Shown here: piece after piece, positions 1 to 64,000 of the stretch | Layout of the letters: each line of letters opens with the position of its first letter | Position numbering within the stretch: position 1 is the stretch's first letter | Assembly: GCA_036782775.1 (NCBI GenBank) | Contig: DAIPYJ010000001.1 | Span: 115,404-179,403, forward strand | DNA from: Candidatus Dormiibacterota bacterium | GTDB lineage: Bacteria; Chloroflexota; Dormibacteria; CF-121 | Reading direction: 5' to 3' | Length of the DNA: 64,000 nucleotides | Position numbers and translations under genes: made by a program | The notes under the pieces: model-generated | What the model was told of the DNA's origin: nothing | Databases searched by the model: none | The model's input: the letters and a program-made list of their open reading frames with translations, nothing else

Positions 1-420
1 CTCACCCATCACGCCTTCCGGCTCGGGATGCCCACGCCGACCGATATAGATGACGTCATAGCCGCGCTCGGCGAGGTCGCGCACCAGGTCGTGGGTGACG
101 ACAACGTCGGAACAGGTCGCATCGACCGCGGTCAGGCCCCGGGCGGCCGCTTGTTCCTTGACCGCCGGCGAAACGCCGTGGGCGGTAAAGATGACCGTCC
201 CGCCCTCGATGCGTTGCAGGCCGTCCAGGCGGTTATCGCTGTCGACGAGCTCGATGCCACTCTGGCGCAGCTCGTCGGTGACGTGCGTGTTGTGGACGAG
301 GTAGCCCAGCATCGCGATCTTCTCGCCCGGGTGCGCCTTGGCGGTTTGCTTGGCGGCGCGGATCGCCTCCACGACGCCGTGGCAATAGCCGCGCGGCGTG
401 ATCTTGAGCACCTCCATCGA
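1..420 (-). CDS. ispH: 4-hydroxy-3-methylbut-2-enyl diphosphate reductase (IspH/LytB), N-terminal part; the gene runs off the window start
   Basis: Reverse-strand translation from the ATG at 420 gives MEVLKITPRGYCHGVVEAIRAAK...DATCSDV, the typical IspH N-terminus with conserved Cys. There is no stop before position 1. Confidence 0.8.
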
Positions 421-596
421 TCTCGAGTCTACCCACGGATTTCGAAGCCGAAGCCGCCGCGGCGTTACGAGGACGTTACAGCCTGTGGGCTCCGATCGGT
501 TTCGGCGCGGGCGGCGGACGCTCGGGCGTCGGCGGGACCGGTGGCGCCTGTGTGCCAGGGACCGGCTCGTCAGGTTGTGGCTGCGGCGGCCGCTCG

Positions 597-788
597 TCAG
601 CCAATGATGATGGGGCCGCCCTGTACCTGAAGGATCTTGAGGAACGCCAGGATGCTGAGCGCTGCCAGGATCATGAGGAAGCCGCCGACGACGTACGACG
701 CGATGCGATGCCGGGTGAAGACCGCCAGTCCCAGCAAGATCATGATGATGGCCACCAGGATATTCGCGAAGTTAATCTCGACTCTCAC
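597..788 (-). CDS. small hydrophobic membrane protein (about 63 aa, two predicted TM helices), hypothetical
   Basis: A GTG at 788 is preceded by a GGAGG Shine-Dalgarno 7 nt upstream. The product is almost entirely hydrophobic. The gene sits 26 nt downstream of the metB-like gene on the same strand. Confidence 0.35.
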   Translation of the reverse strand: MRVEINFANILVAIIMILLGLAVFTRHRIASYVVGGFLMILAALSILAFLKILQVQGGPIIIG

Positions 789-813
789 TGCACACCTCCA
801 ATACTGCTGAGCT

Positions 814-1974
814 TCATGCCTGCGCGAGGGCCTGGTCAAGGTCTGAGATCAGATCGGCTGCGTCTTCCAGGCCAACGGAGATCCGGATCAGCCCATCCGC
901 CACCCCATGCGCCTTCCGGGTGTCGGCGGGAATCGAGGCATGCGTCATCAGCGCCGGCAGCTCGATCAGGGACTCGACACCGCCCAGGCTCTCCGCCAGC
1001 GTGAACAGCTGAGTCCGCTCGACGACCCGCCGCGCCGCCTCCAGATCGCCTTTGACTTCGAACGAGATCATGCCGCCGAAGCCGGACATCTGCCGCTTCG
1101 CCAGTTCGCTTTGTGGATGGTCGGGTAGTCCCGGGTAGAACACGCGAGCGACCCGGGCGTGCTTCGCCAGGAAGTCCGCTACCTGGCCTGCATTCCGATC
1201 GTGCTCCCGCATTCGAACCGCAAGCGTCTTCAGCCCCCGGAGAACGAGCCAGGCATCCATCGGCCCCGGCACGCCTCCGACGGCGTTTTGCAGGAAGCCC
1301 AGCCGCTCGGATAGATCGTCTCGATTGAGAACCACCGTACCGCCGATGAGGTCGCTGTGGCCGCCGAGATATTTGGTTGCGCTGTGCACGACGATGTCGG
1401 CGCCGAGCGCCAGCGGCCGCTGAAAGTAGGGGCTCATGAAGGTGTTGTCGACGACGACGAGCGCCTGCCGGCGGTGGGCGAGCTGGGCCACGGCCTGAAT
1501 GTCGACCAGCTTGAGGAGCGGGTTGGTCGGCGATTCGATCCAGACCATGCGGGTCCGCTCGCCGATCGCCCGCTCGATCGCGCTGAGCTCGCTGCCATCG
1601 ACAAACGAAAAGGACAATCCCATCGGCTCCAGCACGCGGCGAAACAGCCGGTAGGTGCCGCCGTAGAGATCATCCATCGCCACCGTGTGGTCGCCCGGCG
1701 AAAGCAGTTGCATGACGGCGGATTCCGCCGCCATGCCTGAGGCGAAGGCAAGCCCATGCGCCCCGCCCTCGAGCGCCGCGATGCAGGTCTCGAGGGCGGC
1801 CCGAGTCGGGTTGCCGGTTCGCGCGTACTCATAGCCTCGATGCTTGCCGATGGCTTCCTGGGCGAAGGTCGAGGTCTGGTAAATCGGGACGGTCACCGCG
1901 CCGGTCGATGGATCGGGCTCCTGGCCGGCGTGAATCGCCCGCGTCGAGAAGCCCGGGCTCGCGGATTCCGTCAA
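814..1974 (-). CDS. cystathionine gamma-synthase / gamma-lyase (PLP-dependent Cys/Met metabolism enzyme)
   Basis: 386 aa with N-terminus MTESASPGFSTRAIHAGQ... and a PLP-lysine region (HSATKYLGGHSD), typical of the MetB/MetC/CGL family. Confidence 0.85.
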   Translation of the reverse strand: MTESASPGFSTRAIHAGQEPDPSTGAVTVPIYQTSTFAQEAIGKHRGYEYARTGNPTRAALETCIAALEGGAHGLAFASGMAAESAVMQLLSPGDHTVAMDDLYGGTYRLFRRVLEPMGLSFSFVDGSELSAIERAIGERTRMVWIESPTNPLLKLVDIQAVAQLAHRRQALVVVDNTFMSPYFQRPLALGADIVVHSATKYLGGHSDLIGGTVVLNRDDLSERLGFLQNAVGGVPGPMDAWLVLRGLKTLAVRMREHDRNAGQVADFLAKHARVARVFYPGLPDHPQSELAKRQMSGFGGMISFEVKGDLEAARRVVERTQLFTLAESLGGVESLIELPALMTHASIPADTRKAHGVADGLIRISVGLEDAADLISDLDQALAQA

Positions 1975-3347
1975 CGCGCGGCCCGGGTACGAGTCATGAA
2001 CTCGAGCAGGTCGAGTCGCGTGATGATGCCGACCGGCTGCTCTCGTTCGATGACCACCAGCGCCGTTGCGCCGCCGAGCAGGGCATTGAACGCCTCGTCA
2101 ATGTGCGCACCGGCCGTGATCGTGGGGAACGGCCCGTCCATCGCCGCGCCCACCGTCGTGTCGATCAACCCGGGGTCGCGGTAGACGCGATCGAGCAGCG
2201 TCCGTTCCTGGATGCTGCCCACGAGCTTCCTGCCAGGACCGGCGCCGTCTTCGGTGACCGGCATCTGCGAGATGCCGTACTCCTGCAGCAAATCGATCGC
2301 CTTTCCAACCGTCTCCTTCGAGGAGACGGTGATCAACTCGGGAATCTCGCGATGCGGGGTCACCACGACGTCCTGAACGCGCTGCAGGGGAAAGCGCTCG
2401 AGGAAGCCGTTCTGCCGCATCCATTCGTCGTTGTAGATCTTGCCCATGTTGTTGCGACCGGTGTCCGGGAGGATGACGACGATCAGTCTTCCGGGCTCCA
2501 TCTCCTTGGCGATCTGGAGCGCCGCGTACATCGCGGTCCCGGCCGAGCCGCCGACCAGGATTCCCTCTTCGCGCGTGATCCGCCGAGCCGTAAGGAACGA
2601 GTCGCGATCCCCGACCTGGATGATCCGGTCGAACAGCTTCAGGTCGATCGTGCCGGGAATGAAGTCTTCGCCGATGCCCTCGACCTTGTAGGGCTTGACC
2701 GTGTCGCCCGAATAGAGCGAGCCTTCGGGGTCGGCGCCGACCAGCATCACGCCCGGCTTCTTCTCTCGGAGGAACCGGCCCGCGCCGGTCATCGTGCCGC
2801 CAGTACCCAGGCCACCGACGAGCGCGTCGATCTCGCCACCGGTTTGCTCCCAGAGTTCGGGGCCGGTGGTCTCGTAATGCGCCTGGGGATTCATTGGATT
2901 GAAATACTGGTTGGGCTGAAAGGCGCCCGGAATCTCTTTGCTCAACCGCTCGGCAACCGAGTAGTAACTCTCAGGCGAATCGCGCGGAACCGCCGTCGGG
3001 CAGACGACGACCTCTGCCCCATAGGCCCGCAGCAGTGCGATTTTTTCCGGGGATTGCTTGTCCGCCATGACGAAGATCATCCGGTAGCCCTTGAGCGCGG
3101 CAGCGATGGCGAGCGCGTGGCCGGTGTTGCCAGAGGTGGGCTCGACGATGGTCCCGCCCGGTCGCAAGAAACCGCGACGTTCGGCATCCTCGATCATCTT
3201 CAGGCCGATCCGGTCTTTCACGCTTCCGCCGGGATTCATGGTCTCGACCTTGGCCAAGATGGTCGGCTTCAAACCTATGGTGATTCGATGCAGCCGCACC
3301 AGCGGCGTGTGCCCCACGGCCTCCAGGATGTTGCCCAGGACCTGCAC
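1971..3347 (-). CDS. cystathionine beta-synthase (cysteine-synthase fold plus a C-terminal CBS domain pair)
   Basis: 458 aa. The N-terminal region is cysteine-synthase-like (GNTPLVRL, GGSVKDRIG, TSGNTG) and the C-terminal ~120 aa form a CBS pair. It overlaps the downstream gamma-lyase gene by 4 nt, as in the reverse transsulfuration pathway. Confidence 0.85.
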   Translation of the reverse strand: MQVLGNILEAVGHTPLVRLHRITIGLKPTILAKVETMNPGGSVKDRIGLKMIEDAERRGFLRPGGTIVEPTSGNTGHALAIAAALKGYRMIFVMADKQSPEKIALLRAYGAEVVVCPTAVPRDSPESYYSVAERLSKEIPGAFQPNQYFNPMNPQAHYETTGPELWEQTGGEIDALVGGLGTGGTMTGAGRFLREKKPGVMLVGADPEGSLYSGDTVKPYKVEGIGEDFIPGTIDLKLFDRIIQVGDRDSFLTARRITREEGILVGGSAGTAMYAALQIAKEMEPGRLIVVILPDTGRNNMGKIYNDEWMRQNGFLERFPLQRVQDVVVTPHREIPELITVSSKETVGKAIDLLQEYGISQMPVTEDGAGPGRKLVGSIQERTLLDRVYRDPGLIDTTVGAAMDGPFPTITAGAHIDEAFNALLGGATALVVIEREQPVGIITRLDLLEFMTRTRAAR

Positions 3348-3403
3348 TGCGGCCCCATTCTATGCGTAGAATCGGCACCAGTTCAGGAGGAGGGACGGGA
3401 CCC

Positions 3404-3922
3404 GTGCCGGTATCGGTTGCCAACTCTCAGGTGGTCTACGACGCCATGAAAGGCGTCGGGGTGCGGATGGTTAGCGCCCTACCCGAGACCTGGCTGGTTC
3501 ACCTGATCCGGTTTGCCGATGAGGATCCAAACATGACGCTGGTCCGTCTCGCCAAAGAAGAGGAGGGCGTCGGGGTGTCAGCCGGGGCGCACCTTGCCGG
3601 CGTCAAGTCGGCAATGCTGATGCAGAACCACGGGTTTCTGCAGTCGATCAATGGCATCAACGGCGTCTCGCTGCTCTACAAGATTCCGCTGCTGATGCTG
3701 ATCACCGACCGCGGGGGCTTCGGCGAGAAGGATCCATGGCAGACGGAAGGCGGAAAGTACACGCGTCCCATCCTGGACGCCTTGCACATCGCGCACGACG
3801 ACCTGACCAAACCGGACGACGTCGAACCGAAAATGGCCAAGGCGATGGCGCTGGCGCAGAGCTCGCTCTCGCCGGTCGCCTTGCTGCTCGGCCGCGACCT
3901 GATGTGGGAGGAGCCGCAGTGA
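3404..3922 (+). CDS. TPP-dependent decarboxylase alpha subunit (sulfopyruvate / phosphonopyruvate decarboxylase ComD-like, N-terminal pyrimidine-binding half)
   Basis: AGGAGG SD then GTG at 3404. The product VANSQVVYDAMKGVGVRMVSALPETW... resembles ComD / the PPD N-terminal domain. Its stop overlaps the next gene's GTG. Confidence 0.6.
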   Translation: MPVSVANSQVVYDAMKGVGVRMVSALPETWLVHLIRFADEDPNMTLVRLAKEEEGVGVSAGAHLAGVKSAMLMQNHGFLQSINGINGVSLLYKIPLLMLITDRGGFGEKDPWQTEGGKYTRPILDALHIAHDDLTKPDDVEPKMAKAMALAQSSLSPVALLLGRDLMWEEPQ

Positions 3923-4587
3923 AGCGTCTCGATTGCCTGAAGGCGATCTACCCGGAGCTGGAGGATTGTGCCGTCGTCACCATCATGGGCGCGGTCGCCG
4001 CCGAGCTGTACTCGCTCGGGCACCGCGCCAACTTCTTCTATCTCGAGCACGCGATGGGCCTCGCCTCGTCGATCGGCCTGGGCATCGCCCTGGCCCAACC
4101 TGAGCGCAAGGTCGTCGTGATCGACGGCGACGGGTCGGTCCTGATGAACCTTGGCGGGCTCACCACCCTCGCCCGCTCCCGACCGAGCAACCTGGTTCAC
4201 CTGATCTTCGACAACGAGACGCTCCTTTCCGTGGGTGGCGGTGCTCCAGGCGGCTATCGCTGGTTCACGACGGCAACCGCCGCGGGCACCGACCTGGCCG
4301 GCATCGCGAAAGCGGCCGGGTTTCCACGGGCGCAGAGCGTCAACGAGCTCGACGATTTCGAGGAGGCCGCGCTCGATGCCATCAACGGCGACGAGCTGAG
4401 CTGCGTCGTGGCCAAGGTGGAGGCGGAGATGCCGAAGAGCTTTCTGATGGACGTGCACATGCTCGAGAATCGATTCGAATTTCCGCGCGCCTTACAGCAA
4501 CCGCCACGCCGCAAGGACGAGCGTGCAAGCCGGCCTGCGAAGGAACAACCCGCGGCCATTCCGGCGCTGAAGTCAAGGGAGGAATGA
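3920..4587 (+). CDS. TPP-dependent decarboxylase beta subunit (ComE-like, TPP diphosphate-binding half)
   Basis: GTG at 3920 overlaps the alpha-subunit stop (GTGA). It carries a GDGS...N TPP-binding motif (VVVIDGDGSVLMNLGG). The track ORF 3736..4587 has an Arg-rich spurious N-terminal extension. Confidence 0.6.
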
Positions 4588-4588
4588 A

Positions 4589-5374
4589 TTGAGCACGAAA
4601 ATCGATACCCTCGCCGCGTTTGTCGAGAGCCTGGTCTCCGGTTCGATTGACGTCGTCGACCTGACCCAGCCATTGTCCGAGCGCACGCCCATGATCCAGC
4701 TGCCGCCGCCTTTCGCCAACACGCCGAACTGGAAGACGCACCTGATCAGCCAGTACGACGACAAAGGCCCAGCCTGGTACTGGAATTGGTTCGAGGGCGG
4801 CGAGCATGCCGGCACCCACTTCGACGCGCCCATTCACTGGGTTACGGGCAAAGACAAGGACGACGTCTCGCAGGTGCCGGTGCGGCGATTGATCGGACCG
4901 GCGATCCTGATCGACAAGTCGAAGGAAGCGGAGGCCAATCCCGATTTCCTGCTGACGCTGAACGACATCCGAGCCTTCGAGCGGGAGCACGGCTCGCTCC
5001 CCGAGGGCAGCTGGCTCCTTTACCGGACCGGCTGGGACGCGCGCGCCAACGACCAGAAGGCGTTCCTCAACGCCAATGAAACCGGTCCGCACACGCCCGG
5101 CATTGACATCGAGCTGGCGAAGTGGCTGGCGAATGAGAGTCCGTTTGTCGGGGTCGGGGTCGAGACGGTCGGGACCGACGCCGGCGCGGCGCATTCCTTC
5201 AACCCACCTTTCCCCTGCCATCAATTCCTCCTTGGAGCCAACAAATACGGCCTCACCCAGCTCGCCAACCTCTTGAAGCTTCCGCCGACCGGCGCCGTGC
5301 TCGTCGTCGCCCCGCTGAAGCTGGTCAAAGGATCGGGAAGCCCCTGCAGAGCGTTGGCGCTCGTCCAGCGATAG
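4589..5374 (+). CDS. kynB: cyclase-family protein, probable kynurenine formamidase
   Basis: Strong SD (AAGGGAGGAA) then TTG at 4589. It carries the HxGTHxDxPxH motif (EHAGTHFDAPIHW) of the PF04199 cyclase / KynB family. kynU and kynA lie nearby. Confidence 0.65.
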   Translation: MSTKIDTLAAFVESLVSGSIDVVDLTQPLSERTPMIQLPPPFANTPNWKTHLISQYDDKGPAWYWNWFEGGEHAGTHFDAPIHWVTGKDKDDVSQVPVRRLIGPAILIDKSKEAEANPDFLLTLNDIRAFEREHGSLPEGSWLLYRTGWDARANDQKAFLNANETGPHTPGIDIELAKWLANESPFVGVGVETVGTDAGAAHSFNPPFPCHQFLLGANKYGLTQLANLLKLPPTGAVLVVAPLKLVKGSGSPCRALALVQR

Positions 5375-5376
5375 AG

Positions 5377-6606
5377 CTGCCCGCCGGCCTCGAGCTGCGC
5401 GCGATCCGGCCGGAGGAGCACCGCGCCTACGCCGCGTCGCTGCGCCGTACCTTTGGCGGACCGGCGCCGACGGACGAGGAGCTGGCGGTCAGCCGCGAGA
5501 TCACCGAGTTCGACCGGACGCTCGCCGTCTTCGAAGACCGTGAGATCGTCGCGACCGCAGGCATCTTTTCGTATCAGATGACGGTTCCCGGCGGGACCGC
5601 AGCCTGTGGTGGCGTGACGCGGGTCACCGTTATGCCGACCCATCGCCGGCGCGGATTGTTGACGGCGATGATGCGGCAACAGCTCGAGGACATGCACGAG
5701 CGGGAAGAGCCGCTCGCCGCGCTTTACGCGTCGGAGGCGCCGATCTACGGCCGCTTCGGTTACGGCCTGGCGACGTATCAGGCAGAAATGGAGGTCACGC
5801 GCTCACGGGCGGAGTTCGCCGGTCAATCCAGCTCGGAAGGCCAGGTAAAAATGATCGACGTTCCGGCCGCGGTCTCGGCCTTCGCGCGTGTCTGGGAGCG
5901 CGTCCTCCCAACGCAGCCTGGCATGCTCCGCCTCGATGAGCACTGGTGGCGGAATATGCTTCGAGATCCAGAAAGCCAGCGGCACGGCTTCAGCGCGGAC
6001 TACCGCGTCGTTTACGAGAGCGGCGGCGCGCCAACGGGATTTGCGCTCTATCGCGTGAAGCTTGACTGGGACTCGATGGGACCGACTGGCGTCCTGAAGC
6101 TCGAATTGCTGATGGCGGTCGACGCTGACGCCTACCGTGCGCTCTGGCACTACCTGCTCGGCGTCGACCTGATGGTGAAAGTGATTGCCGAGCAGCGGAG
6201 AGTGGATGAACCACTGCGATTCCTGCTCGCGGATTCGCGCCAGCCGAAGATCATCATCCAGGACGGAATCTGGCTGCGCCTGGTTGATGTTGCTCGCGCG
6301 CTTGCCGCCCGCCGCTATGCCATCGACGGCAGGCTCGTCCTCGAGGTCCACGACCAGCTCTGCCCCTGGAACGAGGGCCGCTTCGAAATCGATGGCGGGC
6401 AGTCCGCCGCGACCTGCCGGCGTTGCGACCTGGAGCCGGATCTGGAGATGACGGTCGCCGATCTTGGCGCCGTCTACCTGGCCGGCAATCGTTTTCGCGC
6501 CTTGCATGAGGCCGGCCGGGTGATCGAGCGCCGTCCCGGGGCGCTGGCCCGCGCCGACCTGATGTTCGCCTCTGACCGCGTCCCCTGGTGCCCCAGCCAC
6601 TTCTAA
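5377..6606 (+). CDS. Eis-like GNAT N-acetyltransferase (GNAT domain plus sterol-carrier-like C-terminal domain)
   Basis: The open frame gives IELPAGLELRAIRPEEH...VTRVTVMPTHRRRGLLTAMM (GNAT acetyl-CoA motif). No ATG/GTG/TTG occurs in frame before the ATG at 5578, which lies after the N-terminal GNAT elements, so the start is uncertain (a CTG at 5377 is assumed). Confidence 0.55.
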   Translation: MPAGLELRAIRPEEHRAYAASLRRTFGGPAPTDEELAVSREITEFDRTLAVFEDREIVATAGIFSYQMTVPGGTAACGGVTRVTVMPTHRRRGLLTAMMRQQLEDMHEREEPLAALYASEAPIYGRFGYGLATYQAEMEVTRSRAEFAGQSSSEGQVKMIDVPAAVSAFARVWERVLPTQPGMLRLDEHWWRNMLRDPESQRHGFSADYRVVYESGGAPTGFALYRVKLDWDSMGPTGVLKLELLMAVDADAYRALWHYLLGVDLMVKVIAEQRRVDEPLRFLLADSRQPKIIIQDGIWLRLVDVARALAARRYAIDGRLVLEVHDQLCPWNEGRFEIDGGQSAATCRRCDLEPDLEMTVADLGAVYLAGNRFRALHEAGRVIERRPGALARADLMFASDRVPWCPSHF

Positions 6607-6624
6607 GCCGTCCATAATCCCCTC

Positions 6625-7857
6625 GTGGATCGCGAGACCTGCCAGTCCTTCGACGGACAGGACCCGCTGGCACATTTCCGCGACGAGTTCTCTCTTCCCG
6701 ACGGTGTCATCTATCTCGACGGGAATTCGCTGGGCGCCCTGCCGCGCGCGACCGTCGCTCGGCTGAACCAGGTTGCCGTCGAGGAGTGGGGTAGCGGACT
6801 CATCCGTAGCTGGAATGCGGCCGATTGGATTCACGCGCCACGCCGGATCGGCGACAAAATTGCCCGCCTGATCGGCGCCCACGCCGGCGAGGTCATCGTC
6901 GCCGACAGCACGTCTGTGAACCTCTTCAAGCTGCTCGCTGGCGCCTTGCGGCTGCAGCCGGAACGCCATTTCGTCCTCACCGAAAGCGGCAACTTTCCCA
7001 CCGACCTGTACGTCGCCCAGGGACTCATTGAGATGCTTGGTGGTAACCATGCGCTTCGCGTCGTGCCTCGCCATCAGCTCGCCGGCGCGATTGACGGCAG
7101 CGTTGCCATCGTCATGCTCACCCACGTCGACTACGCCACCGGGGAAATCCACGACATGCGCCGCCTCACCGAGGCAGCGCACCGATACGGCTCGCTCATG
7201 CTGTGGGACCTGTCGCATAGCGCTGGAGCGCTTCCGCTCGATCTGAACCGCAACCAGGTCGATCTCGCCATCGGCTGTGGCTACAAGTACCTGAATGGCG
7301 GCCCGGGGGCCCCGGCGTATGTCTTCGTCGCGAACCGGCTCCAGGAGCAGCTTGCCAACCCGATCTCCGGCTGGATGGGACACGCCTCCCCCTTCGCATT
7401 CGCGGCGGAGTACGAGCCCGCGCCGGGCATCGCGCGCCAGCTTGCCGGGACGCCACCCGTGCTGAGCCTGATGGCGCTCGAGGTCGCGGTGGACATGTGG
7501 CTGCGCGTCGATCAGCAGGAGGCTCGTCGCAAGTCGATGGCGCTCGGCGACCTTTTTATCCGCCTGGTTGAGGAGACCTGCCGCGACCTCGGCCTCGAGG
7601 TGGCATCACCTCGGGAGGCAGCCCAGCGCGGCTCGCAGGTCTCGCTTCGCCACCAAGAGGCCTACCGCGTTATGCGCGCGTTGATCGACCGCGCGGTGAT
7701 CGGCGATTTCCGGACGCCGGACCTGATGCGTTTTGGTTTCGCCTCGCTCTACACCCGCTACGTCGACGTTTACGATGCCGTGCGCTGCCTCCGGGAAGTG
7801 CTGGCGACGCGCGCCTGGCAGCGCCCTGAGTACGCGACTCGCCTCATCGTCACCTGA
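6625..7857 (+). CDS. kynU: kynureninase (PLP-dependent)
   Basis: 410 aa from a GTG start. It carries the IYLDGNSLG motif and aligns in my reading with bacterial kynureninases along its whole length. Confidence 0.85.
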   Translation: MDRETCQSFDGQDPLAHFRDEFSLPDGVIYLDGNSLGALPRATVARLNQVAVEEWGSGLIRSWNAADWIHAPRRIGDKIARLIGAHAGEVIVADSTSVNLFKLLAGALRLQPERHFVLTESGNFPTDLYVAQGLIEMLGGNHALRVVPRHQLAGAIDGSVAIVMLTHVDYATGEIHDMRRLTEAAHRYGSLMLWDLSHSAGALPLDLNRNQVDLAIGCGYKYLNGGPGAPAYVFVANRLQEQLANPISGWMGHASPFAFAAEYEPAPGIARQLAGTPPVLSLMALEVAVDMWLRVDQQEARRKSMALGDLFIRLVEETCRDLGLEVASPREAAQRGSQVSLRHQEAYRVMRALIDRAVIGDFRTPDLMRFGFASLYTRYVDVYDAVRCLREVLATRAWQRPEYATRLIVT

Positions 7858-8309
7858 TGGATCGGCAGCCGGGCGATCGCCTCCTTCGCGGCTACCTGAG
7901 CAGCCGGCTCGTCCTGCTGATCATCGGCATCATCACGCCAATCGGCATCCTGGTTGTCAACGCGGCCGCGTTTGTCTACAAGAACCTGGCGCAATTCCGA
8001 ATCGGCATCGCCGCCTGTGCGCTGATCAGCTCGCTGGTCCTCAACGGGTTGACCGCATCCTGGTTACTTCGGCTGGCTGGTCGGCGATCGATGTCGCTCT
8101 ACCTAGAGCACCGCGACTGGGCAACGATCGTGGCAACCATCATCGTGATCGCCACCTCGGTCGGCGCCGCGATATTCACCTACATCGGCATGAGCAACCC
8201 AAACCGATTACCCGATGGGCTCGCCGTGCTGACTGCGCTGCTCGCCCTCTTCGTACCGCTCGGCATCACTTACGTCAGCCGGTTCTTCGCGAACCCGAAC
8301 ACCTCGTAG
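7857..8309 (+). CDS. integral membrane protein, hypothetical (4 predicted TM helices)
   Basis: Its ATG overlaps the kynU stop (ATGA). The product is hydrophobic and 150 aa. Confidence 0.5.
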   Translation: MDRQPGDRLLRGYLSSRLVLLIIGIITPIGILVVNAAAFVYKNLAQFRIGIAACALISSLVLNGLTASWLLRLAGRRSMSLYLEHRDWATIVATIIVIATSVGAAIFTYIGMSNPNRLPDGLAVLTALLALFVPLGITYVSRFFANPNTS

Positions 8310-8313
8310 CCGG

Positions 8314-9108
8314 CTATAGCTGGGAGCGGACCTGCCAGAGCTCCGGGAAAAAGCGCTTGTTGAGCGTCGACTGCAGATACTTGACGCCGGTCGATCCGCC
8401 GGTCCCTGCCTTGTCGCCAATCTGCCGTTCGACCATCTCGACGTGCCGTATGCGCCAGATGCGGAATCCCTCGTCGTGGTCGAGGAGCGCCTCGGCGAGG
8501 TCGAGGACGTCTGCATGGCTCGAGCCGTCACGGTAGAGGTCGGCGACCGTCAGCCCGCGCCGCGCCAGAAGCCCTGCGAAGGCATCCGCGAGTGAGGGCT
8601 CGGCGAGTCGCTGCTCCAACCGGAGACGAGCGCCCGGCTCGCCCTCGAGCGCCTTCAAGTAGCCGCGGTCCTTCAGTCCCGAGAGATACTCGACCTCGCG
8701 GAACTGGACCGATTGAAAGCCGCTAGCTGGGGCGAGCTCGGAACGAAACGTCAGAAAGTCCTGCGGCGCCATCGTCTCGAGCACGGCAACCTGCTCGACC
8801 ATGAGCGCCTCGATGACCTTGATGCGCCCGAGGTAGTGGCGCGCGGTCCGCAGTGCGTCACGCTGGATGGCATCCCGCGTCGCCTCCAGCTCATGGATCA
8901 GGACCTTGAACCAGAGCTCGTATGCCTGGTGGACGATGATGAAGAGCAGCTCGTCGTGCGCGTCGGTAAGGCCCTGTTGTAACTCGAGCAGTTCTGGAAT
9001 CCGTAAGTAGGAGCCGTAGCTGAGGCGCCGGCCGCTGGCATCGTCGTAGCCCATCCCGCCGAGGCGGTACGGCCTGGGCTTCTCATCGGGCTGTTGCGCC
9101 GTGGCCAA
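8314..9108 (-). CDS. kynA: tryptophan 2,3-dioxygenase
   Basis: 264 aa carrying LSYGSYL and FIIVHQAYELWFK, both characteristic TDO motifs. Confidence 0.85.
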   Translation of the reverse strand: MATAQQPDEKPRPYRLGGMGYDDASGRRLSYGSYLRIPELLELQQGLTDAHDELLFIIVHQAYELWFKVLIHELEATRDAIQRDALRTARHYLGRIKVIEALMVEQVAVLETMAPQDFLTFRSELAPASGFQSVQFREVEYLSGLKDRGYLKALEGEPGARLRLEQRLAEPSLADAFAGLLARRGLTVADLYRDGSSHADVLDLAEALLDHDEGFRIWRIRHVEMVERQIGDKAGTGGSTGVKYLQSTLNKRFFPELWQVRSQL

Positions 9109-9168
9109 GCTGCGACCAGCTTACCCCCGAACGTGCTACAACGAGGTCGTTCACAAGGAGGGGACAAC

Positions 9169-10533
9169 GTGAAGGAATCGCCCTACTGGAATCCCCGGCA
9201 CGAGACGATGCCGCGTGACCAGATCGAGGCACTGCAGCTGCGCAAGCTCAAGAACCTGCTGGCCTGGACGGAAGCAAAGGTGCCCTGGCAGGGGGAGCGC
9301 CTGCGGAAGGCCGGGGTCACGGCCGGCTCGATCAAGAGCCTGAAGGACTTGCGTCGCATCCCGATGATGACCAGGGACGAATGGATGCAGGCGCAGCTTG
9401 AGAAGCCGCCTTACGGGCCGCTGCTGGCCGCGCCGGAGGAGGTCGCCATCCGTTATCACCTGACCTCAGGAACGACGGGCCGTATTCCACTCCAGGTCCT
9501 GGACTCGATGAAGGACTGGGAATGGATCGCCGAGATGTGGTGCTATGGCTTCTGGGGTTTTGGCGTGCGGCCGGCCGATATCGTCTTCTTCGCCTTCAGT
9601 TACGGCACCTTCGTCGGCTTCTGGGGCGCGCACTATGCCAGTGAGAAGATCGGCTGCCTGGTATTGCCCGGCGGGAACATGACGACCGAAGCGCGCGTCA
9701 AGCAGATCATGACGATGAAGGCGACCGTCGTCTGCTCGACGCCGACCTACGCCTTGCGCATGGCACAGGAGGCGAAGACGATGGGCGTCGACCTCGCCAA
9801 GGGACCGGTCCAGCGCCTGATTCTTTCCGGCGAACCCGCCGGCTCGATTCCCGCCACCAAGCGGCTGATCGAGGAAGAATGGGGCGCGAAGGCCGCGGAC
9901 ACCGCCGGCATGACCGAGGTTGGCACCATCATGATCTTCGAGTGCGCCAAGCAGCCGGGAGGCACCCACATCATCGAGGACCACTACATCGAAGAAGTCG
10001 TCGATCCGGAGAACGGCGAGCCGGTGGGATACGGCGAGCTGGGCGAGCGGCTCATCACCTCCTTTGGGCGCGGCTTCATCCCGGTGCTGCGCTACCGCAC
10101 GCGCGACATGGTGGTCCGGGTCCCGGCCAACACCTGCACCTGCGGCCGCACCTTTGACCTCTACGAGGGTGGGATTCGAGGCCGCGTCGACGACATGAAG
10201 CTGGTGCGCGGCACGAACGTCTACCCGCGTGCGGTGGAGTCGATCGTCCGCGAGTTCAAGCAGATCGACGAATTTCGCATCCACCTCTTCACCGCGGATG
10301 GCCGCCAGGATGAGATCGAGGTGCTGGTCGAGATCCCCGCGAAGGAGGGCGGTGAAGCCGAACGGATCTGCGCCGCCCTGGCCAAGGAGCTCGCCCAGGC
10401 GCACGAAGGTCTCCGTTTTGGCGTCAAGAAGGTCGAGAACGGCAGCCTGCCGCGCTTCGAGCTCAAAGCCAAGCGGCTGCAGGACGATCGGATCGTGATC
10501 GGAACCGCCGGCGAGCGCAGGGTGACGGCATGA
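9169..10533 (+). CDS. phenylacetate-CoA ligase family (PaaK / F390 synthetase-like) adenylate-forming CoA ligase
   Basis: AAGGAGG SD then GTG at 9169. The product has PaaK-family features (TSGTTG, YGxTE...) and is about 454 aa. The first 25 codons of the track ORF are an upstream extension. Confidence 0.75.
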   Translation: MKESPYWNPRHETMPRDQIEALQLRKLKNLLAWTEAKVPWQGERLRKAGVTAGSIKSLKDLRRIPMMTRDEWMQAQLEKPPYGPLLAAPEEVAIRYHLTSGTTGRIPLQVLDSMKDWEWIAEMWCYGFWGFGVRPADIVFFAFSYGTFVGFWGAHYASEKIGCLVLPGGNMTTEARVKQIMTMKATVVCSTPTYALRMAQEAKTMGVDLAKGPVQRLILSGEPAGSIPATKRLIEEEWGAKAADTAGMTEVGTIMIFECAKQPGGTHIIEDHYIEEVVDPENGEPVGYGELGERLITSFGRGFIPVLRYRTRDMVVRVPANTCTCGRTFDLYEGGIRGRVDDMKLVRGTNVYPRAVESIVREFKQIDEFRIHLFTADGRQDEIEVLVEIPAKEGGEAERICAALAKELAQAHEGLRFGVKKVENGSLPRFELKAKRLQDDRIVIGTAGERRVTA

Positions 10534-10733
10534 AGAACGCGATGGGCACCGAGCTCAACCATTCGGAGCAAACGCTGGTCGAGTGCTACCAGTCTCTCGT
10601 CCGCGTCTTGAAGGAAAGCGACAGCCTGGCGCCCTTCGAGCGCCGAAACGCGCTCAAGGCCGTCGCCGCGCTCTGGCAGATCGTCAACGGGCTGGACCTC
10701 GACCCGGGCAACATCTACGACCTCGGCGCCTGA
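10530..10733 (+). CDS. small hypothetical protein (67 aa), translationally coupled to the PaaK-like gene
   Basis: ATGA overlap with the ligase stop. The composition is protein-like and not Arg/Gly-rich (MKNAMGTELNHSEQTLVECYQSLVRVLKE...). Confidence 0.4.
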   Translation: MKNAMGTELNHSEQTLVECYQSLVRVLKESDSLAPFERRNALKAVAALWQIVNGLDLDPGNIYDLGA

Positions 10734-10752
10734 CGACATCAACGGCGAGCGT

Positions 10753-11967
10753 TTGCTCGCCGACCTCGACGCCCTGGCGGCGATCGGCGGCCTGCCAAAC
10801 GGCGGGGTCGACCGGCTCGCCTGGTCACCAGCTGACGTCGCCGGGCGCGCCTGGTATGCCAGGCGAATCACGGAGGCTGGGCTCGAACTACGCCAGGACC
10901 CGGCCCTCAATGTCTTCGGTCACCGACCGGGCGCGCGCGGACCGTTTTTGCTGACGGGATCCCATCTCGACAGCGTGCCGAATGGTGGCCGGCTGGATGG
11001 CGCGTATGGCGCAGTCGCGTCACTGGAGGTTTTGCGCACGCTGGTTGAGCACGATGACCCCGCAGCCGACCGGGTTGAGATCGTCGGCTTCTCCGACGAG
11101 GAGGGCGTACGCTTCTCGATCGGCCTGCTGGGAAGCCTGGCCCTCTGTGGGGAACTCCCGCTGGACGCGCTGCGGCAGGCGAGTGATCTCGATGGATTGC
11201 CGATCGAGACCGTGCTCCGGCAAGGAGGGACGAGCGTGGACCGGCTCCCGGAGGCCGCTGAGCATTTGTCCGCAGTGGCGGCGTTTCTCGAACTGCACGT
11301 CGAGCAGGGACCGCGGATGGAGGCCGATGGTTTCGACCTGGCGGTTGTCACTGGGATCGTCGGCGTCTACCGCCAGCACGTGCGCATCGTCGGCGCCCAG
11401 AATCACGCCGGGACGACGCCTTTCCGTCTCAGGCGCGATGCCGGACAGGCTGCGGCCGCCGCAGCGGCAGGACTTCGCCCGCTGGTGCGAGGGATCAACG
11501 ACGAGGCCGTCGCCAACATCGGGGTGATGCGATTCGCTCCCGGCGGCGTCAATATCGTGCCCGGCCAGGCCGCCTTCATGCTCGAAGTTCGACATCCGGA
11601 CGAAGCCGTGGTCCGCAAAATTGTCGACACGTTCAATCGGCGCCTGAACCAGGTCTGCCAGGAAGAGGGCTGCCAGGCGACGGTCGAGCTCCTTTCCTGG
11701 GTTGCGCCCGCAGCCATGGAAGGCGCTCAGATGCAAACCATCGAAGCGGCCTGCCGCGACCTGGGCGTGACGCCGGCGCGGCTTTGGAGCGGCGCGGGGC
11801 ACGACGCCGCCGTCCTCTCGCGGCATGTCCCGACGGGGATGCTGTTCGTCCCGAGCATCGGGGGCATCAGCCACGCACCGCAGGAAGCGACCAGCGACGC
11901 CCACCTGGTTCTAGGAGCGCGTGCGCTCCTTCGCGCTGTTCGTCGGGCCGCGGCGCAGATAAAGTAG
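10753..11967 (+). CDS. M20-family Zn-dependent amidohydrolase (allantoate amidohydrolase / N-carbamoyl-L-amino-acid hydrolase family)
   Basis: The family N-terminus ERLLADLDALAAIGG is followed by the metal-binding region GSHLDSVPNGGRLDG. The first canonical start is the TTG at 10753. Confidence 0.7.
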   Translation: MLADLDALAAIGGLPNGGVDRLAWSPADVAGRAWYARRITEAGLELRQDPALNVFGHRPGARGPFLLTGSHLDSVPNGGRLDGAYGAVASLEVLRTLVEHDDPAADRVEIVGFSDEEGVRFSIGLLGSLALCGELPLDALRQASDLDGLPIETVLRQGGTSVDRLPEAAEHLSAVAAFLELHVEQGPRMEADGFDLAVVTGIVGVYRQHVRIVGAQNHAGTTPFRLRRDAGQAAAAAAAGLRPLVRGINDEAVANIGVMRFAPGGVNIVPGQAAFMLEVRHPDEAVVRKIVDTFNRRLNQVCQEEGCQATVELLSWVAPAAMEGAQMQTIEAACRDLGVTPARLWSGAGHDAAVLSRHVPTGMLFVPSIGGISHAPQEATSDAHLVLGARALLRAVRRAAAQIK

Positions 11968-11974
11968 GGCCGGG

Positions 11975-12856
11975 ATGGCGATGGAGGTGCTACTGCCCCG
12001 CTCTCTCGATGAGGCGCTGGCGATCAAGGCGGAACACCCGGAGGCCCTGCCGATTGCGGGTGGCACCGATGTGATGGTCGACATCAACTTCGGCCGGTTG
12101 CGACCTCCGGCACTAATGGACGTGAGTCGAGTGCCGGACCTCTCGACCGTCAAGCAAGAGAACAGCCATGTCTTTCTCGGATCGGGGGTCACCTATAACG
12201 CGATCGTCACCGGAATGACCGCTTTTCAGCCACTCGTACAGGCCTCCCGCTCGGTGGGCTCGCCGCAGATCCGCAATCGCGGCACGGTCGGCGGCAACGT
12301 CGGGACCGCCTCGCCGGCCGGCGATGCCCTTCCAGTGCTGGCTGCCTACGACGCCGAGATCATCGTGCGCAACCGCAGCGCCGAGCGCTCGCTGCCCTGG
12401 GACAGGTTCTTCGTCGGTCCCAAAAAGACCGCGCTGAAGCCGGACGAATTGATCCTTGGCGTCCGTTGGGCGCGGCGCCGCGGACCGGGAACGTTCTCGA
12501 AGATCGGTACGCGCAACGCCATGGTGATCGCGGTCGCCGGCCTCTGTCTGGTCATGGACGAAGACGCCCGCCGGGTGAAGGTCGCCCTCGGCTCTGTCGG
12601 GCCGACCATCATCCGCGCGGTCGAGGCAGAAAATCAGATCTCGGCCGCAATGGAGAGCGCCGGCGCGTGGAGGGACGTCTCGATCGGCCTGGCAGACGAT
12701 GTGATCGACGAATTCTCGAGGCTGGTGGCGTCCGCCGCCCGGCCCTTCGACGATGTTCGGGGGACCGCCGCCTACCGGCGACACGCCTGCTCCGTCCTGG
12801 CCCGACGAGCGCTGCGCTGGGCGATCAAGGATCGGGCGAGGCCGGCATGGTTGTAA
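11975..12856 (+). CDS. xanthine dehydrogenase family FAD-binding subunit (CoxM/XdhB-like)
   Basis: N-terminus MAMEVLLPRSLDEALAIKAEHPEALPIAGGTDVMV is the CO dehydrogenase flavoprotein / FAD-binding PCMH fold. Confidence 0.85.
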   Translation: MAMEVLLPRSLDEALAIKAEHPEALPIAGGTDVMVDINFGRLRPPALMDVSRVPDLSTVKQENSHVFLGSGVTYNAIVTGMTAFQPLVQASRSVGSPQIRNRGTVGGNVGTASPAGDALPVLAAYDAEIIVRNRSAERSLPWDRFFVGPKKTALKPDELILGVRWARRRGPGTFSKIGTRNAMVIAVAGLCLVMDEDARRVKVALGSVGPTIIRAVEAENQISAAMESAGAWRDVSIGLADDVIDEFSRLVASAARPFDDVRGTAAYRRHACSVLARRALRWAIKDRARPAWL

Positions 12857-13317
12857 GGACACGCGTCAACGGCGAGTGGCGGGAGGCCGACGTCTGGCCC
12901 GGGAGCAGCTTGCTCACCATGCTCCGGGACGGCATGGGACTGTATGGCTCGAAGAACGCCTGCGAGCAAGGAGAGTGCGGCTCGTGCTCGGTCTGGCTCG
13001 ACGGCGCGCTCGTCTGCAGCTGTTTGGTGCTGGCGGGACAGGCGCACGAGCGCGAGGTGCGAACCGTCGAGTCGCTCGACGACGGAAGCAGACTCGGCCT
13101 CGTCCAGCAGGCGTTCATCGATGCCGGAGGTGTGCAATGCGGCTTCTGCACGCCCGGGTTCATCGTCGCCGTTTCGGACCTGCTGCAACGCGATCCGAAT
13201 CCCAGCCAGGCAACCGTCCGCGAGGCGCTCAGCGGCAACCTTTGCCGCTGTACCGGCTATCAGAAAATCCTCGACGCCGTCAGCCTCGCGGCCAGCCGGA
13301 TGGAAACGCCCGCATGA
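12847..13317 (+). CDS. xanthine dehydrogenase family (2Fe-2S)-binding subunit (CoxS-like)
   Basis: Starts MVVRTRVNGEW... It has two Fe-S cysteine clusters (CEQGECGSCSV and CGFCTPGF...CRCTGY). The true start is the ATG at 12847, not the track's 12466. Confidence 0.85.
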   Translation: MVVRTRVNGEWREADVWPGSSLLTMLRDGMGLYGSKNACEQGECGSCSVWLDGALVCSCLVLAGQAHEREVRTVESLDDGSRLGLVQQAFIDAGGVQCGFCTPGFIVAVSDLLQRDPNPSQATVREALSGNLCRCTGYQKILDAVSLAASRMETPA

Positions 13318-14627
13318 TCCTGATCGACGGATGCCGCGTGGTTGCCACCATGGACGACGCCGGCACCGAGCTCGACAATGCCTCGATCCTCATCGACGGT
13401 GGCGTGATCCGCTGGGTCGGGCGGGGCAGGCCGCCGGTGAACGAGCCGCCCGATGTCCTGGATGGCGAGGGGCTGGTCGCGATCCCTGGCCTGGTGAACA
13501 CCCACCACCACCTCTATCAGACGCTAACGCGCGTGCATGCGCAGCAGGGGACGCTCTTCGAGTGGCTGGGCGAGCTCTATCCGATCTGGGCGACGATCGA
13601 CAGCGACTGGGAGCGGACCGCGGCCGAGATCGGTCTGGCCGAGCTGGCCTTGAGCGGCTGTTCGACCACCACCGATCACCATTATGTTTTTCCGTCTGGC
13701 GTGACGGGTCTACTGGAGACCGAGATCGAAGTCGCCGAGCAGGTCGGTTTGCGCTTTCATCCCTGCCGCGGCTCGATGGACCTGGGCGAATCGAAGGGCG
13801 GCCTCCCACCGGACCGCGTCGTCGAGGATCTCGACCGCGTCCTGAGTGCGACCGATGAGGCAATCGATCGCTTTCATGACGCAAAACCGGGCTCGATGCT
13901 GCGGATCGCCGTCGGTCCTTGCTCACCGTTTTCGGTGACGCCAGAACTCATGCGTGAGTCGGTGTCGCTCGCACGCCGGCGCGGCGTAGGCCTGCATACG
14001 CACATCGCCGAGACCCTCGACGAGGAAGGGTTTTGCCAGCAGAAATTCGGCAAGCGGCCGGTCCAATTGCTGGAGGACCTGGGATTCCTCGGTGATGACG
14101 TCTGGCTGGCGCACTGCGTTCACGTCGGCGCGGAAGATATCGCCGCGCTCGCCAGGTCGCACACCGGCGTGGCCTGGTGCCCAACCTCGAATCTGCGGCT
14201 CGGTTCTGGCTTTGCCCCGGCGCGCGAGCTGCTCGACGCGGGTGTTCGAGTCGGACTCGCCGTCGATGGATCCGCTTCCAATGACAGCGGCAACCTGCTC
14301 GCCGAAGCGCGCCAGGGCCTGCTGGTCACGCGCGGCCGCAAAGGGCCAGCGTCAATGACCGCGCGCGAGGCCCTACGGATCGCCACCCGCGGAGGCGCTG
14401 AGGTCCTCGGTCGAGATGACATTGGCTCGTTGCAAGCCGGTATGCGCGCCGACATCGCGCTCTTCGCCGTCGACGGCCTCGCCTACCGCGGCGCCGAGAG
14501 CGATCCGCTCGCATCGCTCATCTTTTGCAACCCCGGTCCCGTCCAGCATCTCTTCGTCGAGGGCAAGCCGGTGGTGCACGACGGCCACCTCGTGAATGTG
14601 AGCGAGGGGAGCCTGATCTGGGCATGA
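13314..14627 (+). CDS. amidohydrolase, guanine / 8-oxoguanine deaminase-like (TRZ/ATZ chlorohydrolase subfamily)
   Basis: ATGA overlap with the Fe-S subunit. The metal-binding motif GLVNTHHHLYQTL and HTHIAET place it in the deaminase subfamily. Its position inside the XDH operon fits purine catabolism. Confidence 0.7.
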   Translation: MILIDGCRVVATMDDAGTELDNASILIDGGVIRWVGRGRPPVNEPPDVLDGEGLVAIPGLVNTHHHLYQTLTRVHAQQGTLFEWLGELYPIWATIDSDWERTAAEIGLAELALSGCSTTTDHHYVFPSGVTGLLETEIEVAEQVGLRFHPCRGSMDLGESKGGLPPDRVVEDLDRVLSATDEAIDRFHDAKPGSMLRIAVGPCSPFSVTPELMRESVSLARRRGVGLHTHIAETLDEEGFCQQKFGKRPVQLLEDLGFLGDDVWLAHCVHVGAEDIAALARSHTGVAWCPTSNLRLGSGFAPARELLDAGVRVGLAVDGSASNDSGNLLAEARQGLLVTRGRKGPASMTAREALRIATRGGAEVLGRDDIGSLQAGMRADIALFAVDGLAYRGAESDPLASLIFCNPGPVQHLFVEGKPVVHDGHLVNVSEGSLIWA

Positions 14628-16819
14628 GCGTCCAAATTCGGCGGAAAGGCGGCGTCGGGCAATCGGTACCCCGCGTGGACGGCGTCCCCAAAGTCAAGGG
14701 CGAGTTCGAATACGCGAGCGACCTGCACCGCGATGACATGCTCTATGGCGCAACCCTGCGCAGCCCACATCCGCACGCCCGCATCCTCTCGCTGGATATC
14801 ACCCCTGCGTCCGAGATGCCGGGCGTACACGCGGTGCTGACCCATGAGGACGTGCCAGGCAAGAAGACCTTCGGGCTCGACGTCCAGGACCAGCCGGTGC
14901 TGGCGATTGACACCGTCCGTTATGCCGGCGAACCGGTCGCGATCGTCGCCGCCGAGGATCCCGAGCTGGCTCGCCAGGCGGCAAAGGCGATCAAGGTTCA
15001 GTACGAGGTTCTGCCGCCGGTCACGGACACGGAAGAGGCGCTCAAGAGCGACGCGCCCAAGGTGCATCCGCAAGGGAACGTGGTGCGGACCCTGCAGATC
15101 GTGCACGGCGACCCGAGTGCCCGGGCCGATGTGTGGGTCGAAGGTGTCTATGAGACGGGCATGCAGGACCAGGCCCCACTTGGTCCCGAAGCCGGGCTCG
15201 CCGCGCCGGCGGAGGACGGCGGCGTCGACCTCTATATCGCGACCCAGTGGCTGCACGCCGACCTCGAGCAGCTGGCACCCTGCCTCGCGATGCCGCCAGA
15301 AAAGGTCCGGCTCCACCTGTCAGGGGTTGGCGGCGCGTTTGGAGCACGTGAAGACGTCAGCATGCAGATCCACGCCTGCCTGCTCGCGCTGCGCACGAGG
15401 CGGCCGGTTCGCATGAGCTATGGAAGGCAGGAATCGTTTTTCGGTCACGTCCACCGCCATCCCTCGCGGATCTGGATGCGCCATGGTGCCCTTAAGGACG
15501 GGACGCTGGTCAACGTCCAGGCGCGGCTGCTCATCGATGGTGGCGCCTACACCTCGACCTCGCCGGCGGTGATCGGCAACGCGACAACCTTCGCCGCCGG
15601 GCCCTATGAAGTTCCGAACGCGCGGCTCTCCGGCACCGCCCTCTTCACCAACAATCCGCCCTGCGGCGCGATGCGCGGCTTCGGCGCCGTCCAGGCGTGC
15701 TTTGCCTATGAGGCGCAGATGGACAAGCTGGCCGCGGCGCTCAACCTCGATTCGCTAGAGCTCCGGATGAAGAACGCCTTGCATACGGGCTCGGTGTTTC
15801 CCACCGGCCAGCGGCTGGAGGGTGCAGCCCCGGTCCGCGAGTGCCTGCAGCGCCTGCGTGACATCCCGCTGCCGCCGGATGAATCGCCTCTCGACCGCGA
15901 TCCGATGCTGCTGCCGGGCGGTGCCGGCAATGTCGGTCACGGCGAGGACCTGGCCCGCGGCGTCGGCATCGCCGTCGGCTACAAAAACCTCGCCTACAGC
16001 GAGGGCTTCGACGACAGCTCGGAGGCATGGGTCCGCGTTTGGCCGGACCGGGACGGCCGTGGGGCGACGGCTGAGGTCAAGACGGCCGCGGTCGAGGTCG
16101 GACAGGGACTGGACACGATCGTGACTCAGATCGTCCAGACGGAGCTTGGCATCGAGCGCGTCCAGCTGTGTCAACCGGACACCATGATCGGCTCGGCCGG
16201 GTCGAGCTCCGCGTCGCGGCAGACGATGATGACGGGTGGCGCGGTGCAGCTCGCCTGCCAGGCGGTGCGCGAGGAGATTGACCAGCAGGGCGGAATCGGG
16301 CAGCTGAGACGTCCGGTGGAAGCGACGAGGGTGTTTCGGCATCGCGCGACCGGCAAGTTGGATGCCAACGGCCAGGGCAGTCCGCACGTGAGCTTCGCCT
16401 TCGGCGCCGCGCGGGCCGTGGTCGAGGTCGACCGTGCGCTCGGCCTGGTGCGCGTGGTTCAGCTCGCTGTGGCGCAAGACGTGGGACGGGCGATCAATCC
16501 GCAAAGTGTCACGGGCCAGATCGAGGGCGGAAGCGCGCAGGGCCTGGGCCTCGCGCTCATGGAAGAGGTGGCGCTGGTCGACGGCCAGGTAAAGAACGCC
16601 TCGTTTACGGACTACCTGATCCCGACGATTCTCGACATGCCGCCGGTCGTATCGGAACTGGTCGAAGAACCGGAGCCCGGCCTTCCCTACGGTGCCAAGG
16701 GCGTCGGCGAGCCATCGACCGTGGTGGTGCCCGCCGCGGTCGTCGCCGCCTTGCGTCATGCGACCGGGCGCGAGCTGCCGCGCGCGCCCGTCAAGCCGGA
16801 CGACCTGGTGGGTCTGTGA
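14624..16819 (+). CDS. xanthine dehydrogenase family molybdopterin-binding large subunit
   Basis: 731 aa from an ATG that overlaps the upstream stop. It contains GGAFGAR and GxGEP (YGAKGVGEP) signatures of the aldehyde oxidase / XDH Moco domain. Confidence 0.85.
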   Translation: MSVQIRRKGGVGQSVPRVDGVPKVKGEFEYASDLHRDDMLYGATLRSPHPHARILSLDITPASEMPGVHAVLTHEDVPGKKTFGLDVQDQPVLAIDTVRYAGEPVAIVAAEDPELARQAAKAIKVQYEVLPPVTDTEEALKSDAPKVHPQGNVVRTLQIVHGDPSARADVWVEGVYETGMQDQAPLGPEAGLAAPAEDGGVDLYIATQWLHADLEQLAPCLAMPPEKVRLHLSGVGGAFGAREDVSMQIHACLLALRTRRPVRMSYGRQESFFGHVHRHPSRIWMRHGALKDGTLVNVQARLLIDGGAYTSTSPAVIGNATTFAAGPYEVPNARLSGTALFTNNPPCGAMRGFGAVQACFAYEAQMDKLAAALNLDSLELRMKNALHTGSVFPTGQRLEGAAPVRECLQRLRDIPLPPDESPLDRDPMLLPGGAGNVGHGEDLARGVGIAVGYKNLAYSEGFDDSSEAWVRVWPDRDGRGATAEVKTAAVEVGQGLDTIVTQIVQTELGIERVQLCQPDTMIGSAGSSSASRQTMMTGGAVQLACQAVREEIDQQGGIGQLRRPVEATRVFRHRATGKLDANGQGSPHVSFAFGAARAVVEVDRALGLVRVVQLAVAQDVGRAINPQSVTGQIEGGSAQGLGLALMEEVALVDGQVKNASFTDYLIPTILDMPPVVSELVEEPEPGLPYGAKGVGEPSTVVVPAAVVAALRHATGRELPRAPVKPDDLVGL

Positions 16820-17124
16820 GCGAACTCGCGACCGTGTCGACGCACGTGCTGGACGTCGCCAGCGGCCGGCCCGCCGCGGGCGTTCGCGTCACGCTCGGAA
16901 CCCGAACGCTGACGACCGACGACAACGGGCGGATCGCCGACCTGAGCGGTGGTGGCATCAATCCCGGGACCTACCGAATGCTCTTCGAGGTTGGGACCTA
17001 TTTCGCGAACAGCGCCCATCTTTTTGAAACGGTCACCTTCGAGTTGAAACTGGCAGAGGGCCGCCATTACCACGTGCCGCTCTTGATCTCGCCCTTCTCG
17101 TGCTCGAGCTACCGCGGCACGTGA
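16816..17124 (+). CDS. 5-hydroxyisourate hydrolase (transthyretin-like)
   Basis: GTGA overlap with the upstream gene. It is 102 aa with an N-terminal STHVLD motif and a C-terminal YRGT (the canonical HIUase tetrapeptide is YRGS). Confidence 0.85.
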   Translation: MSELATVSTHVLDVASGRPAAGVRVTLGTRTLTTDDNGRIADLSGGGINPGTYRMLFEVGTYFANSAHLFETVTFELKLAEGRHYHVPLLISPFSCSSYRGT

Positions 17125-17540
17125 TCTCGATCGAAGAGGCGCTCGAAGGGTCGACGCCGCTTGCGGTAAAAGTCCGCGCGCTCGGCCCGTTTGAATCCGG
17201 CAAGGCATTGATCGAGACCATGCGCGAGGTTGCGGGAACCCTGAGCGATCCCGAGAAGGTGGCTACCCTGAACGCCCATCCCCGAATCGGCGAGCGGGTC
17301 TCGCAGATGTCAGCCCGGTCGCGCAGCGAGCAGGGCGACGAGTCGGCGCCTGAGTTGGATGAGCTCAATGCCGACTACGAGCGGCGCTTCGGCTTTCGTT
17401 TCGTAACCTTCGTCAACCGGCGTCCCAAGTCGGCGATCGTGCCCGAGCTTCGCGAACGGCTCACGCGCTCGCGGCAGGAGGAACTCAACGCCGGACTGCG
17501 AGCCGTGATCGACATCGCCGAGGACCGGCTGCGCCGATGA
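17121..17540 (+). CDS. OHCU decarboxylase (2-oxo-4-hydroxy-4-carboxy-5-ureidoimidazoline decarboxylase)
   Basis: Carries NAHPRIG and RFGFRFV motifs. A GTG at 17121 overlaps the HIUase stop (GTGA). An ATG at 17100 is the alternative start. Confidence 0.8.
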   Translation: MISIEEALEGSTPLAVKVRALGPFESGKALIETMREVAGTLSDPEKVATLNAHPRIGERVSQMSARSRSEQGDESAPELDELNADYERRFGFRFVTFVNRRPKSAIVPELRERLTRSRQEELNAGLRAVIDIAEDRLRR

Positions 17541-18356
17541 CAGCGTCGATCCAGTACGGCAAGCACAATGTCTCCTTCTATCGAACCCATCCCAGCCGTG
17601 GCCTTCTCGGCGGCCGGGTCAGCATCGACGTCTTCGGCGACAACTTCATGCCGGCCTATACCGAGGGCGACAACCGCGAGGTGGTCGCGACCGACACCAT
17701 GAAGAATTTCGTCTATGCCATGGCGCTCGAGTATGAGGGGGCGAGTCATGAGGGCTTCACCGCCTTCCTCGGGCGGCGTTTCCTGGAGACGTATCCGCAG
17801 ATGCAGTGGCTGCGCCTGGTCACGACGGAGACGCCGTTCGCCAGGCACAGCGATAAACTGCTGAGCCCGCTCGAGGACGACTACGGCATCGTGGAACTCG
17901 AGATCGGTCGCAATGGCGTCCGGGCGCTTCGCTGCGGGCGACGCGACTTGCGCCTGGTCAAGCTGACGGGGAGCGCCTTCAGGGACTTCGCCCGCGACCG
18001 GTACACGACTCTCCCGGAGGTCAGCGACCGACCGCTCTTCATCTATCTGGACGCCTATTGGCGCTACGGTCGCATCGACGATGCCGTCGCCGACGGGCCC
18101 GCTCGCGTCTCCTCGGAATCGGTTCGAGAATCGGTGATCGCTACCTTCGATGAGTTCGTGAGCATGTCGATCCAGCACCTGGTCTATGAGATGGGGCGGC
18201 GGCTCTTGGAGGAGTTTGGCGCGCTTTCCGAAGTCAGTTTCGAGGCGCAGAACCGGCTCTGGGACACGTCGAAGGTGTCCGAGGCCGAGCCGAAGACGCG
18301 CGTCTTCAGCGACCCCAAGCCGGCGCACGGCAACATCGGGCTTACCCTAAGGCGCG

Positions 18357-18364
<8 letters not shown>
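17537..18364 (+). CDS. factor-independent urate oxidase (uricase)
   Basis: ATGA overlap with the upstream gene. N-terminus QYGKHNVSFYRTH is followed by a tunnelling-fold repeat, about 275 aa. It sits in the HIUase/OHCU context. Confidence 0.75.
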
Positions 18365-21866
<3,502 letters not shown>

Positions 21867-21870
21867 GGCG

Positions 21871-22710
21871 CTAGTGAATCACGTCGCCCAGGCGCTCGAG
21901 TTGCTCGATCTGGGGGACCGTCGGGAAGAGGATGAGCTCATCGCAACCGGCGTCCTCATATCCACGGATGAAGTCGACGATCGCACCGGGCGAGGTCAGA
22001 TTTCCGGCAGCGATCTTCTCGGCGAACGGTCCGGTGAAGGCGTAGTAATGGCGAAGATATTCGGCGCCCGGCTGGGCCACGCCCTCACCGAGCGCGAAGT
22101 AGCCCATTCCCCACAGCGCGGGCACGCCCGGCCGACCCATGTCCGTCCATGCCGCCTTCGCCCGGGCGACGGCGCCAGCGAACGCGCGCGCCGGTCCCCC
22201 TCCGTGTACGTAGCCGTCGGCATAGCGCGCCATGCGAGCTAACGCCTCACCGCTCGAGCCGCCGACCAGGATCTGGGGACCGCGACCGCTGACGCGAGGA
22301 CCCACCTTGCCGTCTTCCCAAACGTCTCGGATCTCCTCGAGCTGCTCGGCGAAGCGTCGCCCACGGCCGCGCGCCTCGAGCCGTGAGACCTCGTAATCCT
22401 CCCCGCGCGCGCCGACCGCGAGGCCAAGGGTGAATCGGCCGGGCGCGAGCGCATCAAGCGAGGCGGCTTGCTTAGCGAGCAAGACCGTGTTTCGCAGCGG
22501 CGCGATCACGATCATGGTGGCCAGCCGGATCCGTTTCGTCACCGCCGCCGCGGCGGCCAGCGCCACAAACGGCTCATAGTTTTGATACGCGACTCGGTCG
22601 AGGCAACCGAGACAGTCGAACGGGCCGCCATCCGCTCGTCTCGCCCACTCCGTCAGCTGCTCGCCGCTAAGGCCGCTCATGGTGGTGGGCAGGCCGACGC
22701 CAATTTTCAT
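21871..22710 (-). CDS. luciferase-like monooxygenase (LLM) class F420-dependent oxidoreductase
   Basis: ATG at 22710 gives MKIGVGLPTT..., an LLM TIM-barrel of about 280 aa. Confidence 0.7.
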   Translation of the reverse strand: MKIGVGLPTTMSGLSGEQLTEWARRADGGPFDCLGCLDRVAYQNYEPFVALAAAAAVTKRIRLATMIVIAPLRNTVLLAKQAASLDALAPGRFTLGLAVGARGEDYEVSRLEARGRGRRFAEQLEEIRDVWEDGKVGPRVSGRGPQILVGGSSGEALARMARYADGYVHGGGPARAFAGAVARAKAAWTDMGRPGVPALWGMGYFALGEGVAQPGAEYLRHYYAFTGPFAEKIAAGNLTSPGAIVDFIRGYEDAGCDELILFPTVPQIEQLERLGDVIH

Positions 22711-22739
22711 GCGCTCGTCGGGATGATAAGTTTTTGCCG

Positions 22740-23567
22740 ATGACGGCGTTCCGCGGCTCGGCAAAGCCGACGCAAGCGTGGAACCACTTCGATTTTGCCG
22801 TCGACGCCGGGATCGCGAAGCTAACCTTCAACCGGCCGCAAAAGTTAAATGCGTTGACCTTCGAGGTCTACGCCGACCTACGGGATCTTCTCGCCGAGCT
22901 TCCTCAGCGGGACGATGTTCGAGTCCTGGTCATCACTGGAACCGGACGTGGCTTCAACTCTGGGGGCGACGTCAACGAGATCATCGGCGAACTTCGGAAG
23001 ATGGACGCGCGCCAATTGCTTGCCTTCACGCGCATGACCGGCAGCGTGACCCAGCGGATGCGGGAGTGCCCTCTGCCAATCATCGCCTCGGTCAACGGCG
23101 TCGCGGCTGGCGCCGGAGCGGTTATCGGCCTTGCGGCCGACCTCCGGATCCTCGCGCGTTCGGCGACCTTCGCCTTCCTCTTCACCAAGGTCGGCCTCTC
23201 GGGCGGAGACATGGGGTCTGCCTATCTGTTGCCCCGGATCGTCGGGCTCGGCCGCGCCAGTGAATTGCTGCTGCTGGGTGAGCGAGTGGATGCCGAGAAG
23301 GCGCTCGCCATCGGCCTCGCAAATGCCGTGGTCGACGATAGCGAGCTGGTCAAGCAAACTGAAGAGCTCGCTCAGCAGCTGGCGCAAGGGCCGGCGCTTG
23401 CCTACGCAGCGACGAAGTCTCTACTCTCGCGACAGCTCGACATGAACCTGTCAGCATCCCTGGAACTCGATTCGATGACCCAGGCATTGCTGATGAAGAG
23501 CGCCGACCATGCCGAGTTCTACCGCGCCTTCCAGGAAGGGCGTCAGCCAGAGTGGACCGGCCGCTGA
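22740..23567 (+). CDS. enoyl-CoA hydratase / isomerase (crotonase family)
   Basis: Carries crotonase-fold motifs (ITGTGRGFNSGGDV, oxyanion hole). Confidence 0.8.
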   Translation: MTAFRGSAKPTQAWNHFDFAVDAGIAKLTFNRPQKLNALTFEVYADLRDLLAELPQRDDVRVLVITGTGRGFNSGGDVNEIIGELRKMDARQLLAFTRMTGSVTQRMRECPLPIIASVNGVAAGAGAVIGLAADLRILARSATFAFLFTKVGLSGGDMGSAYLLPRIVGLGRASELLLLGERVDAEKALAIGLANAVVDDSELVKQTEELAQQLAQGPALAYAATKSLLSRQLDMNLSASLELDSMTQALLMKSADHAEFYRAFQEGRQPEWTGR

Positions 23568-23578
23568 CTCCACACCGG

Positions 23579-23971
23579 GTGGTCAATCCACCGGAACTGG
23601 CGCGACCAACCGGATACTCTCACGCGATCGTGGCCCAGCCGGGACGGACGATCTACCTGGCCGGACAGACGGCGCAACGCGCCGACGGATCGATCGCTGG
23701 CAACACGATGGCTGAGCAGTTCGATCAGGCCGCCGCGAACCTCGCGACCGCGCTGCGCGCCGCTGGCGCCGAGCCGGCTGATCTCGTCAGCATGCAGATC
23801 TTCGTGACCAATATCGAGGAATACCTTCGTTCGCGAAAAGAAATTCGACGCGCCTATCAGCGTCACTTTGGCGACCACTATCCGGCGATGGGTCTCTTCC
23901 AAGTGAGCCGACTGTTTGATGCGGCAGCGAAAGTCGAACTTATGGCGATCGCCGTCGCAGCGGATCAGTGA
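23579..23971 (+). CDS. RidA/YjgF-family reactive-intermediate (enamine/imine) deaminase
   Basis: GTG at 23579 lies 11 nt after the crotonase stop. The product VVNPPELARPTGYSHAIVA... is the RidA N-terminus, about 130 aa. Confidence 0.75.
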   Translation: MVNPPELARPTGYSHAIVAQPGRTIYLAGQTAQRADGSIAGNTMAEQFDQAAANLATALRAAGAEPADLVSMQIFVTNIEEYLRSRKEIRRAYQRHFGDHYPAMGLFQVSRLFDAAAKVELMAIAVAADQ

Positions 23972-24429
23972 CCCGAGGCTAAGTCAGGCAGCGCGTCGAA
24001 GAACGGCGGCCAGTCGCCGTGGTAGTTGGCCTCAAATTCTTTGGGCTCCGGCGTGGGAGCGGAGTCTTCAATGATCGCCATGCCCCATGTGTTATGGCCA
24101 GGGTAATCAGCTGAGGCCGAGCAACAGCCAAAACTTGGACTGATCCCATAGTTCCCAGAAACCGCCACTACCCAAATCAGGCCGTCATCATCAGAGTTTC
24201 TCCACTCGGTCGCTGCGCGCTCCAAATCGTGGCGATACATCAGCTTGGCCTGGACTCGCGAGAAATATCTACCCTCATAGCCTTTGAGCGCTGCGGCGAT
24301 CACCTGGGTTCTCGAGTAATGAGGTTGGATGCCCCTCGATTGCAGCGCGAGCCCAACGGCGACCGCGGAGACTACCAACCCCACGATCAGGACGTGGCGC
24401 CAGCCCAGCGTCCCTAACCGTTTTCGCAT
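23965..24429 (-). CDS. hypothetical membrane-anchored protein in a locally lower-GC segment
   Basis: 154 aa with an N-terminal TM helix, then a soluble domain with a CC pair and aromatic residues. The segment is about 56-58% GC against about 68% elsewhere. Confidence 0.4.
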   Translation of the reverse strand: MRKRLGTLGWRHVLIVGLVVSAVAVGLALQSRGIQPHYSRTQVIAAALKGYEGRYFSRVQAKLMYRHDLERAATEWRNSDDDGLIWVVAVSGNYGISPSFGCCSASADYPGHNTWGMAIIEDSAPTPEPKEFEANYHGDWPPFFDALPDLASGH

Positions 24430-24491
24430 ATGTCGGCAACGTCGAATGGACCGATCCCCTGCCTTGCCTACCCCCGAGCGGGATCCGTTGT

Positions 24492-25613
24492 CTAGCGTCC
24501 CTTGAAGAGGTCCCGGGCGATGATCTCGCGCTGGATTTCAGAGGTGCCTTCGTAGATTCGTGGCGCGCGCACTTCTCGGTATAGGTGCTCGAGTAGGTGG
24601 CCTCGTTCGAGCGCGATCGCGCCGTGCACCTGGATGCTGACATCGATGACACGCTGCGCGGTCTCTGTCGCAAAGAGCTTCGCCATCGCCGAGTAACGGG
24701 CAACGTGCGCGTCGCCGCGGTCGTACGCCTCCGCGGCCTCGTACACCAGTGCCCGTGCTGCCTCCAGCCGTGTCGCCATCTCCGCCAGCTGGTGTGACAC
24801 GGCTTGAAAGTCCTTGATCGGCCGGCCGAACGCCTTTCGTTTTGCCGCGTGCTCGATTGACGCATCGAGGGCCGCCTGTGCCATGCCGAGCGCATTCGCG
24901 CCGACGCTCGGCCGGAAAAGATCGAGGGTTCGCATCGCGAGCCGAAAGCCCTGGTTCACCTCGCCGAGCACCCGATCGTCCGCGACCACAACATCCTCGA
25001 GCTCGAGGCGGCCGATTGGATGATCCGACACGATTTGCAGAGGGCGACCCCTCATCCCCTTGGCCTTCCCGTCGACGAGAAAGGCGGTGATGCCCTTGCT
25101 TCCAGCGTCGGCCGCCGTTCTCGCGAACAGTGTGTAGAAATCCGCATCTGGCGCGTTCGAGATGAACGCCTTTGTCCCCGTGAGCCGGTAGCCGTCCGGT
25201 TCGCGCCTGGCGGTCAGCTGGAGGGCGCCTGCATCGGTGCCGGCATCGGGCTCGGTTAGGGCGAAGGCCGCGACGGCATCACCATGTACCACTGGGTCGA
25301 CGAAGCGCGCGACCTGGTCATCGGTTCCCGCCAGCAGGATCGGGATGATCCCGAGCAGCTGAATCGTGAGCGCGTTCTCGACCGTGGTCGACTCCCGGGC
25401 CAGCGCCTCGCGCACGACGCAGAGCTCAACTGACGAAAAGGGCGCGTCCTCGCCAGCGCGGCTCCGGCGAAGGAGCCGCCTAGGGAAGCCTTCGCCGGCG
25501 AGGGCGCGCACCAACGGCCGATTGACGCGACCTGGTTCGCCGGTCCGAGAGACATCAGCGAGCTTCTTTGCGGCAGTGGCCGCGTCAGCTGACAGCCGAT
25601 CGTGGTCCGTCAC
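24492..25613 (-). CDS. acyl-CoA dehydrogenase
   Basis: 373 aa with ACAD signatures (ALTEPDAGTDAG, the C-terminal catalytic-Glu region YEGTSEIQ). Confidence 0.85.
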   Translation of the reverse strand: MTDHDRLSADAATAAKKLADVSRTGEPGRVNRPLVRALAGEGFPRRLLRRSRAGEDAPFSSVELCVVREALARESTTVENALTIQLLGIIPILLAGTDDQVARFVDPVVHGDAVAAFALTEPDAGTDAGALQLTARREPDGYRLTGTKAFISNAPDADFYTLFARTAADAGSKGITAFLVDGKAKGMRGRPLQIVSDHPIGRLELEDVVVADDRVLGEVNQGFRLAMRTLDLFRPSVGANALGMAQAALDASIEHAAKRKAFGRPIKDFQAVSHQLAEMATRLEAARALVYEAAEAYDRGDAHVARYSAMAKLFATETAQRVIDVSIQVHGAIALERGHLLEHLYREVRAPRIYEGTSEIQREIIARDLFKGR

Positions 25614-26389
25614 GCCTGGACGGATCCGCCGTCGAGGACGATGCCCTGTCCCGTAATGCCGCGCGCACCTTCGCTGCAGAGGTAGACCGCGAGGCTGGCG
25701 ACTTCCTCGACCGTCATCAATCGTCCTTGAGGGCTGACGTTTTCCAGCAACTTGCGAGCGGCCTCCTCCGTCCGCCCGGTCCGCGCGGAGATGTACGCCG
25801 CGGATCGGTCCGTCATCTCACTATCGACATAGCCGGGACAGACCGCGTTGACCGTAATGCCATGGGTCGCGACCTCGGCCGCGACCGATCGAGTGAGGCC
25901 GAGCAGGGCGTGTTTCGAGGCGGCGTAGGCCGTTATGTATGGAGCACCGGCCCTCGCCGCGACCGAGGCAACGTTGACGATGCGGCCCCACTTGGCCGCG
26001 AGCATGGCAGGCATCACCGCCTTCATGCACCAGAACGCTGCCGTGGCGTTGACGCGAAGCATCAGGTCCCACATCTTGTCCGTCGTCTGGGCCAGCCGAG
26101 CGCTGGCCGCAATGCCGGCGTTGTTGACCAGGATCAGAGGGTCGCCGAGAGTTCGCGTGGCTTGCTCAAACATGCTGTCGACCTGGCTCCGCTCACTCAC
26201 GTCGCAGATGACGGCCTCGCTTCGCCGTCCGGCTTCCCGAATGCGGTCTCGCGTTTCCTCGAGCTCCGGCTTTGAGCGACCAGCAACCGCCACATCGGCA
26301 CCAGCAGAAGCCAAGCCGAGCGCGATCGCGCGGCCGATGCCCCTTCCGCCGCCGGTAACGAGCGCAATTCGGCCCGAGAGGTCGCCCAT
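25610..26389 (-). CDS. SDR-family oxidoreductase (3-oxoacyl reductase / 3-hydroxyacyl-CoA dehydrogenase-like)
   Basis: Carries TGGGRGIG, NNAG and YxxxK (YAASK) motifs. Confidence 0.85.
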   Translation of the reverse strand: MGDLSGRIALVTGGGRGIGRAIALGLASAGADVAVAGRSKPELEETRDRIREAGRRSEAVICDVSERSQVDSMFEQATRTLGDPLILVNNAGIAASARLAQTTDKMWDLMLRVNATAAFWCMKAVMPAMLAAKWGRIVNVASVAARAGAPYITAYAASKHALLGLTRSVAAEVATHGITVNAVCPGYVDSEMTDRSAAYISARTGRTEEAARKLLENVSPQGRLMTVEEVASLAVYLCSEGARGITGQGIVLDGGSVQA

Positions 26390-26390
26390 G

Positions 26391-27344
26391 TCAGTGGGAG
26401 CCGAGAAGACCCGCCAGCTTCGGCAGGTCGATGTTTCCGCCCGAAACGACGCACGCGATGCGGCCCGTTCCCGCCTTGCCGGAAAGCGCCACGGCGAGCG
26501 CGACGGCCCCGGCGCCTTCGGCGATCACTCGGTTGCGTTCGGCCATGAGACGCACCGCAGCCGCAATCTCGTCGAGGCTGGCCGTGAAGGAGCCATCGAG
26601 GAGATCGACGGCCATGGCCAACATGTCGGGAAAGACCGTCTTGCTGCCGATGCCGTCGACGAACGATGGCTGATAGTCGACGACCTGCGGAGACCCGGCC
26701 TTAAGCGAAGCCGTGAGCGGCGCGCCGGTCTCCGCTTCGACGGCGTAGATGCGTACAGAGGGCTTGATTGCGCGCAGCGCCGCGGCGATGCCGCATGCGA
26801 GTCCGCCGCCACCCCAGGGGATGAGGACCGTGTCGAGATCAGGCAGGTCTTCGAGCAACTCGAGGCCGATCGTCCCATTTCCCGCCATCACCCGGTCATC
26901 GTCGAAGGAGTGGATGAAGGCGGCGTCGACGCCCGGATAGCTGCGATCGGTGAACGTCTGCCACCAGCGGTCGAATGGAACTTTCATCACACGGCCGCCG
27001 AGGCGCTCGATGGCGCGGACCTTGGTGTCGGGCGCGTAATCCGGGGCAATGACGGTGCAGGAGACGCCAAGACGACGGGCATTGAAGGCGGCGCCCTGCG
27101 CCATGTTCCCCGCGCTGGCGACCAGCACGCCCTTTGCAAGTTCGGCGGGCGCCATTTGGCTCATCGCGAAGCCGGCCCCGCGAATTTTGAATGATCCGAT
27201 CGGTTGCAGGTTCTCCAACTTGAGATAGATCTCGGCCGGCGAATCCCAGACGTTCAGCCGAACCAGCGGCGTCCTGAGCGCGACCCCGGCAATGGCCTGA
27301 CGCGCCCCGCGGATGGTTTCGAGGTCCAGCCGGGTCGTTTTCAC
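26391..27344 (-). CDS. threonine/serine dehydratase-like fold-type II PLP enzyme
   Basis: Carries the SFKIRGA PLP-lysine motif and GGGGL. It is 317 aa, overlaps the upstream OCD-like gene by 4 nt, and lies 1 nt upstream of the SDR. Confidence 0.8.
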   Translation of the reverse strand: MKTTRLDLETIRGARQAIAGVALRTPLVRLNVWDSPAEIYLKLENLQPIGSFKIRGAGFAMSQMAPAELAKGVLVASAGNMAQGAAFNARRLGVSCTVIAPDYAPDTKVRAIERLGGRVMKVPFDRWWQTFTDRSYPGVDAAFIHSFDDDRVMAGNGTIGLELLEDLPDLDTVLIPWGGGGLACGIAAALRAIKPSVRIYAVEAETGAPLTASLKAGSPQVVDYQPSFVDGIGSKTVFPDMLAMAVDLLDGSFTASLDEIAAAVRLMAERNRVIAEGAGAVALAVALSGKAGTGRIACVVSGGNIDLPKLAGLLGSH

Positions 27345-28339
27345 ATCCGCACGGTCTGACCGATGCCACGCCGGCGCGCCTCGCGGGCGACGAAGGCGGC
27401 AGACGCCACGTCCTCGACCGAAAGACCGAGCGATTTGAAAAGCGTCAGCTCCTCAGCCGAACGCCGGCCATGGCTCTTGCCGATGATGACCTCACCAAGC
27501 TCAGCCACGATGTGCTCCGCGGTGATTTTGCCTTCCCGCATCGGGATCAGCATGTCGCCGGCCTCGTTCAGCGCCGACTCACGGCGATCGACATACAGCC
27601 TGGCGTCAGCGACGGTGCTCGAGTCTAGCTCGCGGGTCGTCGGAATCGACGACCCCACGGCATTGATGTGGGCTCCGGGCTTCAGCCAGGAACGATGCAG
27701 CACCGGCTCGGGACTCGCCGTTACGGTGGCAACGATGTCGGCGCCGCGCACTCCAGCTTCGGCGGAACGCACGGCCTCGACCGGGAACCGATATTTCGGC
27801 GCTTCTTGTTCGACGAGGGCTGCCGCGTGCTCTGCCGTTCGGCTCCAGACCCGCACGCGACTCAGGGGTCGCACCGCCGCGATCGCCTCCAGGTGCGTGC
27901 GTGCCTGCACGCCCGCCCCGAGGATCGCGAGCTCCGCGGCTTCCGGTCGCGCGAGCACGTCGGTTGCCACGCCAGAGACGGCGGCCGTGCGAATCGCCGT
28001 GATCGTCCCGCCATCCATCAGCGCGGAGAGGCGGCCAGTATCAGCTTCGAAAAGCAGGACCGCACCCTGATGCGTGTCGATGTCCCTGGCCGCATTCCCT
28101 GGGAAGACAGAGACCGCCTTCATCCCGAGCGCCCCCTCCGCCGTGTCCTCCGGCGCAATGTAGCCGGGCATCAGCCCAAGGAAGCCAGAACCGTCGGGCA
28201 TCCGCATGACGAGGCGCAAAGGAACCAGTGCCTTGCCCTTTGCCAGCGCGGCCAGCGCATCGCGCATCACCTCGATACAGGCGCGCATCGGCAGCAGCTG
28301 GGCGACGTCCTCCGCAGACAGGACGAGGACGTGAGTCAT
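27341..28339 (-). CDS. ornithine cyclodeaminase / mu-crystallin family NAD-dependent enzyme
   Basis: 332 aa. The OCD_Mu_crystall family pattern is present (GAGVQARTHLEA Rossmann). Confidence 0.8.
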   Translation of the reverse strand: MTHVLVLSAEDVAQLLPMRACIEVMRDALAALAKGKALVPLRLVMRMPDGSGFLGLMPGYIAPEDTAEGALGMKAVSVFPGNAARDIDTHQGAVLLFEADTGRLSALMDGGTITAIRTAAVSGVATDVLARPEAAELAILGAGVQARTHLEAIAAVRPLSRVRVWSRTAEHAAALVEQEAPKYRFPVEAVRSAEAGVRGADIVATVTASPEPVLHRSWLKPGAHINAVGSSIPTTRELDSSTVADARLYVDRRESALNEAGDMLIPMREGKITAEHIVAELGEVIIGKSHGRRSAEELTLFKSLGLSVEDVASAAFVAREARRRGIGQTVRM

Positions 28340-29316
28340 GCGGCGGCCTGCATGGACTCGACAACGCGCTCACGGTCTAAGGGGCTGAGGCGGATGTCGA
28401 CGGCATCGACCCAGGGCTTGAACTGCTCGATCCGGCGTGGTCCAATGAGAGCCGCCGTCACCGCCGGGTGGCTCAGCACCCAGGCGAGCGCCAGGGCTCC
28501 CATCTCGACGCCACGGCGATCCGCCTCCCGGCGCAAGGCATCGAGGGCACTGAAGGTCGCTTGATTCATGAAGCCGCGATACGGCTGAGGCCGCAAAGCC
28601 AGCCGTGAGCCTGAAGGCGGCGTTGCGCCGAACTGATATTTTCCGGTCAGCAGTCCCCCCGCCGTCGGGCTGAACGGCGTTACCGCCAGCCGCTCGCGGG
28701 CTGCCAGCGGCAGGATTTCTCGCTCCATCTCGCGATCGAGCAGGCTGTAGCCGTTCTGGACCGATTGATACCGCACGACGCCCAGCCGGTCACTGGTCGC
28801 GAGCGATCGTTCCAGCTGCGGACCGCTGATGTTACTGGAACCGATGCAGCGAACTTTGCCGGCTTGGACAAGCTCGTTCATCGCGGTCAGCGACTCGTCC
28901 TCCGGCGTATCCGGATCCGGTTCCATGGTCACGTACAGGTCCACATAGTCGGTCTGCAGCCGGCGAAGGCTGCCGTCGATCGCCTGCATGATGTGGCGCC
29001 GGGACAAGCTTCGGTCGTTCGGTCCTTCCGCGATCGCGTAGAAGACCTTGGTCGACAGGACCAGTTGATCCCGTCCTTTGCGCTCTTTGAGCCAGGCACC
29101 GATGGTCCGCTCCGATTCGCCCCCGCCATAGCTGTCGGCCGTGTCGAAGTAATTGATGCCCAGCTCGACGGCCTGGCTCATGAGCGCAAAGGCCGTGCGG
29201 CGGTCCTCGCCTTTGCCGAACAATTCGGGGGCGGAGCCAATGCCGCCAAAGCCGCCGCAGCCCAGGCCGAGGACGCTGACGCGCATCCCGGTTCGTCCGA
29301 AATCCCGGTACTCCAT
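28336..29316 (-). CDS. aldo/keto reductase
   Basis: MEYRDFGRTGMRVSVLGLGC... is the AKR N-terminus. It is 326 aa and leads the five-gene minus-strand operon. Confidence 0.85.
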   Translation of the reverse strand: MEYRDFGRTGMRVSVLGLGCGGFGGIGSAPELFGKGEDRRTAFALMSQAVELGINYFDTADSYGGGESERTIGAWLKERKGRDQLVLSTKVFYAIAEGPNDRSLSRRHIMQAIDGSLRRLQTDYVDLYVTMEPDPDTPEDESLTAMNELVQAGKVRCIGSSNISGPQLERSLATSDRLGVVRYQSVQNGYSLLDREMEREILPLAARERLAVTPFSPTAGGLLTGKYQFGATPPSGSRLALRPQPYRGFMNQATFSALDALRREADRRGVEMGALALAWVLSHPAVTAALIGPRRIEQFKPWVDAVDIRLSPLDRERVVESMQAAA

Positions 29317-29366
29317 CCCTCTCCCGTCGTGATGGTAAGGCTTGACCGTTGCTAAGATCGGCCAGC

Positions 29367-30143
29367 ATGTCTATCCAGCAGCGTGCGCGGCTTCGCCACC
29401 AGGATGAGATCCGCGGCATCGCGTTCGACGCGGGCGTGATGCAATGGCTGGTTGATCGCAGCCTTGGCGCCGAGCATGTGATGGCGTACCGGTTGACCAT
29501 CAATCCTGGCGCAAGTGCGAGCCACGCTCACCCGGGAGCCGAAGAAGTCGTGTACGTGATCGAGGGGACCGGCGAAATCCAGGTGGAAGACGCCCGCCAC
29601 CTCGTCGACGCCGGCAAGGCGGTCTTCATTCCCGACGGCGCCGAACACAGTCACGTCAATACGGGGACGACGCCGTTCGTCATGGTGGGCGCGATGGCGC
29701 CGCCCATCGATCCGGCAACCATCCGTCCGGCGGCACCGCATCGTGCCGGCGCCATGGCACCAGCAACTCGCGATAAAGTCGATGTCCAACCGACGCGCAT
29801 GGACGAGCGCGAGATCGCGCCGACGTTGATGGGCGAGCGCAGCTTTCGAGTCATGGTGAGCCCCGCCGTAGGCTGCCAGCGGATGACCCAATTCACCGGC
29901 GTGATTCCGACCGGGCGCGCACCGCTGCACGCGCATCCCCATGAAGAAGCGGTCTATGTCCTGGCGGGCCAGGGAAGGCTGTGGATCGAGGACGAGGCTG
30001 TCGGCGAGCTGCGGCCCGGCTCGGTCGTCTTCTTTCCCATCGGGGTTCGGCACACGCTCGAGAACGTCGGCCGCGAGGACATGAAGGTGCTGGGCGCCTT
30101 TTCGCCCGCGGGCTCGCCCGAAGCCAAGCTCCCGCCGGCCTGA
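29367..30143 (+). CDS. bicupin (two cupin domains) protein
   Basis: It has two G(x)5HxH...E...G...H-type cupin motifs (HAHPGAEEVVYV and HAHPHEEAVYVL). ATG at 29367; a TTG at 29349 is the alternative start. Confidence 0.6.
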   Translation: MSIQQRARLRHQDEIRGIAFDAGVMQWLVDRSLGAEHVMAYRLTINPGASASHAHPGAEEVVYVIEGTGEIQVEDARHLVDAGKAVFIPDGAEHSHVNTGTTPFVMVGAMAPPIDPATIRPAAPHRAGAMAPATRDKVDVQPTRMDEREIAPTLMGERSFRVMVSPAVGCQRMTQFTGVIPTGRAPLHAHPHEEAVYVLAGQGRLWIEDEAVGELRPGSVVFFPIGVRHTLENVGREDMKVLGAFSPAGSPEAKLPPA

Positions 30144-30145
30144 GC

Positions 30146-30967
30146 TCACATGCCGAGATAGGCCCGCTGCATCTGCGGGTTGTGCAATAGCGATTCAGCC
30201 GTGCCCTGCAGGACGACACGCCCGCTCTGCAGCACATAGCCGCGGTTGGCGATCGCCAGCGCCATGGTGGCGTTCTGCTCGACGACGAAAATCGTGATCC
30301 CGGTCTGATTCAGCTGTTTGATCGTCTCGAATTGCTGCTCGACGAGCACCGGCGCCAATCCCATCGATGGCTCATCCATGCAGAGGAAGCGGGGCCGGGA
30401 CATCAGAGCGCGGGCCATCGCGAGCATCTGCTGCTCGCCACCTGACATGGTGCCGCCTCGTTGTGCCGACCGCTCGCCAAGGCGAGGGAACATCGCGATC
30501 ACGCGCTCGAGATCCTGGTCGATGGCACCGCGATCCTTGCGGCCGAAAGCGCCCATCATCAGGTTCTCCCGAACCGTCAGCCGCGGAAAGATGCGGCGGG
30601 CCTCAGGCACGATCGCGATGCCGGCACCGACCCGACGCGAGGTGTTCCAGCCGGTCACGTCCTGGCCCTCGTACCAGACGGCGCCCTTGGTCGGCCGGAG
30701 CGAGCCGATGACCGTTTTCATCGTGGTTGACTTGCCTGAGGCGTTGCCGCCGAGCAGGCAGACGATCTCGCCTCGGCGGATTTCCATGCTGACCTCGCGC
30801 AAGGCGGGCACCGGGCCGTAGCGCACCTCGACGTCCTGTAGCCGCAGGACGATTTCGTCCGGCTCCGGACCCGCCCTAGGCGGACGCTGCCCGTCGACCG
30901 AGATAGGCTTCGACGACTCGGGGATTGCTGTGCACCTCCTTTGGCTCGCCCTCGGCGATCTTGACAC
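30146..30967 (-). CDS. livF: branched-chain amino acid ABC transporter ATP-binding protein (LivF-like)
   Basis: Carries Walker A GGNASGKST and the signature LSGGEQQ. There is no canonical start near the expected N-terminus (EIVLRLQDVEVRYG); the first in-frame start is the GTG at 30967, inside livG. Confidence 0.7.
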   Translation of the reverse strand: MSRSPRASQRRCTAIPESSKPISVDGQRPPRAGPEPDEIVLRLQDVEVRYGPVPALREVSMEIRRGEIVCLLGGNASGKSTTMKTVIGSLRPTKGAVWYEGQDVTGWNTSRRVGAGIAIVPEARRIFPRLTVRENLMMGAFGRKDRGAIDQDLERVIAMFPRLGERSAQRGGTMSGGEQQMLAMARALMSRPRFLCMDEPSMGLAPVLVEQQFETIKQLNQTGITIFVVEQNATMALAIANRGYVLQSGRVVLQGTAESLLHNPQMQRAYLGM

Positions 30968-31658
30968 CGTGATCCATGACCACCACTCGGTCAGAAATTT
31001 CCATCACCAGCGGCATGTGATGCTCGATCAAGAAGATCGTCAAGCCACGATCGCGCATCGCCCGAATCAGGCCTGCCATCTCGATCCGCTCGTACGGATT
31101 CATGCCAGCCGCAGGCTCATCGAGGAGCAGCAACTTCGGGCGCGCGGCCAACGCTCGGGCAATCTCGGTTCGCCGGCGGTTGGCGTAGGAAAGCGAGAAA
31201 GCTGGGTCGTCGAGCCGCGGCTCGAGGCGCTCGCGAAAGCAGTCGATCGCGGTGTCGACCTCGGCCTGCGCGGCGCGCTCCGCTCGGATCGTGCCCGGCC
31301 AGAAGACCACCGATCCGAGCATGCCGCTCCGCGTCCAGTGATGCGTTCCCAGGAGGATGTTCTCCCGCACGGTCAACTGCGGAAAGACGCGAATGTTCTG
31401 GAACGTCCGGGCGATTCCCATGGCCGCGATCCGATGGGCGGGCCGCCCGACCAGCTCGCTTCCGAGCAGCTGGACCGACCCCATCCGCGGCCGAATGACT
31501 CCGGAGATGAGATTGAAGACAGTGGTTTTGCCTGCGCCATTGGGACCGACGAGGCTGACGATCTCTCCCCGATCGATCTCGATCTGGAAATCGTCGACTG
31601 CCGTCAATCCGCCGAACCGATGCGTCAACCCGCGGATCTCCAGGACGCGATCACTCAT
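30876..31658 (-). CDS. livG: branched-chain amino acid ABC transporter ATP-binding protein (LivG-like)
   Basis: GGAGGA SD then ATG at 31658 gives MSDRVLEIRGLTHRFGGL..., with GPNGAGKTT Walker A. Confidence 0.8.
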   Translation of the reverse strand: MSDRVLEIRGLTHRFGGLTAVDDFQIEIDRGEIVSLVGPNGAGKTTVFNLISGVIRPRMGSVQLLGSELVGRPAHRIAAMGIARTFQNIRVFPQLTVRENILLGTHHWTRSGMLGSVVFWPGTIRAERAAQAEVDTAIDCFRERLEPRLDDPAFSLSYANRRRTEIARALAARPKLLLLDEPAAGMNPYERIEMAGLIRAMRDRGLTIFLIEHHMPLVMEISDRVVVMDHGVKIAEGEPKEVHSNPRVVEAYLGRRAASA

Positions 31659-32904
31659 GACCGTCCTCCGGTGCGACGATGGCACCCGACGCGGCTTCGG
31701 CATCCGCCGCATCGATCTTGGTGACGGCCGGTTGTTCCTCAGCCTCGATGCCGGCCTCAGCGGTGATCAGTTCAAGCGTCCCGCCGAAGATTTTCCGCGG
31801 CCGGATCGAGACCGTGCCGAGCAGGCCTTCCGGTCGGAAGACCATGACCGCGATTAGGAGCACGCTGATGATCAGGTACTTGTAAAAAACGAAGTTCTGC
31901 AAGAGGAACGGTGGAACGGTAAATGCGATCGCGCCCAGGATGGCCCCGGGCAGGCTGCCCAGCCCACCGAGGATGACCATGATGAAGACCATCACGGTGG
32001 TCTGCACGTCGAAGTTGGGGCTGGGAAAGGCATTGAAGATGAACGCGGCATCGATCATTCCCACGATGCCCGCCATGACCGCGCTGGTGCAGAACGCGAG
32101 CAACCGGTACTTGAAGGTGTTGACGCCCATCGCCCGGGCAGCGAGCTCATCCTCACGGATCGCCACCCAGGCGCGGCCGGTGCGCGTGTGGCGCCACCGG
32201 AGCACGGCGTACATAGACAGCGCGAGAAACCCAAGAAAAAGCCAGTAGTACATCCGGTAATGCGGGACCTCGCCAATCAGCGGCAGGCTCGATGGCAGGC
32301 TGAACGGCGCGACCCCATGAAGCCCGTTTGTGCCGCCTGTGAGATTCAGGGAGTCGGGCCCGAACTGGTGGCCGGCCAGCACCGGGGGGCGGTCGAGATC
32401 GAGGATGAGGTCGCGCATGATGAGGCCGAAGGCGAGCGTCACGATCGCCAGGTAGTCGCCGCGGAGGCGGAGCGCCGGCACACCCACCAGCAACGCGAAA
32501 GCGAGCGTCACCACGATCACGACGAGCAAAGCCGCCCAGAGCGGGTAATGCTGGTGGATCTGGTCGCTCGCAACCAGCGCGTAGGCGTAGGAACCGATGC
32601 CAAAGAAGGCAATAAAGCCGAGATTGAGAAGCCCGGCATAACCGACTACCAGGTTGAGCGCGACCGCCAGGCAGGCAAACATGGCGCAATTGGCCAGGAT
32701 CAATGTCCAGAACTGCGCGCCAATCCAGCTGGAGTTGTCCTCGACGAACTGGAGCACGAGCGGCACCAGGGCCGCCGCGACGAAGAATGGGACAAGGACG
32801 TAGGGCCGGGTAAGGGTAGCGTTCCAGGCGGATGGCCCTGACTCCCAGAAGCGCTTGAGGGGATGGCTGTGATCACCCTCGAAGGCCGCGGGCTGCGCGC
32901 TCAT
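31651..32904 (-). CDS. livM: branched-chain amino acid ABC transporter permease (LivM-like)
   Basis: 417 aa polytopic membrane protein in the LivM family. Confidence 0.8.
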   Translation of the reverse strand: MSAQPAAFEGDHSHPLKRFWESGPSAWNATLTRPYVLVPFFVAAALVPLVLQFVEDNSSWIGAQFWTLILANCAMFACLAVALNLVVGYAGLLNLGFIAFFGIGSYAYALVASDQIHQHYPLWAALLVVIVVTLAFALLVGVPALRLRGDYLAIVTLAFGLIMRDLILDLDRPPVLAGHQFGPDSLNLTGGTNGLHGVAPFSLPSSLPLIGEVPHYRMYYWLFLGFLALSMYAVLRWRHTRTGRAWVAIREDELAARAMGVNTFKYRLLAFCTSAVMAGIVGMIDAAFIFNAFPSPNFDVQTTVMVFIMVILGGLGSLPGAILGAIAFTVPPFLLQNFVFYKYLIISVLLIAVMVFRPEGLLGTVSIRPRKIFGGTLELITAEAGIEAEEQPAVTKIDAADAEAASGAIVAPEDGHE

Positions 32905-33824
32905 GCCCGGTCCGTCAGCGGCTGGCCGAACAGGCCCTGAGGCCGCACCAGCAAGACCAGGATCAGCGCGAGAAAAACGAACGTGTCCTGAAACTGGGTG
33001 CTGATGAAACCGCCAACCATGTTTTCCAGCACTCCGAGCAACAGCCCGCCTACCATGGCGCCGCGGATGTTGCCAATGCCGCCAATGACGGCGGCCGTGA
33101 ATGCCTTGATACCGAGCAGGTAACCCATGAAGAAGTTGACCGTTGCGTAGCGCAGGCCGAAGAGCAGGCCGGCCATTCCGGCCAACGCCGAGGCGATGAA
33201 GAAGGTGATCATGATGACCCGGTCGACGTCGATGCCCATGAAGGTCGCGGCCTCGCGGTCCTGCGCCGTCGCTCGCATGGCGCTTCCAAACTGGGTCCGA
33301 AAGATGAAGCGATCAAGCGCGACCATCAGCGCCGCGGCCACGAGGAAGAGCATGACTCCGGTAAGCGGCGTCTCGACGCTGCCGACTCGCAGCACCGTCT
33401 GCGGCACGAGTGCGTAGGTTTGCACGCCGACCGGCGCGGGGCTCACCCAGACCTGAACGGCGCTTTCGAGGAAGAGGGAGACCCCGATTGCGGTGATCAA
33501 GGGCGCGAGCCGGTTGGCGTTGCGCAGCGGCCGGTATGCCACGCGTTCGATCGCGACGCCGAGCCCGCCGGCGCCACCCATCGCCGTGAGCAACATGATG
33601 CCGACGATCAGCCCGGCGGGCACGGCCGCGACCTCGTTGTGCACCAGCAATGCTGCGACGCCGGCCGCGAGGAAGGCACCCACCATGTAGACGTCGCCAT
33701 GCGCGAAGTTGAGCAGTTCGAGGATGCCGTAGATCAGGGTGTAGCCGAGCGCGACCAGGGCGTAGAGGCTCCCGAGTTCCAGCCCGTTGATCAGCTGCTG
33801 CAGGAAGGTAGCCACGGCAATCAA
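32901..33824 (-). CDS. livH: branched-chain amino acid ABC transporter permease (LivH-like)
   Basis: 307 aa. N-terminus MIAVATFLQQLINGLELGSLYALVALGYTLIYG is the LivH signature. Confidence 0.8.
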   Translation of the reverse strand: MIAVATFLQQLINGLELGSLYALVALGYTLIYGILELLNFAHGDVYMVGAFLAAGVAALLVHNEVAAVPAGLIVGIMLLTAMGGAGGLGVAIERVAYRPLRNANRLAPLITAIGVSLFLESAVQVWVSPAPVGVQTYALVPQTVLRVGSVETPLTGVMLFLVAAALMVALDRFIFRTQFGSAMRATAQDREAATFMGIDVDRVIMITFFIASALAGMAGLLFGLRYATVNFFMGYLLGIKAFTAAVIGGIGNIRGAMVGGLLLGVLENMVGGFISTQFQDTFVFLALILVLLVRPQGLFGQPLTDRA

Positions 33825-33863
33825 AAAGGGGACGGGCGCCGTCCCGTCCCCTTTCTTACTCCT

Positions 33864-35063
33864 TTAGCCGGAGACTTGCTTCAGGACCACCATGGCGTTT
33901 TCCTTCGCCTGGTAGACGTAGATGCCGCCGCCCTGAACGTCACCCTTGGAGTCGAACTTGACCGTGCCGAAGATGGTGTTGAAGCTGTCGCTGCCAAGAT
34001 GGCTGATCACGTCGCTGCGCGAGATCTTGCCGTTCTTGACGGGCGAAGCCTTGATCGCCTGGAGCAGAGTCTGGGTAGCCTCGTAGGCCGAGCCATAGAA
34101 CGGGCCCGCCTTGCTGATCGCGTCCGCACCGTAGGCGCTCTTGAATTCATTCACGTAGTTCTGGGCTGAGCTCGAGGTCAGCCCAGCCGGGTCCGCCGTG
34201 ATGTTGGTGGCATAGGCGCCGTCGTAGGCGCCCTGTGACTTGCTGATGATCGACGGGTCTTCCTCCCCGTCGGTGCCAAGGAACTGGATATTCTGGCCGA
34301 TCGTCAGCCCGTTCTGCTTCATCTGGGAAACAAAGGGCGCCGTCTCCGGTCCTTCGTCCGCGAAGTAGACCCAGTCGGCGCCGAACGACTTGATCTTCGT
34401 GATGATCGCGCTGAAGTCGGTCTGACCGGCCTTGGCGCTGTCGCGCTGGGTCGTGACGTTGTGCGCCTTGAGATATTGCTCCGTCTGGTCGGCGAGGCCG
34501 GTCGAGTAATCGGATTTGGCGTCCATCACGTAGACCTTATGGGCGCCCTGGTCGATCATAAATTTGCCGTCCGCCGGCCCCTGGGCGTCGTCGCGGGCGT
34601 TGACCCGATGCGCGACGCTCCAGCCGGAATCCGTCACTTTCACGTTCGAGGCGGACTCGCTTACAAAGGGCAGCGGCGGGCTCGCATTTTGCAGACCCTG
34701 CACCGAGCCCAGCACCACGCCGGAGTTCATCGGGCCGACGATGCCGAGCACCGTCGGATCGGAGATTCCCTGCGCCTGTAAGGTTTGCGCCGTCTGAGCG
34801 CTGTGCTGGTCGTCCCAGACAAGCAGCTGGACCTGCGTGCCGTTGACGCCGCCCGCCTTGTTGAAGTCCTTGACCGCCAGCTGGATCGCCTGCAGCGCAC
34901 CCGCGCCGATCGACGCCTCGTCGCCGGTGAACGGCCCCTCGGCAGCGATCTGGACCTTGTCCGGCTTGTTGGCCGTGCCACCGCCGCTGTTGTTGCTGGC
35001 GCCGCACGCCGTCAGCAACAAGCTCGCCAGCCCGATAAAGACAAAAATTCTGGGCTTCCCCAT
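33864..35063 (-). CDS. ABC transporter substrate-binding lipoprotein (Leu/Ile/Val-binding protein family)
   Basis: It has a signal peptide with a lipobox (LLLTACGAS) and a type-I periplasmic binding fold. It is the first gene of the liv operon. Confidence 0.8.
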   Translation of the reverse strand: MGKPRIFVFIGLASLLLTACGASNNSGGGTANKPDKVQIAAEGPFTGDEASIGAGALQAIQLAVKDFNKAGGVNGTQVQLLVWDDQHSAQTAQTLQAQGISDPTVLGIVGPMNSGVVLGSVQGLQNASPPLPFVSESASNVKVTDSGWSVAHRVNARDDAQGPADGKFMIDQGAHKVYVMDAKSDYSTGLADQTEQYLKAHNVTTQRDSAKAGQTDFSAIITKIKSFGADWVYFADEGPETAPFVSQMKQNGLTIGQNIQFLGTDGEEDPSIISKSQGAYDGAYATNITADPAGLTSSSAQNYVNEFKSAYGADAISKAGPFYGSAYEATQTLLQAIKASPVKNGKISRSDVISHLGSDSFNTIFGTVKFDSKGDVQGGGIYVYQAKENAMVVLKQVSG

Positions 35064-35169
35064 CGATGTCGTCGACCTCCTCTTCCTTTTGTCAGAGCCT
35101 AAATCGTTCGCTCTTTATACACGGTTAGTGGCGCGAGGGCAACCGCCAACCGCCTGCTCCTAACCGTTT

Positions 35170-36348
35170 CTAATGCCGGCGGCGGACGAGGAGATCCGGA
35201 AAGCGGTCGAGGGCTCCCAGAACGGCGTCCACGTCGCTCTCGTTGTTGTAGTAATGAAGCGAGACCCGCAGCGCGCCGTCTCGCGTCGAGCACAGGATCC
35301 CCTCGCGCGCCAGGGCATCCACCAACCTCGGGGCATCGGCCGAGCCCACCATGACCAGCGGCCCGCGTGCCGCCCGCTCTGGTGGCGTGAGCAGGTCGAG
35401 CTCCCGGGCTTGCGCTCCAGCGATGAACCGATCGGCGAGCGCCTGGACATGCCGGTGAATCACGGCGAGGTCTACCTCTTGGAGCATCCGCAGGGCGGGC
35501 AGCGTGGCGTACACATTCGGGACCGGCGGCGAGCCAGTCTCGAAACGGCGGGCAGCGGCGGCGTAGCGGAGATGGTGAACGTCGTAAGCGAAGACATTCT
35601 CTTGCCCGAACCAGCCCGAGTCGCTTGGCTCGAGGCGCTCGATGAGGTCACGGCGGACGTACATGAAGGCGACGCCGGGAGAGCCGAGCAGATATTTCAG
35701 CGCCCCGGTCACGAGCACGTCGAGGTCGAGGGCTTTGACGTCCATCGGCTCGGTGCCCATGCTCTGATAGGCATCGATGAGCAGCCGAGCGCCGCGCTCG
35801 TGGGCGAGCTCTGCGAGGGCGCTGATGTTGTTTCGAAAGCCGTTCTTGTAGCAGACATGCGTGGTCGAAACGATCGCCGTCCGATCATCGATCACCTCTT
35901 CAAATGCGCGCAGGGGCAACCGGTGGTCCTCGGACCTGGCAAAGGCGACCTGGGCGCCGCGTCGCTGCTGGGCAAGCCAGATATGGCCCACCGTCGGAAA
36001 ATCGAAGTCACTGGTGACCACGCCGGGCCGTTCTGAATAGCTGAGCGCGCTTGCAATCGAGTTGAGCGCGCTCGAGACCGAGAAGGTGACAGCGACCTCC
36101 TCGGCGTCCGCGTTGATCAGCCGTGCGAACTGGACGCGGAGCTCCTCCATCCGGGCCACCCATTGCTCCCAGGGATTGCCGAAGCGGTGCCAGGACTCCA
36201 GGAATTCCTGGATTCCGGCCTCGACAGGATGCGAGAGCGCGCCCTGCGAGCAGCTGCTGAGATAGATCTTCTGCTCGAAAATTGGGAACTGGCGGCGAAA
36301 GGCAGCCGCGTTCTTGGAGGTCTCGGGCGAGCTCGACACTTCTGGCAT
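35170..36348 (-). CDS. class V aminotransferase (cysteine desulfurase / isopenicillin-N epimerase-like)
   Basis: ATG at 36348 gives MPEVSSSPETSKNAAAFRRQFPIF... The product is PLP fold type I, class V. Confidence 0.75.
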   Translation of the reverse strand: MPEVSSSPETSKNAAAFRRQFPIFEQKIYLSSCSQGALSHPVEAGIQEFLESWHRFGNPWEQWVARMEELRVQFARLINADAEEVAVTFSVSSALNSIASALSYSERPGVVTSDFDFPTVGHIWLAQQRRGAQVAFARSEDHRLPLRAFEEVIDDRTAIVSTTHVCYKNGFRNNISALAELAHERGARLLIDAYQSMGTEPMDVKALDLDVLVTGALKYLLGSPGVAFMYVRRDLIERLEPSDSGWFGQENVFAYDVHHLRYAAAARRFETGSPPVPNVYATLPALRMLQEVDLAVIHRHVQALADRFIAGAQARELDLLTPPERAARGPLVMVGSADAPRLVDALAREGILCSTRDGALRVSLHYYNNESDVDAVLGALDRFPDLLVRRRH

Positions 36349-36369
36349 TCTATGTTGATGTCGCGCGAT

Positions 36370-37530
36370 ATGACCTCGCAAAAATCGAGGTCATTCACCG
36401 AGTCGGTCATCCGCGAGATGACCCGCTTGTGTGTCGCCGAACATGGGAGCGACTGCGTCAACCTGGCCCAGGGCTTCCCTGACTTCTCGGCACCGGCAGC
36501 GCTGAAGGAAGCCGGCGTCGAGGCCATCCGCCAGGACTTCAATCAGTACGCCACAACCTGGGGAGCAAAGGTGATGCGCGACGCGATCGCCGAGAAGCAG
36601 CAGCGCTTTCGGGGGATGGCCGTCGACCCGGAAACCGAGATCACCGTCTGCTGCGGCGTCACCGAGGCAATGCTGTCCACCATTCTCGCCCTCGTCGATC
36701 CGGGTGACGAGGTGATTATTTTCGAACCCTTCTACGAGAACTATGGCCCGGATTGCATCCTGTCGGGCGCGAAGCCGGTGGTGGTTCCCCTGATCGCACC
36801 CGACTGGCATTTCGACCGGGAACAACTGCGTCGCGCCTTTACCCCGAGGACGCGCGCGATCATCATCAACACGCCGCATAATCCGACGGGCAAGGTCTAT
36901 AACGAGGAGGAACTGTCGTATATCGCCGGCCTTTGCCACGAATTCGACACGCTCGCCATCACGGATGAGATCTACGAGCACCTCGTGTATCGCGGGAAGC
37001 ACATCAGCATCGCGACGCTCAGCGACATGCGCGAGCGCACGGTGACCATCAACGGTCTATCGAAGACCTACAGCGTGACCGGATGGCGGCTGGCCTACGC
37101 GATCGCCCCAGCCCACCTCACCGACGCCATCCGGAAGGTGCACGACTTCGTGACGGTCGGCGCCCCGCATCCGCTCCAGGTCGCGGCCGCCACCGCCCTG
37201 CGTTTTCCCGACCGCTATTACATCGAGCTGCTCGACGCCTATCGCGAGCGCCGCGACTTTCTGCTGGAGATCCTCGATGAAGCCGGCTTCACCGCCTATC
37301 CTCCGGACGGCGCCTATTACGTCATGACGGACGTCGGCCGGTTCGGCGAGGATGACGTGAGCCTCGCCCACCGAATGGTGCGCGAAATCGGACTCGCAAC
37401 CGTCCCCGGAAGCAGCTTTTATCTGGAGCCGGAGCGGGGCCGCCGCCAGATCCGGTTCTCCTTCCCCAAGAAGATGGAGACGCTGCGCCGGGCCGCCGAT
37501 CGGCTCAAGCAGTTGCAACCAGTCGCTTGA
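36370..37530 (+). CDS. class I/II aminotransferase (YbdL / kynurenine-aminotransferase-like)
   Basis: The MTSQKSRSFTESVIREMTRLC...NLAQGFPDF N-terminus and SKTYSVTGWRLAY PLP-lysine region are present. The track ORF start at 36163 is an upstream extension. Confidence 0.8.
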   Translation: MTSQKSRSFTESVIREMTRLCVAEHGSDCVNLAQGFPDFSAPAALKEAGVEAIRQDFNQYATTWGAKVMRDAIAEKQQRFRGMAVDPETEITVCCGVTEAMLSTILALVDPGDEVIIFEPFYENYGPDCILSGAKPVVVPLIAPDWHFDREQLRRAFTPRTRAIIINTPHNPTGKVYNEEELSYIAGLCHEFDTLAITDEIYEHLVYRGKHISIATLSDMRERTVTINGLSKTYSVTGWRLAYAIAPAHLTDAIRKVHDFVTVGAPHPLQVAAATALRFPDRYYIELLDAYRERRDFLLEILDEAGFTAYPPDGAYYVMTDVGRFGEDDVSLAHRMVREIGLATVPGSSFYLEPERGRRQIRFSFPKKMETLRRAADRLKQLQPVA

Positions 37531-37538
37531 TTTTGGGT

Positions 37539-37871
37539 ATGACCAGGGCCATGTGGCTCGCCTGTCCGAACCGCTGCAGCACCAACCGCTTTGAGCTCTG
37601 GAACGCCTCGGTTTTCGTCGACAGCCAGGGCCGCTATCTGGAATACAAGGCCGCGGACGCCCCCCTGTACCGCTGTACGGAATGCGGAACTCCGGCCGTC
37701 GACCTGGGCGAGGTGCCGGGCGCCATGGCCGCCGACCGCGCCGCCCTCGAGAATCCTGCGGTCGATTACGCCTGCCCCAGCTGCGAGGCCCTCTTCAGCG
37801 CGCCGCGCGACCAGAATCCGGTCGTCTGTCCGAGCTGCGGCCAGACCTTCCCGGTGTCAGCAGCCTCCTAG
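37539..37871 (+). CDS. cysteine-rich zinc-ribbon protein (four Cys pairs), hypothetical
   Basis: Has CPNRC, CTECG, CPSCE and CPSCG motifs. Its start overlaps or abuts the aminotransferase stop. Confidence 0.4.
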   Translation: MTRAMWLACPNRCSTNRFELWNASVFVDSQGRYLEYKAADAPLYRCTECGTPAVDLGEVPGAMAADRAALENPAVDYACPSCEALFSAPRDQNPVVCPSCGQTFPVSAAS

Positions 37872-37896
37872 CCGAACGCGGTTCGTATGGTCCGCG

Positions 37897-38532
37897 CTAA
37901 CGGACGACGCGGTACTTGATGTGGGTAACCGCCGGCGAGGCGACAACGGTGATCGGCTCGAGCTTTGGGTCGCCAACGTTATCGAGCAGCCGCTCGCCAG
38001 CTCCGAGAACGACTGGAGCGATATGCAGGTAGAGCTCATCGAGTAAGCCGGCCCGGAGATATTGCCGAATCGCACTTGCTCCACCCGCAATCTGCACATT
38101 CCTCGCGCCTGCGGCGTGGCGGGCCTGCTCGAGCGCCGACTGGATCCCATCCGTGACGAAGTAGAAGGTCGTGCCACCGGCCATTGGCAGCGCCTCGCGC
38201 GCATGATGGGTGAGCACAAACACCGGCGTGTGATATGGCGGATCGTCGCCCCACCAGCCCTTCCAGCTGAGATCCCACGGCCCGCGGCCGGGACTGAACA
38301 TGTTCCGGCCCATGATGTAAGCGCCGACGTTATCGAAGAGGTGGGCAGCGACCTCTGAATCGGCGTTTGCCGCTCCGCCCTTCTGGCCCTGCATCTGGTG
38401 CCAGGCTTCCGTCGCAAAAAACCACTCGTGCAGGCGTAGCCCGCCTTCTCCGATCGGGTCCTTCAGACTTTGATTCGGGCCAGCGACGAAGCCATCGAGC
38501 GAGATCGAGATCTGGGAAGTTACGGCACTCAT
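37897..38532 (-). CDS. dihydrofolate reductase family protein (RibD C-terminal domain-like)
   Basis: MSAVTSQISISLDGFVAGPN... is the typical RibD_C / YwjB-like N-terminus, 211 aa. Confidence 0.75.
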   Translation of the reverse strand: MSAVTSQISISLDGFVAGPNQSLKDPIGEGGLRLHEWFFATEAWHQMQGQKGGAANADSEVAAHLFDNVGAYIMGRNMFSPGRGPWDLSWKGWWGDDPPYHTPVFVLTHHAREALPMAGGTTFYFVTDGIQSALEQARHAAGARNVQIAGGASAIRQYLRAGLLDELYLHIAPVVLGAGERLLDNVGDPKLEPITVVASPAVTHIKYRVVR

Positions 38533-38598
38533 GCTGGTAAGACTGCTCCCGTCGAAAAACTCATCGCTGCGCCGCCGACTGCGAAGCTGGTGATGGCT

Positions 38599-39357
38599 CT
38601 AGGTGACACGGATCCGTCGCATCATTGCCGGGAGCACCTCGCCGGCCTTGCCCTGAATGACGATCCTGGCCACAGAATCAAAGGGCGTCGGTTCAGCATT
38701 GATGATGCAGAGCTCGGCGCCGTACTCTAGCGCCAGTCGCGGTATGCCTGCCGCCGGGTATACCTGGAGCGAGCTGCCGACGATCAGCATGAGATCGGCG
38801 GCCATGGCCAACTGCTGCGCGTCGCCCAGCGCCTTCGCGGGGAGCGCCTCGCCGAACATGACGACGGTCGGCTTCAAGAAACGGCCACCGCAGTCGGGAC
38901 AGCTCGGTGGACACTGTTGCGCATTCAGTCGATCGATCTCGGCCCGGGGATAGCGGCGCTCGCAGTTGAGGCATACCACACTCTGCGAGGAGCCGTGCAA
39001 CTCGATCACCTGGCTGCTGCCCGCCTTCTGATGCAGGCCGTCCGTGTTCTGGGTGATGAGGCCGGAAAGACGTCCCTGCTGCTCAAGCTCCGCCAGCGCC
39101 CGGTGAGCCGCATTTGGTTGAGCGTCGGCGCGGCGATGCTGCAGGCTGTACGACCAGTACTGAGCCGGATCGGCACGGAAGGTGTCGATGTGGGCCACCT
39201 TGTACGGATCGAACTTCGTCCACAGCCCACCTTCGCCGCGATAGACGGGGATGCCGCTTTCGGCCGAGACGCCGGCGCCGGTGAAGGCCACCGCGGAACG
39301 CGACTGCTCTAGCAGCAGCGCGGCCTGGCCGAGGTCCGCGTCGATGGCAGCGCTCAA
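38599..39357 (-). CDS. NAD-dependent protein deacylase, Sir2 family (CobB-like sirtuin)
   Basis: Carries GAGVSAESGIP..., the four-Cys Zn module (CLNC...CPDCGG) and HG. It is 252 aa with no extra domains. Confidence 0.85.
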   Translation of the reverse strand: MSAAIDADLGQAALLLEQSRSAVAFTGAGVSAESGIPVYRGEGGLWTKFDPYKVAHIDTFRADPAQYWSYSLQHRRADAQPNAAHRALAELEQQGRLSGLITQNTDGLHQKAGSSQVIELHGSSQSVVCLNCERRYPRAEIDRLNAQQCPPSCPDCGGRFLKPTVVMFGEALPAKALGDAQQLAMAADLMLIVGSSLQVYPAAGIPRLALEYGAELCIINAEPTPFDSVARIVIQGKAGEVLPAMMRRIRVT

Positions 39358-40208
39358 CGGAGTCCAGCGAAGAGATCGTGCTCGGGAACGGGCGTATCGA
39401 CCGAGCTGCGCGCCCGCTCGAAGGTTTCCATCGACCAGGCCTCCGGGCCCGCAACGTCGGCCAGCTTCATGAACCAGCTGTCTTGTGGGATCTGGGTGCG
39501 ATGCGCCCGCATGGCGGCAAGCTTCTTGTCAATGAACGCCTTGACGTCGATCCAGGTCGTGACGCGATCGTCCGATACCGCAAATGGGGGCGGCTCGCCG
39601 TCCTCGGAGAAGCGGTTCTCGACGCCGGCCCGCTGCATCACCTCGGCCATCCGCTGAATCTGTGATTTCGGGAAGGCGTTGTAGTAGAGCTTGCTGGGTC
39701 GGAACGGCTCACCACCTGGGAATCGCTTGACATCACCGGCGTAGAAGAAGGCGCCGATCGCGACCCGGTGGGTCTTGATGTGGTCCGGGTGCGCGTAGCC
39801 GCCGAACTCGTTCTGCGTCACCATGACCTGCGGCCGGACCCGTCGCACGATCTGGATAAGGCGCGCAATCGCCTCCTCTTCGTCCGCCTGCCAGAAGGTT
39901 TGGGGCTCCCGGTTGCGCGGTAGGCCGGCCATCCCGGAATCCTCGTAATCCAGGAAGAGGACCTCGCCCACGCCCAGGATCCTCATCGCGTTGCGGAGCT
40001 CCGCTTCGCGAATCGTGCCCAGCCTTGGCGCCGCTTCCTTGGGATCCAGCTCCTTGTCGAGGATCTCTCCGACTTCTCCCCGGGTCGCCGTCACCAGCGT
40101 CGTGCGCACGCCTTCCGCGCTGTAGCGCGCCAGGCTGCCGCCCATGACGATCGACTCATCGTCCGGATGCGGCTGGACCGCCAGCAAGCTGAGCTCGCTT
40201 GGGCTCAC
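39354..40208 (-). CDS. PIG-L / LmbE-family N-acetylglucosaminyl deacetylase
   Basis: GTG at 40208 overlaps the etfA stop (GTGA). The product carries PHPDDE and HPDH motifs. The track ORF has an ~80-aa spurious extension. Confidence 0.7.
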   Translation of the reverse strand: MSPSELSLLAVQPHPDDESIVMGGSLARYSAEGVRTTLVTATRGEVGEILDKELDPKEAAPRLGTIREAELRNAMRILGVGEVLFLDYEDSGMAGLPRNREPQTFWQADEEEAIARLIQIVRRVRPQVMVTQNEFGGYAHPDHIKTHRVAIGAFFYAGDVKRFPGGEPFRPSKLYYNAFPKSQIQRMAEVMQRAGVENRFSEDGEPPPFAVSDDRVTTWIDVKAFIDKKLAAMRAHRTQIPQDSWFMKLADVAGPEAWSMETFERARSSVDTPVPEHDLFAGLR

Positions 40209-41176
40209 TTGCCTTTGCGCGATCGAACTTCCTGGATCAGCTGGGGCACGACTTTGTGAACGTCGCCGACGACACCCAGGTCCGCCAGTTTGAAGATGGG
40301 CGCTTCCGGATCCTTGTTGATCGCGATGATCGTTTTCGCGCCCTTCATCCCCACGGTGTGTTGCATCGCCCCGGAGATGCCGACCGCGATGTAAACGGTT
40401 GGTTTTACGGTCTTGCCCGTCTGGCCAATCTGAAAGTGGTACGGCTTCCATCCGGCGTCGACCACGGCACGGCTGGCGCCGACCGCGGCTCCGATTTCAC
40501 CCGCGAGCTCGTCGAGCATTTTGAAATTCTCCGGCGCGCCGAGGCCCCGGCCGCCGCTGACGATGACGGCCGCATCCTCGAGTCGTGGCCCTTCCGCTTC
40601 CTGCTTCTCGCGACGAAGCACGCGGGCGGCCGGCTTGCTGGTGTCCACTGGATCCGTGAGCGTTTCGACTTGAGGCGAGGAGCCGCCGTCGGCAGGCTCG
40701 GCGGCAACCGCCTTCGGGCGCAGCAGAATGAGCACCGGCGGCTGCGCTTTCGGCGCCGTCGTCACCAGCAGACTGCCACCGAAGACAGGCGAAATCGCCG
40801 CCAACTTGCCCTCGCGCTCCACCACATCGGTGGCGTTGGCAATCAGGGCCGCCCCTAATCGCGCAGAAAGCCGTGAGGCGATGTCCCGGCCGTCGTAGGT
40901 CATCCCGAAGAGAATGGCATCCGGTCGGTCCTTCTCTGTGATCCGCGCGAGCAGATCGACCGCCGGCGTGGCGAGCACCTCCCGAAACGCCTGATCCTCA
41001 TGCACATAGACCTTCTTTGCTCCGTACTTCCCGAGTGTCTCGGCCGCTTTTGCCGCGCCGGGACCAAGCGCAACCGCGGTCGTCTCGCCCAGGGCACGCG
41101 CCTTGGTGAGGAGCTCGAGCGCGATCGGTTGCGGCGCGCCATCGGCCGTCTCGGCATAGACCCAGATCGCCGGCAT
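40205..41176 (-). CDS. etfA: electron transfer flavoprotein alpha subunit
   Basis: ATG at 41176 gives MPAIWVYAE..., with the FAD-binding C-terminal domain (GISGAMQH). The 586-aa track ORF includes an Arg/Gly-rich out-of-context N-terminal extension. Confidence 0.85.
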
Positions 41177-41949
41177 CAGATGACCTTCAACTGCTTGAGG
41201 AAATCCGCGATGCGCTTCGCACCTTCTCCCTTGTCCTCGACAACCTCGCCGGCTTTTCTTGCTTCGGCCGGCTTGACCTCGACAACTTCCTCGGTCAAAG
41301 CTCCACCGGCCTGGCCCTCGAGACCGAGGTCGGAGAGGCCAACCTGTTTGACCTCCTTGTTCTTGGCCTGCATGATCCCCCGCAACGCCGGATAGCGCGC
41401 CTCGTTGATGCCACCGGTCACGGTCACGACTGCCGGCAGCGGCGCCTCGACGACGTCGTAGCCCTCGTCGGTCTGCCGATCGATAACGGCCTTGCTGTCC
41501 TGGACCTCGAGCTTCTTCGCAAAGCTCAGAAGCGGCAGCCCGAGGATCTCGGCCACCTGCGCCGGGACCGCTCCGCAGGAGCCGTCCGTGCTCTCGGTCC
41601 CGCAGATGATAATGTCCGGCGCCCGGTCCTTGACTGCCGCCGCGATGGCGCGCGCGGTGCTGATCGCGTCCGAGTTTTCGAGGCCTTTGTCGGTGATCAG
41701 GACGCCGCGCGCCGCCCCCATGGCCAGCGCCCGCCGGATCGCCTCCATCGCTTTCGCGGGGCCCATCGACACGACCGTGACCTCGCCACCGTGTTTCTCG
41801 GCCAGCTGCAATCCGGCCTCGACCGCATGCTCGTCGCCCGGATCGAGCACAAGATCGACGCCGTCCCGCACCAGGCGCTTGGTTTGGGGGTCGAGCTTGC
41901 CTGGTGTGTTGGGGTCGGGGATCTGCTTGACGCAGACGACGACATTCAT
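41176..41949 (-). CDS. etfB: electron transfer flavoprotein beta subunit
   Basis: ATG at 41949 gives MNVVVCVKQIPD... It overlaps etfA by 1 nt (ATGA). Confidence 0.85.
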   Translation of the reverse strand: MNVVVCVKQIPDPNTPGKLDPQTKRLVRDGVDLVLDPGDEHAVEAGLQLAEKHGGEVTVVSMGPAKAMEAIRRALAMGAARGVLITDKGLENSDAISTARAIAAAVKDRAPDIIICGTESTDGSCGAVPAQVAEILGLPLLSFAKKLEVQDSKAVIDRQTDEGYDVVEAPLPAVVTVTGGINEARYPALRGIMQAKNKEVKQVGLSDLGLEGQAGGALTEEVVEVKPAEARKAGEVVEDKGEGAKRIADFLKQLKVI

Positions 41950-42008
41950 GGCTGGCTGCTTCCAATTATGGTGAAAAGAGGCCCGGGCGAACAGACGTTT
42001 GTAGTACG

Positions 42009-42923
42009 ATGGGAGCCCCGATGGCACGGCCTGAGTACTTCGAAATCCGCGCGAAATCGGCCCTGAATCGCGTCCAGCACATGGGCTTCAACTGGTCGCT
42101 CAATCCCTACCAGGGATGCGTCCACAGCTGCGTCTACTGCTTCGCCCGGGCGCACGCCAAGCTCGGCGACCGCGATCCAGGCGCCGGCTTCTCGACTCGC
42201 ATCGGGGTGAAGGTGAATGCACCCGAGCTGCTTCGCCAGGAGTTATCACGCCGCTCCTGGAAGCGCGAGATGGTGGCCTTCGGCACGGCGACGGATCCGT
42301 ACCAGCCGGTCGAAGGTCGAACGCGGCTGACGCGGCGCTGCCTGGAGGCGCTGCGGGATTTCCGCACCCCGATCGGGCTGATCACCAAAGGGACGATGGT
42401 CTATCGGGACATCGATGTGCTGGTCGAACTGTCGCGCCGGGCGAAGGCCACCGTCACCTTCAGCGTGCCAACGGTGGATCGCGAGGTCTGGGCACGCACG
42501 GAGCCTGGGACTCCTCCACCGGCCAAGCGGTTGAAGGTTTTGAAAGCGCTCGTCGACGCCGGCATCGAAGCCGGCGTTGGCATGGCGCCGATCCTGCCAG
42601 GGCTGTCCGACTCCCGAGCCCAGCTGGAAGCAACGGTTGCGGCCGCGGCCGAAGCCGGCGCCTGTTACGTCTGGTGCAACGTCGTCTACCTGAAGCCCGG
42701 CACGAAAGAACATTTCATGGAGTTTCTGGGGCGCGATTATCCACAGCTCGTGCACAGGTACCAAGAACTCTTCCCGGGGACCGCGGCGTACCTGGCGAAC
42801 ACCGTCAAGGCGCCGATCGTCGAAGCCGTGCGCGACATCAAGCGGCAGCAGGGGGTCGCCGACCGTCGCGCCTGGCGCGTCGAGCCGCCGGCGCAGCCCG
42901 TCCAACTCGGATTGGCGGTCTAG
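42009..42923 (+). CDS. radical SAM protein, spore-photoproduct-lyase / DNA-photolyase-like family (SPL-like)
   Basis: The CxxxCxxC motif reads CVHSCVYC. It is about 300 aa with an SPL-family-like N-terminus. Confidence 0.7.
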   Translation: MGAPMARPEYFEIRAKSALNRVQHMGFNWSLNPYQGCVHSCVYCFARAHAKLGDRDPGAGFSTRIGVKVNAPELLRQELSRRSWKREMVAFGTATDPYQPVEGRTRLTRRCLEALRDFRTPIGLITKGTMVYRDIDVLVELSRRAKATVTFSVPTVDREVWARTEPGTPPPAKRLKVLKALVDAGIEAGVGMAPILPGLSDSRAQLEATVAAAAEAGACYVWCNVVYLKPGTKEHFMEFLGRDYPQLVHRYQELFPGTAAYLANTVKAPIVEAVRDIKRQQGVADRRAWRVEPPAQPVQLGLAV

Positions 42924-42961
42924 TTTGACTTCGAGGCGTCCATGCTCTACCGTAGCCGCGA

Positions 42962-43267
42962 GTGCTCCGCTGGCTGACCCGGCTTTTCCGGCAACGCGAG
43001 GCGGTTGAGACCGCTTCCCAAGCATCGCCAGCCTCCTCGATACCACCAGCAGCCGCGTCCGCCCCTACTGTCCGCGACGCCGGGGCCAACGGCGACAAGT
43101 CGACGACCGAAGGCGTCGCAGTCGCGGCTGTCATCGAGCCCGAGAAGGAAACCTGTCCGACCTGCGGCCGGACGAGCGTATTTGCCGGGCCGCCAGGGCA
43201 GCGCTTCTGCACCTACTGCGCCTTACGCGGCGAGCTCTTTGAGCCGAGCGCCGCGGCGTCCGACTAA
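42962..43267 (+). CDS. small protein with a C-terminal zinc ribbon (CPTCG...CTYC), hypothetical
   Basis: The ORF is 101 aa. The N-terminal half is low-complexity Ala/Ser/Pro and the C-terminus has two CxxC pairs. It lies between the radical SAM and MBL genes. Weak call. Confidence 0.3.
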   Translation: MLRWLTRLFRQREAVETASQASPASSIPPAAASAPTVRDAGANGDKSTTEGVAVAAVIEPEKETCPTCGRTSVFAGPPGQRFCTYCALRGELFEPSAAASD

Positions 43268-43279
43268 GTCGCCGCCACC

Positions 43280-44257
43280 ATGACCAGCTATCCGATCCTC
43301 TGGGATAGCGGCGTCTACCTTCCAGACCTCGAGCTCTGGCTGGACCCGCGGCGGCCTCGACGTCGCGCCGTCATCAGCCACGCGCACGACGACCACGTCG
43401 CGGCGCACCCGCTCGCCTACGCCACACCGGCGACCTGCCGGCTCGTGAACCACCGGCGGCCAACACTCACCACCGTGCAGCCGCTCGATTATGGCGAGAC
43501 ACTGACGCTCGAACGATGCAGCGTCAGCTTCTACCCGGCTGGCCACGTGCTGGGGTCGGCGCAAACGCTGATCGAAAGCGACGCCGGGCGGATCCTCTAT
43601 ACCGGAGACCTCAAGACACGCCGCGGCTTCACCAGCGGGTCGGCGACGCCGGTCAAGGCTGACGTCCTCGTCCTCGAGAGCACCTTCGGCAAGCCTCACT
43701 ATCGGTTTCCCGACGCGAGCGAAGTGATCGCGAACGTCGTGCGCTGGTGCTCGCAGGTGATTGACGGCGGCGCGACGCCGGTGCTCCTCGGGTACTCGCT
43801 GGGCAAGGGCCAGGAGATCCTCTCTGCGCTTGCCGCGGAGGGCTTGGCGATTGCGCTGCACCGGTCGTTATTCGGTGTCACGGATGTGTATCGAGAGCTG
43901 GGCTGTTCTTTTCCCGACTACCAGCTGCTCGACGGCGTGGTAGGAGGGCCAACCGTCGCCATCATCCCACCGACGGCTCGCCGCGACGGGCTTCGCGACT
44001 GGCTTGGTGAGTTCCAGACCGCCTCCCTCACCGGCTGGGCGATGGACGCGAGCCTGAAAGAGCGGCTGGATGTCGACGCAACCTTTCCCCTATCCGACCA
44101 CGCCGACTTCGAGGAGCTCTGTTGTTACGCCGAGGCGGTGGGTGCAGAGCTCACCTACACCGTGCTGGGTTTCGACGAAGAGCTCGCCATGCACCTGCGG
44201 CGGCGCGGCCTTCGCGCCAAAGCACTCGCCTCGGTTGATCAACTGCGTCTCTTCTGA
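43280..44257 (+). CDS. MBL-fold metallo-hydrolase (ligase-associated DNA-damage-response exonuclease-like / beta-CASP-like)
   Basis: Carries the HAHDDH metal motif (VISHAHDDH), 325 aa. Confidence 0.7.
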   Translation: MTSYPILWDSGVYLPDLELWLDPRRPRRRAVISHAHDDHVAAHPLAYATPATCRLVNHRRPTLTTVQPLDYGETLTLERCSVSFYPAGHVLGSAQTLIESDAGRILYTGDLKTRRGFTSGSATPVKADVLVLESTFGKPHYRFPDASEVIANVVRWCSQVIDGGATPVLLGYSLGKGQEILSALAAEGLAIALHRSLFGVTDVYRELGCSFPDYQLLDGVVGGPTVAIIPPTARRDGLRDWLGEFQTASLTGWAMDASLKERLDVDATFPLSDHADFEELCCYAEAVGAELTYTVLGFDEELAMHLRRRGLRAKALASVDQLRLF

Positions 44258-44360
44258 ACGCGAATCTGCAAGTTCGTTTTGGACTCGCCGTTATGCCGGA
44301 TAAGCGCTCGCCGATGCGTGCGCAGCGGTTCGCCGCTCACGCAACAAGGAGGTGACGCGA

Positions 44361-44423
44361 ATGGCAACGCGGAAGAAGGCCACCAAGAAGGCGGCCCGGA
44401 AGTCGACTCGGAAGAGCCGCTAA
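44361..44423 (+). CDS. tiny basic peptide ORF (20 aa: MATRKKATKKAARKSTRKSR)
   Basis: A perfect SD (AAGGAGGTG at 44346-44354) sits 6 nt upstream of the ATG. The ORF ends with TAA 15 nt before a strong intrinsic terminator. It is a stand-alone unit between a + gene and convergent - genes. Confidence 0.4.
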   Translation: MATRKKATKKAARKSTRKSR

Positions 44424-44438
44424 CCAGCGGTCATCAGA

Positions 44439-44471
44439 GGGGCCCTCGACGCGAGGGCCCCTTTTCGTTTT
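44439..44471. terminator. Rho-independent terminator (GGGGCCCTCG-acg-CGAGGGCCCC followed by TTTTCGTTTT), likely bidirectional
   Basis: A 10-bp perfect GC-rich stem is followed by a T-tract on the + strand. It lies between the tiny ORF (+) and the 3' end of the minus-strand membrane protein gene (44473). Confidence 0.6.
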
Positions 44472-44472
44472 A

Positions 44473-44838
44473 TTACGACGTGGTCAGCGCACGAATCGCC
44501 AGCCCCGCCATGAAGAGACCCGCGATTCCGTAGACGAGAGACTGCCGGCGCTCGTCCCGACCACTCGTGTAGGTGGCGGCGATCGGCAGAACGATCACGA
44601 GCAGGATGCCGTACAACCAGTGCAGCGTGTCGTGCGGCCGGCGACCCCCGAGAAACAGCGTGGCGCCGACCAACCCCTGCACGATGAAGACCGCCTCGAC
44701 CAGCACCAGCGCGGAGTTGAAGGTGCCTCCTGGCGGCAGCCGCCGGGCAAAGTTCGTGAAGCCCCACACCGCCACCACCAGCGTGAGCACCAACCCGGCG
44801 AAGAAGAGACCGCGGTGGACGGACACAACCAGGCTCAT
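44473..44838 (-). CDS. integral membrane protein (4 TM helices), hypothetical
   Basis: 121 aa and hydrophobic. It overlaps the upstream NUDIX gene by 4 nt (ATGA). Confidence 0.5.
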   Translation of the reverse strand: MSLVVSVHRGLFFAGLVLTLVVAVWGFTNFARRLPPGGTFNSALVLVEAVFIVQGLVGATLFLGGRRPHDTLHWLYGILLVIVLPIAATYTSGRDERRQSLVYGIAGLFMAGLAIRALTTS

Positions 44839-45293
44839 GACGCGACCGGCTGAGCCGCGAGCTGGGCGATTGCCGCCTGGAGCGTTTCGCGCGCGTTTTT
44901 GAAGCTGATCGTCTCGGCGGCCGCCGCCGTGGAGAACCAGCGCGTCTCTTCGATTTCTGAGGGCTGTGGCCGTAACACGGCCCGTCCCGTCAGCTCGACA
45001 AGGAAGTAATGGACCCGCTTGAAGATCAGCCCGCGGCCCCAGCGAAAGGCGTAATCGACATCCGGCAGCTGTCCGACGACGCGCAGGAACTCCTGCGGCA
45101 ATCCGGTTTCCTCGGCGATCTCGCGCAGCGCTGTCACCGCCGGCGACTCGTCTCGCTCGATGGTTCCCTTGGGGAAGCTCCAGCGGCCGGCGGCTTTGAT
45201 CAAGAGGACCTCGAGGCCGGCTGCCGTCCGGCGGAATACAACGCCTCCAGCTGAGACCTCCCGGCGGGCGGGGCTTCGTTGTGCGGCGGGCAT
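44835..45293 (-). CDS. NUDIX hydrolase
   Basis: Carries the Nudix box GTIERDESPAVTALREIAEETGL (GX5EX7REUXEEXGU). Confidence 0.8.
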   Translation of the reverse strand: MPAAQRSPARREVSAGGVVFRRTAAGLEVLLIKAAGRWSFPKGTIERDESPAVTALREIAEETGLPQEFLRVVGQLPDVDYAFRWGRGLIFKRVHYFLVELTGRAVLRPQPSEIEETRWFSTAAAAETISFKNARETLQAAIAQLAAQPVAS

Positions 45294-45345
45294 CCGCTCA
45301 TTATGGTCGGGCTCGAGCAGACCGCCGCCCTACACTGCTCCCGAC

Positions 45346-46116
45346 ATGAATCGCACTAACCAGCGGCTGATGGTGGTGCTGCCGCATCCCGACGATGAGT
45401 GCTTCGGCTGCGCCGCGACGATCGCGCGCTACAGCGCCGAGGGCGCGACGGTGTCGCTCGTGACGATGACGCGGGGCGGCGCGGGGTTGTGGAACGGGCG
45501 CGAGGCAGCCGACCTCCGCCGGTTGACCGATGTGCGAGAGCTGGAGCTGCGCGACGCGGCCGCCCAACTGGGTGTCCGCTTTCTCGAAATCTTCGACTAT
45601 CCGGATGGGGCTCTCGAAAAAGTCGAGGAAGTGGAGGCGGTTCGCGACCGGTTCGTCGGCGACATCGTCCGCTGCATTCGGTCGCATCGGCCGCAGGTGG
45701 TGGTGACCTTCGGGCCGGAAGGCGCCTACGGGCATCCAGACCACAAGGTCGTCAGCCGCCTGACCGTGCAAGCCTGCACCCTGAGCAGCGAGGACACTGC
45801 ATTCGCGTTGGAGGCCTTGGCGCTCGGCCTGGCTCCCTGGTCGCCAAGCAAGCTCTATTTCCAGACGACCACGGCGCCGCTCGCCGAGTCGCTACAGCTG
45901 CCGACGCAACCGCTGATTACGACGCGGGTTTCGATCCGCGGTTTCGAGCAGGCAAAACGGCGGGCTTTCTCCCAGCATCGGACGCAGACCCAGGAGTGGG
46001 AACCGCTGGAGAAGTTCCTCGAGGCGCAGCCTCACCTGGAGGTCTATAGCCTGCTCGGTGCGACGCACGATCTCGGCGAAGATGACCTCTTTCAGGGCAT
46101 CGACGCCTCGCCCTGA
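45346..46116 (+). CDS. PIG-L / LmbE-family deacetylase (second copy in the window)
   Basis: ATG at 45346 gives MNRTNQRLMVVLPHPDDE...HPDH. The track ORF start at 45160 is an extension. Confidence 0.75.
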   Translation: MNRTNQRLMVVLPHPDDECFGCAATIARYSAEGATVSLVTMTRGGAGLWNGREAADLRRLTDVRELELRDAAAQLGVRFLEIFDYPDGALEKVEEVEAVRDRFVGDIVRCIRSHRPQVVVTFGPEGAYGHPDHKVVSRLTVQACTLSSEDTAFALEALALGLAPWSPSKLYFQTTTAPLAESLQLPTQPLITTRVSIRGFEQAKRRAFSQHRTQTQEWEPLEKFLEAQPHLEVYSLLGATHDLGEDDLFQGIDASP

Positions 46117-46127
46117 GCCGGTTGCGC

Positions 46128-47393
46128 TCAGGACGCCTTAGCGGCCCAGCGTGCCTCCATCTCGCGGGCGTCGCGCTCCTCGTGGCGTAAGCCGAGGCTG
46201 GCGAAGAGCGCCGCGAGCAACAGCAGCGGCGGCAGCAGGATCAGCAGCGCGAGGCGCAGGTCGTGCAGCGCGTCCGACAGGCGGCCAATAACGTAGGGCG
46301 AATACGAGTCGCCGAATAAGTGCTCGATCAAGAGCGAGATGGTGACGGCGCTCGCGCGCACCGTTGGCAACACGACGTTCTGCTTGACCGCCGTGTAGGG
46401 GCCGTTGTAGAGATAGAGGGACGCCGCCCCGAGCAGGAACAGGGGGATGAACAGCACCAGGCTCGGCATCAGCAGCGCAAGGGTGACGAAGAGCGCGCCG
46501 GCGACGAAGCCCATGATGCCGACCGGGAGATTGCTGGAGGCCCCGCGGCGCCTGGTCAGTCGGTCGGCGACGACTCCGCCGAGAAGCGAACCGGCAAGCA
46601 GCCCCAGCACCAGGACGCCGCCGGCCAACGTCCCCGCGCTCCCGGTGCCGAGACCGAACCGGCGGCTCAGATAGGTGGGGAGCCAAAAGGCGGCGCCACC
46701 GAGGACAAAGAAGAGCGCGGTCTCAGCCGCGATCGTGGCGCGCAGCGTAGGGATGGAGAGCAGATCGAAGGCGGTTCTCAAGGTGACGTCGCGCGCCGGA
46801 CCGGTCGAGGGACCGCCTGCCTCGGCGGCGCCTCGAAGCGGCTCGCGGATCCCGAACGCGAGCACCGCAAACACCAGGCCGGGGATCGCGGTGAAATAGA
46901 ATGCGGCCCGCCAACCCAGCAAGCTGCCAACGATGCCGCCGCCGGCAAAGCCGACCGCGATTCCGACCGCGGTGCCCGCAGCCCAGACCGCCATCGCACG
47001 TGCCCGGCCTTCCTTTCGGAAGTAGTCGCCGAGCAGGGCAGTTCCCGCCGGGTAATAGCTGGCTTCGCCGACGCCGAGCACCGCCCGAGCAACGAAGAGC
47101 TGGAGATAATTACGCGCCAGGCCCGTGAAGAGCGTGGCCAGACTCCAGATCGTGACCCCGACCCCGACGACCCGCTTGCGGACGCCGCGGTCCGCCCAGA
47201 CACCGAAGGGGATGGTGGCAACCGCGTAAACCAGCAAAAACGCGCTACCGAGCAACCCGACCTGGCTGTCGGTCAGACGAAACTCCGCCTGGATGGGCTT
47301 GGCCACAGCCGGCAGGATGTACCGGTCCAGGTAATTCAAGAAATTGATGCCCACCATCACGCCGAGGACGTAGCGGGCGTAGCCGCGAGACAT
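46128..47393 (-). CDS. MFS transporter
   Basis: 421 aa with 12 predicted TM helices and MFS-type motifs. Confidence 0.8.
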   Translation of the reverse strand: MSRGYARYVLGVMVGINFLNYLDRYILPAVAKPIQAEFRLTDSQVGLLGSAFLLVYAVATIPFGVWADRGVRKRVVGVGVTIWSLATLFTGLARNYLQLFVARAVLGVGEASYYPAGTALLGDYFRKEGRARAMAVWAAGTAVGIAVGFAGGGIVGSLLGWRAAFYFTAIPGLVFAVLAFGIREPLRGAAEAGGPSTGPARDVTLRTAFDLLSIPTLRATIAAETALFFVLGGAAFWLPTYLSRRFGLGTGSAGTLAGGVLVLGLLAGSLLGGVVADRLTRRRGASSNLPVGIMGFVAGALFVTLALLMPSLVLFIPLFLLGAASLYLYNGPYTAVKQNVVLPTVRASAVTISLLIEHLFGDSYSPYVIGRLSDALHDLRLALLILLPPLLLLAALFASLGLRHEERDAREMEARWAAKAS

Positions 47394-47412
47394 CGAGCTG
47401 CATTATGAGGGC

Positions 47413-47682
47413 ATGCCCGGCGTGGAAGACAGGCTACGTCAGGAGGCCGACCATTGCTATCAGTGGTCGAATGGTCCTGGCTACGAGTACGCGGTGCACA
47501 GCCATCCCTACAGAAAGATCCTGTACGTGGCGCACGGCACGATCACCTTCACGCCGGCTGGCCGCGACGCAATCGCGCTCCGCGCCGGCGACCGGCTCGA
47601 GCTGGCGCCCGAGACGCCGCACGGGGCAATCGTCGGACCTGAAGGCGTGGTCTGCTGGGAAGGCCAGGCGAAACGCGCTTAA
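47413..47682 (+). CDS. small cupin-domain protein
   Basis: 89 aa with a cupin-like His pattern (HSHPYRKILYVAHG). Confidence 0.55.
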   Translation: MPGVEDRLRQEADHCYQWSNGPGYEYAVHSHPYRKILYVAHGTITFTPAGRDAIALRAGDRLELAPETPHGAIVGPEGVVCWEGQAKRA

Positions 47683-48530
47683 GCGAGCTCGAGCTTCAGC
47701 AGCCGAGCGGCGTTCTCGCGCAGGATCTTCACCTTGGCCTCGGGTTTTAGCTGCAGCCCGTCGAGCTCCTCGATCACACGCGCCGGCTTGATGAAGGGAT
47801 AGTCGCTGCCAAACAGCGTGCGGTCCTGCAAGCGGCTGCCCATTTCGCGGACGAGCTCGGGCGGGTAATAGCGCGGGGACCAGCCGGAGATTTCGATGAA
47901 GACGTTGGCCTTGTGCAGGGCCATGGCGATCAGCTCCAGATGCCAGGGCCAGCCGAAGTGCGCGGCGATGACAGGAAGCTCCGGAAAACGCGCCGCAATC
48001 ACATCGAGGTGAATCGGCCGCGCCGGGTCGAGCTTGATCCCCTGACCTCCCGGCTCGCCAGCGCCGATCCCGCTGGTGCCGGTGTGGAACAAGCAAGGGA
48101 TGCGAAGCTCGCTCGCCTTCTCCCAGAGACGAAAGTGGCGTTCGTCACTCGGATAGAAGTCCTGCAGCGAGGGATGAAATTTGGCGCCGACCGCGCCCAG
48201 TTCCTTGACGGCCCGTTCCAGCTCGCCCACGGCGTTGGGTTTCCAGGGATCGACCGAAGCAAAAAAAGCAAAGCGTTTGGGGTGCCGCTTGACAATGGCG
48301 GCGACGAAGTCATTGGAGACCGGCGGGCGTTTGGTCGCGGTCTCCGCATCCCAGGCGAGCAGGATGCCGAAGACCTGCTCCTGGGCGAAGTCGAGGGCCA
48401 ACTCATCGGCACTGCGCTCCTGCACTTTGCTGCGGAAGTACCGTGCCGCGGGCTCGCGGAATGGGCCCATGCTCCCCTCCAACCATTCCTTCAGCGGGAG
48501 GTGGACGTGCAGATCGACCGCGCGGATCAA
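47679..48530 (-). CDS. amidohydrolase-2 family (PF04909-like) metal-dependent hydrolase/decarboxylase
   Basis: Carries VDLHVHLP...HTG...HFGWPW... TIM-barrel metal ligands. The start is probably the TTG at 48530 (1 nt after the MOSC stop); an ATG at 48578 would overlap by 47 nt. Confidence 0.65.
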   Translation of the reverse strand: MIRAVDLHVHLPLKEWLEGSMGPFREPAARYFRSKVQERSADELALDFAQEQVFGILLAWDAETATKRPPVSNDFVAAIVKRHPKRFAFFASVDPWKPNAVGELERAVKELGAVGAKFHPSLQDFYPSDERHFRLWEKASELRIPCLFHTGTSGIGAGEPGGQGIKLDPARPIHLDVIAARFPELPVIAAHFGWPWHLELIAMALHKANVFIEISGWSPRYYPPELVREMGSRLQDRTLFGSDYPFIKPARVIEELDGLQLKPEAKVKILRENAARLLKLELA

Positions 48531-48531
48531 G

Positions 48532-48972
48532 CTACGAAGCGATCGGTTCGGCGGCTTCGACGGCGATGGGATCGCCAACCCTGATGCGCCCGCCCTGCAC
48601 TACGCGGGAGACCATTCCCCGACGGCCGATCAGCTCGTCTTTGAGGCCTAGCCGGATTTCATCCATGCGAAAGCACGGCTCGCAAATCTTGGTAATTTCA
48701 AGCACCGCGGCGGGGCCGAGGCGTAGCCGCGTTCCTGGGGCAAAGCTCATGACGTCGAGGCCTTCGACGGTGACGTTCTCCTTGATGGTGCCGGGCGTTA
48801 CGCCGACGGCTTCCAGGGCTTCCAGATCGACTACCAGGACCTGGCGCAGCGAGGCAGGGCTAGCATGCTTGTCGCCTTCGATGCCGAGGCCCGTTATGAG
48901 CGTCGCCTCCTGGACCGGTTGCATCGGCTCGCGATGGCCGGGGCAGAGCTGGATGGAGACGATTCGCGGCAT
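48532..48972 (-). CDS. MOSC-domain protein (YiiM-like)
   Basis: 146 aa matching the MOSC beta-barrel pattern, with the conserved Cys region ICEPCFRM. Confidence 0.75.
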   Translation of the reverse strand: MPRIVSIQLCPGHREPMQPVQEATLITGLGIEGDKHASPASLRQVLVVDLEALEAVGVTPGTIKENVTVEGLDVMSFAPGTRLRLGPAAVLEITKICEPCFRMDEIRLGLKDELIGRRGMVSRVVQGGRIRVGDPIAVEAAEPIAS

Positions 48973-49010
48973 GACGGCCTACAGATTACGCGATCGCCGC
49001 AGGGCCCAGA

Positions 49011-49493
49011 TTGGCTTTCCGTTTACTGATCCAGATGGCCGACTCCCAAGCGATTGGCGTCATCAAGCATATTGCCGGAGGAGTTCTCTGGAGCGAGCGC
49101 GAGTTGTTCGTGTTCAGCGATCGGCTGGTGCTGGTCAGAGAGGGGTGGTGGCAAACCTGGCTACGCTATCTCACCATGCAAGCTGGCCTCATCGGCATGC
49201 TCATCTACGGGCTGGGAGCGAAGGGTCGAGCCAAAGAAAGCGAGCGACGCCGGCGGCTATCACCTGAGCAGCTGCTCGCCTCCGATCCGAAGGGAATGCA
49301 ATTCGTCGCCCGTGACATCGTCGATGCCCACCTCTCCGGCGGACGGTTCGAGGCGAAATTGAGGCTCTCGATGGCAGACGGGAGCACCCGGAAATTGTCC
49401 TGGGTGAGCTCGGCTAACAAGTACGAACAGGTGGAGGCCATCCTACGCACTGCGCTGGGAACCAGACTGATCGACGAGAAGAAAGCCGCCTAG
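49011..49493 (+). CDS. hypothetical protein (possible bacterial PH/GRAM-like fold) in a locally lower-GC segment
   Basis: 160 aa. The segment is about 58% GC and matches no family I can name. Confidence 0.45.
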   Translation: MAFRLLIQMADSQAIGVIKHIAGGVLWSERELFVFSDRLVLVREGWWQTWLRYLTMQAGLIGMLIYGLGAKGRAKESERRRRLSPEQLLASDPKGMQFVARDIVDAHLSGGRFEAKLRLSMADGSTRKLSWVSSANKYEQVEAILRTALGTRLIDEKKAA

Positions 49494-49537
49494 CATCAGC
49501 CGGCTCTCGATGAACTGACGCGGTACGATGACCGCGC

Positions 49538-50959
49538 ATGGCCGAGGAAGGATTTCGCGTCGAGCGCGACTCGATGGGAGAAGTCCGGGTTCCCGAGTCG
49601 GCATATTACGGAGCAAGTACGGAGCGGGCGCGCAAGAACTTTCCGATCAGCGAACTCCGAATGCCGCGCCGGTTCATCCGGGCGCTGGCTCAAATCAAGG
49701 GCGCTGCTGCGCTGGTCAACAGCGAGCTCGGCCTTCTCGAGGCACGCCTCGCCAACGCCATCCAAGAAGCAGCCGAGGAAGTCGAGGAAGGCAAGTTCGA
49801 CAAGGACTTCGTGGTCGACGTTTTTCAAACCGGTTCGGGAACCTCGTCGAACACCAATGCGAATGAGGTGATCGCGAATCGCGCTAACGAAATCCTCGGC
49901 AGCCCGCTCGGCTCACGAACACCAGTCCATCCGAACGATCATGTCAACCGCTGCCAGTCGAGCAATGACGTCATCCCAACGGCGACCCAACTATCGGCGC
50001 TGGTTGCTCTTCATCAAGAGCTGATTCCCGCGCTCGGCTATCTGAAAGACGCGCTCGAGCGTAAGGCACAAGAGCTGATGCCGGTGATCAAGACGGGCCG
50101 TACCCATCTCCAGGATGCGACGCCGATCCGCCTGGGCCAGGAGTTTTTCGGGTACGCCGGCCAGGCCGAGCGCGGGATCGACCGGCTTCGCCGTGCCGCG
50201 GACGAGCTCGCTGACTTGCCGCTTGGTGGGACGGCGGTCGGCACCGGGATCAATGCCCACCCGGAGTTCGCGCGCCGGGTTTGTCAGCATCTCACGCGGC
50301 GGGCCGGCGTGCCGGTGCAGGAGACCGGGAATCATTTCCAGGCGCAGGCGACCCTGGATGCGGTGCTTTCGGCGGCCGGCGCCCTGCGAACGGTCGGCGT
50401 CAGCCTCTGGAAGATCGGGAACGATCTGCGCTGGTTTGCCTCCGGGCCGCGCGCCGGGCTGGGCGAGATCACGCTGCCCGAGGTGCAGCCCGGCAGTTCG
50501 ATCATGCCGGGCAAGGTGAATCCGGTGATCATCGAATCCCTGACCATGGTGGTGGCGCGCGTCCTGGGCAACGATCAGACCCTGACGGTGGCCGCCCAGT
50601 CGGGAAGCATCTTCGAGCTCAACCTGATGCAACCGATCGCCGCTTATACGCTGCTCGAGAGCATTACGCTCCTGGCAGCGTCGGCGCAAAATCTCGCACG
50701 CCAGTGCGTCGATGGCATTAACGCGACCGACCGTGGACCGAAGGTCGTCGAGCAAGGCTTGATGCTGGCGACCGCCCTTGCTCCGGCGATTGGCTATGAC
50801 GCCGCCGCGAAAATCGCCAAGGAGGCGCTGGCGAACGGGCGGACGATCCGTGAGATCGCGCGCGAGAAAACGAAGCTGTCTGCCGATGAGCTCGATCGAC
50901 TGCTGGATCCCGGGCGGATGACCCAACCTGGCATGGAGACGGGCGCCGCCGGCGGCTAG
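49538..50959 (+). CDS. class II fumarate hydratase / aspartate ammonia-lyase family enzyme
   Basis: Carries the GSSIMPGKVNP signature and HPNDHVNRCQSSND. It is 473 aa; features are mixed between FumC and AspA. Confidence 0.85.
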   Translation: MAEEGFRVERDSMGEVRVPESAYYGASTERARKNFPISELRMPRRFIRALAQIKGAAALVNSELGLLEARLANAIQEAAEEVEEGKFDKDFVVDVFQTGSGTSSNTNANEVIANRANEILGSPLGSRTPVHPNDHVNRCQSSNDVIPTATQLSALVALHQELIPALGYLKDALERKAQELMPVIKTGRTHLQDATPIRLGQEFFGYAGQAERGIDRLRRAADELADLPLGGTAVGTGINAHPEFARRVCQHLTRRAGVPVQETGNHFQAQATLDAVLSAAGALRTVGVSLWKIGNDLRWFASGPRAGLGEITLPEVQPGSSIMPGKVNPVIIESLTMVVARVLGNDQTLTVAAQSGSIFELNLMQPIAAYTLLESITLLAASAQNLARQCVDGINATDRGPKVVEQGLMLATALAPAIGYDAAAKIAKEALANGRTIREIAREKTKLSADELDRLLDPGRMTQPGMETGAAGG

Positions 50960-50966
50960 TGCTGGT

Positions 50967-50991
50967 GGGGAGCCGGCGACCCCGGCTCCCC
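50967..50991. terminator. GC-rich hairpin between convergent genes (GGGGAGCCGG-cgacc-CCGGCTCCCC), no U-tract
   Basis: A perfect 10-bp stem lies 8 nt after the fumarase-like stop and 14 nt before the end of the minus-strand BNR gene. Confidence 0.35.
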
Positions 50992-51004
50992 AAGAGACCC
51001 TGCG

Positions 51005-52657
51005 TCAGTAGCTAACGGTCGCTTCGTAGGTGTCGGTGTTGCCGAAGTTGGTTGCGCAGACCTTCGGGTCGTCCGGGTTGGGCGCGACAGCAGTTTTCGA
51101 TCCGCTGTAGACAGCGCTTCGGTAGTTGTCCACCGCAGAGCAGGCGGCCGCATTGCGCGAATCGGTCCAGACGACGTAGGCCGCGTGGGGGCCCGACACG
51201 ATTCCGATGTAATCGCCGATGAACTGCTCCATCAGGTTGTTGTAGCTCGAGCCGTCGGGATTCGACGACGCCGTGCTGACTCGCAGCGGGGCGCCGAAGG
51301 CGGCCCCATGGATCGACTGCACGAGGTAGTTGTCGTAGACCTGCACGCCCGTCTGCCAGGGATTGTTCGCTGGCGGCTCGGTGAGGGCATCAAACGTGAC
51401 GTTGACGTTGCCGTCCGGATCGACGCTGGCCTCGGGAAAGAAGCTGTTGCGGTTCGCGATCGATGCGATCGTCCCGAGCTGCGTCCAGGTCAATCCATCC
51501 TTCGAATCGGCGGCTTTGACAACACCGTGGCCGCCGCTGAAGTCGCACCAGACGAGGTAGACCAGACTGCTCGAGGGGTCCGCCGCCGGATGCGGGTAGC
51601 AGTCGACGCGGGCGCTCATTCCGGGAACTCGGTTGAAGAGGTCCACAGCATCGAACGGCGTCCCGGTCAGCGGGTAATCGGTGACCTGCGAGATCGTGAT
51701 CGGGCTCGTGAACGTTGCGCCGCCATCCTGCGAGGTCGCCACCACCTGCAGCGACGCTGACTTCGTCGAGTCCGCGTTTTCTGTCCAGAAGACTTCGACG
51801 GTGCCATCCGAGGCCACCGCCATCTGGCCCGTCTCACGGAAGCCTTGAGCGGAGTTGCTATTGCCGGCGCTGACCTGCACCGGCGACGACCAGGTCTGCG
51901 CCTCGTCGTCAGAGTGAACGACCATGAGCTTCACGTTCCCATTGCCGGAGCACTCGCCGCAGAAGATCGCGATGAAGACGTAGACCCGGCCGAAATGCGG
52001 ACTGCCGGCGACCTTATCGACCGCGAGCCATTCATGGTCGTCGAAATCCGAGGTCTTGTTCAGCGCGTTGACGAGTGAGGGGGTCAACCAGCTCGCCCCG
52101 TCGTCGTGGCTGCGCGAAACGGCAGTCGCCTCACTGAAATGCTGGTCAGGATTGATCGGATCGGCGAGATTCGCGTAATAGATGGTCACGCCGCAGACAT
52201 AGCTGAACCCGCCGTTGCAGAACTGGGGACCGTAGTCCAGGCTGGGGTCGCCGCCCGAGGCGCGGCCGATTCCGCTGTTGTCGTAGCCCGGCAGGTAGCC
52301 GCCGCTCCAGCTGCCGCCGTTGTCCTTCGAAACGTAGTAACCCGAGACCTGCTCACCATGCCCGAAGGGACATGGGCTGCTCAGTGGCGCCGTCGTCCCG
52401 GAACAGAGCGGGTTGTCCAGCTCATCGTTCGCACCGGCAACCAGCACGCCGGTGAACGGGTCCCGGGTAATCGAGGTCTCGTTCTGCTTGTTCTGCGGGA
52501 ACGGGTTTCCATGATCCAGGTCGACAAGCGTGTTGCCTGAGACCGAGGGTCCGGCCACCGGCGGGGCCGCGGTTCCTACCGCCGGCTGGACCAGGGCCAG
52601 CGCGGCCGCGACGGGCAGCATGACGAGCGAGATTCGACGGGGAAGTCGATGTGGCAA
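51005..52657 (-). CDS. secreted BNR/Asp-box repeat protein (sialidase / glycosidase-like beta-propeller)
   Basis: N-terminal signal peptide, then at least five SxDxGxTW-type Asp boxes (SKDNGGSW, SHDDGASW, SDDEAQTW, SQDGGATF, SKDGLTWT). Confidence 0.7.
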   Translation of the reverse strand: MPHRLPRRISLVMLPVAAALALVQPAVGTAAPPVAGPSVSGNTLVDLDHGNPFPQNKQNETSITRDPFTGVLVAGANDELDNPLCSGTTAPLSSPCPFGHGEQVSGYYVSKDNGGSWSGGYLPGYDNSGIGRASGGDPSLDYGPQFCNGGFSYVCGVTIYYANLADPINPDQHFSEATAVSRSHDDGASWLTPSLVNALNKTSDFDDHEWLAVDKVAGSPHFGRVYVFIAIFCGECSGNGNVKLMVVHSDDEAQTWSSPVQVSAGNSNSAQGFRETGQMAVASDGTVEVFWTENADSTKSASLQVVATSQDGGATFTSPITISQVTDYPLTGTPFDAVDLFNRVPGMSARVDCYPHPAADPSSSLVYLVWCDFSGGHGVVKAADSKDGLTWTQLGTIASIANRNSFFPEASVDPDGNVNVTFDALTEPPANNPWQTGVQVYDNYLVQSIHGAAFGAPLRVSTASSNPDGSSYNNLMEQFIGDYIGIVSGPHAAYVVWTDSRNAAACSAVDNYRSAVYSGSKTAVAPNPDDPKVCATNFGNTDTYEATVSY

Positions 52658-52745
52658 GGCTCCTCCTCCTCCAGTTGGTTGCGTCGGGTTGTGCCGCCCG
52701 AAAGTGTAAAGGTTTAGTAAGACCCAGACAAGGGCCGCCTAACCG

Positions 52746-53414
52746 TTAGCTGTCGGCTTCGATCAAGCCCTTGCGGATCGCGTACTTGACGAGTTCTGTG
52801 CGGTCATGCATCCGAAGCTTCTTCATGATGTGGTCGCGGTGAGTCTGGACGGTCTTGATGCTCAGAAATAGCGTGTCGGCGATTTGACGGTTCGTCTTGC
52901 CCTCGGCGACCAGCCGCAGCACTTCGCGCTCCCGATCGCTGAGCGGCTCAAAGGTCTCGCGCTCGGGCGCACGCTGCAGATAGTCCGAGACGAGGAGCCG
53001 TGCGACCGACGGATAGAGATACGGCTCGCCCTTGCTGGCGGCCTCGATCGCGGCGATCAGGTCTGAGGCGGCAGCTTTCTTGAGGACGTAGCCGACGGCG
53101 CCCGCCTTGAGGGTCTGAAAAAAATATTCCTCGTTGTCGTGCGCCGTGAGGATGACGACCTGCGTCTGGGGACACAGACGCCGAATCTCGCGGGTGGCTT
53201 CGATGCCCGACATTCCGGGCATGGCGACGTCGACGACGGCCACGTCGGGGCAATTGGCGCGGGCAAGCCGAATCGCCTCCCGGGCTTCGGTCGCCTCGGC
53301 GATAACCTGGATCTCGCTTTGGCCGTCGATCACGGCACGGATGCCGGCGCGGACGAGATTGTGATCTTCGACGAGCATGACACGGATCGGCCGGCGCTCA
53401 GTTTGCTGTTGCAT
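52746..53414 (-). CDS. two-component response regulator, NarL/FixJ (LuxR) family
   Basis: ATG at 53414 gives MQQQTERRPIRVMLVEDH..., a receiver domain with a C-terminal LuxR HTH. Confidence 0.85.
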   Translation of the reverse strand: MQQQTERRPIRVMLVEDHNLVRAGIRAVIDGQSEIQVIAEATEAREAIRLARANCPDVAVVDVAMPGMSGIEATREIRRLCPQTQVVILTAHDNEEYFFQTLKAGAVGYVLKKAAASDLIAAIEAASKGEPYLYPSVARLLVSDYLQRAPERETFEPLSDREREVLRLVAEGKTNRQIADTLFLSIKTVQTHRDHIMKKLRMHDRTELVKYAIRKGLIEADS

Positions 53415-54423
53415 GGCGGTCCTCCAAGGGTAATTGCGCGACCACTTCGGTGCCCGCGCGCGGCGCCGATCGGATGTCGAGCGTTCCGCGTAAGAGCGTG
53501 GCTCGTTCGCGCATCCCGAAGATGCCGAGCCCGGCGCGGCCGGCCCCTTCTTTCTCCGGAATGCGGTCGGGGTCGAAGCCGATGCCATCGTCGCGGACGC
53601 GCAGCCAGACATGACTGTTGACACAGCGGAGGTCGATGTTGACGTGGGTCGCCCGCGCGTACTTGTTGGCATTCGTCAGCGCCTCCTGCGCGATCCGGTA
53701 GAGCGCAGTTTCGATCGCCGGTGAGAGGCGGTCGCGCAGGCCATCGACGTGCAGGGAAACCTCAGCACCTGACGGCTGCTTCGCGAGAGTGCGCAGTGCC
53801 GGCACCAGCCCCAGGTCATCGAGGACCGACGGACGGAGGTCCTGCGACATGCGATGAACTTCCTCGAGGGTTTCTTCCAATGTTCGCTTGACCGCCTCGA
53901 GCTGCTCGCGGGCGACGCGGTCGGAGGTCCGTTCGAGCAGCAAGTCGAGACTGATGATCTCGTGTGTCAGCGCCTGCCCGGTCTGGTCATGGAGCTCGCG
54001 CGCCACCCGCTGACGTTCGCGCTCTTGCGCTTGCAGCACCCGCTGCGCGCTCAGATGCCGCTCGTGCTCGAGGCGATCGAGCATGGAGTTGAAGACGGTC
54101 GCGATCCGGCGGAGATCGGGGTCGGCGAAGTTGGTTTGCACCCGCGGCTCTTCGACACCCGGTTGCACCGCGCCCATGGTCGATTCCAGTTCTCGCATCG
54201 GCCGAAAAGCGAGCCGGAGGATAAGAAAGTTGGCGACCAGGATGGCGATCAGGCCGATCGCCAGCAGCCCGAGCAAGAAGGGAACCCGCCTCCCGGAAAA
54301 GTTGACGGTGATCAGCGGGCCGATGACGGCGCCGACGACGATGATGGCGCTGTTCGCCACCACCACCTTCTGAAACGTCGTCAGGTTACGGTGCCACCAC
54401 CGTGGGTCCAGCGGTCGCCTCAC
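53398..54423 (-). CDS. sensor histidine kinase (HisKA_3 / NarX-DesK type)
   Basis: Two N-terminal TM helices, the H-box ELHDQTGQAL, and HATPase_c (GIGF, GLGIFGMRERA). It overlaps the RR by 17 nt. Confidence 0.8.
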   Translation of the reverse strand: MRRPLDPRWWHRNLTTFQKVVVANSAIIVVGAVIGPLITVNFSGRRVPFLLGLLAIGLIAILVANFLILRLAFRPMRELESTMGAVQPGVEEPRVQTNFADPDLRRIATVFNSMLDRLEHERHLSAQRVLQAQERERQRVARELHDQTGQALTHEIISLDLLLERTSDRVAREQLEAVKRTLEETLEEVHRMSQDLRPSVLDDLGLVPALRTLAKQPSGAEVSLHVDGLRDRLSPAIETALYRIAQEALTNANKYARATHVNIDLRCVNSHVWLRVRDDGIGFDPDRIPEKEGAGRAGLGIFGMRERATLLRGTLDIRSAPRAGTEVVAQLPLEDRHATAN

Positions 54424-54570
54424 AAATCGATTCTAGGCACGGATTTTGCGATTTTCATACGACGGTCGTGCCCGAGCGGCATTCAGGTGCACGCCCGATG
54501 CCAGGGCTGATAGGCGGCGCCCAAATTGGGTACAGACATCAGTGCACGACGATTTCCTCCCCTCCATAGC

Positions 54571-54604
54571 GCGGGCCGTTTTCCCCCACGGCCCGCATTT
54601 TTTG
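54571..54604 (+). terminator. intrinsic-terminator-like hairpin (GCGGGCCGT-tttccccc-ACGGCCCGC) followed by ATTTTTTG, in the 5' leader of the DUF3090 gene
   Basis: A 9-bp perfect GC stem is followed by a 6-T run on the + strand. No plus-strand CDS ends upstream of it. Confidence 0.45.
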
Positions 54605-54631
54605 TCCGCGGGGCGCTGCCAAAATAGTGCC

Positions 54632-55123
54632 TTGGCCTCTGATAGCTTCGACCTGAAAGCCGTCACTCGCGTCACGGCAGGCGCCGTCGGCGAGCCGGGA
54701 AAGCGATCGTTTTACCTCCAGCTGCGGGCTGCCGGCTCGCTGGTCAGCCTGGCGCTCGAGAAGGAGCAGCTGCGCGCACTGACGGAGCGACTGCAGGAGG
54801 TCTTTAGCCGGGTATCCGTCCCACAAGCGGGCTCGCTGCCCGACATGGCGCTCGAAGAGCCGATCCACCCGGTGTGGCGGGTCGGATTCATGACGCTGAC
54901 CTACAGCCAGGAAGAGAAGCGGTTCGAGGTCTCGCTGGTGGAGCTGGTCGACGAAGGCGACGAGCCCGCGACCGGTCATTTCGAGGCCAGCCTGGCGCAG
55001 ATGCAGGCGCTCGCGACCCACGCCGCGAGCCTGATCAGCGCCGGACGGCCTCCTTGCCCGCTGTGCGGGGGTCCCATCGATCATGACGGCGGGATTTGCC
55101 CGCGCCTCAACGGGCATCATTGA
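54632..55123 (+). CDS. DUF3090-family protein (actinobacterial, C-terminal CPLCGGPIDHDGGICPRLNGH zinc-finger-like motif)
   Basis: TTG at 54632 gives (M)ASDSFDLKAVTRVTAGAVGEPGKRSFYLQ..., about 163 aa. The track ORF start at 54446 runs through the terminator hairpin and looks like an extension. Confidence 0.6.
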   Translation: MASDSFDLKAVTRVTAGAVGEPGKRSFYLQLRAAGSLVSLALEKEQLRALTERLQEVFSRVSVPQAGSLPDMALEEPIHPVWRVGFMTLTYSQEEKRFEVSLVELVDEGDEPATGHFEASLAQMQALATHAASLISAGRPPCPLCGGPIDHDGGICPRLNGHH

Positions 55124-55868
55124 GGAAGTGCCCAGGCCCATCAAGCCGCTAGACGCGGAGGCGGAAGAGCGCCTCCTGCGCGAGGGCACCATCGATCCGC
55201 GCGGGCTGATGCCCGACTGTTCGAACTACACCTACCTGGCCGAAGTTTGCGATAGCCGGGGCGGGCAAACGCTCGGGGTCTACAAGCCGGCCGGCGGCGA
55301 AACCCCGCTCGACGATTTTCCGGATGGGACGCTCGGCAAGCGTGAAGTCGCGGCCTATCTCGTCAGCCAGGCGCTTGGCTGGCACCTTGTCCCCTTCACG
55401 GTGTATCGCGACGCCGGTCCGCTGGGGCCGGGGTCGCTGCAACGGTTCGTGCATGCCGACCTGCGTCAGCACTATTTTTCGCTGATGCCCGGGCGCGCGT
55501 CGGACTTTCGCACCATGGCCGCCTTCGACGTCATCGTCAACAACGCTGATCGGAAAAGTGGACATTGCCTGATCGATCGGCAGGGCAGGATTTGGGGAGT
55601 CGACAACGGCCTGACGTTCCACGTCCTCCCTAAGCTGCGGACCGTCATCTGGGAGTTCGCCGGCGAGGAGGTCCCTCCAAACTTGCGTCGCGACGCGGGC
55701 CGGCTTGCCGCCGAGCTGACCAGCCGCCGTTCCGCGGTCGCGCCGTTGACTGACTTATTGAGCGAAGCGGAGGTGAGGGCGCTCGCGCGACGCGCCCAGC
55801 GGCTGGCGGACGACGGGCGCTATCCGCCGCCGACCTCGCGCTGGGCCTATCCTTGGCCGCTGGTCTGA
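55083..55868 (+). CDS. SCO1664-family protein (PI3/4-kinase-like fold, actinobacterial)
   Basis: 261 aa, always paired with DUF3090 in my recollection of actinobacterial genomes. It carries a lipid/protein-kinase-like catalytic motif (IVNNADRKSGHCL...DNGLTF). The start may instead be the GTG at 55128. Confidence 0.65.
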   Translation: MTAGFARASTGIIEEVPRPIKPLDAEAEERLLREGTIDPRGLMPDCSNYTYLAEVCDSRGGQTLGVYKPAGGETPLDDFPDGTLGKREVAAYLVSQALGWHLVPFTVYRDAGPLGPGSLQRFVHADLRQHYFSLMPGRASDFRTMAAFDVIVNNADRKSGHCLIDRQGRIWGVDNGLTFHVLPKLRTVIWEFAGEEVPPNLRRDAGRLAAELTSRRSAVAPLTDLLSEAEVRALARRAQRLADDGRYPPPTSRWAYPWPLV

Positions 55869-55875
55869 GCGCCCG

Positions 55876-56592
55876 CTAGCGGCGCAAGGCGGCCGGCACC
55901 CGAGGCCGGTCAGGCTCGGTGGGAAGCTCCTCGTCGAGCCGGCGTAACCAGGCAGGCGCGGCCGGCGGCACATCGTCCACCGGCACCTCGCGGTCGTCGC
56001 GGTCATCCGGCTCCGTTCCAGGCGTCAGCATCCGCCAGAGGACGAGAAACGTTCCGCCAACCAGGGCGAACTTTGCCGTGCCGAAGAGCACCAGGCCGGC
56101 CAGCTGCTGATCCTCGATCGAGCGGTAAGCCTGATAGAAGAGATGGTGGGACAGCGCCAGCGTCAGCCCGGGAATCGTGGGCGGGACGCCCGCGACCATC
56201 AAAACGCCGATCTTCGCGATCGAGCTCAGGCGGCGGCTGCCCACGATCGGCCACCAGAAGGCAAAAGCGCCCAGGATCACGACGGCTTGCACCAACTCGC
56301 GGACGAGAAGACTGCTCGATGCCGCGTCGACCACGGCAGGGAGCTGCCCCGCGAAGATCACGACATTGAGCGCGACGATTCCGACCACCGGATGCAGCCG
56401 CGCGCTCAAGCTGCTGCCGAACAACGGGCCGAAGCCATACGCGAGGAGCGGGACGACCAGCGCCAGCAGCGCCATCTCCAGCAGCATGTGGGTGCTGAGG
56501 CGCAGGCCGGCGGTCGCAACGACCGGCGGAAGCAGGCTGATAACGGCCAAGGCAAGTCCGGCGGCGAGCGCCCCACGATGACGCCGGGTCAT
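55876..56592 (-). CDS. polytopic membrane protein, possibly a cytochrome c oxidase assembly factor CtaG-like (Caa3_CtaG)
   Basis: ATG at 56592 gives MTRRHRGALAAGLALAV..., 238 aa with about 6 TM helices and conserved His clusters (HMLLEM, SHHLFYQAY). It overlaps the PLD-like gene as ATGA. Confidence 0.45.
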   Translation of the reverse strand: MTRRHRGALAAGLALAVISLLPPVVATAGLRLSTHMLLEMALLALVVPLLAYGFGPLFGSSLSARLHPVVGIVALNVVIFAGQLPAVVDAASSSLLVRELVQAVVILGAFAFWWPIVGSRRLSSIAKIGVLMVAGVPPTIPGLTLALSHHLFYQAYRSIEDQQLAGLVLFGTAKFALVGGTFLVLWRMLTPGTEPDDRDDREVPVDDVPPAAPAWLRRLDEELPTEPDRPRVPAALRR

Positions 56593-57677
56593 CACCTTAT
56601 TTTGCCGGACGCCACCGGTGCCTGGTAGTGAGCAAACACGGCATCGACAAAGCTCACGAACTGGTCCGCGAGCGGCCCGCTGTCGAGCTCGAGCACGTTT
56701 TCCGCATTGTCCTCGCCGGCGTGCGAGAGGTTGTAGCTGCCGGTGAAGACGGTGTTGTCGGCGACCACGATCTTGGCGTGCATATAGTCGTGGACGCTGG
56801 TCGGCGAATAGGGTGTCGTCACCTTGGAGGCGAAGGGCAAGGAACTGGTGACGCCTTGAAACGCCGGCCCCTTCCAACCGGCGTGCGGATCCACCTTCCA
56901 CTGACCCAACACTTCTGCCATTTGGGTGCGGTCGTAGACGCCCTTGAAGTCGGCAGGGGCATGCCCGACGAGGTCGGCGAGCGTGCCGAGGACCACGCCC
57001 GAGGTGATCACGGGTGAGCAGATCCGGATGCGACGCTTCGCGTGAGCGAGGCGCATCGCGATTTCGTGGCCCATTCGCGGCCCGCGCCCAGGCGAGAAGA
57101 ACAGCCGCGCCTTGATCGAGCCGTATGAGGCGGGCACGCTGACTCCGGGCAGGTCGTACTTACCGGTGCCTTCGACCTGGCCGCCATCCCAGAGCTCGCT
57201 GAAGTTTTTCGCGTACTCGCGCGCCAGGGCCGGCGACGGCAGGCGCAGGATGACGTTCTCCTCACGGTTCCAGGAGTCGTTCGTCCAGTTGGTGGAACCG
57301 GTCCATACGGTCGCCTGCTCGCTGGCTGCGTCACGCACGATGTATTTGTGGTGCATCAGCTCCGGCACGCCGGAAATCGGCCGAGTCGGGACGCCGAGGC
57401 TCGCGATGTACGCCGAGTCGGGCTGAGGAGGCGGGGGAACCGGGATTGGGTTCGGATAGTCGACGTTGTAAAGCACGCGCACCACGACGCCGCGGCTCGC
57501 GGCTGACTTGAGTGCCGTCCGCACCGCGTCAGCGGGGCTATCGGTGAGGTTGAAGTCGTAGATCGCGATGTCGAGCGTCTGCTGGGCGGCGTCGATGAAG
57601 GCGGCGAGCTGCGCCGCCACCTGATCTGCGGTCTGCGCGCCATCCTGGAGAAAACTCAGCTCCAGGCCGGCCGTCAT
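56592..57677 (-). CDS. phospholipase D-like protein with two HKD motifs
   Basis: Carries HHKYIVRD...GSTNWT and HAKIVVAD...GSYNLS. It is 361 aa with no TM segment. Confidence 0.8.
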   Translation of the reverse strand: MTAGLELSFLQDGAQTADQVAAQLAAFIDAAQQTLDIAIYDFNLTDSPADAVRTALKSAASRGVVVRVLYNVDYPNPIPVPPPPQPDSAYIASLGVPTRPISGVPELMHHKYIVRDAASEQATVWTGSTNWTNDSWNREENVILRLPSPALAREYAKNFSELWDGGQVEGTGKYDLPGVSVPASYGSIKARLFFSPGRGPRMGHEIAMRLAHAKRRIRICSPVITSGVVLGTLADLVGHAPADFKGVYDRTQMAEVLGQWKVDPHAGWKGPAFQGVTSSLPFASKVTTPYSPTSVHDYMHAKIVVADNTVFTGSYNLSHAGEDNAENVLELDSGPLADQFVSFVDAVFAHYQAPVASGKIR

Positions 57678-58459
57678 TGGGCGTCGCTCTTTTTTTGCTG
57701 CGCTCGCTCCTTCGCGCGTTGATCGAGCAACTTCCGCTGATAGTGCTGCTGGATGACGTCCGCGGCGTGCTCGATGTCGTCGGTGACGACCATCAGGTCG
57801 AGATCTTCGGGCGAGACTTTTCGTTCGGCAAGGACGCGGTCATGGATCCATTGGCGCAGGCCGGCCCAGTAGTCACTGCCGAACAGAATTACCGGGAAAT
57901 GGACGATCTTCCCGGTCTGAATCAGGGTGAGCGACTCGAAGAGTTCGTCGAGCGTCCCGAAACCGCCGGGGAAGATGACGAAGGATTCGGCGTATTTGAC
58001 GAACATCGTCTTGCGCACGAAGAAATAATGGAACTCGATGCCCAGATCGACGTACTCGTTCAGGCTCTGCTCGAAAGGCAGCTCGATATTGCAGCCGACC
58101 GAGAGGCCGCCGCCCTCGCGTGCGCCCCGATTGGCGGCCTCCATGATCCCGGGGCCGCCACCGGTGATCACCGCGAAGCCGCGACGCGCGACCGCCGCAG
58201 CCAGCTTGCGGGCTTCGTCGTACATCGGATCCGGTGGCCGGACACGCGCAGAGCCAAAGATGGTGACCGCGGGACCGACGGCGGCCAGCGCGTCGAAGCC
58301 CTCCACAAACTCCGCCTGGATGCGCAGCACGCGCCAGGGATCGCTGTCGAGGAACTCGGGCAGCGGAGCCCGCTCCAGCAGCGCTCGGTCTTCGATGGGA
58401 TGTTCGACGCCCCGACGCACCACTCGCCCGGCACGCCGTCCTTCGCGCTCGTCCGCCAT
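57674..58459 (-). CDS. LOG-family protein (cytokinin riboside 5'-monophosphate phosphoribohydrolase-like, TIGR00730)
   Basis: Carries the PGGxGTxxE motif (FPGGFGTLDELFE) and GGGPGIMEAANRGA. It overlaps the PLD-like gene by 4 nt. Confidence 0.8.
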   Translation of the reverse strand: MADEREGRRAGRVVRRGVEHPIEDRALLERAPLPEFLDSDPWRVLRIQAEFVEGFDALAAVGPAVTIFGSARVRPPDPMYDEARKLAAAVARRGFAVITGGGPGIMEAANRGAREGGGLSVGCNIELPFEQSLNEYVDLGIEFHYFFVRKTMFVKYAESFVIFPGGFGTLDELFESLTLIQTGKIVHFPVILFGSDYWAGLRQWIHDRVLAERKVSPEDLDLMVVTDDIEHAADVIQQHYQRKLLDQRAKERAQQKKSDAQ

Positions 58460-58498
58460 CGCTTGCTTACTGTAGCGCCGTTACTTTTGGGAGTGCGC

Positions 58499-59152
58499 TC
58501 ATCGCGAGGCGATGACGAAGAAGCTCGGGCTTTCGGTCAGCGCTCGATCGCGGCGGCCGAACATCCTCTGCAGCCTCAGACCGGCGCCCCGCGCCAGCCA
58601 GTTCTCGATCTCTTCCGGCCAGATCAGCGGGACTTCGGCAACCTGCGTCACCAGCTTGTGATCGGGCACGTGGTAATCGACTTCGATGCTCGCCTGGTTG
58701 CCATCGAACCGTTTGACCCTGACGCCGTCAGTCGCGCCGGCGCGCAGCCAGTGTGGGTTGGTGAGCTCGAAGGCGAGCCGACCGTCTGAAGCCAGCTGTC
58801 GGGCCGCGCCGCGCAACCGCTCGACGGCGCAGAGGATGTTCGACGGCACCATCACCATGGCGAACTGCCGGCCAAGGTCGAGGTCCTCGATTCGCGACTG
58901 TACGAGTTCAACAGCCGGCAGCCGTGTTCTCAGGTGCTCCAGCATGCCCGGGTGACTGTCGACGCCGACGAGATCGATGCCGGCTTGATGCAACGGCACC
59001 GCAAGCCGGCCCGCTCCGATGCCGAGGTAAAGGACCGGCGGCCCGGAGTCCCGGGTCAGCTCCAGCCACGGCCAGAGGTCAGTCGCGTCAGGAAAGCCGG
59101 CGTAAAGCTGGGCGAATCCGGGGTCGGGATTGGCTGGATCGTCGCGGACGAT
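58499..59152 (-). CDS. class I SAM-dependent methyltransferase with a disrupted or non-canonical start
   Basis: The first canonical start (GTG at 58999) lies after SAM motif I. Motif I (VLYLGIGAGRLAVPL) and about 45 further protein-like codons are in frame upstream, reaching into the 3' end of the aminotransferase gene with no ATG/GTG/TTG. The upper boundary is approximate. Confidence 0.45.
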   Translation of the reverse strand: MVRDDPANPDPGFAQLYAGFPDATDLWPWLELTRDSGPPVLYLGIGAGRLAVPLHQAGIDLVGVDSHPGMLEHLRTRLPAVELVQSRIEDLDLGRQFAMVMVPSNILCAVERLRGAARQLASDGRLAFELTNPHWLRAGATDGVRVKRFDGNQASIEVDYHVPDHKLVTQVAEVPLIWPEEIENWLARGAGLRLQRMFGRRDRALTESPSFFVIASR

Positions 59153-59163
59153 CCGGGATTCGG

Positions 59164-60504
59164 CTACGCGACCGCCTCGTCCGCGATCGAGAGCGCCTTG
59201 TCGATGATGGCGAAGCCTTCCGCGAGCTGCTCTTCATTGATGCAGAGCGGAGGGTTGGTCATGATCGTGTGCCAGCGAAGGAAGGTATAAAGGCCCTGGT
59301 CACGCAGCGCCCTGGAAACCTTCTTCATCGGCTCTGAGGTGCCGTTGAAGGGAGCCAGCGGCTCCATCGTCTTGCGGCTCTTGACCAGTTCGAGGATGCC
59401 GAACAGGCCGATCGATCGCGTCAGGCCGACCGATGGATGCTTTTCTTTCAGCGCCGCATGATGTCGCGCCATCACCGCACCCATCCGGCGGGCGTTGCCG
59501 ATCATGTCGTCCTCTTCATAAGCGCGGATAGTGCCCAGGGCGGCCGCACAGGCAAGCGGATGGCTGTTGTACGTCAGCCCGCCGTAGAACACGCGATTCT
59601 CGAAGAATTCGGCGATCTTGGGCCGCATGGCGACCGCCCCCAGCGGCACATAGCTGCTGGTCAATCCCTTGGCGATCGTCATGATGTCGGGCACCACCTT
59701 CCAATGGTTGACCGCAAACCAGTCGCCGGTCCGGCCGAAGCCTGACATGATCTCGTCGCAAACCATCAAGATGCCGTAGCGGTCGCAAAGTGCCCTGACG
59801 CCTTGCAGGTAACCGTCCGGCGGAATCAGGATGCCGTTGGTGCCCGTCACGGGCTCGAGGAAGAAGGCGGCGATCGTCGCCGGGCCTTCGAGCTGGATGG
59901 TTTCTTCGAGGTAGCGAAGCGACTCCTCGGCGCCGTCGACCGCGCGCTGCGGACCGTGATAGGGATCGAGAACATGAATGACGCCTGAGTCGCCGATGTC
60001 GTTGGCCCAGCGCCGCGGGTCGCCGGTCAGCGCCATCGCCCCGGCGGTCGCGCCGTGGTAGGAGCGATAGCGGGCGATGATCTTATGCCGGCCGGTCACC
60101 GCGCGCGCCAGACGAATCGCGTTCTCGTTCGCTTCCGCTCCGCCGAGGGTGAAGAAGACTTTGTCCAGATCGCCGGGTAGGACTTCGGCTAGCTTTTGGC
60201 CGAGCAGCGCCCGCGGCTCATGCGCCAGGAACGGGCTGGCATAGGCCAGTTTTTCGGCCTGTTGCTTGATCGCGTCGATGATGCGCGGGTCACCATGACC
60301 GGCGTTCACGCTCATCTGCTGACTGTTGAAATCGATGTAGCGCTTGCCGGCTGTGTCCCAGAAGTACACGCCCTTGGCGTGATCGACGGGGATCGGATCG
60401 ATGGCGGTCTGCGCCGCCCACTCGTACAGCGTGTACTGGCGGCAGAGTGAAACGATCTCTTCGCCGCTGAGGACGTGCGGCCGAGCTGGAGTCTCTAGAG
60501 CCAT
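59164..60504 (-). CDS. class III aminotransferase (omega-amino acid / beta-alanine:pyruvate transaminase-like)
   Basis: 446 aa and fold type I. The AT-III pattern is present (DEIMSGFGRTG, TIAKGL). Confidence 0.85.
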   Translation of the reverse strand: MALETPARPHVLSGEEIVSLCRQYTLYEWAAQTAIDPIPVDHAKGVYFWDTAGKRYIDFNSQQMSVNAGHGDPRIIDAIKQQAEKLAYASPFLAHEPRALLGQKLAEVLPGDLDKVFFTLGGAEANENAIRLARAVTGRHKIIARYRSYHGATAGAMALTGDPRRWANDIGDSGVIHVLDPYHGPQRAVDGAEESLRYLEETIQLEGPATIAAFFLEPVTGTNGILIPPDGYLQGVRALCDRYGILMVCDEIMSGFGRTGDWFAVNHWKVVPDIMTIAKGLTSSYVPLGAVAMRPKIAEFFENRVFYGGLTYNSHPLACAAALGTIRAYEEDDMIGNARRMGAVMARHHAALKEKHPSVGLTRSIGLFGILELVKSRKTMEPLAPFNGTSEPMKKVSRALRDQGLYTFLRWHTIMTNPPLCINEEQLAEGFAIIDKALSIADEAVA

Positions 60505-61943
60505 CGTGTCGTGATGACTTTATGGCGCGTGTAGAAGCGGATGCTGTCCTGGCCGGTTGCATGCAAGTCGCCGAAGAAGGAATTCTTCCAACCGGTGAAA
60601 GGGAAGAACGCCATCGGCGCCGCGACGCCGATATTGACGCCGAGCATGCCGGCCTGGGCGCGGCGTTTGAACTCGCGCGCGTTCTTGCCCGAGCTGGTGA
60701 AGATCGAGGCCATGTTCCCGAAGGTGCTCGAGTTGAGCAGCGACAGGGCTTCGTCGATGTCGCCGGCCCGCATCACGGAGAGGACGGGACCGAAGAGCTC
60801 GTCCTTCCAGACCGTCATGTTCGGCGTCACCTTGTCGAGGATGGTGGGGCCGAGGAAGAAGCCCTCGTCGCGGTCGACCTGGCGGCCATCGCTGACCACC
60901 TGGGCGCCCTCCGACCTCGCCCCATCGATGTACTCGATCAGCTTCTTCTTTCGCTCACCGCGAATCACCGGCCCGAGCGTCGTCTTGGGATCGGTGCCCG
61001 GCCCGACCTTCAGGTCCGCGGCATCGTTGGCCAGTTCCCGCACCAGCGCATCGCCGATCTTGCCCACGCCGACCGCCACGCTTCCCGCCAGGCAGCGCTG
61101 GCCCGCGTTGCCGAAGGCGGATGAGATGACGTGCGGCGCTGACAATTCGAGATCGGCGTCGTCCATCACAAGGATGTGGTTCTTGGCGCCGCCCAGGGCC
61201 TGGACGCGCTTGCCGTTGGCGGCTGCTGTCTTGTAAATGTAGGCGGCAACCGGCGCCGAGCCGACGAAGGAGATGGCGGCAATATCCGGGTGGCCGAGCA
61301 GCCCATTGACCGCATCGTTTGCCCCATGCACGACGTTGAAGACGCCGGCCGGCAAGCCGGCGTCCTGCAACAACTCCGCGATGCGCATCGCCGACAGCGG
61401 AGTCAGCTGGGATGGCTTCAGGACGAAGGTATTGCCGGTGACGAGCGCCACGGGGATCATCCAGAGCGGCACCATGTTGGGGAAGTTGAAGGGCGAAATC
61501 CCAGCCACCACCCCGACCGGGAATCGTGTCAGCTCCTCGTCGATCCCTCGCGCGATTTGATCGAGGTTGGTTCCCATCATGAGGGTGGGCGCGCCGCAGG
61601 CAAAATCGATCACCTCGATCGCCCGCTTGACTTCGCCGCGTGACTCGTCGAGGGTCTTGCCGTTCTCCTGGGTGACCAGGGCTGCGAGCTCCTCGAAGTG
61701 CTGCTCGAAGAGTGCCTTGAAGCGGAACATGACCTGCGCCCGATCGGGCACCGGCCTCTCGCTCCATTCGGGGAACGCCTTCTTCGCGGCGGCCACCGCC
61801 TGGTTGATCTCCTCCGCGGTGGAGTAGGGGAGGCTGGCGATGGTTTCGCCGGTGGCGGGATTTGGAATCGGGTCCGACTTCTCGTTGCGCGAGTCGCGGA
61901 ACTGCCCGTCGATGTACGCCTGGACCGACCGGGTCGCGATCAC
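60495..61943 (-). CDS. mmsA: CoA-acylating methylmalonate/malonate-semialdehyde dehydrogenase (MmsA-type aldehyde dehydrogenase)
   Basis: GTG at 61943 overlaps the dihydropyrimidinase stop (GTGA). Starts VIATRSVQAYIDGQF... The catalytic Cys region GQRCLA is present, and the C-terminal end resembles MmsA. The 847-aa track ORF has a spurious N-terminal half. Confidence 0.8.
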   Translation of the reverse strand: MIATRSVQAYIDGQFRDSRNEKSDPIPNPATGETIASLPYSTAEEINQAVAAAKKAFPEWSERPVPDRAQVMFRFKALFEQHFEELAALVTQENGKTLDESRGEVKRAIEVIDFACGAPTLMMGTNLDQIARGIDEELTRFPVGVVAGISPFNFPNMVPLWMIPVALVTGNTFVLKPSQLTPLSAMRIAELLQDAGLPAGVFNVVHGANDAVNGLLGHPDIAAISFVGSAPVAAYIYKTAAANGKRVQALGGAKNHILVMDDADLELSAPHVISSAFGNAGQRCLAGSVAVGVGKIGDALVRELANDAADLKVGPGTDPKTTLGPVIRGERKKKLIEYIDGARSEGAQVVSDGRQVDRDEGFFLGPTILDKVTPNMTVWKDELFGPVLSVMRAGDIDEALSLLNSSTFGNMASIFTSSGKNAREFKRRAQAGMLGVNIGVAAPMAFFPFTGWKNSFFGDLHATGQDSIRFYTRHKVITTRWL

Positions 61944-63358
61944 GCCGTGGCCCCCACCGGTGTCGGCTGCGCGCTCGGCACCCCGTGGAACGGCGAGCGG
62001 CGCAGGAACTGGCCGGCGCCTTTCGTGCCCAGGAACTTGCCGTCCTTGACGAGCAGGTTGCCCCGCTGCATGACGACTTCCGGGAGTCCCTTGACTTTCA
62101 TACCCTCGTAGCAACTGTAGTCGACGTTCATGTGGTGAGTTTTGACGGACAGGGTGCGCTCGACATCGGGATTGAAGATGACGATGTCGGCGTCGCTGCC
62201 GGGCGCGATCGTGCCTTTGCGAGGGAAGAGCCCGAACATCCTGGCGGGCGCCGTCGCCACCAGCTCGACGAAACGGTTGGGCGTGATCTTGCCGGCGTTG
62301 ACGCCACCGTGATAGATGAGCGTGAACCGGTCTTCCACGCCGGGCAGGCCGTTCGGGATCTTGGAGAAATCGCCCTTGCCGAGATCCTTCTGCCCCTTGA
62401 AATGAAACGGGCAGTGGTCGGTCGCCACCAGTTGCAGGTCGTCCTGCACCAGGCCCTTCCAGAGCTCGTCGTGGTCGGGTTTGGGCCGAAGCGGCGGAGA
62501 GCAGACGTACTTGGCGCCTTCGAATCCAGGCCGGCCGAGGTCCTCGAGGCTCAAGTAAAGGTATTGCGGGCAGGTTTCGGCGAAGGCAGGGGCGCCGTCG
62601 TCGCGTGCCTCGCGCACGGCGTCGAGGGCGGGCTTCGAGCTCAGGTGGACGATATAGACCGCCACCTCCGCCAGCCGCGCCAGCGCGATGGCACGGCCGG
62701 TCGCCTCCCCTTCCATGCTGGCGGGCCGGGTCAGGCCGTGATTGATGGGATCGACCTTGCCTTCCTCGAGATAGCGCTTGACGAGGACGTCGATCGCGCC
62801 GCCGTTCTCGGCGTGCATCATGATCAGCCCGCCGTTCTCCGCGGTGCGACTCATCGCCCGGAAGATCGCGGCATCGTCGAGCATGAAGACGCCGGGATAG
62901 GCCATGAAGAGCTTGAACGAGGGCACGCCCTCGCGAACGAGCTCGTCCATCTCTTTGAGGATGTTGTCGTTTACTTCGCGGACGATCATGTGGAAGCCGT
63001 AGTCGATGTGCGCCTTGCCCTGCGCCTTCTGATGCCATTGGTCGAGGCCGGAGCGCAGCGTCTGGCCGTAGGTCTGCACCGCGAAATCGACGATCGTCGT
63101 GGTGCCGCCCCAGGCGGCCGCCGCGGTCCCAGTCGCGAAGTCGTCGGAGGCGAAGGTGCCACCAAAGGGAAGCTCCATGTGGGTATGCACGTCGACCGCC
63201 CCTGGCATCACCAGCCGGCCGGCGGCGTCAAGGGTTTGATCGACGCGGACATCGAGGTTGTTTCCAATCGCCGCAACCCGCTCCCCGTCGATCAGCACGT
63301 CCGCTTTCGCCGAGTCGCTGGCGGTGACCACGGTGCCGTTCTTGATCAGCGTCTTCAC
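61940..63358 (-). CDS. dihydropyrimidinase / D-hydantoinase (cyclic amidohydrolase)
   Basis: MKTLIKNGTVVTASD...DVHTHMELPFGG is the DHPase family N-terminus, 472 aa. Confidence 0.85.
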   Translation of the reverse strand: MKTLIKNGTVVTASDSAKADVLIDGERVAAIGNNLDVRVDQTLDAAGRLVMPGAVDVHTHMELPFGGTFASDDFATGTAAAAWGGTTTIVDFAVQTYGQTLRSGLDQWHQKAQGKAHIDYGFHMIVREVNDNILKEMDELVREGVPSFKLFMAYPGVFMLDDAAIFRAMSRTAENGGLIMMHAENGGAIDVLVKRYLEEGKVDPINHGLTRPASMEGEATGRAIALARLAEVAVYIVHLSSKPALDAVREARDDGAPAFAETCPQYLYLSLEDLGRPGFEGAKYVCSPPLRPKPDHDELWKGLVQDDLQLVATDHCPFHFKGQKDLGKGDFSKIPNGLPGVEDRFTLIYHGGVNAGKITPNRFVELVATAPARMFGLFPRKGTIAPGSDADIVIFNPDVERTLSVKTHHMNVDYSCYEGMKVKGLPEVVMQRGNLLVKDGKFLGTKGAGQFLRRSPFHGVPSAQPTPVGATA

Positions 63359-64000
63359 GGCAGCTGCCTGACCAGGTCGTCGTAGGTTTCGGGGCGCCGA
63401 TCACGCAGGAACTGCCAGGTGTTGCGCACCTCGCGGTTCATGTCGAGATCGAGGTCGCAGACCAGCACTTCATCCTCGGTTTCGGACGCCTTGCCGATGA
63501 TCCGACCGCGCGGGTCGCAGAAATAGCTGGAGCCGTAGAACTCGGCCTCGTTGAGTGGCTTCTCAATCCCCACGCGATTAATCGCGCCGATCCAGTAGCC
63601 GTTGGCGACCGCGTGCGCCGGCTGTTCCAGCTCCCACAAGTATTTCGAGAGCGACTTGACCGTGGCCGAGGGATTGAAGACGAGCTCCGCGCCCTTGAGT
63701 CCCAACTCGCGCGCCGGCTCCGGGAAGTGGCGGTCGTAGCAGATCAGCAGACCCACCCGTCCGACTGACGTGTCCCACACCGGGTAGCCGAGGTTGCCGG
63801 GCTTGAAATAGAACTTCTCCCAGAAACAGGGCCCAACGTGTGGGATGTGCGTCTTGCGATATTTCCCGACCAGGGTGCCATCGTTTTCGATGACGACCGC
63901 AGTGTTGTAGTAGACGCCGGTCTGCGCCTCTTCGTAGAAAGGGACGACCAGCACCATCTTGTGCTTTTTCGCCAGTTCTCGCATCCGCTTGATCGTGGGA
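63355..64000 (-). CDS. beta-ureidopropionase / N-carbamoyl-beta-alanine amidohydrolase (nitrilase superfamily), C-terminal part; the gene starts beyond the window end
   Basis: The in-window portion covers the C-terminal ~209 aa (MRELAKKHKMVLVVPFYEE...) of the C-N hydrolase fold. It overlaps the dihydropyrimidinase gene by 4 nt. Confidence 0.8.
   Translation of the reverse strand, partial: PTIKRMRELAKKHKMVLVVPFYEEAQTGVYYNTAVVIENDGTLVGKYRKTHIPHVGPCFWEKFYFKPGNLGYPVWDTSVGRVGLLICYDRHFPEPARELGLKGAELVFNPSATVKSLSKYLWELEQPAHAVANGYWIGAINRVGIEKPLNEAEFYGSSYFCDPRGRIIGKASETEDEVLVCDLDLDMNREVRNTWQFLRDRRPETYDDLVRQLP

Follow-up and report, generated by a model that had tools for sequence, protein, structure and literature searches.

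Described two-subunit ThDP decarboxylases and the isatin route

Sulfopyruvate decarboxylase (ComD/ComE) is built from an aminopyrimidine-binding (PYR) and a diphosphate-binding (PP) subunit, encoded by overlapping genes and carrying an activating Glu and a GDG...DN motif. Phosphonopyruvate decarboxylase (Ppd), fused in AepY/Ppd and split in RhiEF (PDB 9IZ3/9IZ4), shares this heteromeric design (PMC12141560). A further heteromeric split ThDP decarboxylase, LumK/LumL of riboflavin catabolism, has as its substrate an aromatic, alpha-keto-acid-like carboxylate that arises by hydrolytic opening of a ring (PMC12746152). Benzoylformate decarboxylase (BFD; MdlC, EC 4.1.1.7) removes CO2 from an aryl-glyoxylate by non-oxidative ThDP catalysis and so yields an aryl aldehyde; it consists of one 528-aa chain that includes a middle domain.

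For decades, isatin and isatinate have turned up as intermediates when bacteria degrade indole and indole-3-acetic acid. The sequence from isatin through isatic acid to anthranilate was observed repeatedly, its second step without an assigned enzyme (PMC6221969), and neither that 2018 indole review nor a 2025 Variovorax preprint (PMC12633357) assigned an enzyme after isatin hydrolase. In the Variovorax iad strains, ions of C8H7NO3 and C7H7NO built up ahead of anthranilate (PMC12633357); these formulae are those of isatinate and 2-aminobenzaldehyde. The characterised isatin hydrolases (IH-A/IH-B, EC 3.5.2.20; 4J0N, 5NNA/5NNB, 5NMP) are encoded in iad-type auxin loci or beside IOR-type enzymes, not beside split ThDP enzymes. 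Among the papers searched, which included few from subscription journals, none described an isatinate decarboxylase or connected isatin with a ThDP enzyme; an earlier description elsewhere is possible.

The split ThDP gene pair

The window, that is, the whole 64-kb stretch of DNA that was analysed, contains two open reading frames, alpha and beta, which overlap by the four bases GTGA (Table 1). The preliminary description had taken them for the PYR and PP halves of one decarboxylase, and the domain matches and intact cofactor motifs support this. Alpha matched the ComD model TIGR03845 over its full length (117.8 bits) and narrowly missed the cut-off of PF02776, TPP_enzyme_N (26.1 bits, E 7.8e-6; cut-off 26.8). 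Beta scored 71.8 bits against PF02775, TPP_enzyme_C (cut-off 21.9), and 129.2 bits against the ComE model TIGR03846. The activating Glu was found intact as alpha Glu52 in KEEEG; in the alignment it falls on the one Glu that AepY, ComD and RhiE conserve, and it is invariant across 80 family members. Beta carries the diphosphate/Mg motif GDG-X(25-30)-N(N/D) as GDGSVLMNLGGLTTLARSRPSNLVHLIFDN, with GDG and DN invariant in 81 sequences. Judged by these features, alpha and beta are an intact two-subunit ThDP enzyme of the PYR and PP superfamily, its active site lying where the two subunits meet.

The family has further invariants of its own, namely LPETWL, KEEEG and MQNHGF in alpha and His35, His44 and DNExLLSVGG in beta. 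BFD is a remote homologue only (E about 1e-4), and its His70 is catalytic. The family-invariant alpha His76 lies in the loop of this residue with a one-residue offset in the alignment. The closest solved structures confirmed the ComDE-type split architecture that had been proposed for the pair and that RhiEF shares: RhiE (9iz3_A, E 6.5e-14) for alpha and RhiF (9iz3_B, E 9e-20) for beta. Identity to RhiEF is 24-31% for alpha and 30-35% for beta. LumK/LumL, compared by its description only, differs in its substrate, a quinoxaline carboxylate, and in its pathway (PMC12746152). The identity of a further split ThDP structure, 9U8Q/R/S, was not found in the literature searched.

Since the family consensus starts with MPVSVANS, GTG 3404 is favoured as the start of alpha over an upstream ATG at 3362. 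Shine-Dalgarno-like boxes (AGGAGG/GGGAGGAG/AGGGAGGA) precede the starts of alpha, beta and the gene that follows them, and a promoter and terminator scan of 3000-9500 gave no signal above shuffled controls.

Table 1. Features of the window discussed in the text, in window positions
Feature	Position	Strand	Remarks
Cys/Met PLP lyase	814-1974	-	
CBS	1971-3347	-	TIGR01137 540, cut-off 510
ORF alpha, putative PYR half of split ThDP decarboxylase	3404..3922	+	172 aa, GTG 3404 to TGA 3922
Alpha Glu52	3557-3559		activating Glu
Alpha His76	3629-3631		family-specific
Alpha/beta overlap	3919-3922		GTGA
ORF beta, putative PP half of the same enzyme	3919..4587	+	222 aa, GTG 3919 to TGA 4587
Beta GDG	4126-4134		
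Beta DN	4210-4215		
Beta 8-aa insert	4240-4263		Dormibacterota-specific
Beta C-terminal tail	4504-4584		
Isatin hydrolase homologue, cyclase family	4589..5374	+	261 aa, start 1 nt past beta stop
W63-Y64-W65 hairpin	4775-4783		
Metal motif	4805-4840		H73-x-G-T-H77-x-D79-x-P-x-H83-W84
Eis-like GNAT acetyltransferase with SCP2 domain	5380..6606	+	start codon uncertain; context only in Dormibacterota
Kynureninase (kynurenine to anthranilate and alanine)	6625..7857	+	TIGR01814 309 bits, cut-off 246; context only in Dormibacterota
Tryptophan 2,3-dioxygenase family protein	8314..9108	-	PF03301; TIGR03036 252 bits, below cut-off of 390.7
PaaK-like aryl-acid CoA ligase, candidate anthranilate-activating enzyme	9094..10533	+	PaaK models 244-247 bits, cut-offs 646-700
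Xanthine-dehydrogenase-type Mo enzyme	11975-16819		
FAD monooxygenase fused to OYE reductase	19755..21866	-	NF006101 840 bits, cut-off 1078
Enoyl-CoA hydratase	22734-23567	+	
Acyl-CoA dehydrogenase	24492-25613	-	
SDR	25610-26389	-	
Aldehyde dehydrogenase	60513-61916		only one in the window

The conserved partner gene and the neighbours

The gene behind beta had been labelled kynB, a label that has to be given up. Its protein matched isatin hydrolase structures over the full length (4J0N/4M8D, E 5.2e-83; 5NMP, E 1.8e-79; 5NNB, E 1.4e-72), whereas the KynB-type structures 1R61 and 8HMO were matched at just E 2e-7 and 1e-4, and the KynB model TIGR03035 gave 25 bits over a stretch of 48 residues against a cut-off of 223.05. 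Three assayed isatin hydrolases share 48-53% identity with this protein and 50-60% among themselves. Based on the published motif definitions for isatin hydrolase and KynB (PMC6117287), the protein was compared with 71 orthologues. The HxG[T/A]HxDxPxH motif and the Asp-His relay are present, and H73, G75, T76, H77, D79, P81, H83, D197 and H211 are invariant, so that the Mn ligands and the Asp-His dyad of IH-A/IH-B are conserved. The WxW/FxW motif of the isatin pocket is likewise found, with W63, W65, W84 and F208 invariant. The KynB-type I(L/I)E motif is missing, its position reading GLTQ in the window protein. Strong homology thus makes this protein an isatin hydrolase homologue and a predicted isatin-opening enzyme. 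At the signature position (residues 221-224), the window protein has GLTQ, in contrast to the published GLQC/GLAS; among the orthologues, the third residue is split between T (39) and A (32) and the fourth between Q (37), S (21) and G (13), with exact GLAS in 21.

Linkage was followed in the best 80 related loci from at least 580 matches among GTDB species genomes, to which the window was added, giving 81 places. These 80 loci span at least six phyla (Dormibacterota, Actinomycetota, Acidobacteriota, Gemmatimonadota, Verrucomicrobiia and Chloroflexota), and all of them are MAGs. The gene split is retained in all 81 places, with an overlap of -4 or -1 nt in 70, and sequence identity is kept at 55-92% within the family. 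The order alpha, beta, isatin hydrolase was found in 75 of the 78 places with enough downstream sequence, window included, at a median gap of -1 nt between beta and the hydrolase gene. The isatin hydrolase homologue is the one partner conserved across phyla, and all other neighbours vary among the 80 loci. A cultured carrier of the split module was not found, nor was a PLSDB orthologue above 60% identity. The plasmid match of Gemmatirosa kalamazoonensis belongs to a different subfamily and comes without an isatin hydrolase, and the isatin hydrolase of Nonomuraea, at 63% identity, lies beside no split ThDP enzyme.

The immediate neighbours named in the preliminary description, i.e. CBS, a cystathionine lyase-type gene, the Eis-like GNAT and kynU, are indeed present (Table 1), although their linkage is narrow. 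CBS and the lyase accompany the pair in 16 of the 80 loci, solely in close Dormibacterota relatives, and were therefore rejected as functional partners in a sulfur route. The kynU and tryptophan dioxygenase genes also accompany the module only in Dormibacterota. The PaaK-like ligase is found close to the module in 26 of the 80 loci (Dormibacterota and Actinomycetota). The FAD monooxygenase-OYE reductase is built like 2-aminobenzoyl-CoA monooxygenase/reductase and salicylyl-CoA 5-hydroxylase, as in the downstream anthranoyl-CoA route, and this protein type adjoins an isatin hydrolase in three loci (L089, L091 and L095). In Deinococcus psychrotolerans, the set of enoyl-CoA hydratase, acyl-CoA dehydrogenase and SDR likewise accompanies an isatin hydrolase and a ThDP enzyme.

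A proposed isatinate decarboxylase and the competing readings

Because the isatin hydrolase gene almost always follows, the split enzyme is most likely an isatinate decarboxylase. We hold it somewhat better than an even bet that alpha, beta and the hydrolase homologue constitute an isatin module (3404-5374) of three translationally coupled genes, in which isatinate is decarboxylated to 2-aminobenzaldehyde and anthranilate is fed. The Mn-type cyclic amidohydrolase would open isatin to isatinate (2-aminophenylglyoxylate, an aryl alpha-keto acid), a step predicted from the strong homology to assayed enzymes. The ThDP ylide of alpha/beta would then attack the alpha-keto group of isatinate with release of CO2, and protonation of the enamine would yield 2-aminobenzaldehyde; for this step, gene linkage and chemistry provide the argument. 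The enzyme would be a counterpart of BFD on the two-subunit scaffold of ComDE/RhiEF. Oxidation of the aldehyde would give anthranilate, which could feed the 2-aminobenzoyl-CoA genes of the window; substrate, product and flux to anthranilate are all presumptive. The metabolites seen in indole and auxin degradation and the anthranoyl-CoA-type genes of the window speak for this scheme. This Dormibacterota genome has the module alongside a second anthranilate-producing route, that of tryptophan dioxygenase and kynureninase. The preliminary suggestion of a 2-oxo acid derived from an aromatic amino acid pointed in the right direction, towards aromatic and indole metabolism. It is the conserved isatin hydrolase partner that suggests the substrate.

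Against this reading, an aldehyde dehydrogenase is not conserved near the module: the 80 loci have none within about 8 kb, and the only one in the window lies 56 kb away. The xanthine-dehydrogenase-type Mo enzyme, considered as the missing aldehyde oxidase, belongs to a block of purine genes that includes uricase and adenosine deaminase; it is absent from the corresponding position in L001/L014 and is probably unrelated. The substrate assignment is one of guilt by association.

That the pair is a sulfopyruvate or phosphonopyruvate decarboxylase, as JGI labels its homologues ('sulfopyruvate decarboxylase subunit beta' for those 80-92% identical to beta), is in our estimate very improbable. The best NCBIfam matches are indeed TIGR03845/TIGR03846 and TIGR03297, RhiEF is the best solved relative, beta shares 42% identity with the ComE that PGAP annotates in the bacterium Leisingera, and genes for CBS and a cystathionine lyase adjoin. 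Yet every score stays far under the three curated cut-offs: 147.95 for TIGR03845, 221.5 for TIGR03846, and 312.5 for the Ppd model TIGR03297, against which alpha and beta gave 68.3 and 123.4. In a neighbour-joining tree of 166 beta sequences, computed with no bootstrap, the sequences of the window and of the 80 linked loci formed a clade of their own with the Leisingera ComE elsewhere, and residues conserved in ComE/Ppd are replaced in the family (DNGxYxSTG by DNExLLSVGG, D(R/Q) by GH and G(S/T)MG by HAMG). PEP mutase and AEP transaminase, searched by tblastn with Mycetohabitans AepX and transaminase queries, had no match in the window or the 80 loci, which agrees with the absence of a phosphonate context noted earlier. 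Likewise, neither in the conserved neighbour clusters of the 80 loci nor in those parts of the window that were annotated did coenzyme-M or sulfonate genes come up, and the alpha-hydroxy acid oxidase adjoining the Leisingera comDE is absent here. Orthologous loci embedded in phosphonate or coenzyme-M clusters were thus not encountered. The ComDE/Ppd likeness first noted for the pair consequently stands for the split architecture and falls for family membership, and sulfopyruvate from cysteate or cysteine catabolism, one of the substrates then considered, is unlikely because the CBS and lyase linkage is limited to close Dormibacterota relatives. A decaying or frameshifted gene might be suspected from the overlap of the two ORFs and from the score of alpha just under the Pfam gathering threshold, but a split and overlap conserved at this scale, the invariant cofactor motifs and the at least 580 matches at 55-92% identity effectively refute it.

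The remaining alternatives keep the enzyme and change the substrate. For Dormibacterota alone, the hydrolase could be an N-formylkynurenine formamidase and the ThDP enzyme could act on a 2-oxo acid derived from tryptophan or kynurenine, e.g. indole-3-pyruvate, the aldehyde being oxidised and passed to the PaaK-like ligase. Tryptophan dioxygenase and kynureninase are adjacent with no canonical kynB seen in the operon, the hydrolase directly adjoins the dioxygenase and the PaaK-like ligase in two loci (L025 and L027), and JGI labels homologues of the hydrolase 'kynurenine formamidase'. Nevertheless, the low KynB score and the missing I(L/I)E motif oppose it, the alpha-beta-isatin hydrolase trio is kept in about 60 loci without tryptophan dioxygenase and kynureninase, and there is no conserved aminotransferase to make the 2-oxo acid, which leaves this reading improbable. 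Less remote, though still unlikely, is the same module design for another substrate, in which a substituted isatin (5-hydroxyisatin) or some other alpha-keto lactam or cyclic 2-oxo-amide is opened and the resulting 2-oxo acid decarboxylated. The hydrolase signature is variable, GLTQ and GLAG occurring besides GLAS; class-V PLP enzymes and amino-acid transporters recur beside the module in Acidobacteriota and Gemmatimonadota, and also in Deinococcus, and are unexplained by an isatin route. A separate split ThDP subfamily adjoins the lactam hydrolase PxpA, and LumK/LumL is itself a split ThDP enzyme acting after hydrolytic ring opening (PMC12746152). On the other hand, the pocket residues and all catalytic residues are invariant, and identity to the assayed isatin hydrolases is within the mutual range of those enzymes.

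Further observations that run counter to the isatin reading are the GLTQ signature of the window hydrolase and the Dormibacterota cluster with tryptophan dioxygenase and kynureninase in which a canonical KynB is lacking. The hydrolase might also, or instead, serve as N-formylkynurenine formamidase in Dormibacterota.

In favour of the isatin reading, unrelated ThDP enzymes outside the split family also adjoin isatin hydrolase. In Deinococcus psychrotolerans, Deinococcus sp. KNUC1210 and Rhodococcus erythropolis R138, isatin hydrolase is immediately followed by a decarboxylase-type ThDP enzyme of full length (546-548 aa); the two of these enzymes that were tested gave no NCBIfam model above cut-off. 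Subunits of IOR-type 2-oxoacid oxidoreductases adjoin it in Tsukamurella, Alloyangia and Sulfitobacter, the hydrolase of the last being 89% identical to the assayed LaIHB. The ThDP step is not universal, since no ThDP enzyme occurs within 6 kb in the iad-type auxin loci with isatin hydrolase of Roseibium, Labrenzia and Sagittula. It is an evenly balanced question whether these loci, taken together, reveal a previously undescribed heteromeric ThDP isatinate decarboxylase and a widespread isatin-to-anthranilate route in soil bacteria, with split ComDE-like, full-length BFD/ALS-like and IOR-like architectures independently recruited to the same metabolite.

If the isatinate decarboxylase assignment is true, indole and auxin degradation would gain a named enzyme for its isatinate-to-anthranilate step, where the searched literature offered none, and the small heteromeric ThDP decarboxylase family would gain a new substrate class beside ComDE, RhiEF and LumKL. 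In metagenome databases, the labels 'sulfopyruvate decarboxylase' and 'kynurenine formamidase' would be corrected as two systematic misannotations, and poorly cultured soil phyla (Dormibacterota, Acidobacteriota and Gemmatimonadota) would have a dedicated route for an indole-derived signalling and toxic compound. The enzyme might also find use as a biocatalyst for ortho-amino aryl aldehydes. Two proteins, P0141 and P0169, in which the N-terminus of beta is joined to isatin hydrolase fragments, were considered as Rosetta-stone fusions and look like frameshift artefacts.

Architecture and family membership of the split ThDP enzyme

Two overlapping ORFs with a GTGA junction, already seen in the preliminary description, encode alpha and beta, the pyrimidine- and diphosphate-binding halves of a ThDP (TPP) enzyme; this assignment holds, with the cofactor-activating Glu52 and the GDG...DN motif undamaged. 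Alpha scored 26.1 bits against Pfam TPP_enzyme_N, slightly below the cut-off of 26.8, and beta 71.8 bits against TPP_enzyme_C. Shine-Dalgarno-like boxes lie 5' of the starts at 3404, 3919 and 4589, and GTG 3404 is preferred over the upstream ATG 3362 as the alpha start because the family consensus opens with MPVSVANS. In the Dormibacterota subclade, beta carries a Gly/aromatic insert (GAPGGYRW) right after the invariant DNExLLSVGG loop, as well as a basic, Pro-rich C-terminal tail, both missing from Actinomycetota, Acidobacteriota and other orthologues.

Features of the module and its neighbours in the window
Feature	Position	Strand	Length (aa)	Remark
ORF alpha	GTG 3404 to TGA 3922	+	172	PYR half
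ORF beta	GTG 3919 to TGA 4587	+	222	PP half
Beta insert	4240-4263		8	
Beta C-terminal tail	4504-4584		~27	
Isatin hydrolase homologue	TTG 4589-5374	+		Pfam Cyclase
Kynureninase	6625-7857			TIGR01814 309 bits, cut-off 246
ORF without family match	7857-8309		150	zero gap after kynureninase
Tryptophan dioxygenase homologue	8314-9108			252 bits, equivalog cut-off 390.7
PaaK-like ligase	9094-10533			244-247 bits, PaaK cut-offs 646-700
Purine-catabolism block	11975-19924			
FAD-monooxygenase/OYE fusion	19755-21866			architecture typical of 2-aminobenzoyl-CoA monooxygenase/reductase

The pair had been likened to sulfopyruvate decarboxylase (ComDE) and phosphonopyruvate decarboxylase (Ppd), a likeness that stands for the architecture but not for family membership. 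In NCBIfam, each subunit aligned at full length to its ComD or ComE counterpart and to one half of the Ppd model; among solved structures, the split phosphonopyruvate decarboxylase RhiEF (PDB 9IZ3) is closest, with one chain for each subunit. A second solved split ThDP enzyme (PDB 9U8Q/9U8R/9U8S, chains of 170 and 194 aa) matched both subunits (alpha, E 6e-13; beta, E 1e-7); it was deposited merely as 'TPP-binding domain-containing protein', and a literature search found no paper on it. Scores fell below the curated cut-offs for alpha against ComD (TIGR03845, 117.8 bits, cut-off 147.95), for beta against ComE (TIGR03846, 129.2 bits, cut-off 221.5), and for alpha and beta against Ppd (TIGR03297, 68.3 and 123.4 bits, cut-off 312.5). 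In a search of ~15 billion proteins reduced to single representatives of 50%-identity clusters, no more than 71 reached E 1e-30, and below them the other full-length split ThDP proteins were ~36-47% identical; beta shares 42% identity with the PGAP-annotated bacterial ComE of Leisingera, and alpha 28% with Leisingera ComD. A neighbour-joining tree of 166 beta sequences, without bootstrap, placed the window and all related loci in one clade apart from ComE and AepY. Furthermore, beta has an invariant GH-x-NFFYL-x-HAMG where ComE, Ppd and RhiF share D(R/Q)-x-x-FYM-x-G(S/T)MG, and DNE-x-LLSVGG in place of their DNG-x-(Y/H)-x-STG, while alpha has an invariant LPETWL and MQNHGF where relatives of ComDE/Ppd type have VPC and MQN(S/T)G. 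The reported absence of pepM was confirmed, as tblastn queries with PEP mutase and AEP transaminase gave no match in the window or the 80 related loci. ComDE and Ppd membership was rejected on the scores, the separate clade, the replaced residues and the missing PEP mutase. Databases now label family members 'sulfopyruvate decarboxylase'. Two metagenome proteins are fusions, P0231 in beta-alpha order and P0256, of a more distant clade, in alpha-beta order.

The partner hydrolase and the conserved module

The gene starting 1 nt after the beta stop had been called kynB, a label that is not sustained. Its product scored only 25 bits against the KynB model (cut-off 223), and KynB-type structures matched at E 2e-7 or worse, whereas the isatin hydrolases LaIHB (4J0N/4M8D; E 5.2e-83), the Ralstonia enzyme (5NMP; E 1.8e-79) and LaIHA (5NNA/5NNB; E about 1e-72) matched over the whole length. 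It is 48-53% identical to three assayed isatin hydrolases, which are 50-60% identical among themselves. Of the published signature features (PMC6117287), 71 orthologues preserve metal ligands, Asp-His relay and W-x-W pocket without exception; the third signature has the form GL(A/T)(S/Q/G), exactly GLAS in 21 of the 71 and the variant GLTQ in the window, and no KynB I(L/I)E motif occurs. Databases now label the partner hydrolases 'kynurenine formamidase', and as no canonical KynB is present in the Dormibacterota operon, the enzyme may also act on N-formylkynurenine. In the metagenome proteins P0141 and P0169, the beta N-terminus is joined to isatin-hydrolase-like fragments, probably through frameshifts or gene-calling artefacts.

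Scanning GTDB with a single genome for each species returned at least 580 relatives, of which the best 80 (55-92% identity), all from MAGs, were examined. They belong to Dormibacterota, Actinomycetota, Acidobacteriota (Sulfotelmatobacter, Acidobacteriaceae, Vicinamibacterales and Bryobacteraceae), Gemmatimonadota, Verrucomicrobiia and Chloroflexota; the closest hits point to Dormibacterota as the phylum of the window. Counting the window, alpha and beta are adjacent in 81 of 81 places, with an overlap of -4 or -1 nt in 70, and the isatin hydrolase homologue directly follows beta in 75 (median gap -1 nt); in three of the six remaining places the contig ends. All other neighbours vary, and therefore the functional unit is the three genes at 3404-5374. 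It is not the arrangement between transsulfuration and kynurenine genes that was first described: CBS/CGL, GNAT, kynureninase and tryptophan dioxygenase are linked to it in close Dormibacterota loci only. A PaaK-like ligase lies near the module in 26 of the 80 loci. A Rieske oxygenase and an Amidohydro_2 protein accompany the module in one Vicinamibacterales locus, and in four Actinomycetota loci (L031, L035, L036, L073) a TrpB-like PLP enzyme (NF009057, 694 bits), of a family that presumably salvages indole, lies upstream of alpha and is transcribed divergently from the module.

Class-V-fold PLP enzymes recur beside the module in unrelated phyla. In the window this is the kynureninase; in 21 Acidobacteriaceae/Sulfotelmatobacter loci (L041-L086) it is a TIGR01976 cysteine-desulfurase-like protein accompanied by another class-V protein and an APC permease, divergent in Acidobacteriaceae. 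Further cases (L060, L103) are a Gemmatimonadota locus that also has an SNF transporter and a cupin, and Deinococcus sp. KNUC1210, beside its isatin hydrolase/ThDP genes. The isatin model leaves these neighbours unaccounted for.

A proposed route from isatin to anthranilate

The best explanation, judged somewhat better than even, is an isatinate decarboxylase coupled to isatin hydrolase. Isatin would be opened to isatinate by the Mn-type hydrolase, and alpha/beta would decarboxylate isatinate non-oxidatively on ThDP to 2-aminobenzaldehyde and CO2. Oxidation of the aldehyde would give anthranilate, which a candidate PaaK-like ligase would convert to the CoA ester for entry into the 2-aminobenzoyl-CoA route. 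A second route in this Dormibacterota window, from tryptophan by way of the dioxygenase and kynureninase, would converge on anthranilate. No conserved aldehyde dehydrogenase was found near the module in the 80 loci and the window.

Isatinate is 2-aminophenylglyoxylate, an aryl alpha-keto acid, the substrate type of the ThDP enzymes that accompany isatin hydrolase elsewhere. Among 11 contexts on annotated replicons carrying isatin hydrolase homologues, six place the hydrolase beside a ThDP-dependent 2-oxoacid enzyme of one kind or another. Three of them, in Deinococcus psychrotolerans, Deinococcus sp. KNUC1210 and Rhodococcus erythropolis R138, have directly downstream a full-length ThDP-binding protein of 546-548 aa; two of these three proteins were run against NCBIfam, with no model above cut-off, and all three have His at the His70 column of benzoylformate decarboxylase (BFD). 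In Tsukamurella, Alloyangia and Sulfitobacter, the last with a hydrolase 89% identical to the assayed LaIHB, the neighbours are IOR-alpha/beta-type 2-oxoacid oxidoreductase genes. Several clusters also encode anthranoyl-CoA-route genes, as does the window. These unrelated ThDP enzymes lend independent support to the isatinate reading.

In plasmids of the marine bacteria Roseibium, Labrenzia and Sagittula (L100-L102), the isatin hydrolase homologue sits within an iad-type auxin-degradation locus (Rieske dioxygenase, AMP-ligase, thiolase, SDR, hydrolase, SDR), with no ThDP enzyme within 6 kb. Because of this occurrence, IadI, annotated 'kynurenine formamidase' in a Variovorax preprint (PMC12633357), is probably an isatin hydrolase. 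Variovorax iad strains accumulate ions of C8H7NO3 and C7H7NO before anthranilate, not identified by the authors (PMC12633357); isatinate and 2-aminobenzaldehyde have these formulae. The sequence isatin, isatic acid, anthranilate has been repeatedly observed, and a review assigns no enzyme to its second step (PMC6221969); both fit the proposed route. The full-text literature searched, which excludes most subscription-journal papers, held no isatinate decarboxylase and no link between isatin and a ThDP enzyme.

The proposal is a new function on a known enzyme type: a BFD-like reaction (aryl-glyoxylate to aryl aldehyde) on a ComDE/RhiEF-like build. Alpha His76 aligns one residue off BFD His70. 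LumK/LumL, a split ThDP enzyme whose aromatic carboxylate substrate arises once a ring has been opened by hydrolysis, is a conceptual precedent (PMC12746152). A different split subfamily (36-39% identity) occurs on a Deinococcus taeanensis plasmid (L097, 4384-6321) between a PrpD-family protein and the lactam hydrolase PxpA, and after it come genes for acyl-CoA dehydrogenase, CoA-transferase, MaoC and aldehyde dehydrogenase. A split ThDP decarboxylase combined with a hydrolase that opens a ring may be a recurring arrangement.

Other genes of the window

Apart from kynB, the neighbours named in the preliminary description were recovered, namely CBS (TIGR01137, 540 bits, cut-off 510), a Cys/Met PLP lyase, an Eis-like GNAT and kynureninase. 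Its interpretation as a whole is partly supported. As the dioxygenase homologue and the PaaK-like ligase score under their model cut-offs, their exact substrates appear uncertain; in L025 and L027 the two come immediately after the isatin hydrolase gene, with no kynureninase. The 150-aa ORF is 77-80% identical across Dormibacterota loci and matched nothing in Pfam or NCBIfam. Anthranoyl-CoA-route genes comprise the FAD/OYE fusion, enoyl-CoA hydratase, acyl-CoA dehydrogenase and SDR. The aromatic/anthranilate set is interrupted by the purine-catabolism block (xanthine-dehydrogenase FAD and Mo subunits, amidohydrolase, uricase, adenosine deaminase); on the related contig L001/L014, only ~2 kb separates the ligase from the fusion gene.

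What the first reader, a model, noticed from the sequence alone, without database searches (positions are those of the whole stretch)
25610..29316. Tightly coupled AKR / OCD-like / threonine-dehydratase-like / SDR (/ ACAD) operon: candidate novel amino-acid-derivative catabolic module
Five minus-strand genes are joined by 4-nt overlaps or a 1-nt gap: aldo/keto reductase, ornithine-cyclodeaminase/mu-crystallin family, a fold-type II PLP enzyme with the SFKIRGA motif (threonine/serine dehydratase or racemase family), SDR, and ACAD. Adjacent OCD-like plus threonine-dehydratase-like pairs are known from hydroxyectoine catabolism (EutB/EutC) and other cyclic or hydroxy amino-acid pathways. Here they are combined with two extra redox enzymes and an ACAD, and there is no ectoine hydrolase. 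The divergent neighbour is a bicupin. Neither the substrate nor the pathway is obvious from sequence.
Basis: partly seen in the sequence, partly recalled or inferred. Interest (0 to 1): 0.55.

Follow-up and report, generated by a model that had tools for sequence, protein, structure and literature searches.

The report
Two catabolic modules fused in one operon
The five tightly packed genes are real and conserved in the uncultured soil phylum Dormibacterota, but they join two separate units: the last two genes belong to a known (only partly worked out) route for burning tryptophan-derived anthranilate, and the first three form a widespread, uncharacterised cassette that in several lineages lies beside tryptophan-degradation genes.

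Summary
Five minus-strand genes (AKR, OCD/mu-crystallin, fold-II PLP enzyme, SDR, ACAD) sit at the stated coordinates, joined by 4-nt overlaps or a 1-nt gap, with a divergent bicupin. The same order is kept in 27 of 30 Dormibacterota-type loci.

It is not one new pathway. SDR and ACAD, together with the neighbouring enoyl-CoA hydratase and a 703-aa FAD-monooxygenase/OYE fusion, match the aerobic anthraniloyl-CoA (abm-type) clusters of Ralstonia and Streptomyces; a RidA-family gene is present in both but shows no detectable similarity. The same window also encodes tryptophan 2,3-dioxygenase, a kynurenine-formamidase-type cyclase, kynureninase and a PaaK-like CoA ligase.

AKR-OCD-PLP is a separate cassette. 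It occurs without SDR/ACAD in other lineages, usually with a metal-binding cupin, sometimes with a Liv-type ABC importer and a kynureninase-like enzyme, or directly beside TDO and kynureninase. It fails the EutB/EutC, BhcB/BhcD and SbnA/SbnB models. Residue signatures point to an NADPH-dependent CRYM-type imine reductase and a dehydratase-type PLP enzyme with an invariant SAGNM motif.

The substrate remains unknown. This is a new variant of a known kind, of moderate interest.

The parts
28336..29316 (-). Aldo/keto reductase (326 aa), first gene of the operon, with a GGGAGAGGG Shine-Dalgarno-like sequence upstream
   Evidence: Pfam Aldo_ket_red 218 bits. The best solved relatives are 4xk2 and the DON 3-epimerase DepB-type ketoreductases. 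No NCBIfam model reaches its cutoff. It is conserved directly upstream of OCD in 10 of 33 non-Dormibacterota loci, and in those always together with PLP.
27341..28339 (-). OCD/mu-crystallin family protein (332 aa), predicted to be an NADPH-dependent CRYM-type ketimine/imine reductase and not a cyclodeaminase
   Evidence: Pfam 271 bits. Best PDB hits are the Pyr2C reductase 6t3e (237 bits) and CRYM 4bv8 (214 bits). The substrate tetrad R42-K74-R117-D310 is present. The cyclisation triad E/D/K of P. putida OCD is G55/S231/T235 here, against G/S/W in CRYM. The NAD-specific Asp is replaced by S166-R167 (read against PMC4141209).
26391..27344 (-). Fold-type II PLP enzyme (317 aa), TdcB-like and dehydratase-type, without a regulatory domain; a distinct subfamily with the motif SAGNM(A/G)QG
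   Evidence: PALP 223 bits. Best PDB hit is TdcB 2gn0 at 183 bits. K53 lies in SFKIRGA. The residue before Gly is Ala, as in dehydratases, not Ser as in racemases (established knowledge). The His->Met change is invariant in all 10 orthologues aligned, which come from several lineages. EutB scores 231 against a cutoff of 413, and BhcB 176 against 550.
25610..26389 (-). SDR (259 aa), counterpart of the SDR that follows the aroyl-CoA monooxygenase/reductase gene in Ralstonia abm-type clusters
   Evidence: adh_short 202 bits. It is 49-53% identical to the Ralstonia SDR encoded immediately after the ACMR homologue. 135 of 187 plasmid hits are Ralstonia records.
24492..25613 (-). Acyl-CoA dehydrogenase (373 aa), counterpart of the ACAD of abm-type clusters
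   Evidence: Acyl-CoA_dh domains. It is 43-45% identical to the Ralstonia cluster ACAD and 57.6% to a Streptomyces sp. BHT-5-2 ACAD that lies about 5 kb from ECH (58%) and ACMR (45.5%) homologues, a CoA ligase and a PaaX-like regulator.
29367..30143 (+). Bicupin (258 aa) divergent from AKR; the C-terminal cupin carries the conserved HxHx3E...H metal site
   Evidence: Two Cupin_2 domains. Motifs lie at H59/H61/E66/H100 and H194/H196/E200/H235. Only the C-terminal site is kept in homologues of other lineages, and L071/L075 carry a monocupin that aligns with the C-domain. A cupin or bicupin lies next to the cassette in L071, L075, L086, L089, L100 and L112.
30146..35063 (-). Liv-type ABC importer: two ATPases, two permeases and a Peripla_BP_6 binding protein
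   Evidence: Pfam and public gene calls. It is found next to the cassette in L071, L075, L100 and L112 as well; in L089 only the binding-protein gene was detected. It is lost in the L015/L022 Dormibacterota clade.
35170..36339 (-). Class-V PLP enzyme (389 aa), a distant kynureninase-like protein
   Evidence: Aminotran_5 152 bits plus KYNU_C 29.5 bits, above its cutoff of 27. Best solved relative is kynureninase 1qz9 at 112 bits, ahead of cysteine desulfurases at 84. Orthologues of 47-51% identity lie beside the ABC genes in L071 and L075.
19755..21866 (-). FAD_binding_3 + OYE fusion (703 aa): homologue of anthraniloyl-CoA (2-aminobenzoyl-CoA) monooxygenase/reductase and salicylyl-CoA 5-hydroxylase
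   Evidence: NF006101 scores 840 bits over the full length, against an equivalog cutoff of 1078. It is 46-47% identical to the Ralstonia 'anthraniloyl-CoA monooxygenase'.
21871..22710 (-). Luciferase-like (F420/FMN-type) oxidoreductase upstream of the fusion gene
   Evidence: Bac_luciferase 108 bits and TIGR03619 122 bits against a cutoff of 167. It is syntenic in Dormibacterota. Its role is unknown.
22740..23567 (+). Enoyl-CoA hydratase family protein of the PRK08258 type
   Evidence: NF006107 scores 379 bits, above its cutoff of 330. It is 44% identical to the Ralstonia cluster ECH and 58% to the Streptomyces ECH next to ACMR.
23552..23971 (+). RidA/YjgF family protein
   Evidence: Ribonuc_L-PSP and TIGR00004 at 53 bits. 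A RidA gene also closes the Ralstonia cluster, but no sequence similarity to it was detected at E 1e-5.
8314..9108 (-). Tryptophan 2,3-dioxygenase
   Evidence: Trp_dioxygenase 204 bits.
6625..7857 (+). Kynureninase
   Evidence: KYNU_C 122 bits plus Aminotran_5.
4589..5374 (+). Cyclase-family protein (kynurenine formamidase KynB type)
   Evidence: PF04199 Cyclase 136 bits. The KynB assignment is inferred from context.
9094..10533 (+). PaaK-like aryl-CoA ligase divergent from TDO; candidate anthranilate-CoA ligase
   Evidence: AMP-binding_C_2 plus AMP-binding. The role is inferred from its position only.

Best explanation
The five-gene operon is a Dormibacterota-specific fusion of two conserved modules that serve tryptophan catabolism.

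Module 1 consists of SDR and ACAD, plus the adjacent ECH, RidA, LLM and FAD/OYE fusion genes. It is the lower part of the aerobic anthraniloyl-CoA (abm-type) pathway. TDO, a KynB-type cyclase and kynureninase, all encoded in the same window, turn tryptophan into anthranilate plus L-alanine. A CoA ligase activates anthranilate, and the FAD/OYE fusion hydroxylates and reduces the ring to 2-amino-5-oxocyclohex-1-ene-1-carbonyl-CoA. ECH, SDR, ACAD and RidA then deaminate, open and beta-oxidise it. The individual steps are inferred and are not fully known in any organism.

Module 2 consists of AKR-OCD-PLP, with the divergent metal cupin and, facultatively, the Liv-type importer and a kynureninase-like enzyme. 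It is an independent cassette that works like the BhcB/BhcD pair. The dehydratase-type PLP enzyme performs a beta-elimination on an alpha-amino acid and releases a 2-imino or 2-oxo acid. The CRYM-type OCD homologue reduces this 2-imino acid, or its cyclised ketimine form, with NADPH. The AKR reduces a carbonyl of the same substrate or product.

The cassette's repeated placement beside TDO, kynureninase and kynureninase-like genes suggests that its substrate is a tryptophan/kynurenine-derived amino acid, or the small amino-acid product of kynureninase-type cleavage. Which of these it is has not been resolved.
For: Shown for module 1:
- The window's SDR, ACAD and ECH find as their only window matches the SDR, ACAD and ECH of the Ralstonia cluster ACMR-SDR-MarR-ECH-ACAD-ligase-thioesterase-RidA, at 53%, 45% and 44% identity.
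- The top plasmid hits of the SDR are those Ralstonia genes.
- The best plasmid hit of the ACAD (57.6%) lies in a Streptomyces cluster with ECH (58%), ACMR (45.5%), an AMP ligase and PaaX.
- The fusion protein matches NF006101 over its full length at 840 bits, and the ECH passes the PRK08258 cutoff.
- TDO, kynureninase, a KynB-type cyclase and a PaaK-like ligase are in the window.
- The literature says the steps after the monooxygenase/reductase are ascribed to beta-oxidation enzymes and are otherwise unknown (PMC4539516; PMC9007349).

Shown for modularity:
- Of 33 non-Dormibacterota loci with both flanks, 10 carry AKR-OCD-PLP, 8 carry OCD-PLP and 15 carry OCD alone. None has SDR/ACAD attached.
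- L018 and L021 keep OCD-SDR-ACAD but lack both AKR and PLP.

Shown for the link to tryptophan:
- A genuine TDO lies 38 nt divergent from AKR in L081, with the same layout in L076 and L111. L111 also carries the 3' end of a kynureninase gene.
- In L088 the OCD homologue sits beside ACMSD-like, KynU, KMO-like, TDO and KynB genes.
- The AT5 partner is kynureninase-like.

Shown for enzyme type:
- OCD residues are G55/S231/T235 and S166-R167, with an intact R-K-R-D tetrad.
- The PLP enzyme has K53, Ala before Gly, and an invariant SAGNM motif.
Against: - No experiment exists for any of these proteins, and every Dormibacterota sequence comes from a metagenome-assembled genome.
- The kynurenine genes lie 15-20 kb from the operon, with purine-catabolism genes in between. 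Synteny within a single phylum may reflect descent rather than function.
- The fusion protein falls below the curated equivalog cutoff (840 against 1078). It could act on salicylyl-CoA or another aroyl-CoA.
- The window RidA shows no detectable similarity to the Ralstonia RidA.
- The window has a PaaK-like ligase rather than a canonical anthranilate-CoA ligase.
- Half of the OCD orthologues stand alone in housekeeping contexts, for example directly upstream of rpsL. In Thermoanaerobaculia the OCD-PLP pair has no catabolic neighbours. The OCD may therefore have a general role unrelated to tryptophan.
- TDO adjacency is seen in perhaps 3-4 lineages only; the three loci with TDO directly beside AKR all have GC 0.71-0.73 and may represent a single lineage.
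- The role proposed for the AKR is a guess.
Confidence: 0.55

Rival explanations
1. All five genes, with the bicupin and transporter, form one new pathway for a cyclic or hydroxy amino acid (hydroxyectoine-, hydroxyproline- or pipecolate-like). The ACAD and SDR act on a CoA ester derived from the same substrate.
For: The junctions are overlapping or 1 nt apart, and the order is conserved in 27 of 30 Dormibacterota loci. The bicupin gives a weak Ectoine_synth hit of 40.7 bits. The EutB and EutC models are among the better-scoring ones. A Liv-type amino-acid importer lies adjacent.
Against: The SDR and ACAD have their closest counterparts in ACMR-linked clusters of two other phyla. The cassette occurs without SDR/ACAD in every non-Dormibacterota locus. 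OCD-SDR-ACAD occurs without AKR/PLP. Nothing in the operon would make a CoA ester. Tight junctions also join apparently unrelated genes in this genome. The EutB and EutC models are missed by about half their cutoff.
Confidence: 0.1
2. The OCD homologue is a general alanine / 2-oxo-acid dehydrogenase or Pyr2C/Pip2C reductase of central amino-acid metabolism. It is recruited next to kynureninase-type enzymes because these release L-alanine. The PLP enzyme is a serine/threonine deaminase feeding the same 2-oxo-acid pool. The trio is a small 'pyruvate/2-oxobutyrate node', not a dedicated pathway.
For: Fifteen of 33 orthologous loci have OCD alone in housekeeping surroundings such as rpsL-rpsG-fusA, an S4-domain protein and endonuclease V. 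The closest solved enzyme, TlLhpI, has AlaDH, N-methyl-Ala dehydrogenase and Pyr2C reductase activities, and serine/threonine dehydratase genes often flank LhpI genes (PMC4141209). Both kynureninase and the kynureninase-like/desulfinase-like AT5 would release alanine (the enzymology is established knowledge). OCD is kept when AKR and PLP are lost.
Against: The signature residues follow CRYM (G/S) rather than AfAlaDH (R/D/K). The cofactor site looks NADPH-type, which suits reduction rather than oxidative deamination. This reading does not explain the AKR or the cupin. The invariant His->Met change marks the PLP enzyme as something other than a standard threonine deaminase.
Confidence: 0.2
3. 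The OCD homologue belongs to the aroyl-CoA module itself. It reduces or deaminates an imine/enamine intermediate or an amino-acid precursor of the CoA pathway. AKR and PLP are accessory.
For: L018 and L021 retain OCD directly fused to SDR-ACAD-...-ACMR after loss of AKR, PLP and the transporter. In the Burkholderia sp. SFA1 plasmid, a 44%-identical OCD homologue lies between a Liv-type transporter and genes for indolepyruvate-type oxidoreductase, a thioesterase, an ACMR-like hydroxylase/oxidoreductase and gentisate dioxygenase.
Against: The Ralstonia and Streptomyces abm-type clusters have no OCD homologue. The conserved R-K-R-D tetrad binds an alpha-amino/imino acid carboxylate, which does not fit a CoA thioester. 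Most orthologues are nowhere near ACMR genes. At 44% identity, the Burkholderia protein need not share the same function.
Confidence: 0.1
4. This is a lysine/ornithine-to-pipecolate/proline route. A neighbouring aminotransferase makes the 2-oxo acid, OCD acts as Pip2C/Pyr2C reductase, and the ACAD acts as a glutaryl-CoA-type dehydrogenase.
For: OCD scores 278 bits against the Pyr2C/Pip2C reductase model, whose cutoff is 322. The ACAD scores 197 bits against the non-decarboxylating glutaryl-CoA dehydrogenase model. Two aminotransferases and an amino-acid importer are nearby.
Against: There is no pipecolate oxidase, aminoadipate-semialdehyde dehydrogenase or 2-oxoadipate-converting enzyme in the neighbourhood. 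The ACAD's best counterparts are ACMR-linked. The class-I aminotransferase is not linked to the cassette outside Dormibacterota. This route leaves the PLP dehydratase unexplained.
Confidence: 0.05

Closest known systems
Aerobic 2-aminobenzoyl-CoA (anthraniloyl-CoA) pathway, abm clusters of Azoarcus evansii, Ralstonia, Cupriavidus, Arthrobacter and Streptomyces
   Same: Both have a two-domain FAD-monooxygenase/OYE-reductase fusion with ECH, SDR, ACAD and a RidA-family gene close by. The ECH, SDR and ACAD are 44-58% identical to the cluster genes of Ralstonia and Streptomyces. The upstream kynurenine-pathway genes would supply anthranilate.
   Different: The genes are split over three transcription units and interleaved with AKR-OCD-PLP and a luciferase-like oxidoreductase. 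There is no MarR or PaaX regulator and no canonical AMP-binding anthranilate-CoA ligase or thioesterase next to them; a PaaK-like ligase lies about 10 kb away. The fusion protein is below the curated equivalog score.
BhcB/BhcD of the beta-hydroxyaspartate cycle (dehydratase plus iminosuccinate reductase)
   Same: The same two protein families are adjacent: a fold-II PLP dehydratase and an OCD-family NAD(P)H imine reductase. A class-V PLP enzyme is in the neighbourhood. The logic proposed here (dehydrate, then reduce the imine) is taken from this system.
   Different: BhcB scores 176 bits against a cutoff of 550, and BhcD 201 against 500. There is no BhcC-type aldolase. The AT5 is kynureninase/SufS-like, not a serine-glyoxylate-type aminotransferase. 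An AKR and a cupin are present instead.
EutB/EutC of (hydroxy)ectoine catabolism
   Same: An adjacent threonine-dehydratase-like and OCD-like pair lies next to an importer. A cupin with weak ectoine-synthase similarity is adjacent.
   Different: EutB scores 231/413 and 212/413, and EutC 193/472. No EutD/DoeA hydrolase, EutE/DoeB deacetylase, EutA or EnuR-type regulator lies within +/-10 kb. The gene order and partners differ.
CRYM / ketimine reductase and the archaeal/bacterial Pyr2C reductases (TlLhpI, LhpI)
   Same: These are the best solved relatives (237 and 214 bits). The Gly and Ser at the two diagnostic positions and the Ser/Asn-Arg cofactor motif are as in CRYM.
   Different: The Pyr2C/Pip2C reductase model is not reached (278 against 322). 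No proline-racemase-type hydroxyproline dehydratase or D-amino-acid dehydrogenase is nearby. The conserved partners are a PLP dehydratase and an AKR.

Membership tests
EutB/EutC hydroxyectoine utilisation pair | PLP enzyme reaches the curated EutB equivalog models (NF005680, TIGR02991) | tested here: not met
   231.1 bits against a cutoff of 413, and 211.6 against 413.35.
EutB/EutC hydroxyectoine utilisation pair | OCD-like enzyme reaches the curated EutC model (TIGR02992) | tested here: not met
   193.2 bits against a cutoff of 471.65.
EutB/EutC hydroxyectoine utilisation pair | Clustered with ectoine hydrolase (EutD/DoeA) and deacetylase (EutE/DoeB) | tested here: not met
   No M24-type hydrolase or desuccinylase-type gene appears among the 24 called genes within +/-10 kb.
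BhcB/BhcD (beta-hydroxyaspartate cycle) | Curated equivalog scores for BhcB (NF045641) and BhcD (NF045643) | tested here: not met
   175.9 against 550, and 201.2 against 500.
BhcB/BhcD (beta-hydroxyaspartate cycle) | Presence of a BhcC aldolase and a BhcA aspartate-glyoxylate aminotransferase in the cluster | tested here: not met
   No aldolase was found in the neighbourhood. The class-V enzyme is kynureninase/SufS-like.
SbnA/SbnB (L-2,3-diaminopropionate synthase) | Curated equivalog scores (TIGR03945, TIGR03944) | tested here: not met
   51.6 against 350, and 161.1 against 327. The PLP enzyme is threonine-dehydratase-like, not cysteine-synthase-like.
True ornithine/lysine cyclodeaminase | Cyclisation triad Glu56-Asp228-Lys232 (P. 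putida numbering) | tested here: not met
   The equivalent residues are Gly55, Ser231 and Thr235 (alignments, read against PMC4141209).
OCD/CRYM superfamily imine/ketimine reductase | Rossmann motif and the substrate tetrad [R/K]-K-R-D | tested here: met
   GAGVQA, R42, K74, R117 and D310 are present, and all are invariant in 13 orthologues from two phyla.
OCD/CRYM superfamily imine/ketimine reductase | NAD(P)H-dependent reduction of a cyclic or acyclic 2-imino acid | not testable with these tools
   This needs an enzyme assay. The Pyr2C/Pip2C reductase model scores 277.7 against a cutoff of 322.
Fold-type II PLP serine/threonine dehydratase group | Schiff-base Lys in the SFKxRGA motif, a glycine-rich phosphate loop, and Ala (not Ser) before the Gly of the SxGN motif | tested here: met
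   K53 lies in SFKIRGA, and PWGGGGL and ASAGNM are present. The canonical His of SAGNH is Met in the whole orthogroup. No curated threonine ammonia-lyase model is reached; the best scores 252 against 379.
abm-type anthraniloyl-CoA pathway cluster | Two-domain FAD monooxygenase + OYE reductase acting on an aroyl-CoA | tested here: inconclusive
   The architecture is present and matches NF006101 over its full length at 840 bits, but this is below the cutoff of 1078. It is 46-47% identical to the Ralstonia enzyme. The substrate has not been tested.
abm-type anthraniloyl-CoA pathway cluster | Co-located ECH, SDR, ACAD and RidA homologous to those of characterised or annotated clusters | tested here: met
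   ECH is 44% (Ralstonia) and 58% (Streptomyces) identical, SDR 49-53%, and ACAD 45% and 58%. ECH passes the PRK08258 cutoff. A RidA-family gene is present, but no similarity to the Ralstonia RidA was detected.
abm-type anthraniloyl-CoA pathway cluster | Anthranilate-CoA ligase in the cluster | tested here: inconclusive
   There is no canonical AMP-binding ligase near the genes. The Ralstonia ligase finds no match in the window. A PaaK-like ligase lies divergent from TDO at 9094-10533.

The most novel reading that the evidence does not exclude
The AKR-OCD-PLP cassette, with its metal cupin and kynureninase-like partner, may encode an undescribed branch of bacterial tryptophan/kynurenine catabolism. 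In this branch a PLP enzyme of the SAGNM subfamily and a CRYM-type NADPH imine reductase would process an imine/enamine intermediate, conserving nitrogen as BhcB/BhcD do. Such a branch could include a bacterial counterpart of steps still unassigned to genes. Examples are the steps after the anthraniloyl-CoA monooxygenase/reductase, or a 2-aminomuconate-type imine reduction in the locus where the OCD homologue sits beside ACMSD-like, KMO-like, KynU and TDO genes.
Probability: 0.2. Interest if true: 0.7.

Novelty: new variant of a known kind. Interest (0 to 1): 0.45.

Why it matters
It gives a genomic handle on how an abundant, essentially uncultured soil phylum (Dormibacterota) may use tryptophan. 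The proposed route runs through the anthraniloyl-CoA pathway, whose later steps are unassigned in any organism. GapMind's authors left this pathway out for lack of knowledge (PMC9007349).

It also defines a three-gene cassette, conserved across lineages with GC 0.53-0.73, with clear sequence signatures: the PLP motif SAGNM and a CRYM-like reductase. No curated family model or paper searched accounts for it. In at least three or four lineages it, or its OCD gene, lies beside kynurenine-pathway genes. Characterising it would add a second or third example of the 'PLP dehydratase + OCD-family imine reductase' logic known from the beta-hydroxyaspartate cycle.

Tried and rejected
- EutB/EutC, BhcB/BhcD, SbnA/SbnB, LhpI, archaeal AlaDH and true OCD were tested with curated NCBIfam models. 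All fall below their cutoffs. True cyclodeaminase was also rejected on the residue triad.
- A racemase function for the PLP enzyme was rejected on the Ala-Gly-Asn motif (the motif rule is established knowledge).
- Literature searches for the gene combination found nothing relevant: OCD + threonine dehydratase + AKR; kynurenine + OCD + threonine dehydratase; OCD + cupin + AKR. Schuhle et al. 2001 (PMC95408) is not held, so the composition of the Azoarcus cluster was not read directly. Annotated Ralstonia and Streptomyces records were used instead.
- The promoter/terminator scan gave no signal above shuffled controls inside the operon. Rfam gave no match in 17-38 kb.
- The AT5 gene as the window's kynureninase was rejected, because a genuine kynureninase lies at 6625-7857. 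AT5 is a distant paralogue.
- The idea of a progressive loss of transporter, then AKR/PLP, then cupin within one clade was rejected. L015/L022 and L018/L021 are separate lineages.
- L026's apparent AKR/PLP decay is probably assembly frameshifts. ECH is also split there, and 98%-identical relatives are intact.
- The class-I aminotransferase at 36358-37530 was considered as a KAT-like partner. It is not linked to the cassette outside Dormibacterota.
- The plasmid OCD homologues in Sphingopyxis and Sinorhizobium have unrelated neighbours.

Full report
**Observation**

- AKR, 28336-29316
- OCD/mu-crystallin, 27341-28339
- fold-II PLP enzyme, 26391-27344
- SDR, 25610-26389
- ACAD, 24492-25613

The junctions are ATGA or GTGA 4-nt overlaps, except for a 1-nt gap between PLP and SDR. 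All five give strong Pfam matches, and the PLP enzyme contains SFKIRGA. A bicupin (29367-30143, +) is transcribed divergently, about 50 nt away. Third-position GC of 0.77-0.81 marks these as coding frames.

The sequence is identical to part of a Candidatus Dormibacteraeota MAG contig (GCA_036567485.1). No curated NCBIfam model reaches its cutoff for any of the five proteins.

**Is tight coupling special here?**

It is not. In the public gene calls for the same contig, 10 of 15 same-strand junctions overlap or are <=4 nt apart. These include an 8-nt overlap between the aroyl-CoA monooxygenase/reductase gene and an adenosine deaminase. That deaminase passes its curated cutoff and sits next to uricase, OHCU decarboxylase and xanthine dehydrogenase genes. 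Overlap therefore supports co-transcription but is weak evidence for a shared pathway. No promoter-like, terminator-like or Rfam signal interrupts the operon.

**Surroundings in the window**

- To the right of the bicupin: a Liv-type ABC importer (30146-35063), a class-V PLP enzyme (35170-36339) and a divergent class-I aminotransferase.
- To the left of the ACAD: a small hypothetical gene, RidA and ECH on the plus strand, then on the minus strand a luciferase-like oxidoreductase, a 703-aa FAD_binding_3 + OYE fusion and adenosine deaminase.
- Further left: purine catabolism genes, and then tryptophan 2,3-dioxygenase (8314-9108), kynureninase (6625-7857), a KynB-type cyclase (4589-5374) and a PaaK-like CoA ligase divergent from TDO.

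**Module 1: SDR and ACAD belong to an abm-type anthraniloyl-CoA module**

The fusion protein matches NF006101 ('bifunctional salicylyl-CoA 5-hydroxylase/oxidoreductase') over its full length at 840 bits, against a cutoff of 1078. It is 46-47% identical to the Ralstonia megaplasmid protein annotated as anthraniloyl-CoA monooxygenase.

The Ralstonia cluster reads ACMR-SDR-MarR-ECH-ACAD-AMP ligase-thioesterase-RidA. Its SDR, ACAD and ECH hit the window's SDR (53%), ACAD (45%) and ECH (44%) and nothing else in the window. In the reverse direction, the window SDR's best plasmid hits are those Ralstonia SDR genes, accounting for 135 of 187 records at 49% over the full length.

The window ACAD's best plasmid hit (57.6%) lies in Streptomyces sp. 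BHT-5-2. Within 10 kb of it are an ECH (58%), an ACMR homologue (45.5%), an AMP-binding ligase and a PaaX-like regulator. The ECH passes the curated PRK08258 cutoff.

According to the literature read, the monooxygenase/reductase turns 2-aminobenzoyl-CoA into 2-amino-5-oxocyclohex-1-ene-1-carbonyl-CoA. Further degradation is ascribed to beta-oxidation enzymes (PMC4539516; PMC3534580). The pathway was left out of GapMind for lack of knowledge (PMC9007349).

With TDO, the KynB-type cyclase, kynureninase and a CoA ligase in the same window, the most economical reading is a tryptophan -> anthranilate -> anthraniloyl-CoA catabolic island. The exact step catalysed by each of SDR, ACAD, ECH, RidA and LLM is inferred, not shown.

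**Module 2: AKR-OCD-PLP is an independent cassette**

A scan of species-representative genomes with an OCD alignment returned 38 loci. Most are Dormibacterota MAGs, many of them labelled Chloroflexi. They keep about 20 kb of synteny from the class-I aminotransferase to adenosine deaminase. Of 30 Dormibacterota-type loci with enough flank, 27 have all five genes. Three lack AKR and PLP together while keeping OCD-SDR-ACAD. One of these three, L026, probably reflects assembly frameshifts. The L015/L022 clade lacks the transporter and the class-V enzyme but keeps the cassette.

A metagenome scan with an alignment of Dormibacterota and Thermoanaerobaculia OCD sequences returned 62 non-Dormibacterota loci, with OCD identity of 49-59% and GC of 0.53-0.73. 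Among the 33 with at least 1 kb on both sides:
- 10 have AKR-OCD-PLP
- 8 have OCD-PLP
- 15 have OCD alone
- none has AKR-OCD without PLP
- none has SDR or ACAD attached

The arrangement is therefore nested (OCD; OCD-PLP; AKR-OCD-PLP) and independent of module 1.

**Partners of the cassette elsewhere**

- A cupin or bicupin lies next to it in L071, L075, L086, L089, L100 and L112. Only the C-terminal HxHx3E...H metal site is conserved across lineages, and L071 and L075 carry a monocupin equivalent to that domain.
- A Liv-type importer accompanies it in L071, L075, L100 and L112; in L089 only the binding-protein gene was detected. L071 and L075 also carry an orthologue (47-51%) of the window's class-V enzyme. 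That enzyme's best solved relative is Pseudomonas kynureninase at 112 bits, against 84 for SufS, and it carries a KYNU_C domain just above the Pfam cutoff.
- In L076, L081 and L111 the divergent neighbour of AKR is instead a genuine tryptophan 2,3-dioxygenase, 38 nt away in L081. L111 also shows the 3' end of a kynureninase gene.
- In L088 the OCD homologue lies beside ACMSD-like, KynU, KMO-like, TDO and KynB genes.
- In L069 a TDO lies about 3 kb upstream of AKR-OCD.

The cassette, or its OCD gene, is thus found beside kynurenine-pathway genes in several lineages. This is hard to ascribe to chance, given how rarely TDO occurs in bacterial genomes (the rarity is from general knowledge, not measured here).

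On the other hand, the OCD-alone loci are housekeeping. Examples lie directly upstream of rpsL-rpsG-fusA-like genes, or next to an S4-domain protein and endonuclease V. The Thermoanaerobaculia OCD-PLP pair sits among unrelated genes, with an arginine deiminase cluster 4-6 kb away.

**What the three enzymes look like**

*OCD homologue.*
- Its best solved relatives are the T. litoralis Pyr2C reductase (237 bits) and mouse and human CRYM (214 and 205 bits).
- I used the diagnostic positions described by Watanabe et al. (PMC4141209) and the residue-by-residue alignments.
- The substrate tetrad is intact (R42, K74, R117, D310).
- The cyclodeaminase triad E56/D228/K232 is G55/S231/T235 here. CRYM has G/S/W, TlLhpI has L/V/A and AfAlaDH has R/D/K.
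- The NAD-specific Asp is replaced by S166-R167; CRYM has N-R.
- I conclude that it is an NADPH-preferring imine/ketimine reductase and not a cyclodeaminase.

*PLP enzyme.*
- It is closest to catabolic threonine dehydratase TdcB (183 bits).
- It has the Schiff-base lysine, the glycine loop and Ala before Gly in the SxGN motif. By established knowledge of serine racemase versus dehydratases, this marks it as a dehydratase.
- In all 10 orthologues aligned, the canonical SAGNH is SAGNM. This defines a distinct subfamily.

*AKR.*
- It resembles ketone-reducing AKRs of the AKR11/13 type. This is uninformative about substrate.

**Mechanism proposed**

Module 1 works as in other abm-type clusters.

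For module 2 the best-precedented logic is that of BhcB/BhcD. The PLP enzyme carries out a beta-elimination. The OCD-family enzyme then reduces the released 2-imino acid, or its cyclised ketimine, with NADPH, so that the amino group is kept. The AKR adjusts a carbonyl on the same molecule. The metal cupin (or TDO) and the kynureninase(-like) enzyme act on the same imported substrate family.

I commit to this as the most likely mode of action, but with low confidence in the specific substrate. Candidates are a tryptophan/kynurenine-derived amino acid, or the small amino acid released by kynureninase-type cleavage. Rivals are set out separately:
- a general alanine/2-oxo-acid node
- OCD as part of the aroyl-CoA module, supported by L018/L021 and by a Burkholderia plasmid cluster in which a 44% OCD homologue lies beside an indolepyruvate-type oxidoreductase, a thioesterase, an ACMR-like gene and gentisate dioxygenase
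- a lysine/pipecolate route

**Comparison with known systems**

The pair is not EutB/EutC, BhcB/BhcD or SbnA/SbnB by curated models or by cluster composition. It is not a true cyclodeaminase. It works like, but is not a member of, the BhcB/BhcD type. The SDR/ACAD part is a member of a known kind of cluster, in a new arrangement and in a phylum without cultured representatives to test it.

Full-text searches found no paper that describes the AKR-OCD-PLP combination or links it to kynurenine genes.

**Verdict**

I rate the novelty as a new variant of a known kind, and the interest as moderate at 0.45. The most novel reading not excluded is an undescribed imine-reductase branch of tryptophan/kynurenine catabolism, at about 0.2 probability.

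Noticed in passing
window 10753-19762: A purine-catabolism block separates the kynurenine genes from the aroyl-CoA module. It comprises an M20 peptidase, xanthine-dehydrogenase-type FAD and molybdopterin subunits, a 624-aa amidohydrolase, OHCU decarboxylase, uricase, DUF3830 and adenosine deaminase. The adenosine deaminase overlaps the 3' end of the FAD/OYE fusion gene by 8 nt.
   Followed up: partly
window 8314-10533: TDO (-) and a PaaK-like aryl-CoA ligase (+) are divergent with essentially no spacer. The ligase is of the AMP-binding_C_2 type, not the benzoate/anthranilate-CoA ligase type found in the Ralstonia and Streptomyces clusters. If it activates anthranilate, it would be a non-orthologous replacement.
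   Followed up: no
L128 (Burkholderia sp. SFA1 plasmid AP022309.1, 193089-208045): A 44%-identical OCD homologue lies in a cluster with a Liv-type ABC transporter, a porin, a molybdopterin oxidoreductase, a two-subunit indolepyruvate-type ferredoxin oxidoreductase, a thioesterase, an ACMR-like hydroxylase/oxidoreductase and gentisate 1,2-dioxygenase. This looks like a route that makes an aroyl-CoA from an aryl amino or oxo acid without a ligase.
   Followed up: no
L122 3693-7959, L114 5634-7887, L102 1998-6218: In some metagenome lineages the stand-alone OCD orthologue sits immediately upstream of ORFs of 125-134 aa, 156 aa and, in L122 and L102, 690-735 aa (the L114 contig offers no such third ORF). 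The 134-aa ORF of L122 was confirmed as ribosomal protein S12. This is an unusual position for a catabolic gene.
   Followed up: partly
L088 9914-17846: The OCD orthologue (57%), without PLP or AKR, lies next to a complete 3-hydroxyanthranilate-type kynurenine cluster: an Amidohydro_2 ACMSD-like gene, kynureninase, a FAD_binding_3 KMO-like gene, TDO and a KynB cyclase. Two unannotated minus-strand genes (387 and 121 aa) lie in between.
   Followed up: partly
window 29367-30143 and L089 1658-2392, L112 3330-4082: The Dormibacterota bicupin has complete His/His/Glu/His motifs in both domains. The homologues in other lineages have lost the N-terminal site, and L071 and L075 have only a monocupin.
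   Followed up: yes
window 814-3347: A PALP + CBS-domain protein (458 aa; cystathionine beta-synthase-like) is followed on the same strand by a 386-aa ORF with a 4-nt overlap. This may be a transsulfuration pair. It is a second fold-II PLP enzyme in the window, unrelated to the finding.
   Followed up: no
window 36339-36358 and 29316-29367: Divergent gene pairs in this genome are separated by only about 20-50 nt (AT5 | class-I aminotransferase; AKR | bicupin). Promoters must therefore overlap coding sequence, or some transcripts are leaderless. The sigma-70 consensus scan finds nothing.
   Followed up: no
L018, L021 (Dormibacterota MAG contigs DASTJZ010000110.1, CAZRMD010000004.1): Two fairly deep Dormibacterota lineages have cleanly lost AKR and PLP together, along with the transporter and the class-V enzyme; L018 has also lost the bicupin. 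OCD is left fused to SDR-ACAD. The co-loss suggests that AKR and PLP depend on each other more than on OCD.
   Followed up: yes

Follow-up and report, generated by a model that had tools for sequence, protein, structure and literature searches.

The window analyzed here, a 64-kb stretch of DNA from a member of Candidatus Dormiibacterota, very probably carries a real and conserved micro-gene that is probably translated. Its 20-residue product would most likely bind RNA or the ribosome, as a small protein of the kind that annotation pipelines miss. The compact unit (Table 1) is inherited vertically across Candidatus Dormiibacterota, changes by substitutions of the coding type, and is not followed by a gene on the same strand.

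Table 1. Position and layout of the micro-gene features in the window.
Feature	Coordinates	Strand	Description
Promoter-like block	44264..44294	+	ATCTGCAAGwTCGTTTTGGACnnnnCGTTAT; −35-like CTGCAA (44266-71), 17-nt spacer, −10-like CGTTAT (44289-94)
Leader hairpin P1	44304..44323	+	GCGC.C ... G.GCGC; GCGCAC/GUGCGC in most relatives; loop variable
Near-invariant 3′ leader	44325..44360	+	GCGGTTCGCCGCTCACGC(A/G)A(C/T)AAGGAGGTGACGC; contains the Shine–Dalgarno sequence AAGGAGGTGA (44346-55)
Micro-ORF	44361..44423	+	20 codons plus TAA (44421-23), encoding MATRKKATKKAARKSTRKSR; 2.3 kDa, pI 12, net charge ∼+9.5
Stop-codon hairpin	44416..44431	+	GCCGCU / loop AACC / AGCGGU; the 5′ arm ends with the U of UAA
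Intrinsic terminator	44436..44472	+	13-bp stem with 3-nt loop (44436-64), followed by the T-tract

Results

Reading frame and translation signals

The micro-ORF, as read from the window, starts at ATG 44361 and comprises 20 sense codons. Lys and Arg account for 10 of the 20 residues (the first-pass annotation had counted 11); acidic residues are absent, and after Met1 no hydrophobic residue is larger than Ala. The small residues (Ala, Thr, and Ser) gather on one helical face, with a moment of 0.40 compared with 0.21 in permutations (p ∼0.05). A test for a type I toxin or membrane micro-protein was negative, the peptide having no hydrophobic transmembrane segment. Ahead of the ORF lies AAGGAGGTG (44346-44354), and perfect complementarity to the anti-Shine–Dalgarno (SD) sequence even runs on to 44355, yielding AAGGAGGTGA. 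This motif, which occurs in perfect form only twice in the window, is 6–8 nt away from the start codon, and its mean predicted unpaired probability is 0.61. The SD sequence, the start codon, and the length of the ORF were thus found as the first-pass annotation had described them. The GC-rich core of a hairpin with T-tract, which it had placed 15 nt past the stop codon, is also there, within a longer stem of 13 bp. GC content around the micro-gene is ∼63–68% (the first-pass annotation had given 68% for the genome).

Two other start sites were considered and rejected. GTG 44352 lies inside the SD sequence and is in frame in the window genome only, owing to a 2-nt insertion, but out of frame in the relatives; hence, ATG 44361 is taken as the start. 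An 84-codon ORF beginning with TTG and extending across the unit (44279-44533) is not credible because the indels in leader and terminator are not multiples of three. When the window was shuffled 300 times with preservation of dinucleotides, ORFs of 12–40 codons preceded by GGAGG, starting with ATG, and containing at least 45% Lys/Arg were expected at 0.02 per window; the real window contains exactly one. Across all six frames, the micro-ORF is also the only small Lys-rich basic ORF.

Conservation and coding signature

The first-pass annotation had suggested looking for the peptide in related genomes. The whole unit was present at the same locus in all of the related Candidatus Dormiibacterota genomes recovered (35/35), and additionally in three metagenome contigs. 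Alignments and counts given below refer to 36 loci, that is, the window locus plus these 35 relatives. The protein encoded next to it, of the MBL/β-CASP type, is 67–79% identical across the relatives, and the third codon positions of its gene are 56% identical. Relatives of this MBL gene from other phyla (L036-L058) are not accompanied by such a basic ORF. An exact look-up of the MBL protein itself returned no record.

Within Candidatus Dormiibacterota, position, start, stop, SD sequence, and terminator are retained at every one of the 36 loci, and both the ATG and the reading frame are unchanged. The ORF has either 19 or 20 codons throughout, with nine peptide variants encoded by 24 distinct coding sequences. 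Variable columns are distributed 4/3/10 over the three codon positions, and dN/dS is ∼0.15. Ten codons vary solely at the third position, and every one of these changes is synonymous. Amino acid replacements are limited to four codons (R/K/T, T/P/V/G, K/R, and S/A), while 15 positions are invariant, among them the non-basic T3, A7, T16, and S19. The stop codon switches between TAA and TAG, and the sole indel is one in-frame codon (3 nt). Conserved start, frame, and stop, mostly synonymous change, and an in-frame indel are what a translated small ORF displays. Above all, the conservation of the unit in 35/35 related genomes decisively shows the micro-gene to be more than a chance occurrence. 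Thus, the earlier proposals that a stand-alone, unannotated gene is present and that its features are unlikely to have arisen by chance (0.02 expected vs one found) were borne out. An ORF arising by chance between genes, next to an SD-like sequence and a neighbor's terminator, is effectively refuted by the same conservation data: short ORFs are indeed common in GC-rich DNA, and the terminator alone would be unremarkable (see below), but all features are kept in 36/36 loci while flanking neutral sites are near saturation.

The third positions of the ORF are 86% identical, compared with 56% in the adjacent gene. Such constraint goes beyond simple coding and, together with the near-identity of the 36 nt before the ATG, would fit an RNA operator, strong selection on the codons of a highly expressed gene, or both.

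Promoter-like block, leader, and terminator

Three features had not been part of the first-pass annotation: the promoter-like block, the structured leader with its near-invariant sequence, and the hairpin across the stop codon. Mean pairwise identity of the promoter-like block is 0.90 over the 36 loci, while the stretch separating it from the stop codon of the upstream gene differs between loci in both sequence and length (L001, for example, has a ∼50-nt insertion). Measured against the σ70 consensus, CTGCAA-N17-CGTTAT is weak (6/12 positions, no −11 A), and it was not called by the promoter scan. In geometry, however, it matches the canonical TTGACA-N17-CAATAT promoters that precede analogous mini-genes of other lineages at the corresponding position (see below). 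The block may act as a promoter that would supply the transcription start and make the micro-gene an independent transcription unit. LexA, RDRM, and ECF-type readings of the block were considered, and no convincing match to any of them is known.

Hairpin P1 is predicted for most of the 36 sequences despite changes in sequence and length of its loop, regional identity being only 0.63; in about nine loci, where the 3′ arm was lost during sequence extraction, it was not cleanly recovered. The opposite holds for the 36 nt preceding the ATG, which have a mean pairwise identity of 0.987 (minimum 0.91) vs 0.56 at the third positions of the adjacent gene. Predictions have this 3′ leader pair with codons 2 and 3 in a long hairpin whose apical loop presents the SD core, while the AUG lies in an internal loop. 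The pairing shows almost no covariation, owing to the invariance of the leader (a single pair with two compensatory, one wobble, and two mismatched sequences). The region as a whole has a better predicted fold than its shuffled versions (z = −2.8). The leader segment GCGGUU...UCAC may resemble the 3′ end of 16S rRNA. A second copy, or origin from a repeat element, was discarded because the leader is single-copy and confined to the Dormiibacterota loci.

Most of the 36 sequences are predicted to fold into the hairpin spanning the stop codon, in register and pair variants that include GCCGCU/AGUGGC, GCCGC/GCGGC, and GCCG/CGGC; a few (L001, L004, L012, and L032) have a minimum-energy fold with other pairings for this stretch. 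The terminator scan matched 44436-44464 (13 pairs, nine of them G-C, loop of 3), followed by TCGTTTTATT; with one found vs 0.9 expected, this count is not significant alone. A strong hairpin is nevertheless present 3′ of the ORF in 36/36 loci, usually followed by a T-rich tract. The stem sequences differ (regional identity only 0.69), and paired columns change in a compensatory manner, for example, G-C in 22 and A-U in nine sequences, or C-G in 25 and G-C in six. GC-rich hairpin, U-tract, and conserved structure are those of an intrinsic terminator. Across the whole window, Rfam 15 yielded nothing at gathering score, and over the terminator there were only sub-threshold chance matches.

Genomic neighborhood

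For ∼3 kb downstream, there is no gene on the same strand; the next genes are convergent, on the minus strand, and the stop codon of the nearest one (44473-75) abuts the T-tract. The unit is therefore not an attenuator leader of the classic type, as the first-pass annotation had argued. Neighbors in Candidatus Dormiibacterota are DNA-repair-like (an Rv2578c-family radical SAM protein, an MBL protein resembling ligase-associated exonucleases, and a NUDIX protein), and linkage to translation genes is absent. Around analogous mini-genes in other lineages, the neighbors are mixed (thiolase, hydantoinase B, MerR, S41 peptidase, and, in one case, an AddA-like helicase-nuclease), and the genes that follow are convergent or unrelated. 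Since neighborhoods vary by lineage, the DNA-repair context is probably coincidental, and a functional linkage through gene neighborhood is rejected.

Searches for related peptides

Neither Pfam nor NCBIfam, ribosomal-protein families included, contained a match to the peptide at E-values up to 0.1 or up to 10. The models for bL37, bTHX, bL34, and bL36 likewise gave zero families, a result that still allows distant homology to these four proteins, given the poor sensitivity of HMMs for a low-complexity query of 20 residues. The best phmmer matches in the PDB were histone H3 tails (E ∼3, not significant), while a check query with bS22 recovered bS22 and mS38 chains, which are thus present in the copy searched. 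The 20-residue peptide was not among 15 billion stored protein sequences, and no description of these peptide strings, or of lysine-rich unannotated small proteins like these, was found in the literature.

A metagenome scan, on the other hand, revealed many mini-genes of 12–27 codons encoding oligolysine peptides ("MATKKKA...") in the same architecture. They are apparent relatives only, and the range of apparent relatives of the peptide extends from 12 to 42 residues. One of them, L086 (MATKKKAAKKAKKATKKKK; 19 residues), resides in a different genomic context and is identical at 14 of 19 positions, the others being R to K; its codons, leader, and terminator differ from those of the Dormiibacterota unit. 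The N-terminal pattern MAT(K/A)KKA(A/T)KK also occurred on K/A-rich and K-rich SWIB-like proteins of 30–150 residues. Eight longer analogues had no match in NCBIfam or Pfam (a lone SNARE line for one of them, with an E-value of 9.6, is noise), 18 analogous loci contained nothing but tRNAs at the gathering score of Rfam, and 10 members of at least 20 residues were all missing (0/10) from the 15 billion stored sequences.

It is conceivable, if doubtful, that the Dormiibacterota gene represents one branch of an unrecognized and widespread class of dedicated, strongly expressed oligolysine mini-genes whose products are genetically encoded oligocations. Such a class, which on this doubtful reading would go unreported by current gene callers, would be defined by a "MATKKKA..." ORF of 12–27 codons, preceded by a canonical promoter and by ∼100 nt of leader in which a hairpin adjoins the SD sequence, and followed by a hairpin past the stop codon and a terminator. 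The products could be the smallest known ribosomal or RNA-bound proteins, or could play the part of polyamines while being made on the ribosome.

Discussion

The explanation that we tentatively prefer is an independent unit of ∼170–210 nt, consisting of promoter-like block, structured leader, maximal SD sequence, ORF of 19–20 codons, stop-codon hairpin, and intrinsic terminator, the translated polycationic peptide of which would bind RNA, most likely the ribosome, with the leader serving as translational operator. Translation of the ORF would yield a peptide of 2.2–2.3 kDa with a net charge of ∼+9.5. This peptide would be the selected product and, most probably, a sequence-specific polycationic RNA ligand. 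The ribosome would be its most likely target, where it may fill an rRNA pocket, as do bS22/eL41, bL37, bTHX, and bS24. The near-invariant hairpin presenting SD sequence and start codon would then be the operator through which synthesis of the peptide is controlled, by feedback or otherwise. As the peptide matches nothing in Pfam, NCBIfam, or the PDB, we infer ribosome or nucleic-acid binding from its size, its charge, its expression signals, and precedent. Against a ribosomal role speaks that the peptide has no similarity to bS22, to another ribosomal protein, or to a PDB chain. To our knowledge, a peptide of 19–20 residues is shorter than every known ribosomal protein. Further points against this reading are the missing packing residues of bS22, eL41, and bTHX (see below), the near-absence of covariation in the leader pairing, and the lack of linkage to translation genes.

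If translated, the peptide might instead be a general counter-ion of DNA or of the nucleoid, a minimal protamine-like or histone-H1-like protein that condenses or protects DNA, possibly in dormancy or in DNA-damage tolerance. We regard this as unlikely, although several observations are in its favor. Composition and AKK/KKA spacing are like those of the Lys/Ala-rich, H1-like proteins of bacteria; the N-terminal pattern is shared with the longer K/A-rich and SWIB-like proteins; the sole resemblance in the PDB, albeit not significant, is to histone H3 tails; and DNA-repair-like genes are neighbors in Candidatus Dormiibacterota, as is the helicase-nuclease in another lineage. The spread of the apparent relatives, which range from 12 to over 40 residues, is also easier to reconcile with a generic polycation than with a fixed rRNA pocket. 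However, low-complexity DNA-binding tails usually evolve fast, whereas the micro-ORF product, with its 15 invariant positions, has hardly changed in length or sequence; the neighborhoods are lineage-dependent; and the invariant translational leader would be left unexplained.

Less likely still is that the RNA is the functional product, either as an sRNA or as a dual-function RNA, with the invariant leader and the purine-rich AAG repeats binding an RNA chaperone or a target. On this reading, the ORF would be translated only incidentally, or only as a means of controlling the RNA. The most conserved segment is indeed non-coding (98.7% identity over the 36 nt before the ATG), synonymous sites of the ORF are unusually conserved (0.86 vs 0.56), and the length of ∼170–210 nt, the 5′ hairpins, the intrinsic terminator, and the better-than-shuffled fold are all typical of, or compatible with, an sRNA. 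In addition, the Lys codons of the micro-ORF form A-R-N triplet repeats, a kind of repeat known to be bound by Hfq. Yet, the invariant ATG, the perfect SD sequence at optimal spacing, the exchange of TAA for TAG, the in-frame indel, and the excess of third-position changes all point to translation. Moreover, the peptide pattern is retained across lineages while leader, codons, and terminator are replaced, and no Rfam family was found in the window or in the 18 analogous loci.

A leader peptide sensing Lys or Arg, with ribosome stalling that governs terminator read-through (which here would run antisense into the convergent genes), is very improbable. It would account for the run of Lys/Arg codons and for the two hairpins within 13 nt after the ORF, the second of which is the terminator. 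Against it, there is no same-strand gene to be regulated, the nearest convergent gene ends at the T-tract, inspection of consensus and single-sequence folds revealed no alternative antiterminator pairing of stop-codon hairpin and terminator, and the analogous mini-genes elsewhere precede convergent or unrelated genes.

Tiny basic ribosomal proteins change the way in which the ribosome encounters antibiotics and mRNAs, and bS22, bL37, bL38, and bS24 are not known to have been discovered other than through solved ribosome structures. In the present case, comparative genomics alone picked out a candidate for such a gene, in a soil phylum without a cultured member; the organism itself is known solely from metagenome-assembled genomes. 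Exact sequences are at hand for synthesis and testing, for example, MATRKKATKKAKKSTRKSR. Should the RNA-binding peptide that we favor prove ribosomal, no shorter ribosomal protein would be known, and translation in Dormiibacterota would have a new marker; should it be a general oligocation, it would amount to a gene-encoded neutralization of nucleic-acid charge. The near-invariant leader is a candidate for a new translational operator. Judging by the wider "MATKKKA" class, genes of fewer than 30 codons may form an entire category that is systematically absent from protein databases.

Comparison with known systems

Among characterized proteins, bS22 is an AURKAIP1/COX24-type small ribosomal protein of mycobacteria, Bacteroidota, and Borrelia, analogous to eL41 and mS38, which occupies the pocket of 16S helices h2/h27/h44/h45 in the 30S subunit. 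Like the Dormiibacterota peptide, it is tiny, highly basic, encoded by a stand-alone gene, and missed by annotation; bS22 itself, at 30–33 residues, is a single helix in an rRNA pocket. In Borrelia, bS22 (61% Lys/Arg) was unannotated until cryo-EM revealed it, and the authors predict further bacterial occurrences (PMC10618245). The Dormiibacterota peptide, in contrast, has no sequence match to bS22, is a third shorter, is dominated in the relatives by Lys rather than Arg, and lacks the Met/Leu/His positions of bS22. More generally, bS22, eL41, and bTHX pack via Met, Leu, or aromatic residues, which the Dormiibacterota peptide does not have.

The proteins bL37 (mycobacteria) and bTHX (Thermus, chloroplasts) fall into the range of 20–30 residues, and bS24 is cyanobacterial; we know of no report of a near-invariant, SD-presenting leader for any of the three. 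They resemble the peptide in being lineage-restricted, basic ribosomal proteins or helices, and differ in that no similarity to it is detectable via NCBIfam/Pfam models or PDB chains. All three were discovered through structure determination rather than annotation (PMC10618245; bioRxiv 10.64898/2026.07.03.736309), and bS24 is a single-helix protein adjoining the anti-SD sequence (bioRxiv 10.64898/2026.07.03.736309).

Attenuation leader peptides (such as trpL, hisL, and pheL) likewise come from a short ORF in which codons of a single class abound, with SD sequence, hairpin, and intrinsic terminator, but the Dormiibacterota unit has neither a regulated downstream gene nor, in the folds inspected, an antiterminator alternative. 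Histone-H1-like Lys/Ala-rich nucleoid proteins, finally (for example, the "histone H1" of Bacteroidota, chlamydial Hc1, and the tail of mycobacterial HupB), are similar to the peptide in composition and AKK/KKA spacing. These proteins are, however, much longer, repetitive, and fast-evolving, whereas the Dormiibacterota peptide has 19–20 residues and a non-repetitive C terminus (S/A-T-R-K-S-R), and is almost invariant as a whole.

Conservation of the ORF among Dormiibacterota

The SD, the start codon, the 20-codon ORF, and the downstream hairpin with its T-tract are present in the window as the first-pass annotation had described them, except that Lys and Arg make up 10, not 11, of the 20 residues. 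The T-tract is abutted by the stop codon (44473-75) of a convergent 121-codon ORF. A GTG (44352) sits within the SD and is in frame only in the window genome, because a 2-nt insertion precedes the ATG there. The extended form of this SD, perfectly complementary to the 16S 3′ end over one further base, recurs once elsewhere in the window (10055-10064, minus strand), where it appears to lie within a longer reading frame and not ahead of a gene. From 300 dinucleotide-preserving shuffles, 0.02 SD-led ORFs 12-40 codons long and containing ≥45% K/R are expected per 64-kb window; the real window contains exactly one. The terminator scan taken alone was at chance level. By itself, before conservation was considered, the pattern was unusual, not overwhelming.

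Relatives were retrieved via the upstream MBL gene (one genome per species), which yielded 35 close relatives, all taken to be Dormiibacterota (formerly AD3), with MBL proteins 67-79% identical. A 19- or 20-codon ORF with the same SD follows the MBL gene at a distance of ∼110 nt in 35/35 of them; the first-pass proposal of a genuine small gene thus withstood comparison with related genomes. Three further copies of the unit were found in metagenome contigs, and no comparable ORF accompanied the MBL homologues of other phyla (L036-L058). As the unit is single-copy in every locus examined, its identity as a repeat element was rejected.

The aligned ORFs comprise 24 distinct DNA sequences encoding nine peptide variants, with an invariant ATG. 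Variable columns number 4, 3, and 10 at codon positions 1, 2, and 3, respectively; ten codons vary at the third position only, every such change being synonymous, and replacements are confined to four codons (R/K/T, T/P/V/G, K/R, and S/A; mean dN/dS ∼0.15). The stop alternates between TAA and TAG, and lengths differ only by a single in-frame Ala codon. Judged from the alignment, these substitutions follow the pattern of protein-coding DNA. A 19-residue relative in another genomic context (metagenome locus L086; MATKKKAAKKAKKATKKKK) is identical at 14/19 positions, K standing in for R at others, despite different codons, leader, and terminator, which suggests that the peptide is what is conserved. 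Identity at ORF third positions is 0.86, far above the neutral 0.56, so some additional constraint, on the RNA or on codon usage, must be at work. These comparisons make it very likely that a conserved, probably translated micro-gene exists here.

Features of the peptide gene and its surroundings (window positions)
Feature	Position	Strand	Details
ORF of 586 codons	40205-41965	-	ETF and ETF-alpha FAD-binding domains
Radical SAM, Rv2578c family	42009-42923		DNA-repair-like neighbor
MBL/beta-CASP protein	43280-44257		Resembles ligase-associated exonuclease family, below its cut-off (217.7 bits versus 325)
Promoter-like block	44264-94	+	ATCTGCAAGwTCGTTTTGGACnnnnCGTTAT, 31 nt; mean pairwise identity 0.90; conservation begins abruptly here
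Hairpin P1	after promoter-like block	+	GCGCAC...GUGCGC; variable loop; regional identity 0.63
Near-invariant leader segment	44325-44360	+	36 nt up to ATG; 98.7% identity across 36 loci
SD	44346-54	+	AAGGAGGTG; perfect 16S 3′-end complement one base longer, AAGGAGGTGA
Peptide ORF	ATG 44361; TAA 44421-23	+	20 sense codons, MATRKKATKKAARKSTRKSR
Stop-codon hairpin	44416-44431	+	GCCGCU/AGCGGU, 5-6 bp; 5′ arm is last codons plus U of stop
Terminator hairpin	44436-64	+	Terminator scan: 13 pairs (9 G-C), 3-nt loop, then TCGTTTTATT
MutT-like NUDIX	44835-45293	-	DNA-repair-like neighbor

RNA anatomy of the unit

The spacer ahead of the promoter-like block varies in sequence and length (∼50 extra nt in the relative L001), so the block belongs to the peptide unit and not to the upstream gene. 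It has 6-17-6 geometry (CTGCAA-N17-CGTTAT). Because its sequence matches sigma-70 poorly and a promoter scan made no call, we infer, rather than assign, a promoter function. Folding predictions pair the 36-nt leader segment with codons 2-3 in a long hairpin whose apical loop contains the SD core (GGAGG is unpaired with a mean probability of 0.61) and whose internal loop contains the AUG. As the neutral yardstick, the adjacent MBL gene is 56% identical at third codon positions. This pairing is beyond a covariation test because there is almost no variation: the sole informative pair shows two compensatory, one wobble, and two mismatched sequences. The excess conservation of leader and ORF third positions could reflect codon bias, an operator, or mimicry of rRNA.

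The stop-codon hairpin is predicted in most of the 36 loci, with variants in register and pairs; analogous mini-genes of other lineages also have a hairpin directly 3′ of the stop. The terminator stem varies in sequence among genomes (regional identity 0.69) with pairing always kept, including compensatory columns (e.g., G-C in 22 sequences, A-U in 9). A classic attenuator leader, already disfavored in the first-pass annotation, was rejected: no same-strand gene follows for ∼3 kb. Predicted folds revealed no antiterminator alternative pairing.

A wider class of oligolysine mini-genes

No Rfam family matched the unit and no Pfam or NCBIfam model the peptide, whose 20-residue form is absent from ∼15 billion predicted proteins; nothing matching the gene was found in the family libraries, protein collection, or literature searched. 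JGI metagenome contigs were scanned for the back-translated N-terminus M-A-T-x-K-K-A-x-K-K, with at least 121 matches. Among the 121 listed, 68 are ORFs of ≤27 codons, and of these 68 listed, 67 have ≥45% K/R, 62 an SD, and 61 a hairpin and T-tract no more than 110 nt away; all three features coincide in 55 of the 121 matches listed. In viral contigs, used as a control, the same pattern gave 1/104 matches with all three, and almost all were N-termini of ordinary proteins.

The mini-genes (e.g., MATKKKAKKKKH, MATKKKAKKKKKH, MATKKKAAKKTTKKKAAKK, and MATKKKAAKKKKH; loci among L059-L178 such as L124:3045-3083(-), L116:7188-7226(+), L073:3064-3105(+), and L090:6362-6421(-)) split into several conserved groups. 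In each, a canonical promoter (TTGACA-N17-CAATAT or TTGACT-N17-TATACA) lies ∼100-125 nt upstream, and a structured leader has a hairpin adjoining the SD; where peptides are identical their codons vary synonymously, length changes are in-frame only, and a post-stop hairpin and intrinsic terminator follow. The mini-genes checked gave no match in Rfam, Pfam, or NCBIfam, and none of the looked-up peptides of ≥20 residues was in the protein collection. As the query itself imposed the shared pattern and low complexity marks the sequences, homology of these groups with the Dormiibacterota gene is plausible but unproven.

On the minus strand of a 56% GC contig (L104), a 42-codon ORF from position 768 of the reverse complement encodes MATTKKATKKAAAKKAAKKTSKSAAKKKAGAKKAAKKATKSR, which has the first 11 residues and C-terminal KSR in common with a single Dormiibacterota variant. 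This protein may be a relative that expanded internally, and so a link between the micro-peptide and longer proteins rich in Lys and Ala. A 32-residue phage ORF, MATKKKA(T/V)KKK...DPVMEALRKPVKI, recurs in some dozen viral contigs of low GC (L184, L187, L200, L230, and others) and in metagenome locus L068. Its product is small and basic, apart from a conserved C-terminus that is non-basic, and appears unrelated to the class.

The peptide gene lies amid DNA-repair-like genes (42009-45293), and in another lineage an AddA-like helicase-nuclease lies convergent to a mini-gene (L087, L124). As neighbors are unrelated from one mini-gene group to another, this context is probably coincidence. Farther upstream, the 586-codon ORF has its domains solely in residues 267-541; its N-terminal ∼260 residues have no Pfam match, and it could be a fusion or have an over-extended TTG start.

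Possible function of the peptide

The peptide (2.2-2.3 kDa, pI 12, net charge ∼+9.5) has no acidic residues and no large hydrophobics after Met1; if it forms a helix, its small residues would line one face, with marginal statistics (p about 0.05). We infer, tentatively and by analogy, that the peptide is translated and binds RNA as a polycation, most probably in association with the ribosome, and that the leader serves as its translational operator. Against ribosome association, homology to any known ribosomal protein is lacking, such shortness is unprecedented, packing residues are absent, and apparent relatives vary widely in length. A protamine-like or H1-like nucleoid counter-ion is a rather unlikely alternative. 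No PDB chain matched; the best hits, histone H3 tails (E about 3), echo the composition of the KAARKS motif. The leader segment exceeds the ORF in conservation (98.7% versus 0.92 identity), and the ORF varies as coding sequence does; an RNA-centred function has a slim chance. The remaining probability falls to other peptide functions, none specified.

The ribosome-associated reading is ranked first because the unit resembles lineage-specific ribosomal micro-proteins in its maximal SD, its own terminator, its near-fixed length and sequence, and its near-invariant start-site hairpin. bS22 (sequence confirmed by PDB query) has 30-33 residues, is 61% K/R in Borrelia, where it had gone unannotated, and is explicitly predicted in more bacteria (PMC10618245). 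The newly named bS24 is a single helix adjoining the anti-SD (bioRxiv 10.64898/2026.07.03.736309) and, together with bL37 and bTHX, is a further lineage-specific ribosome micro-protein resembling this case.
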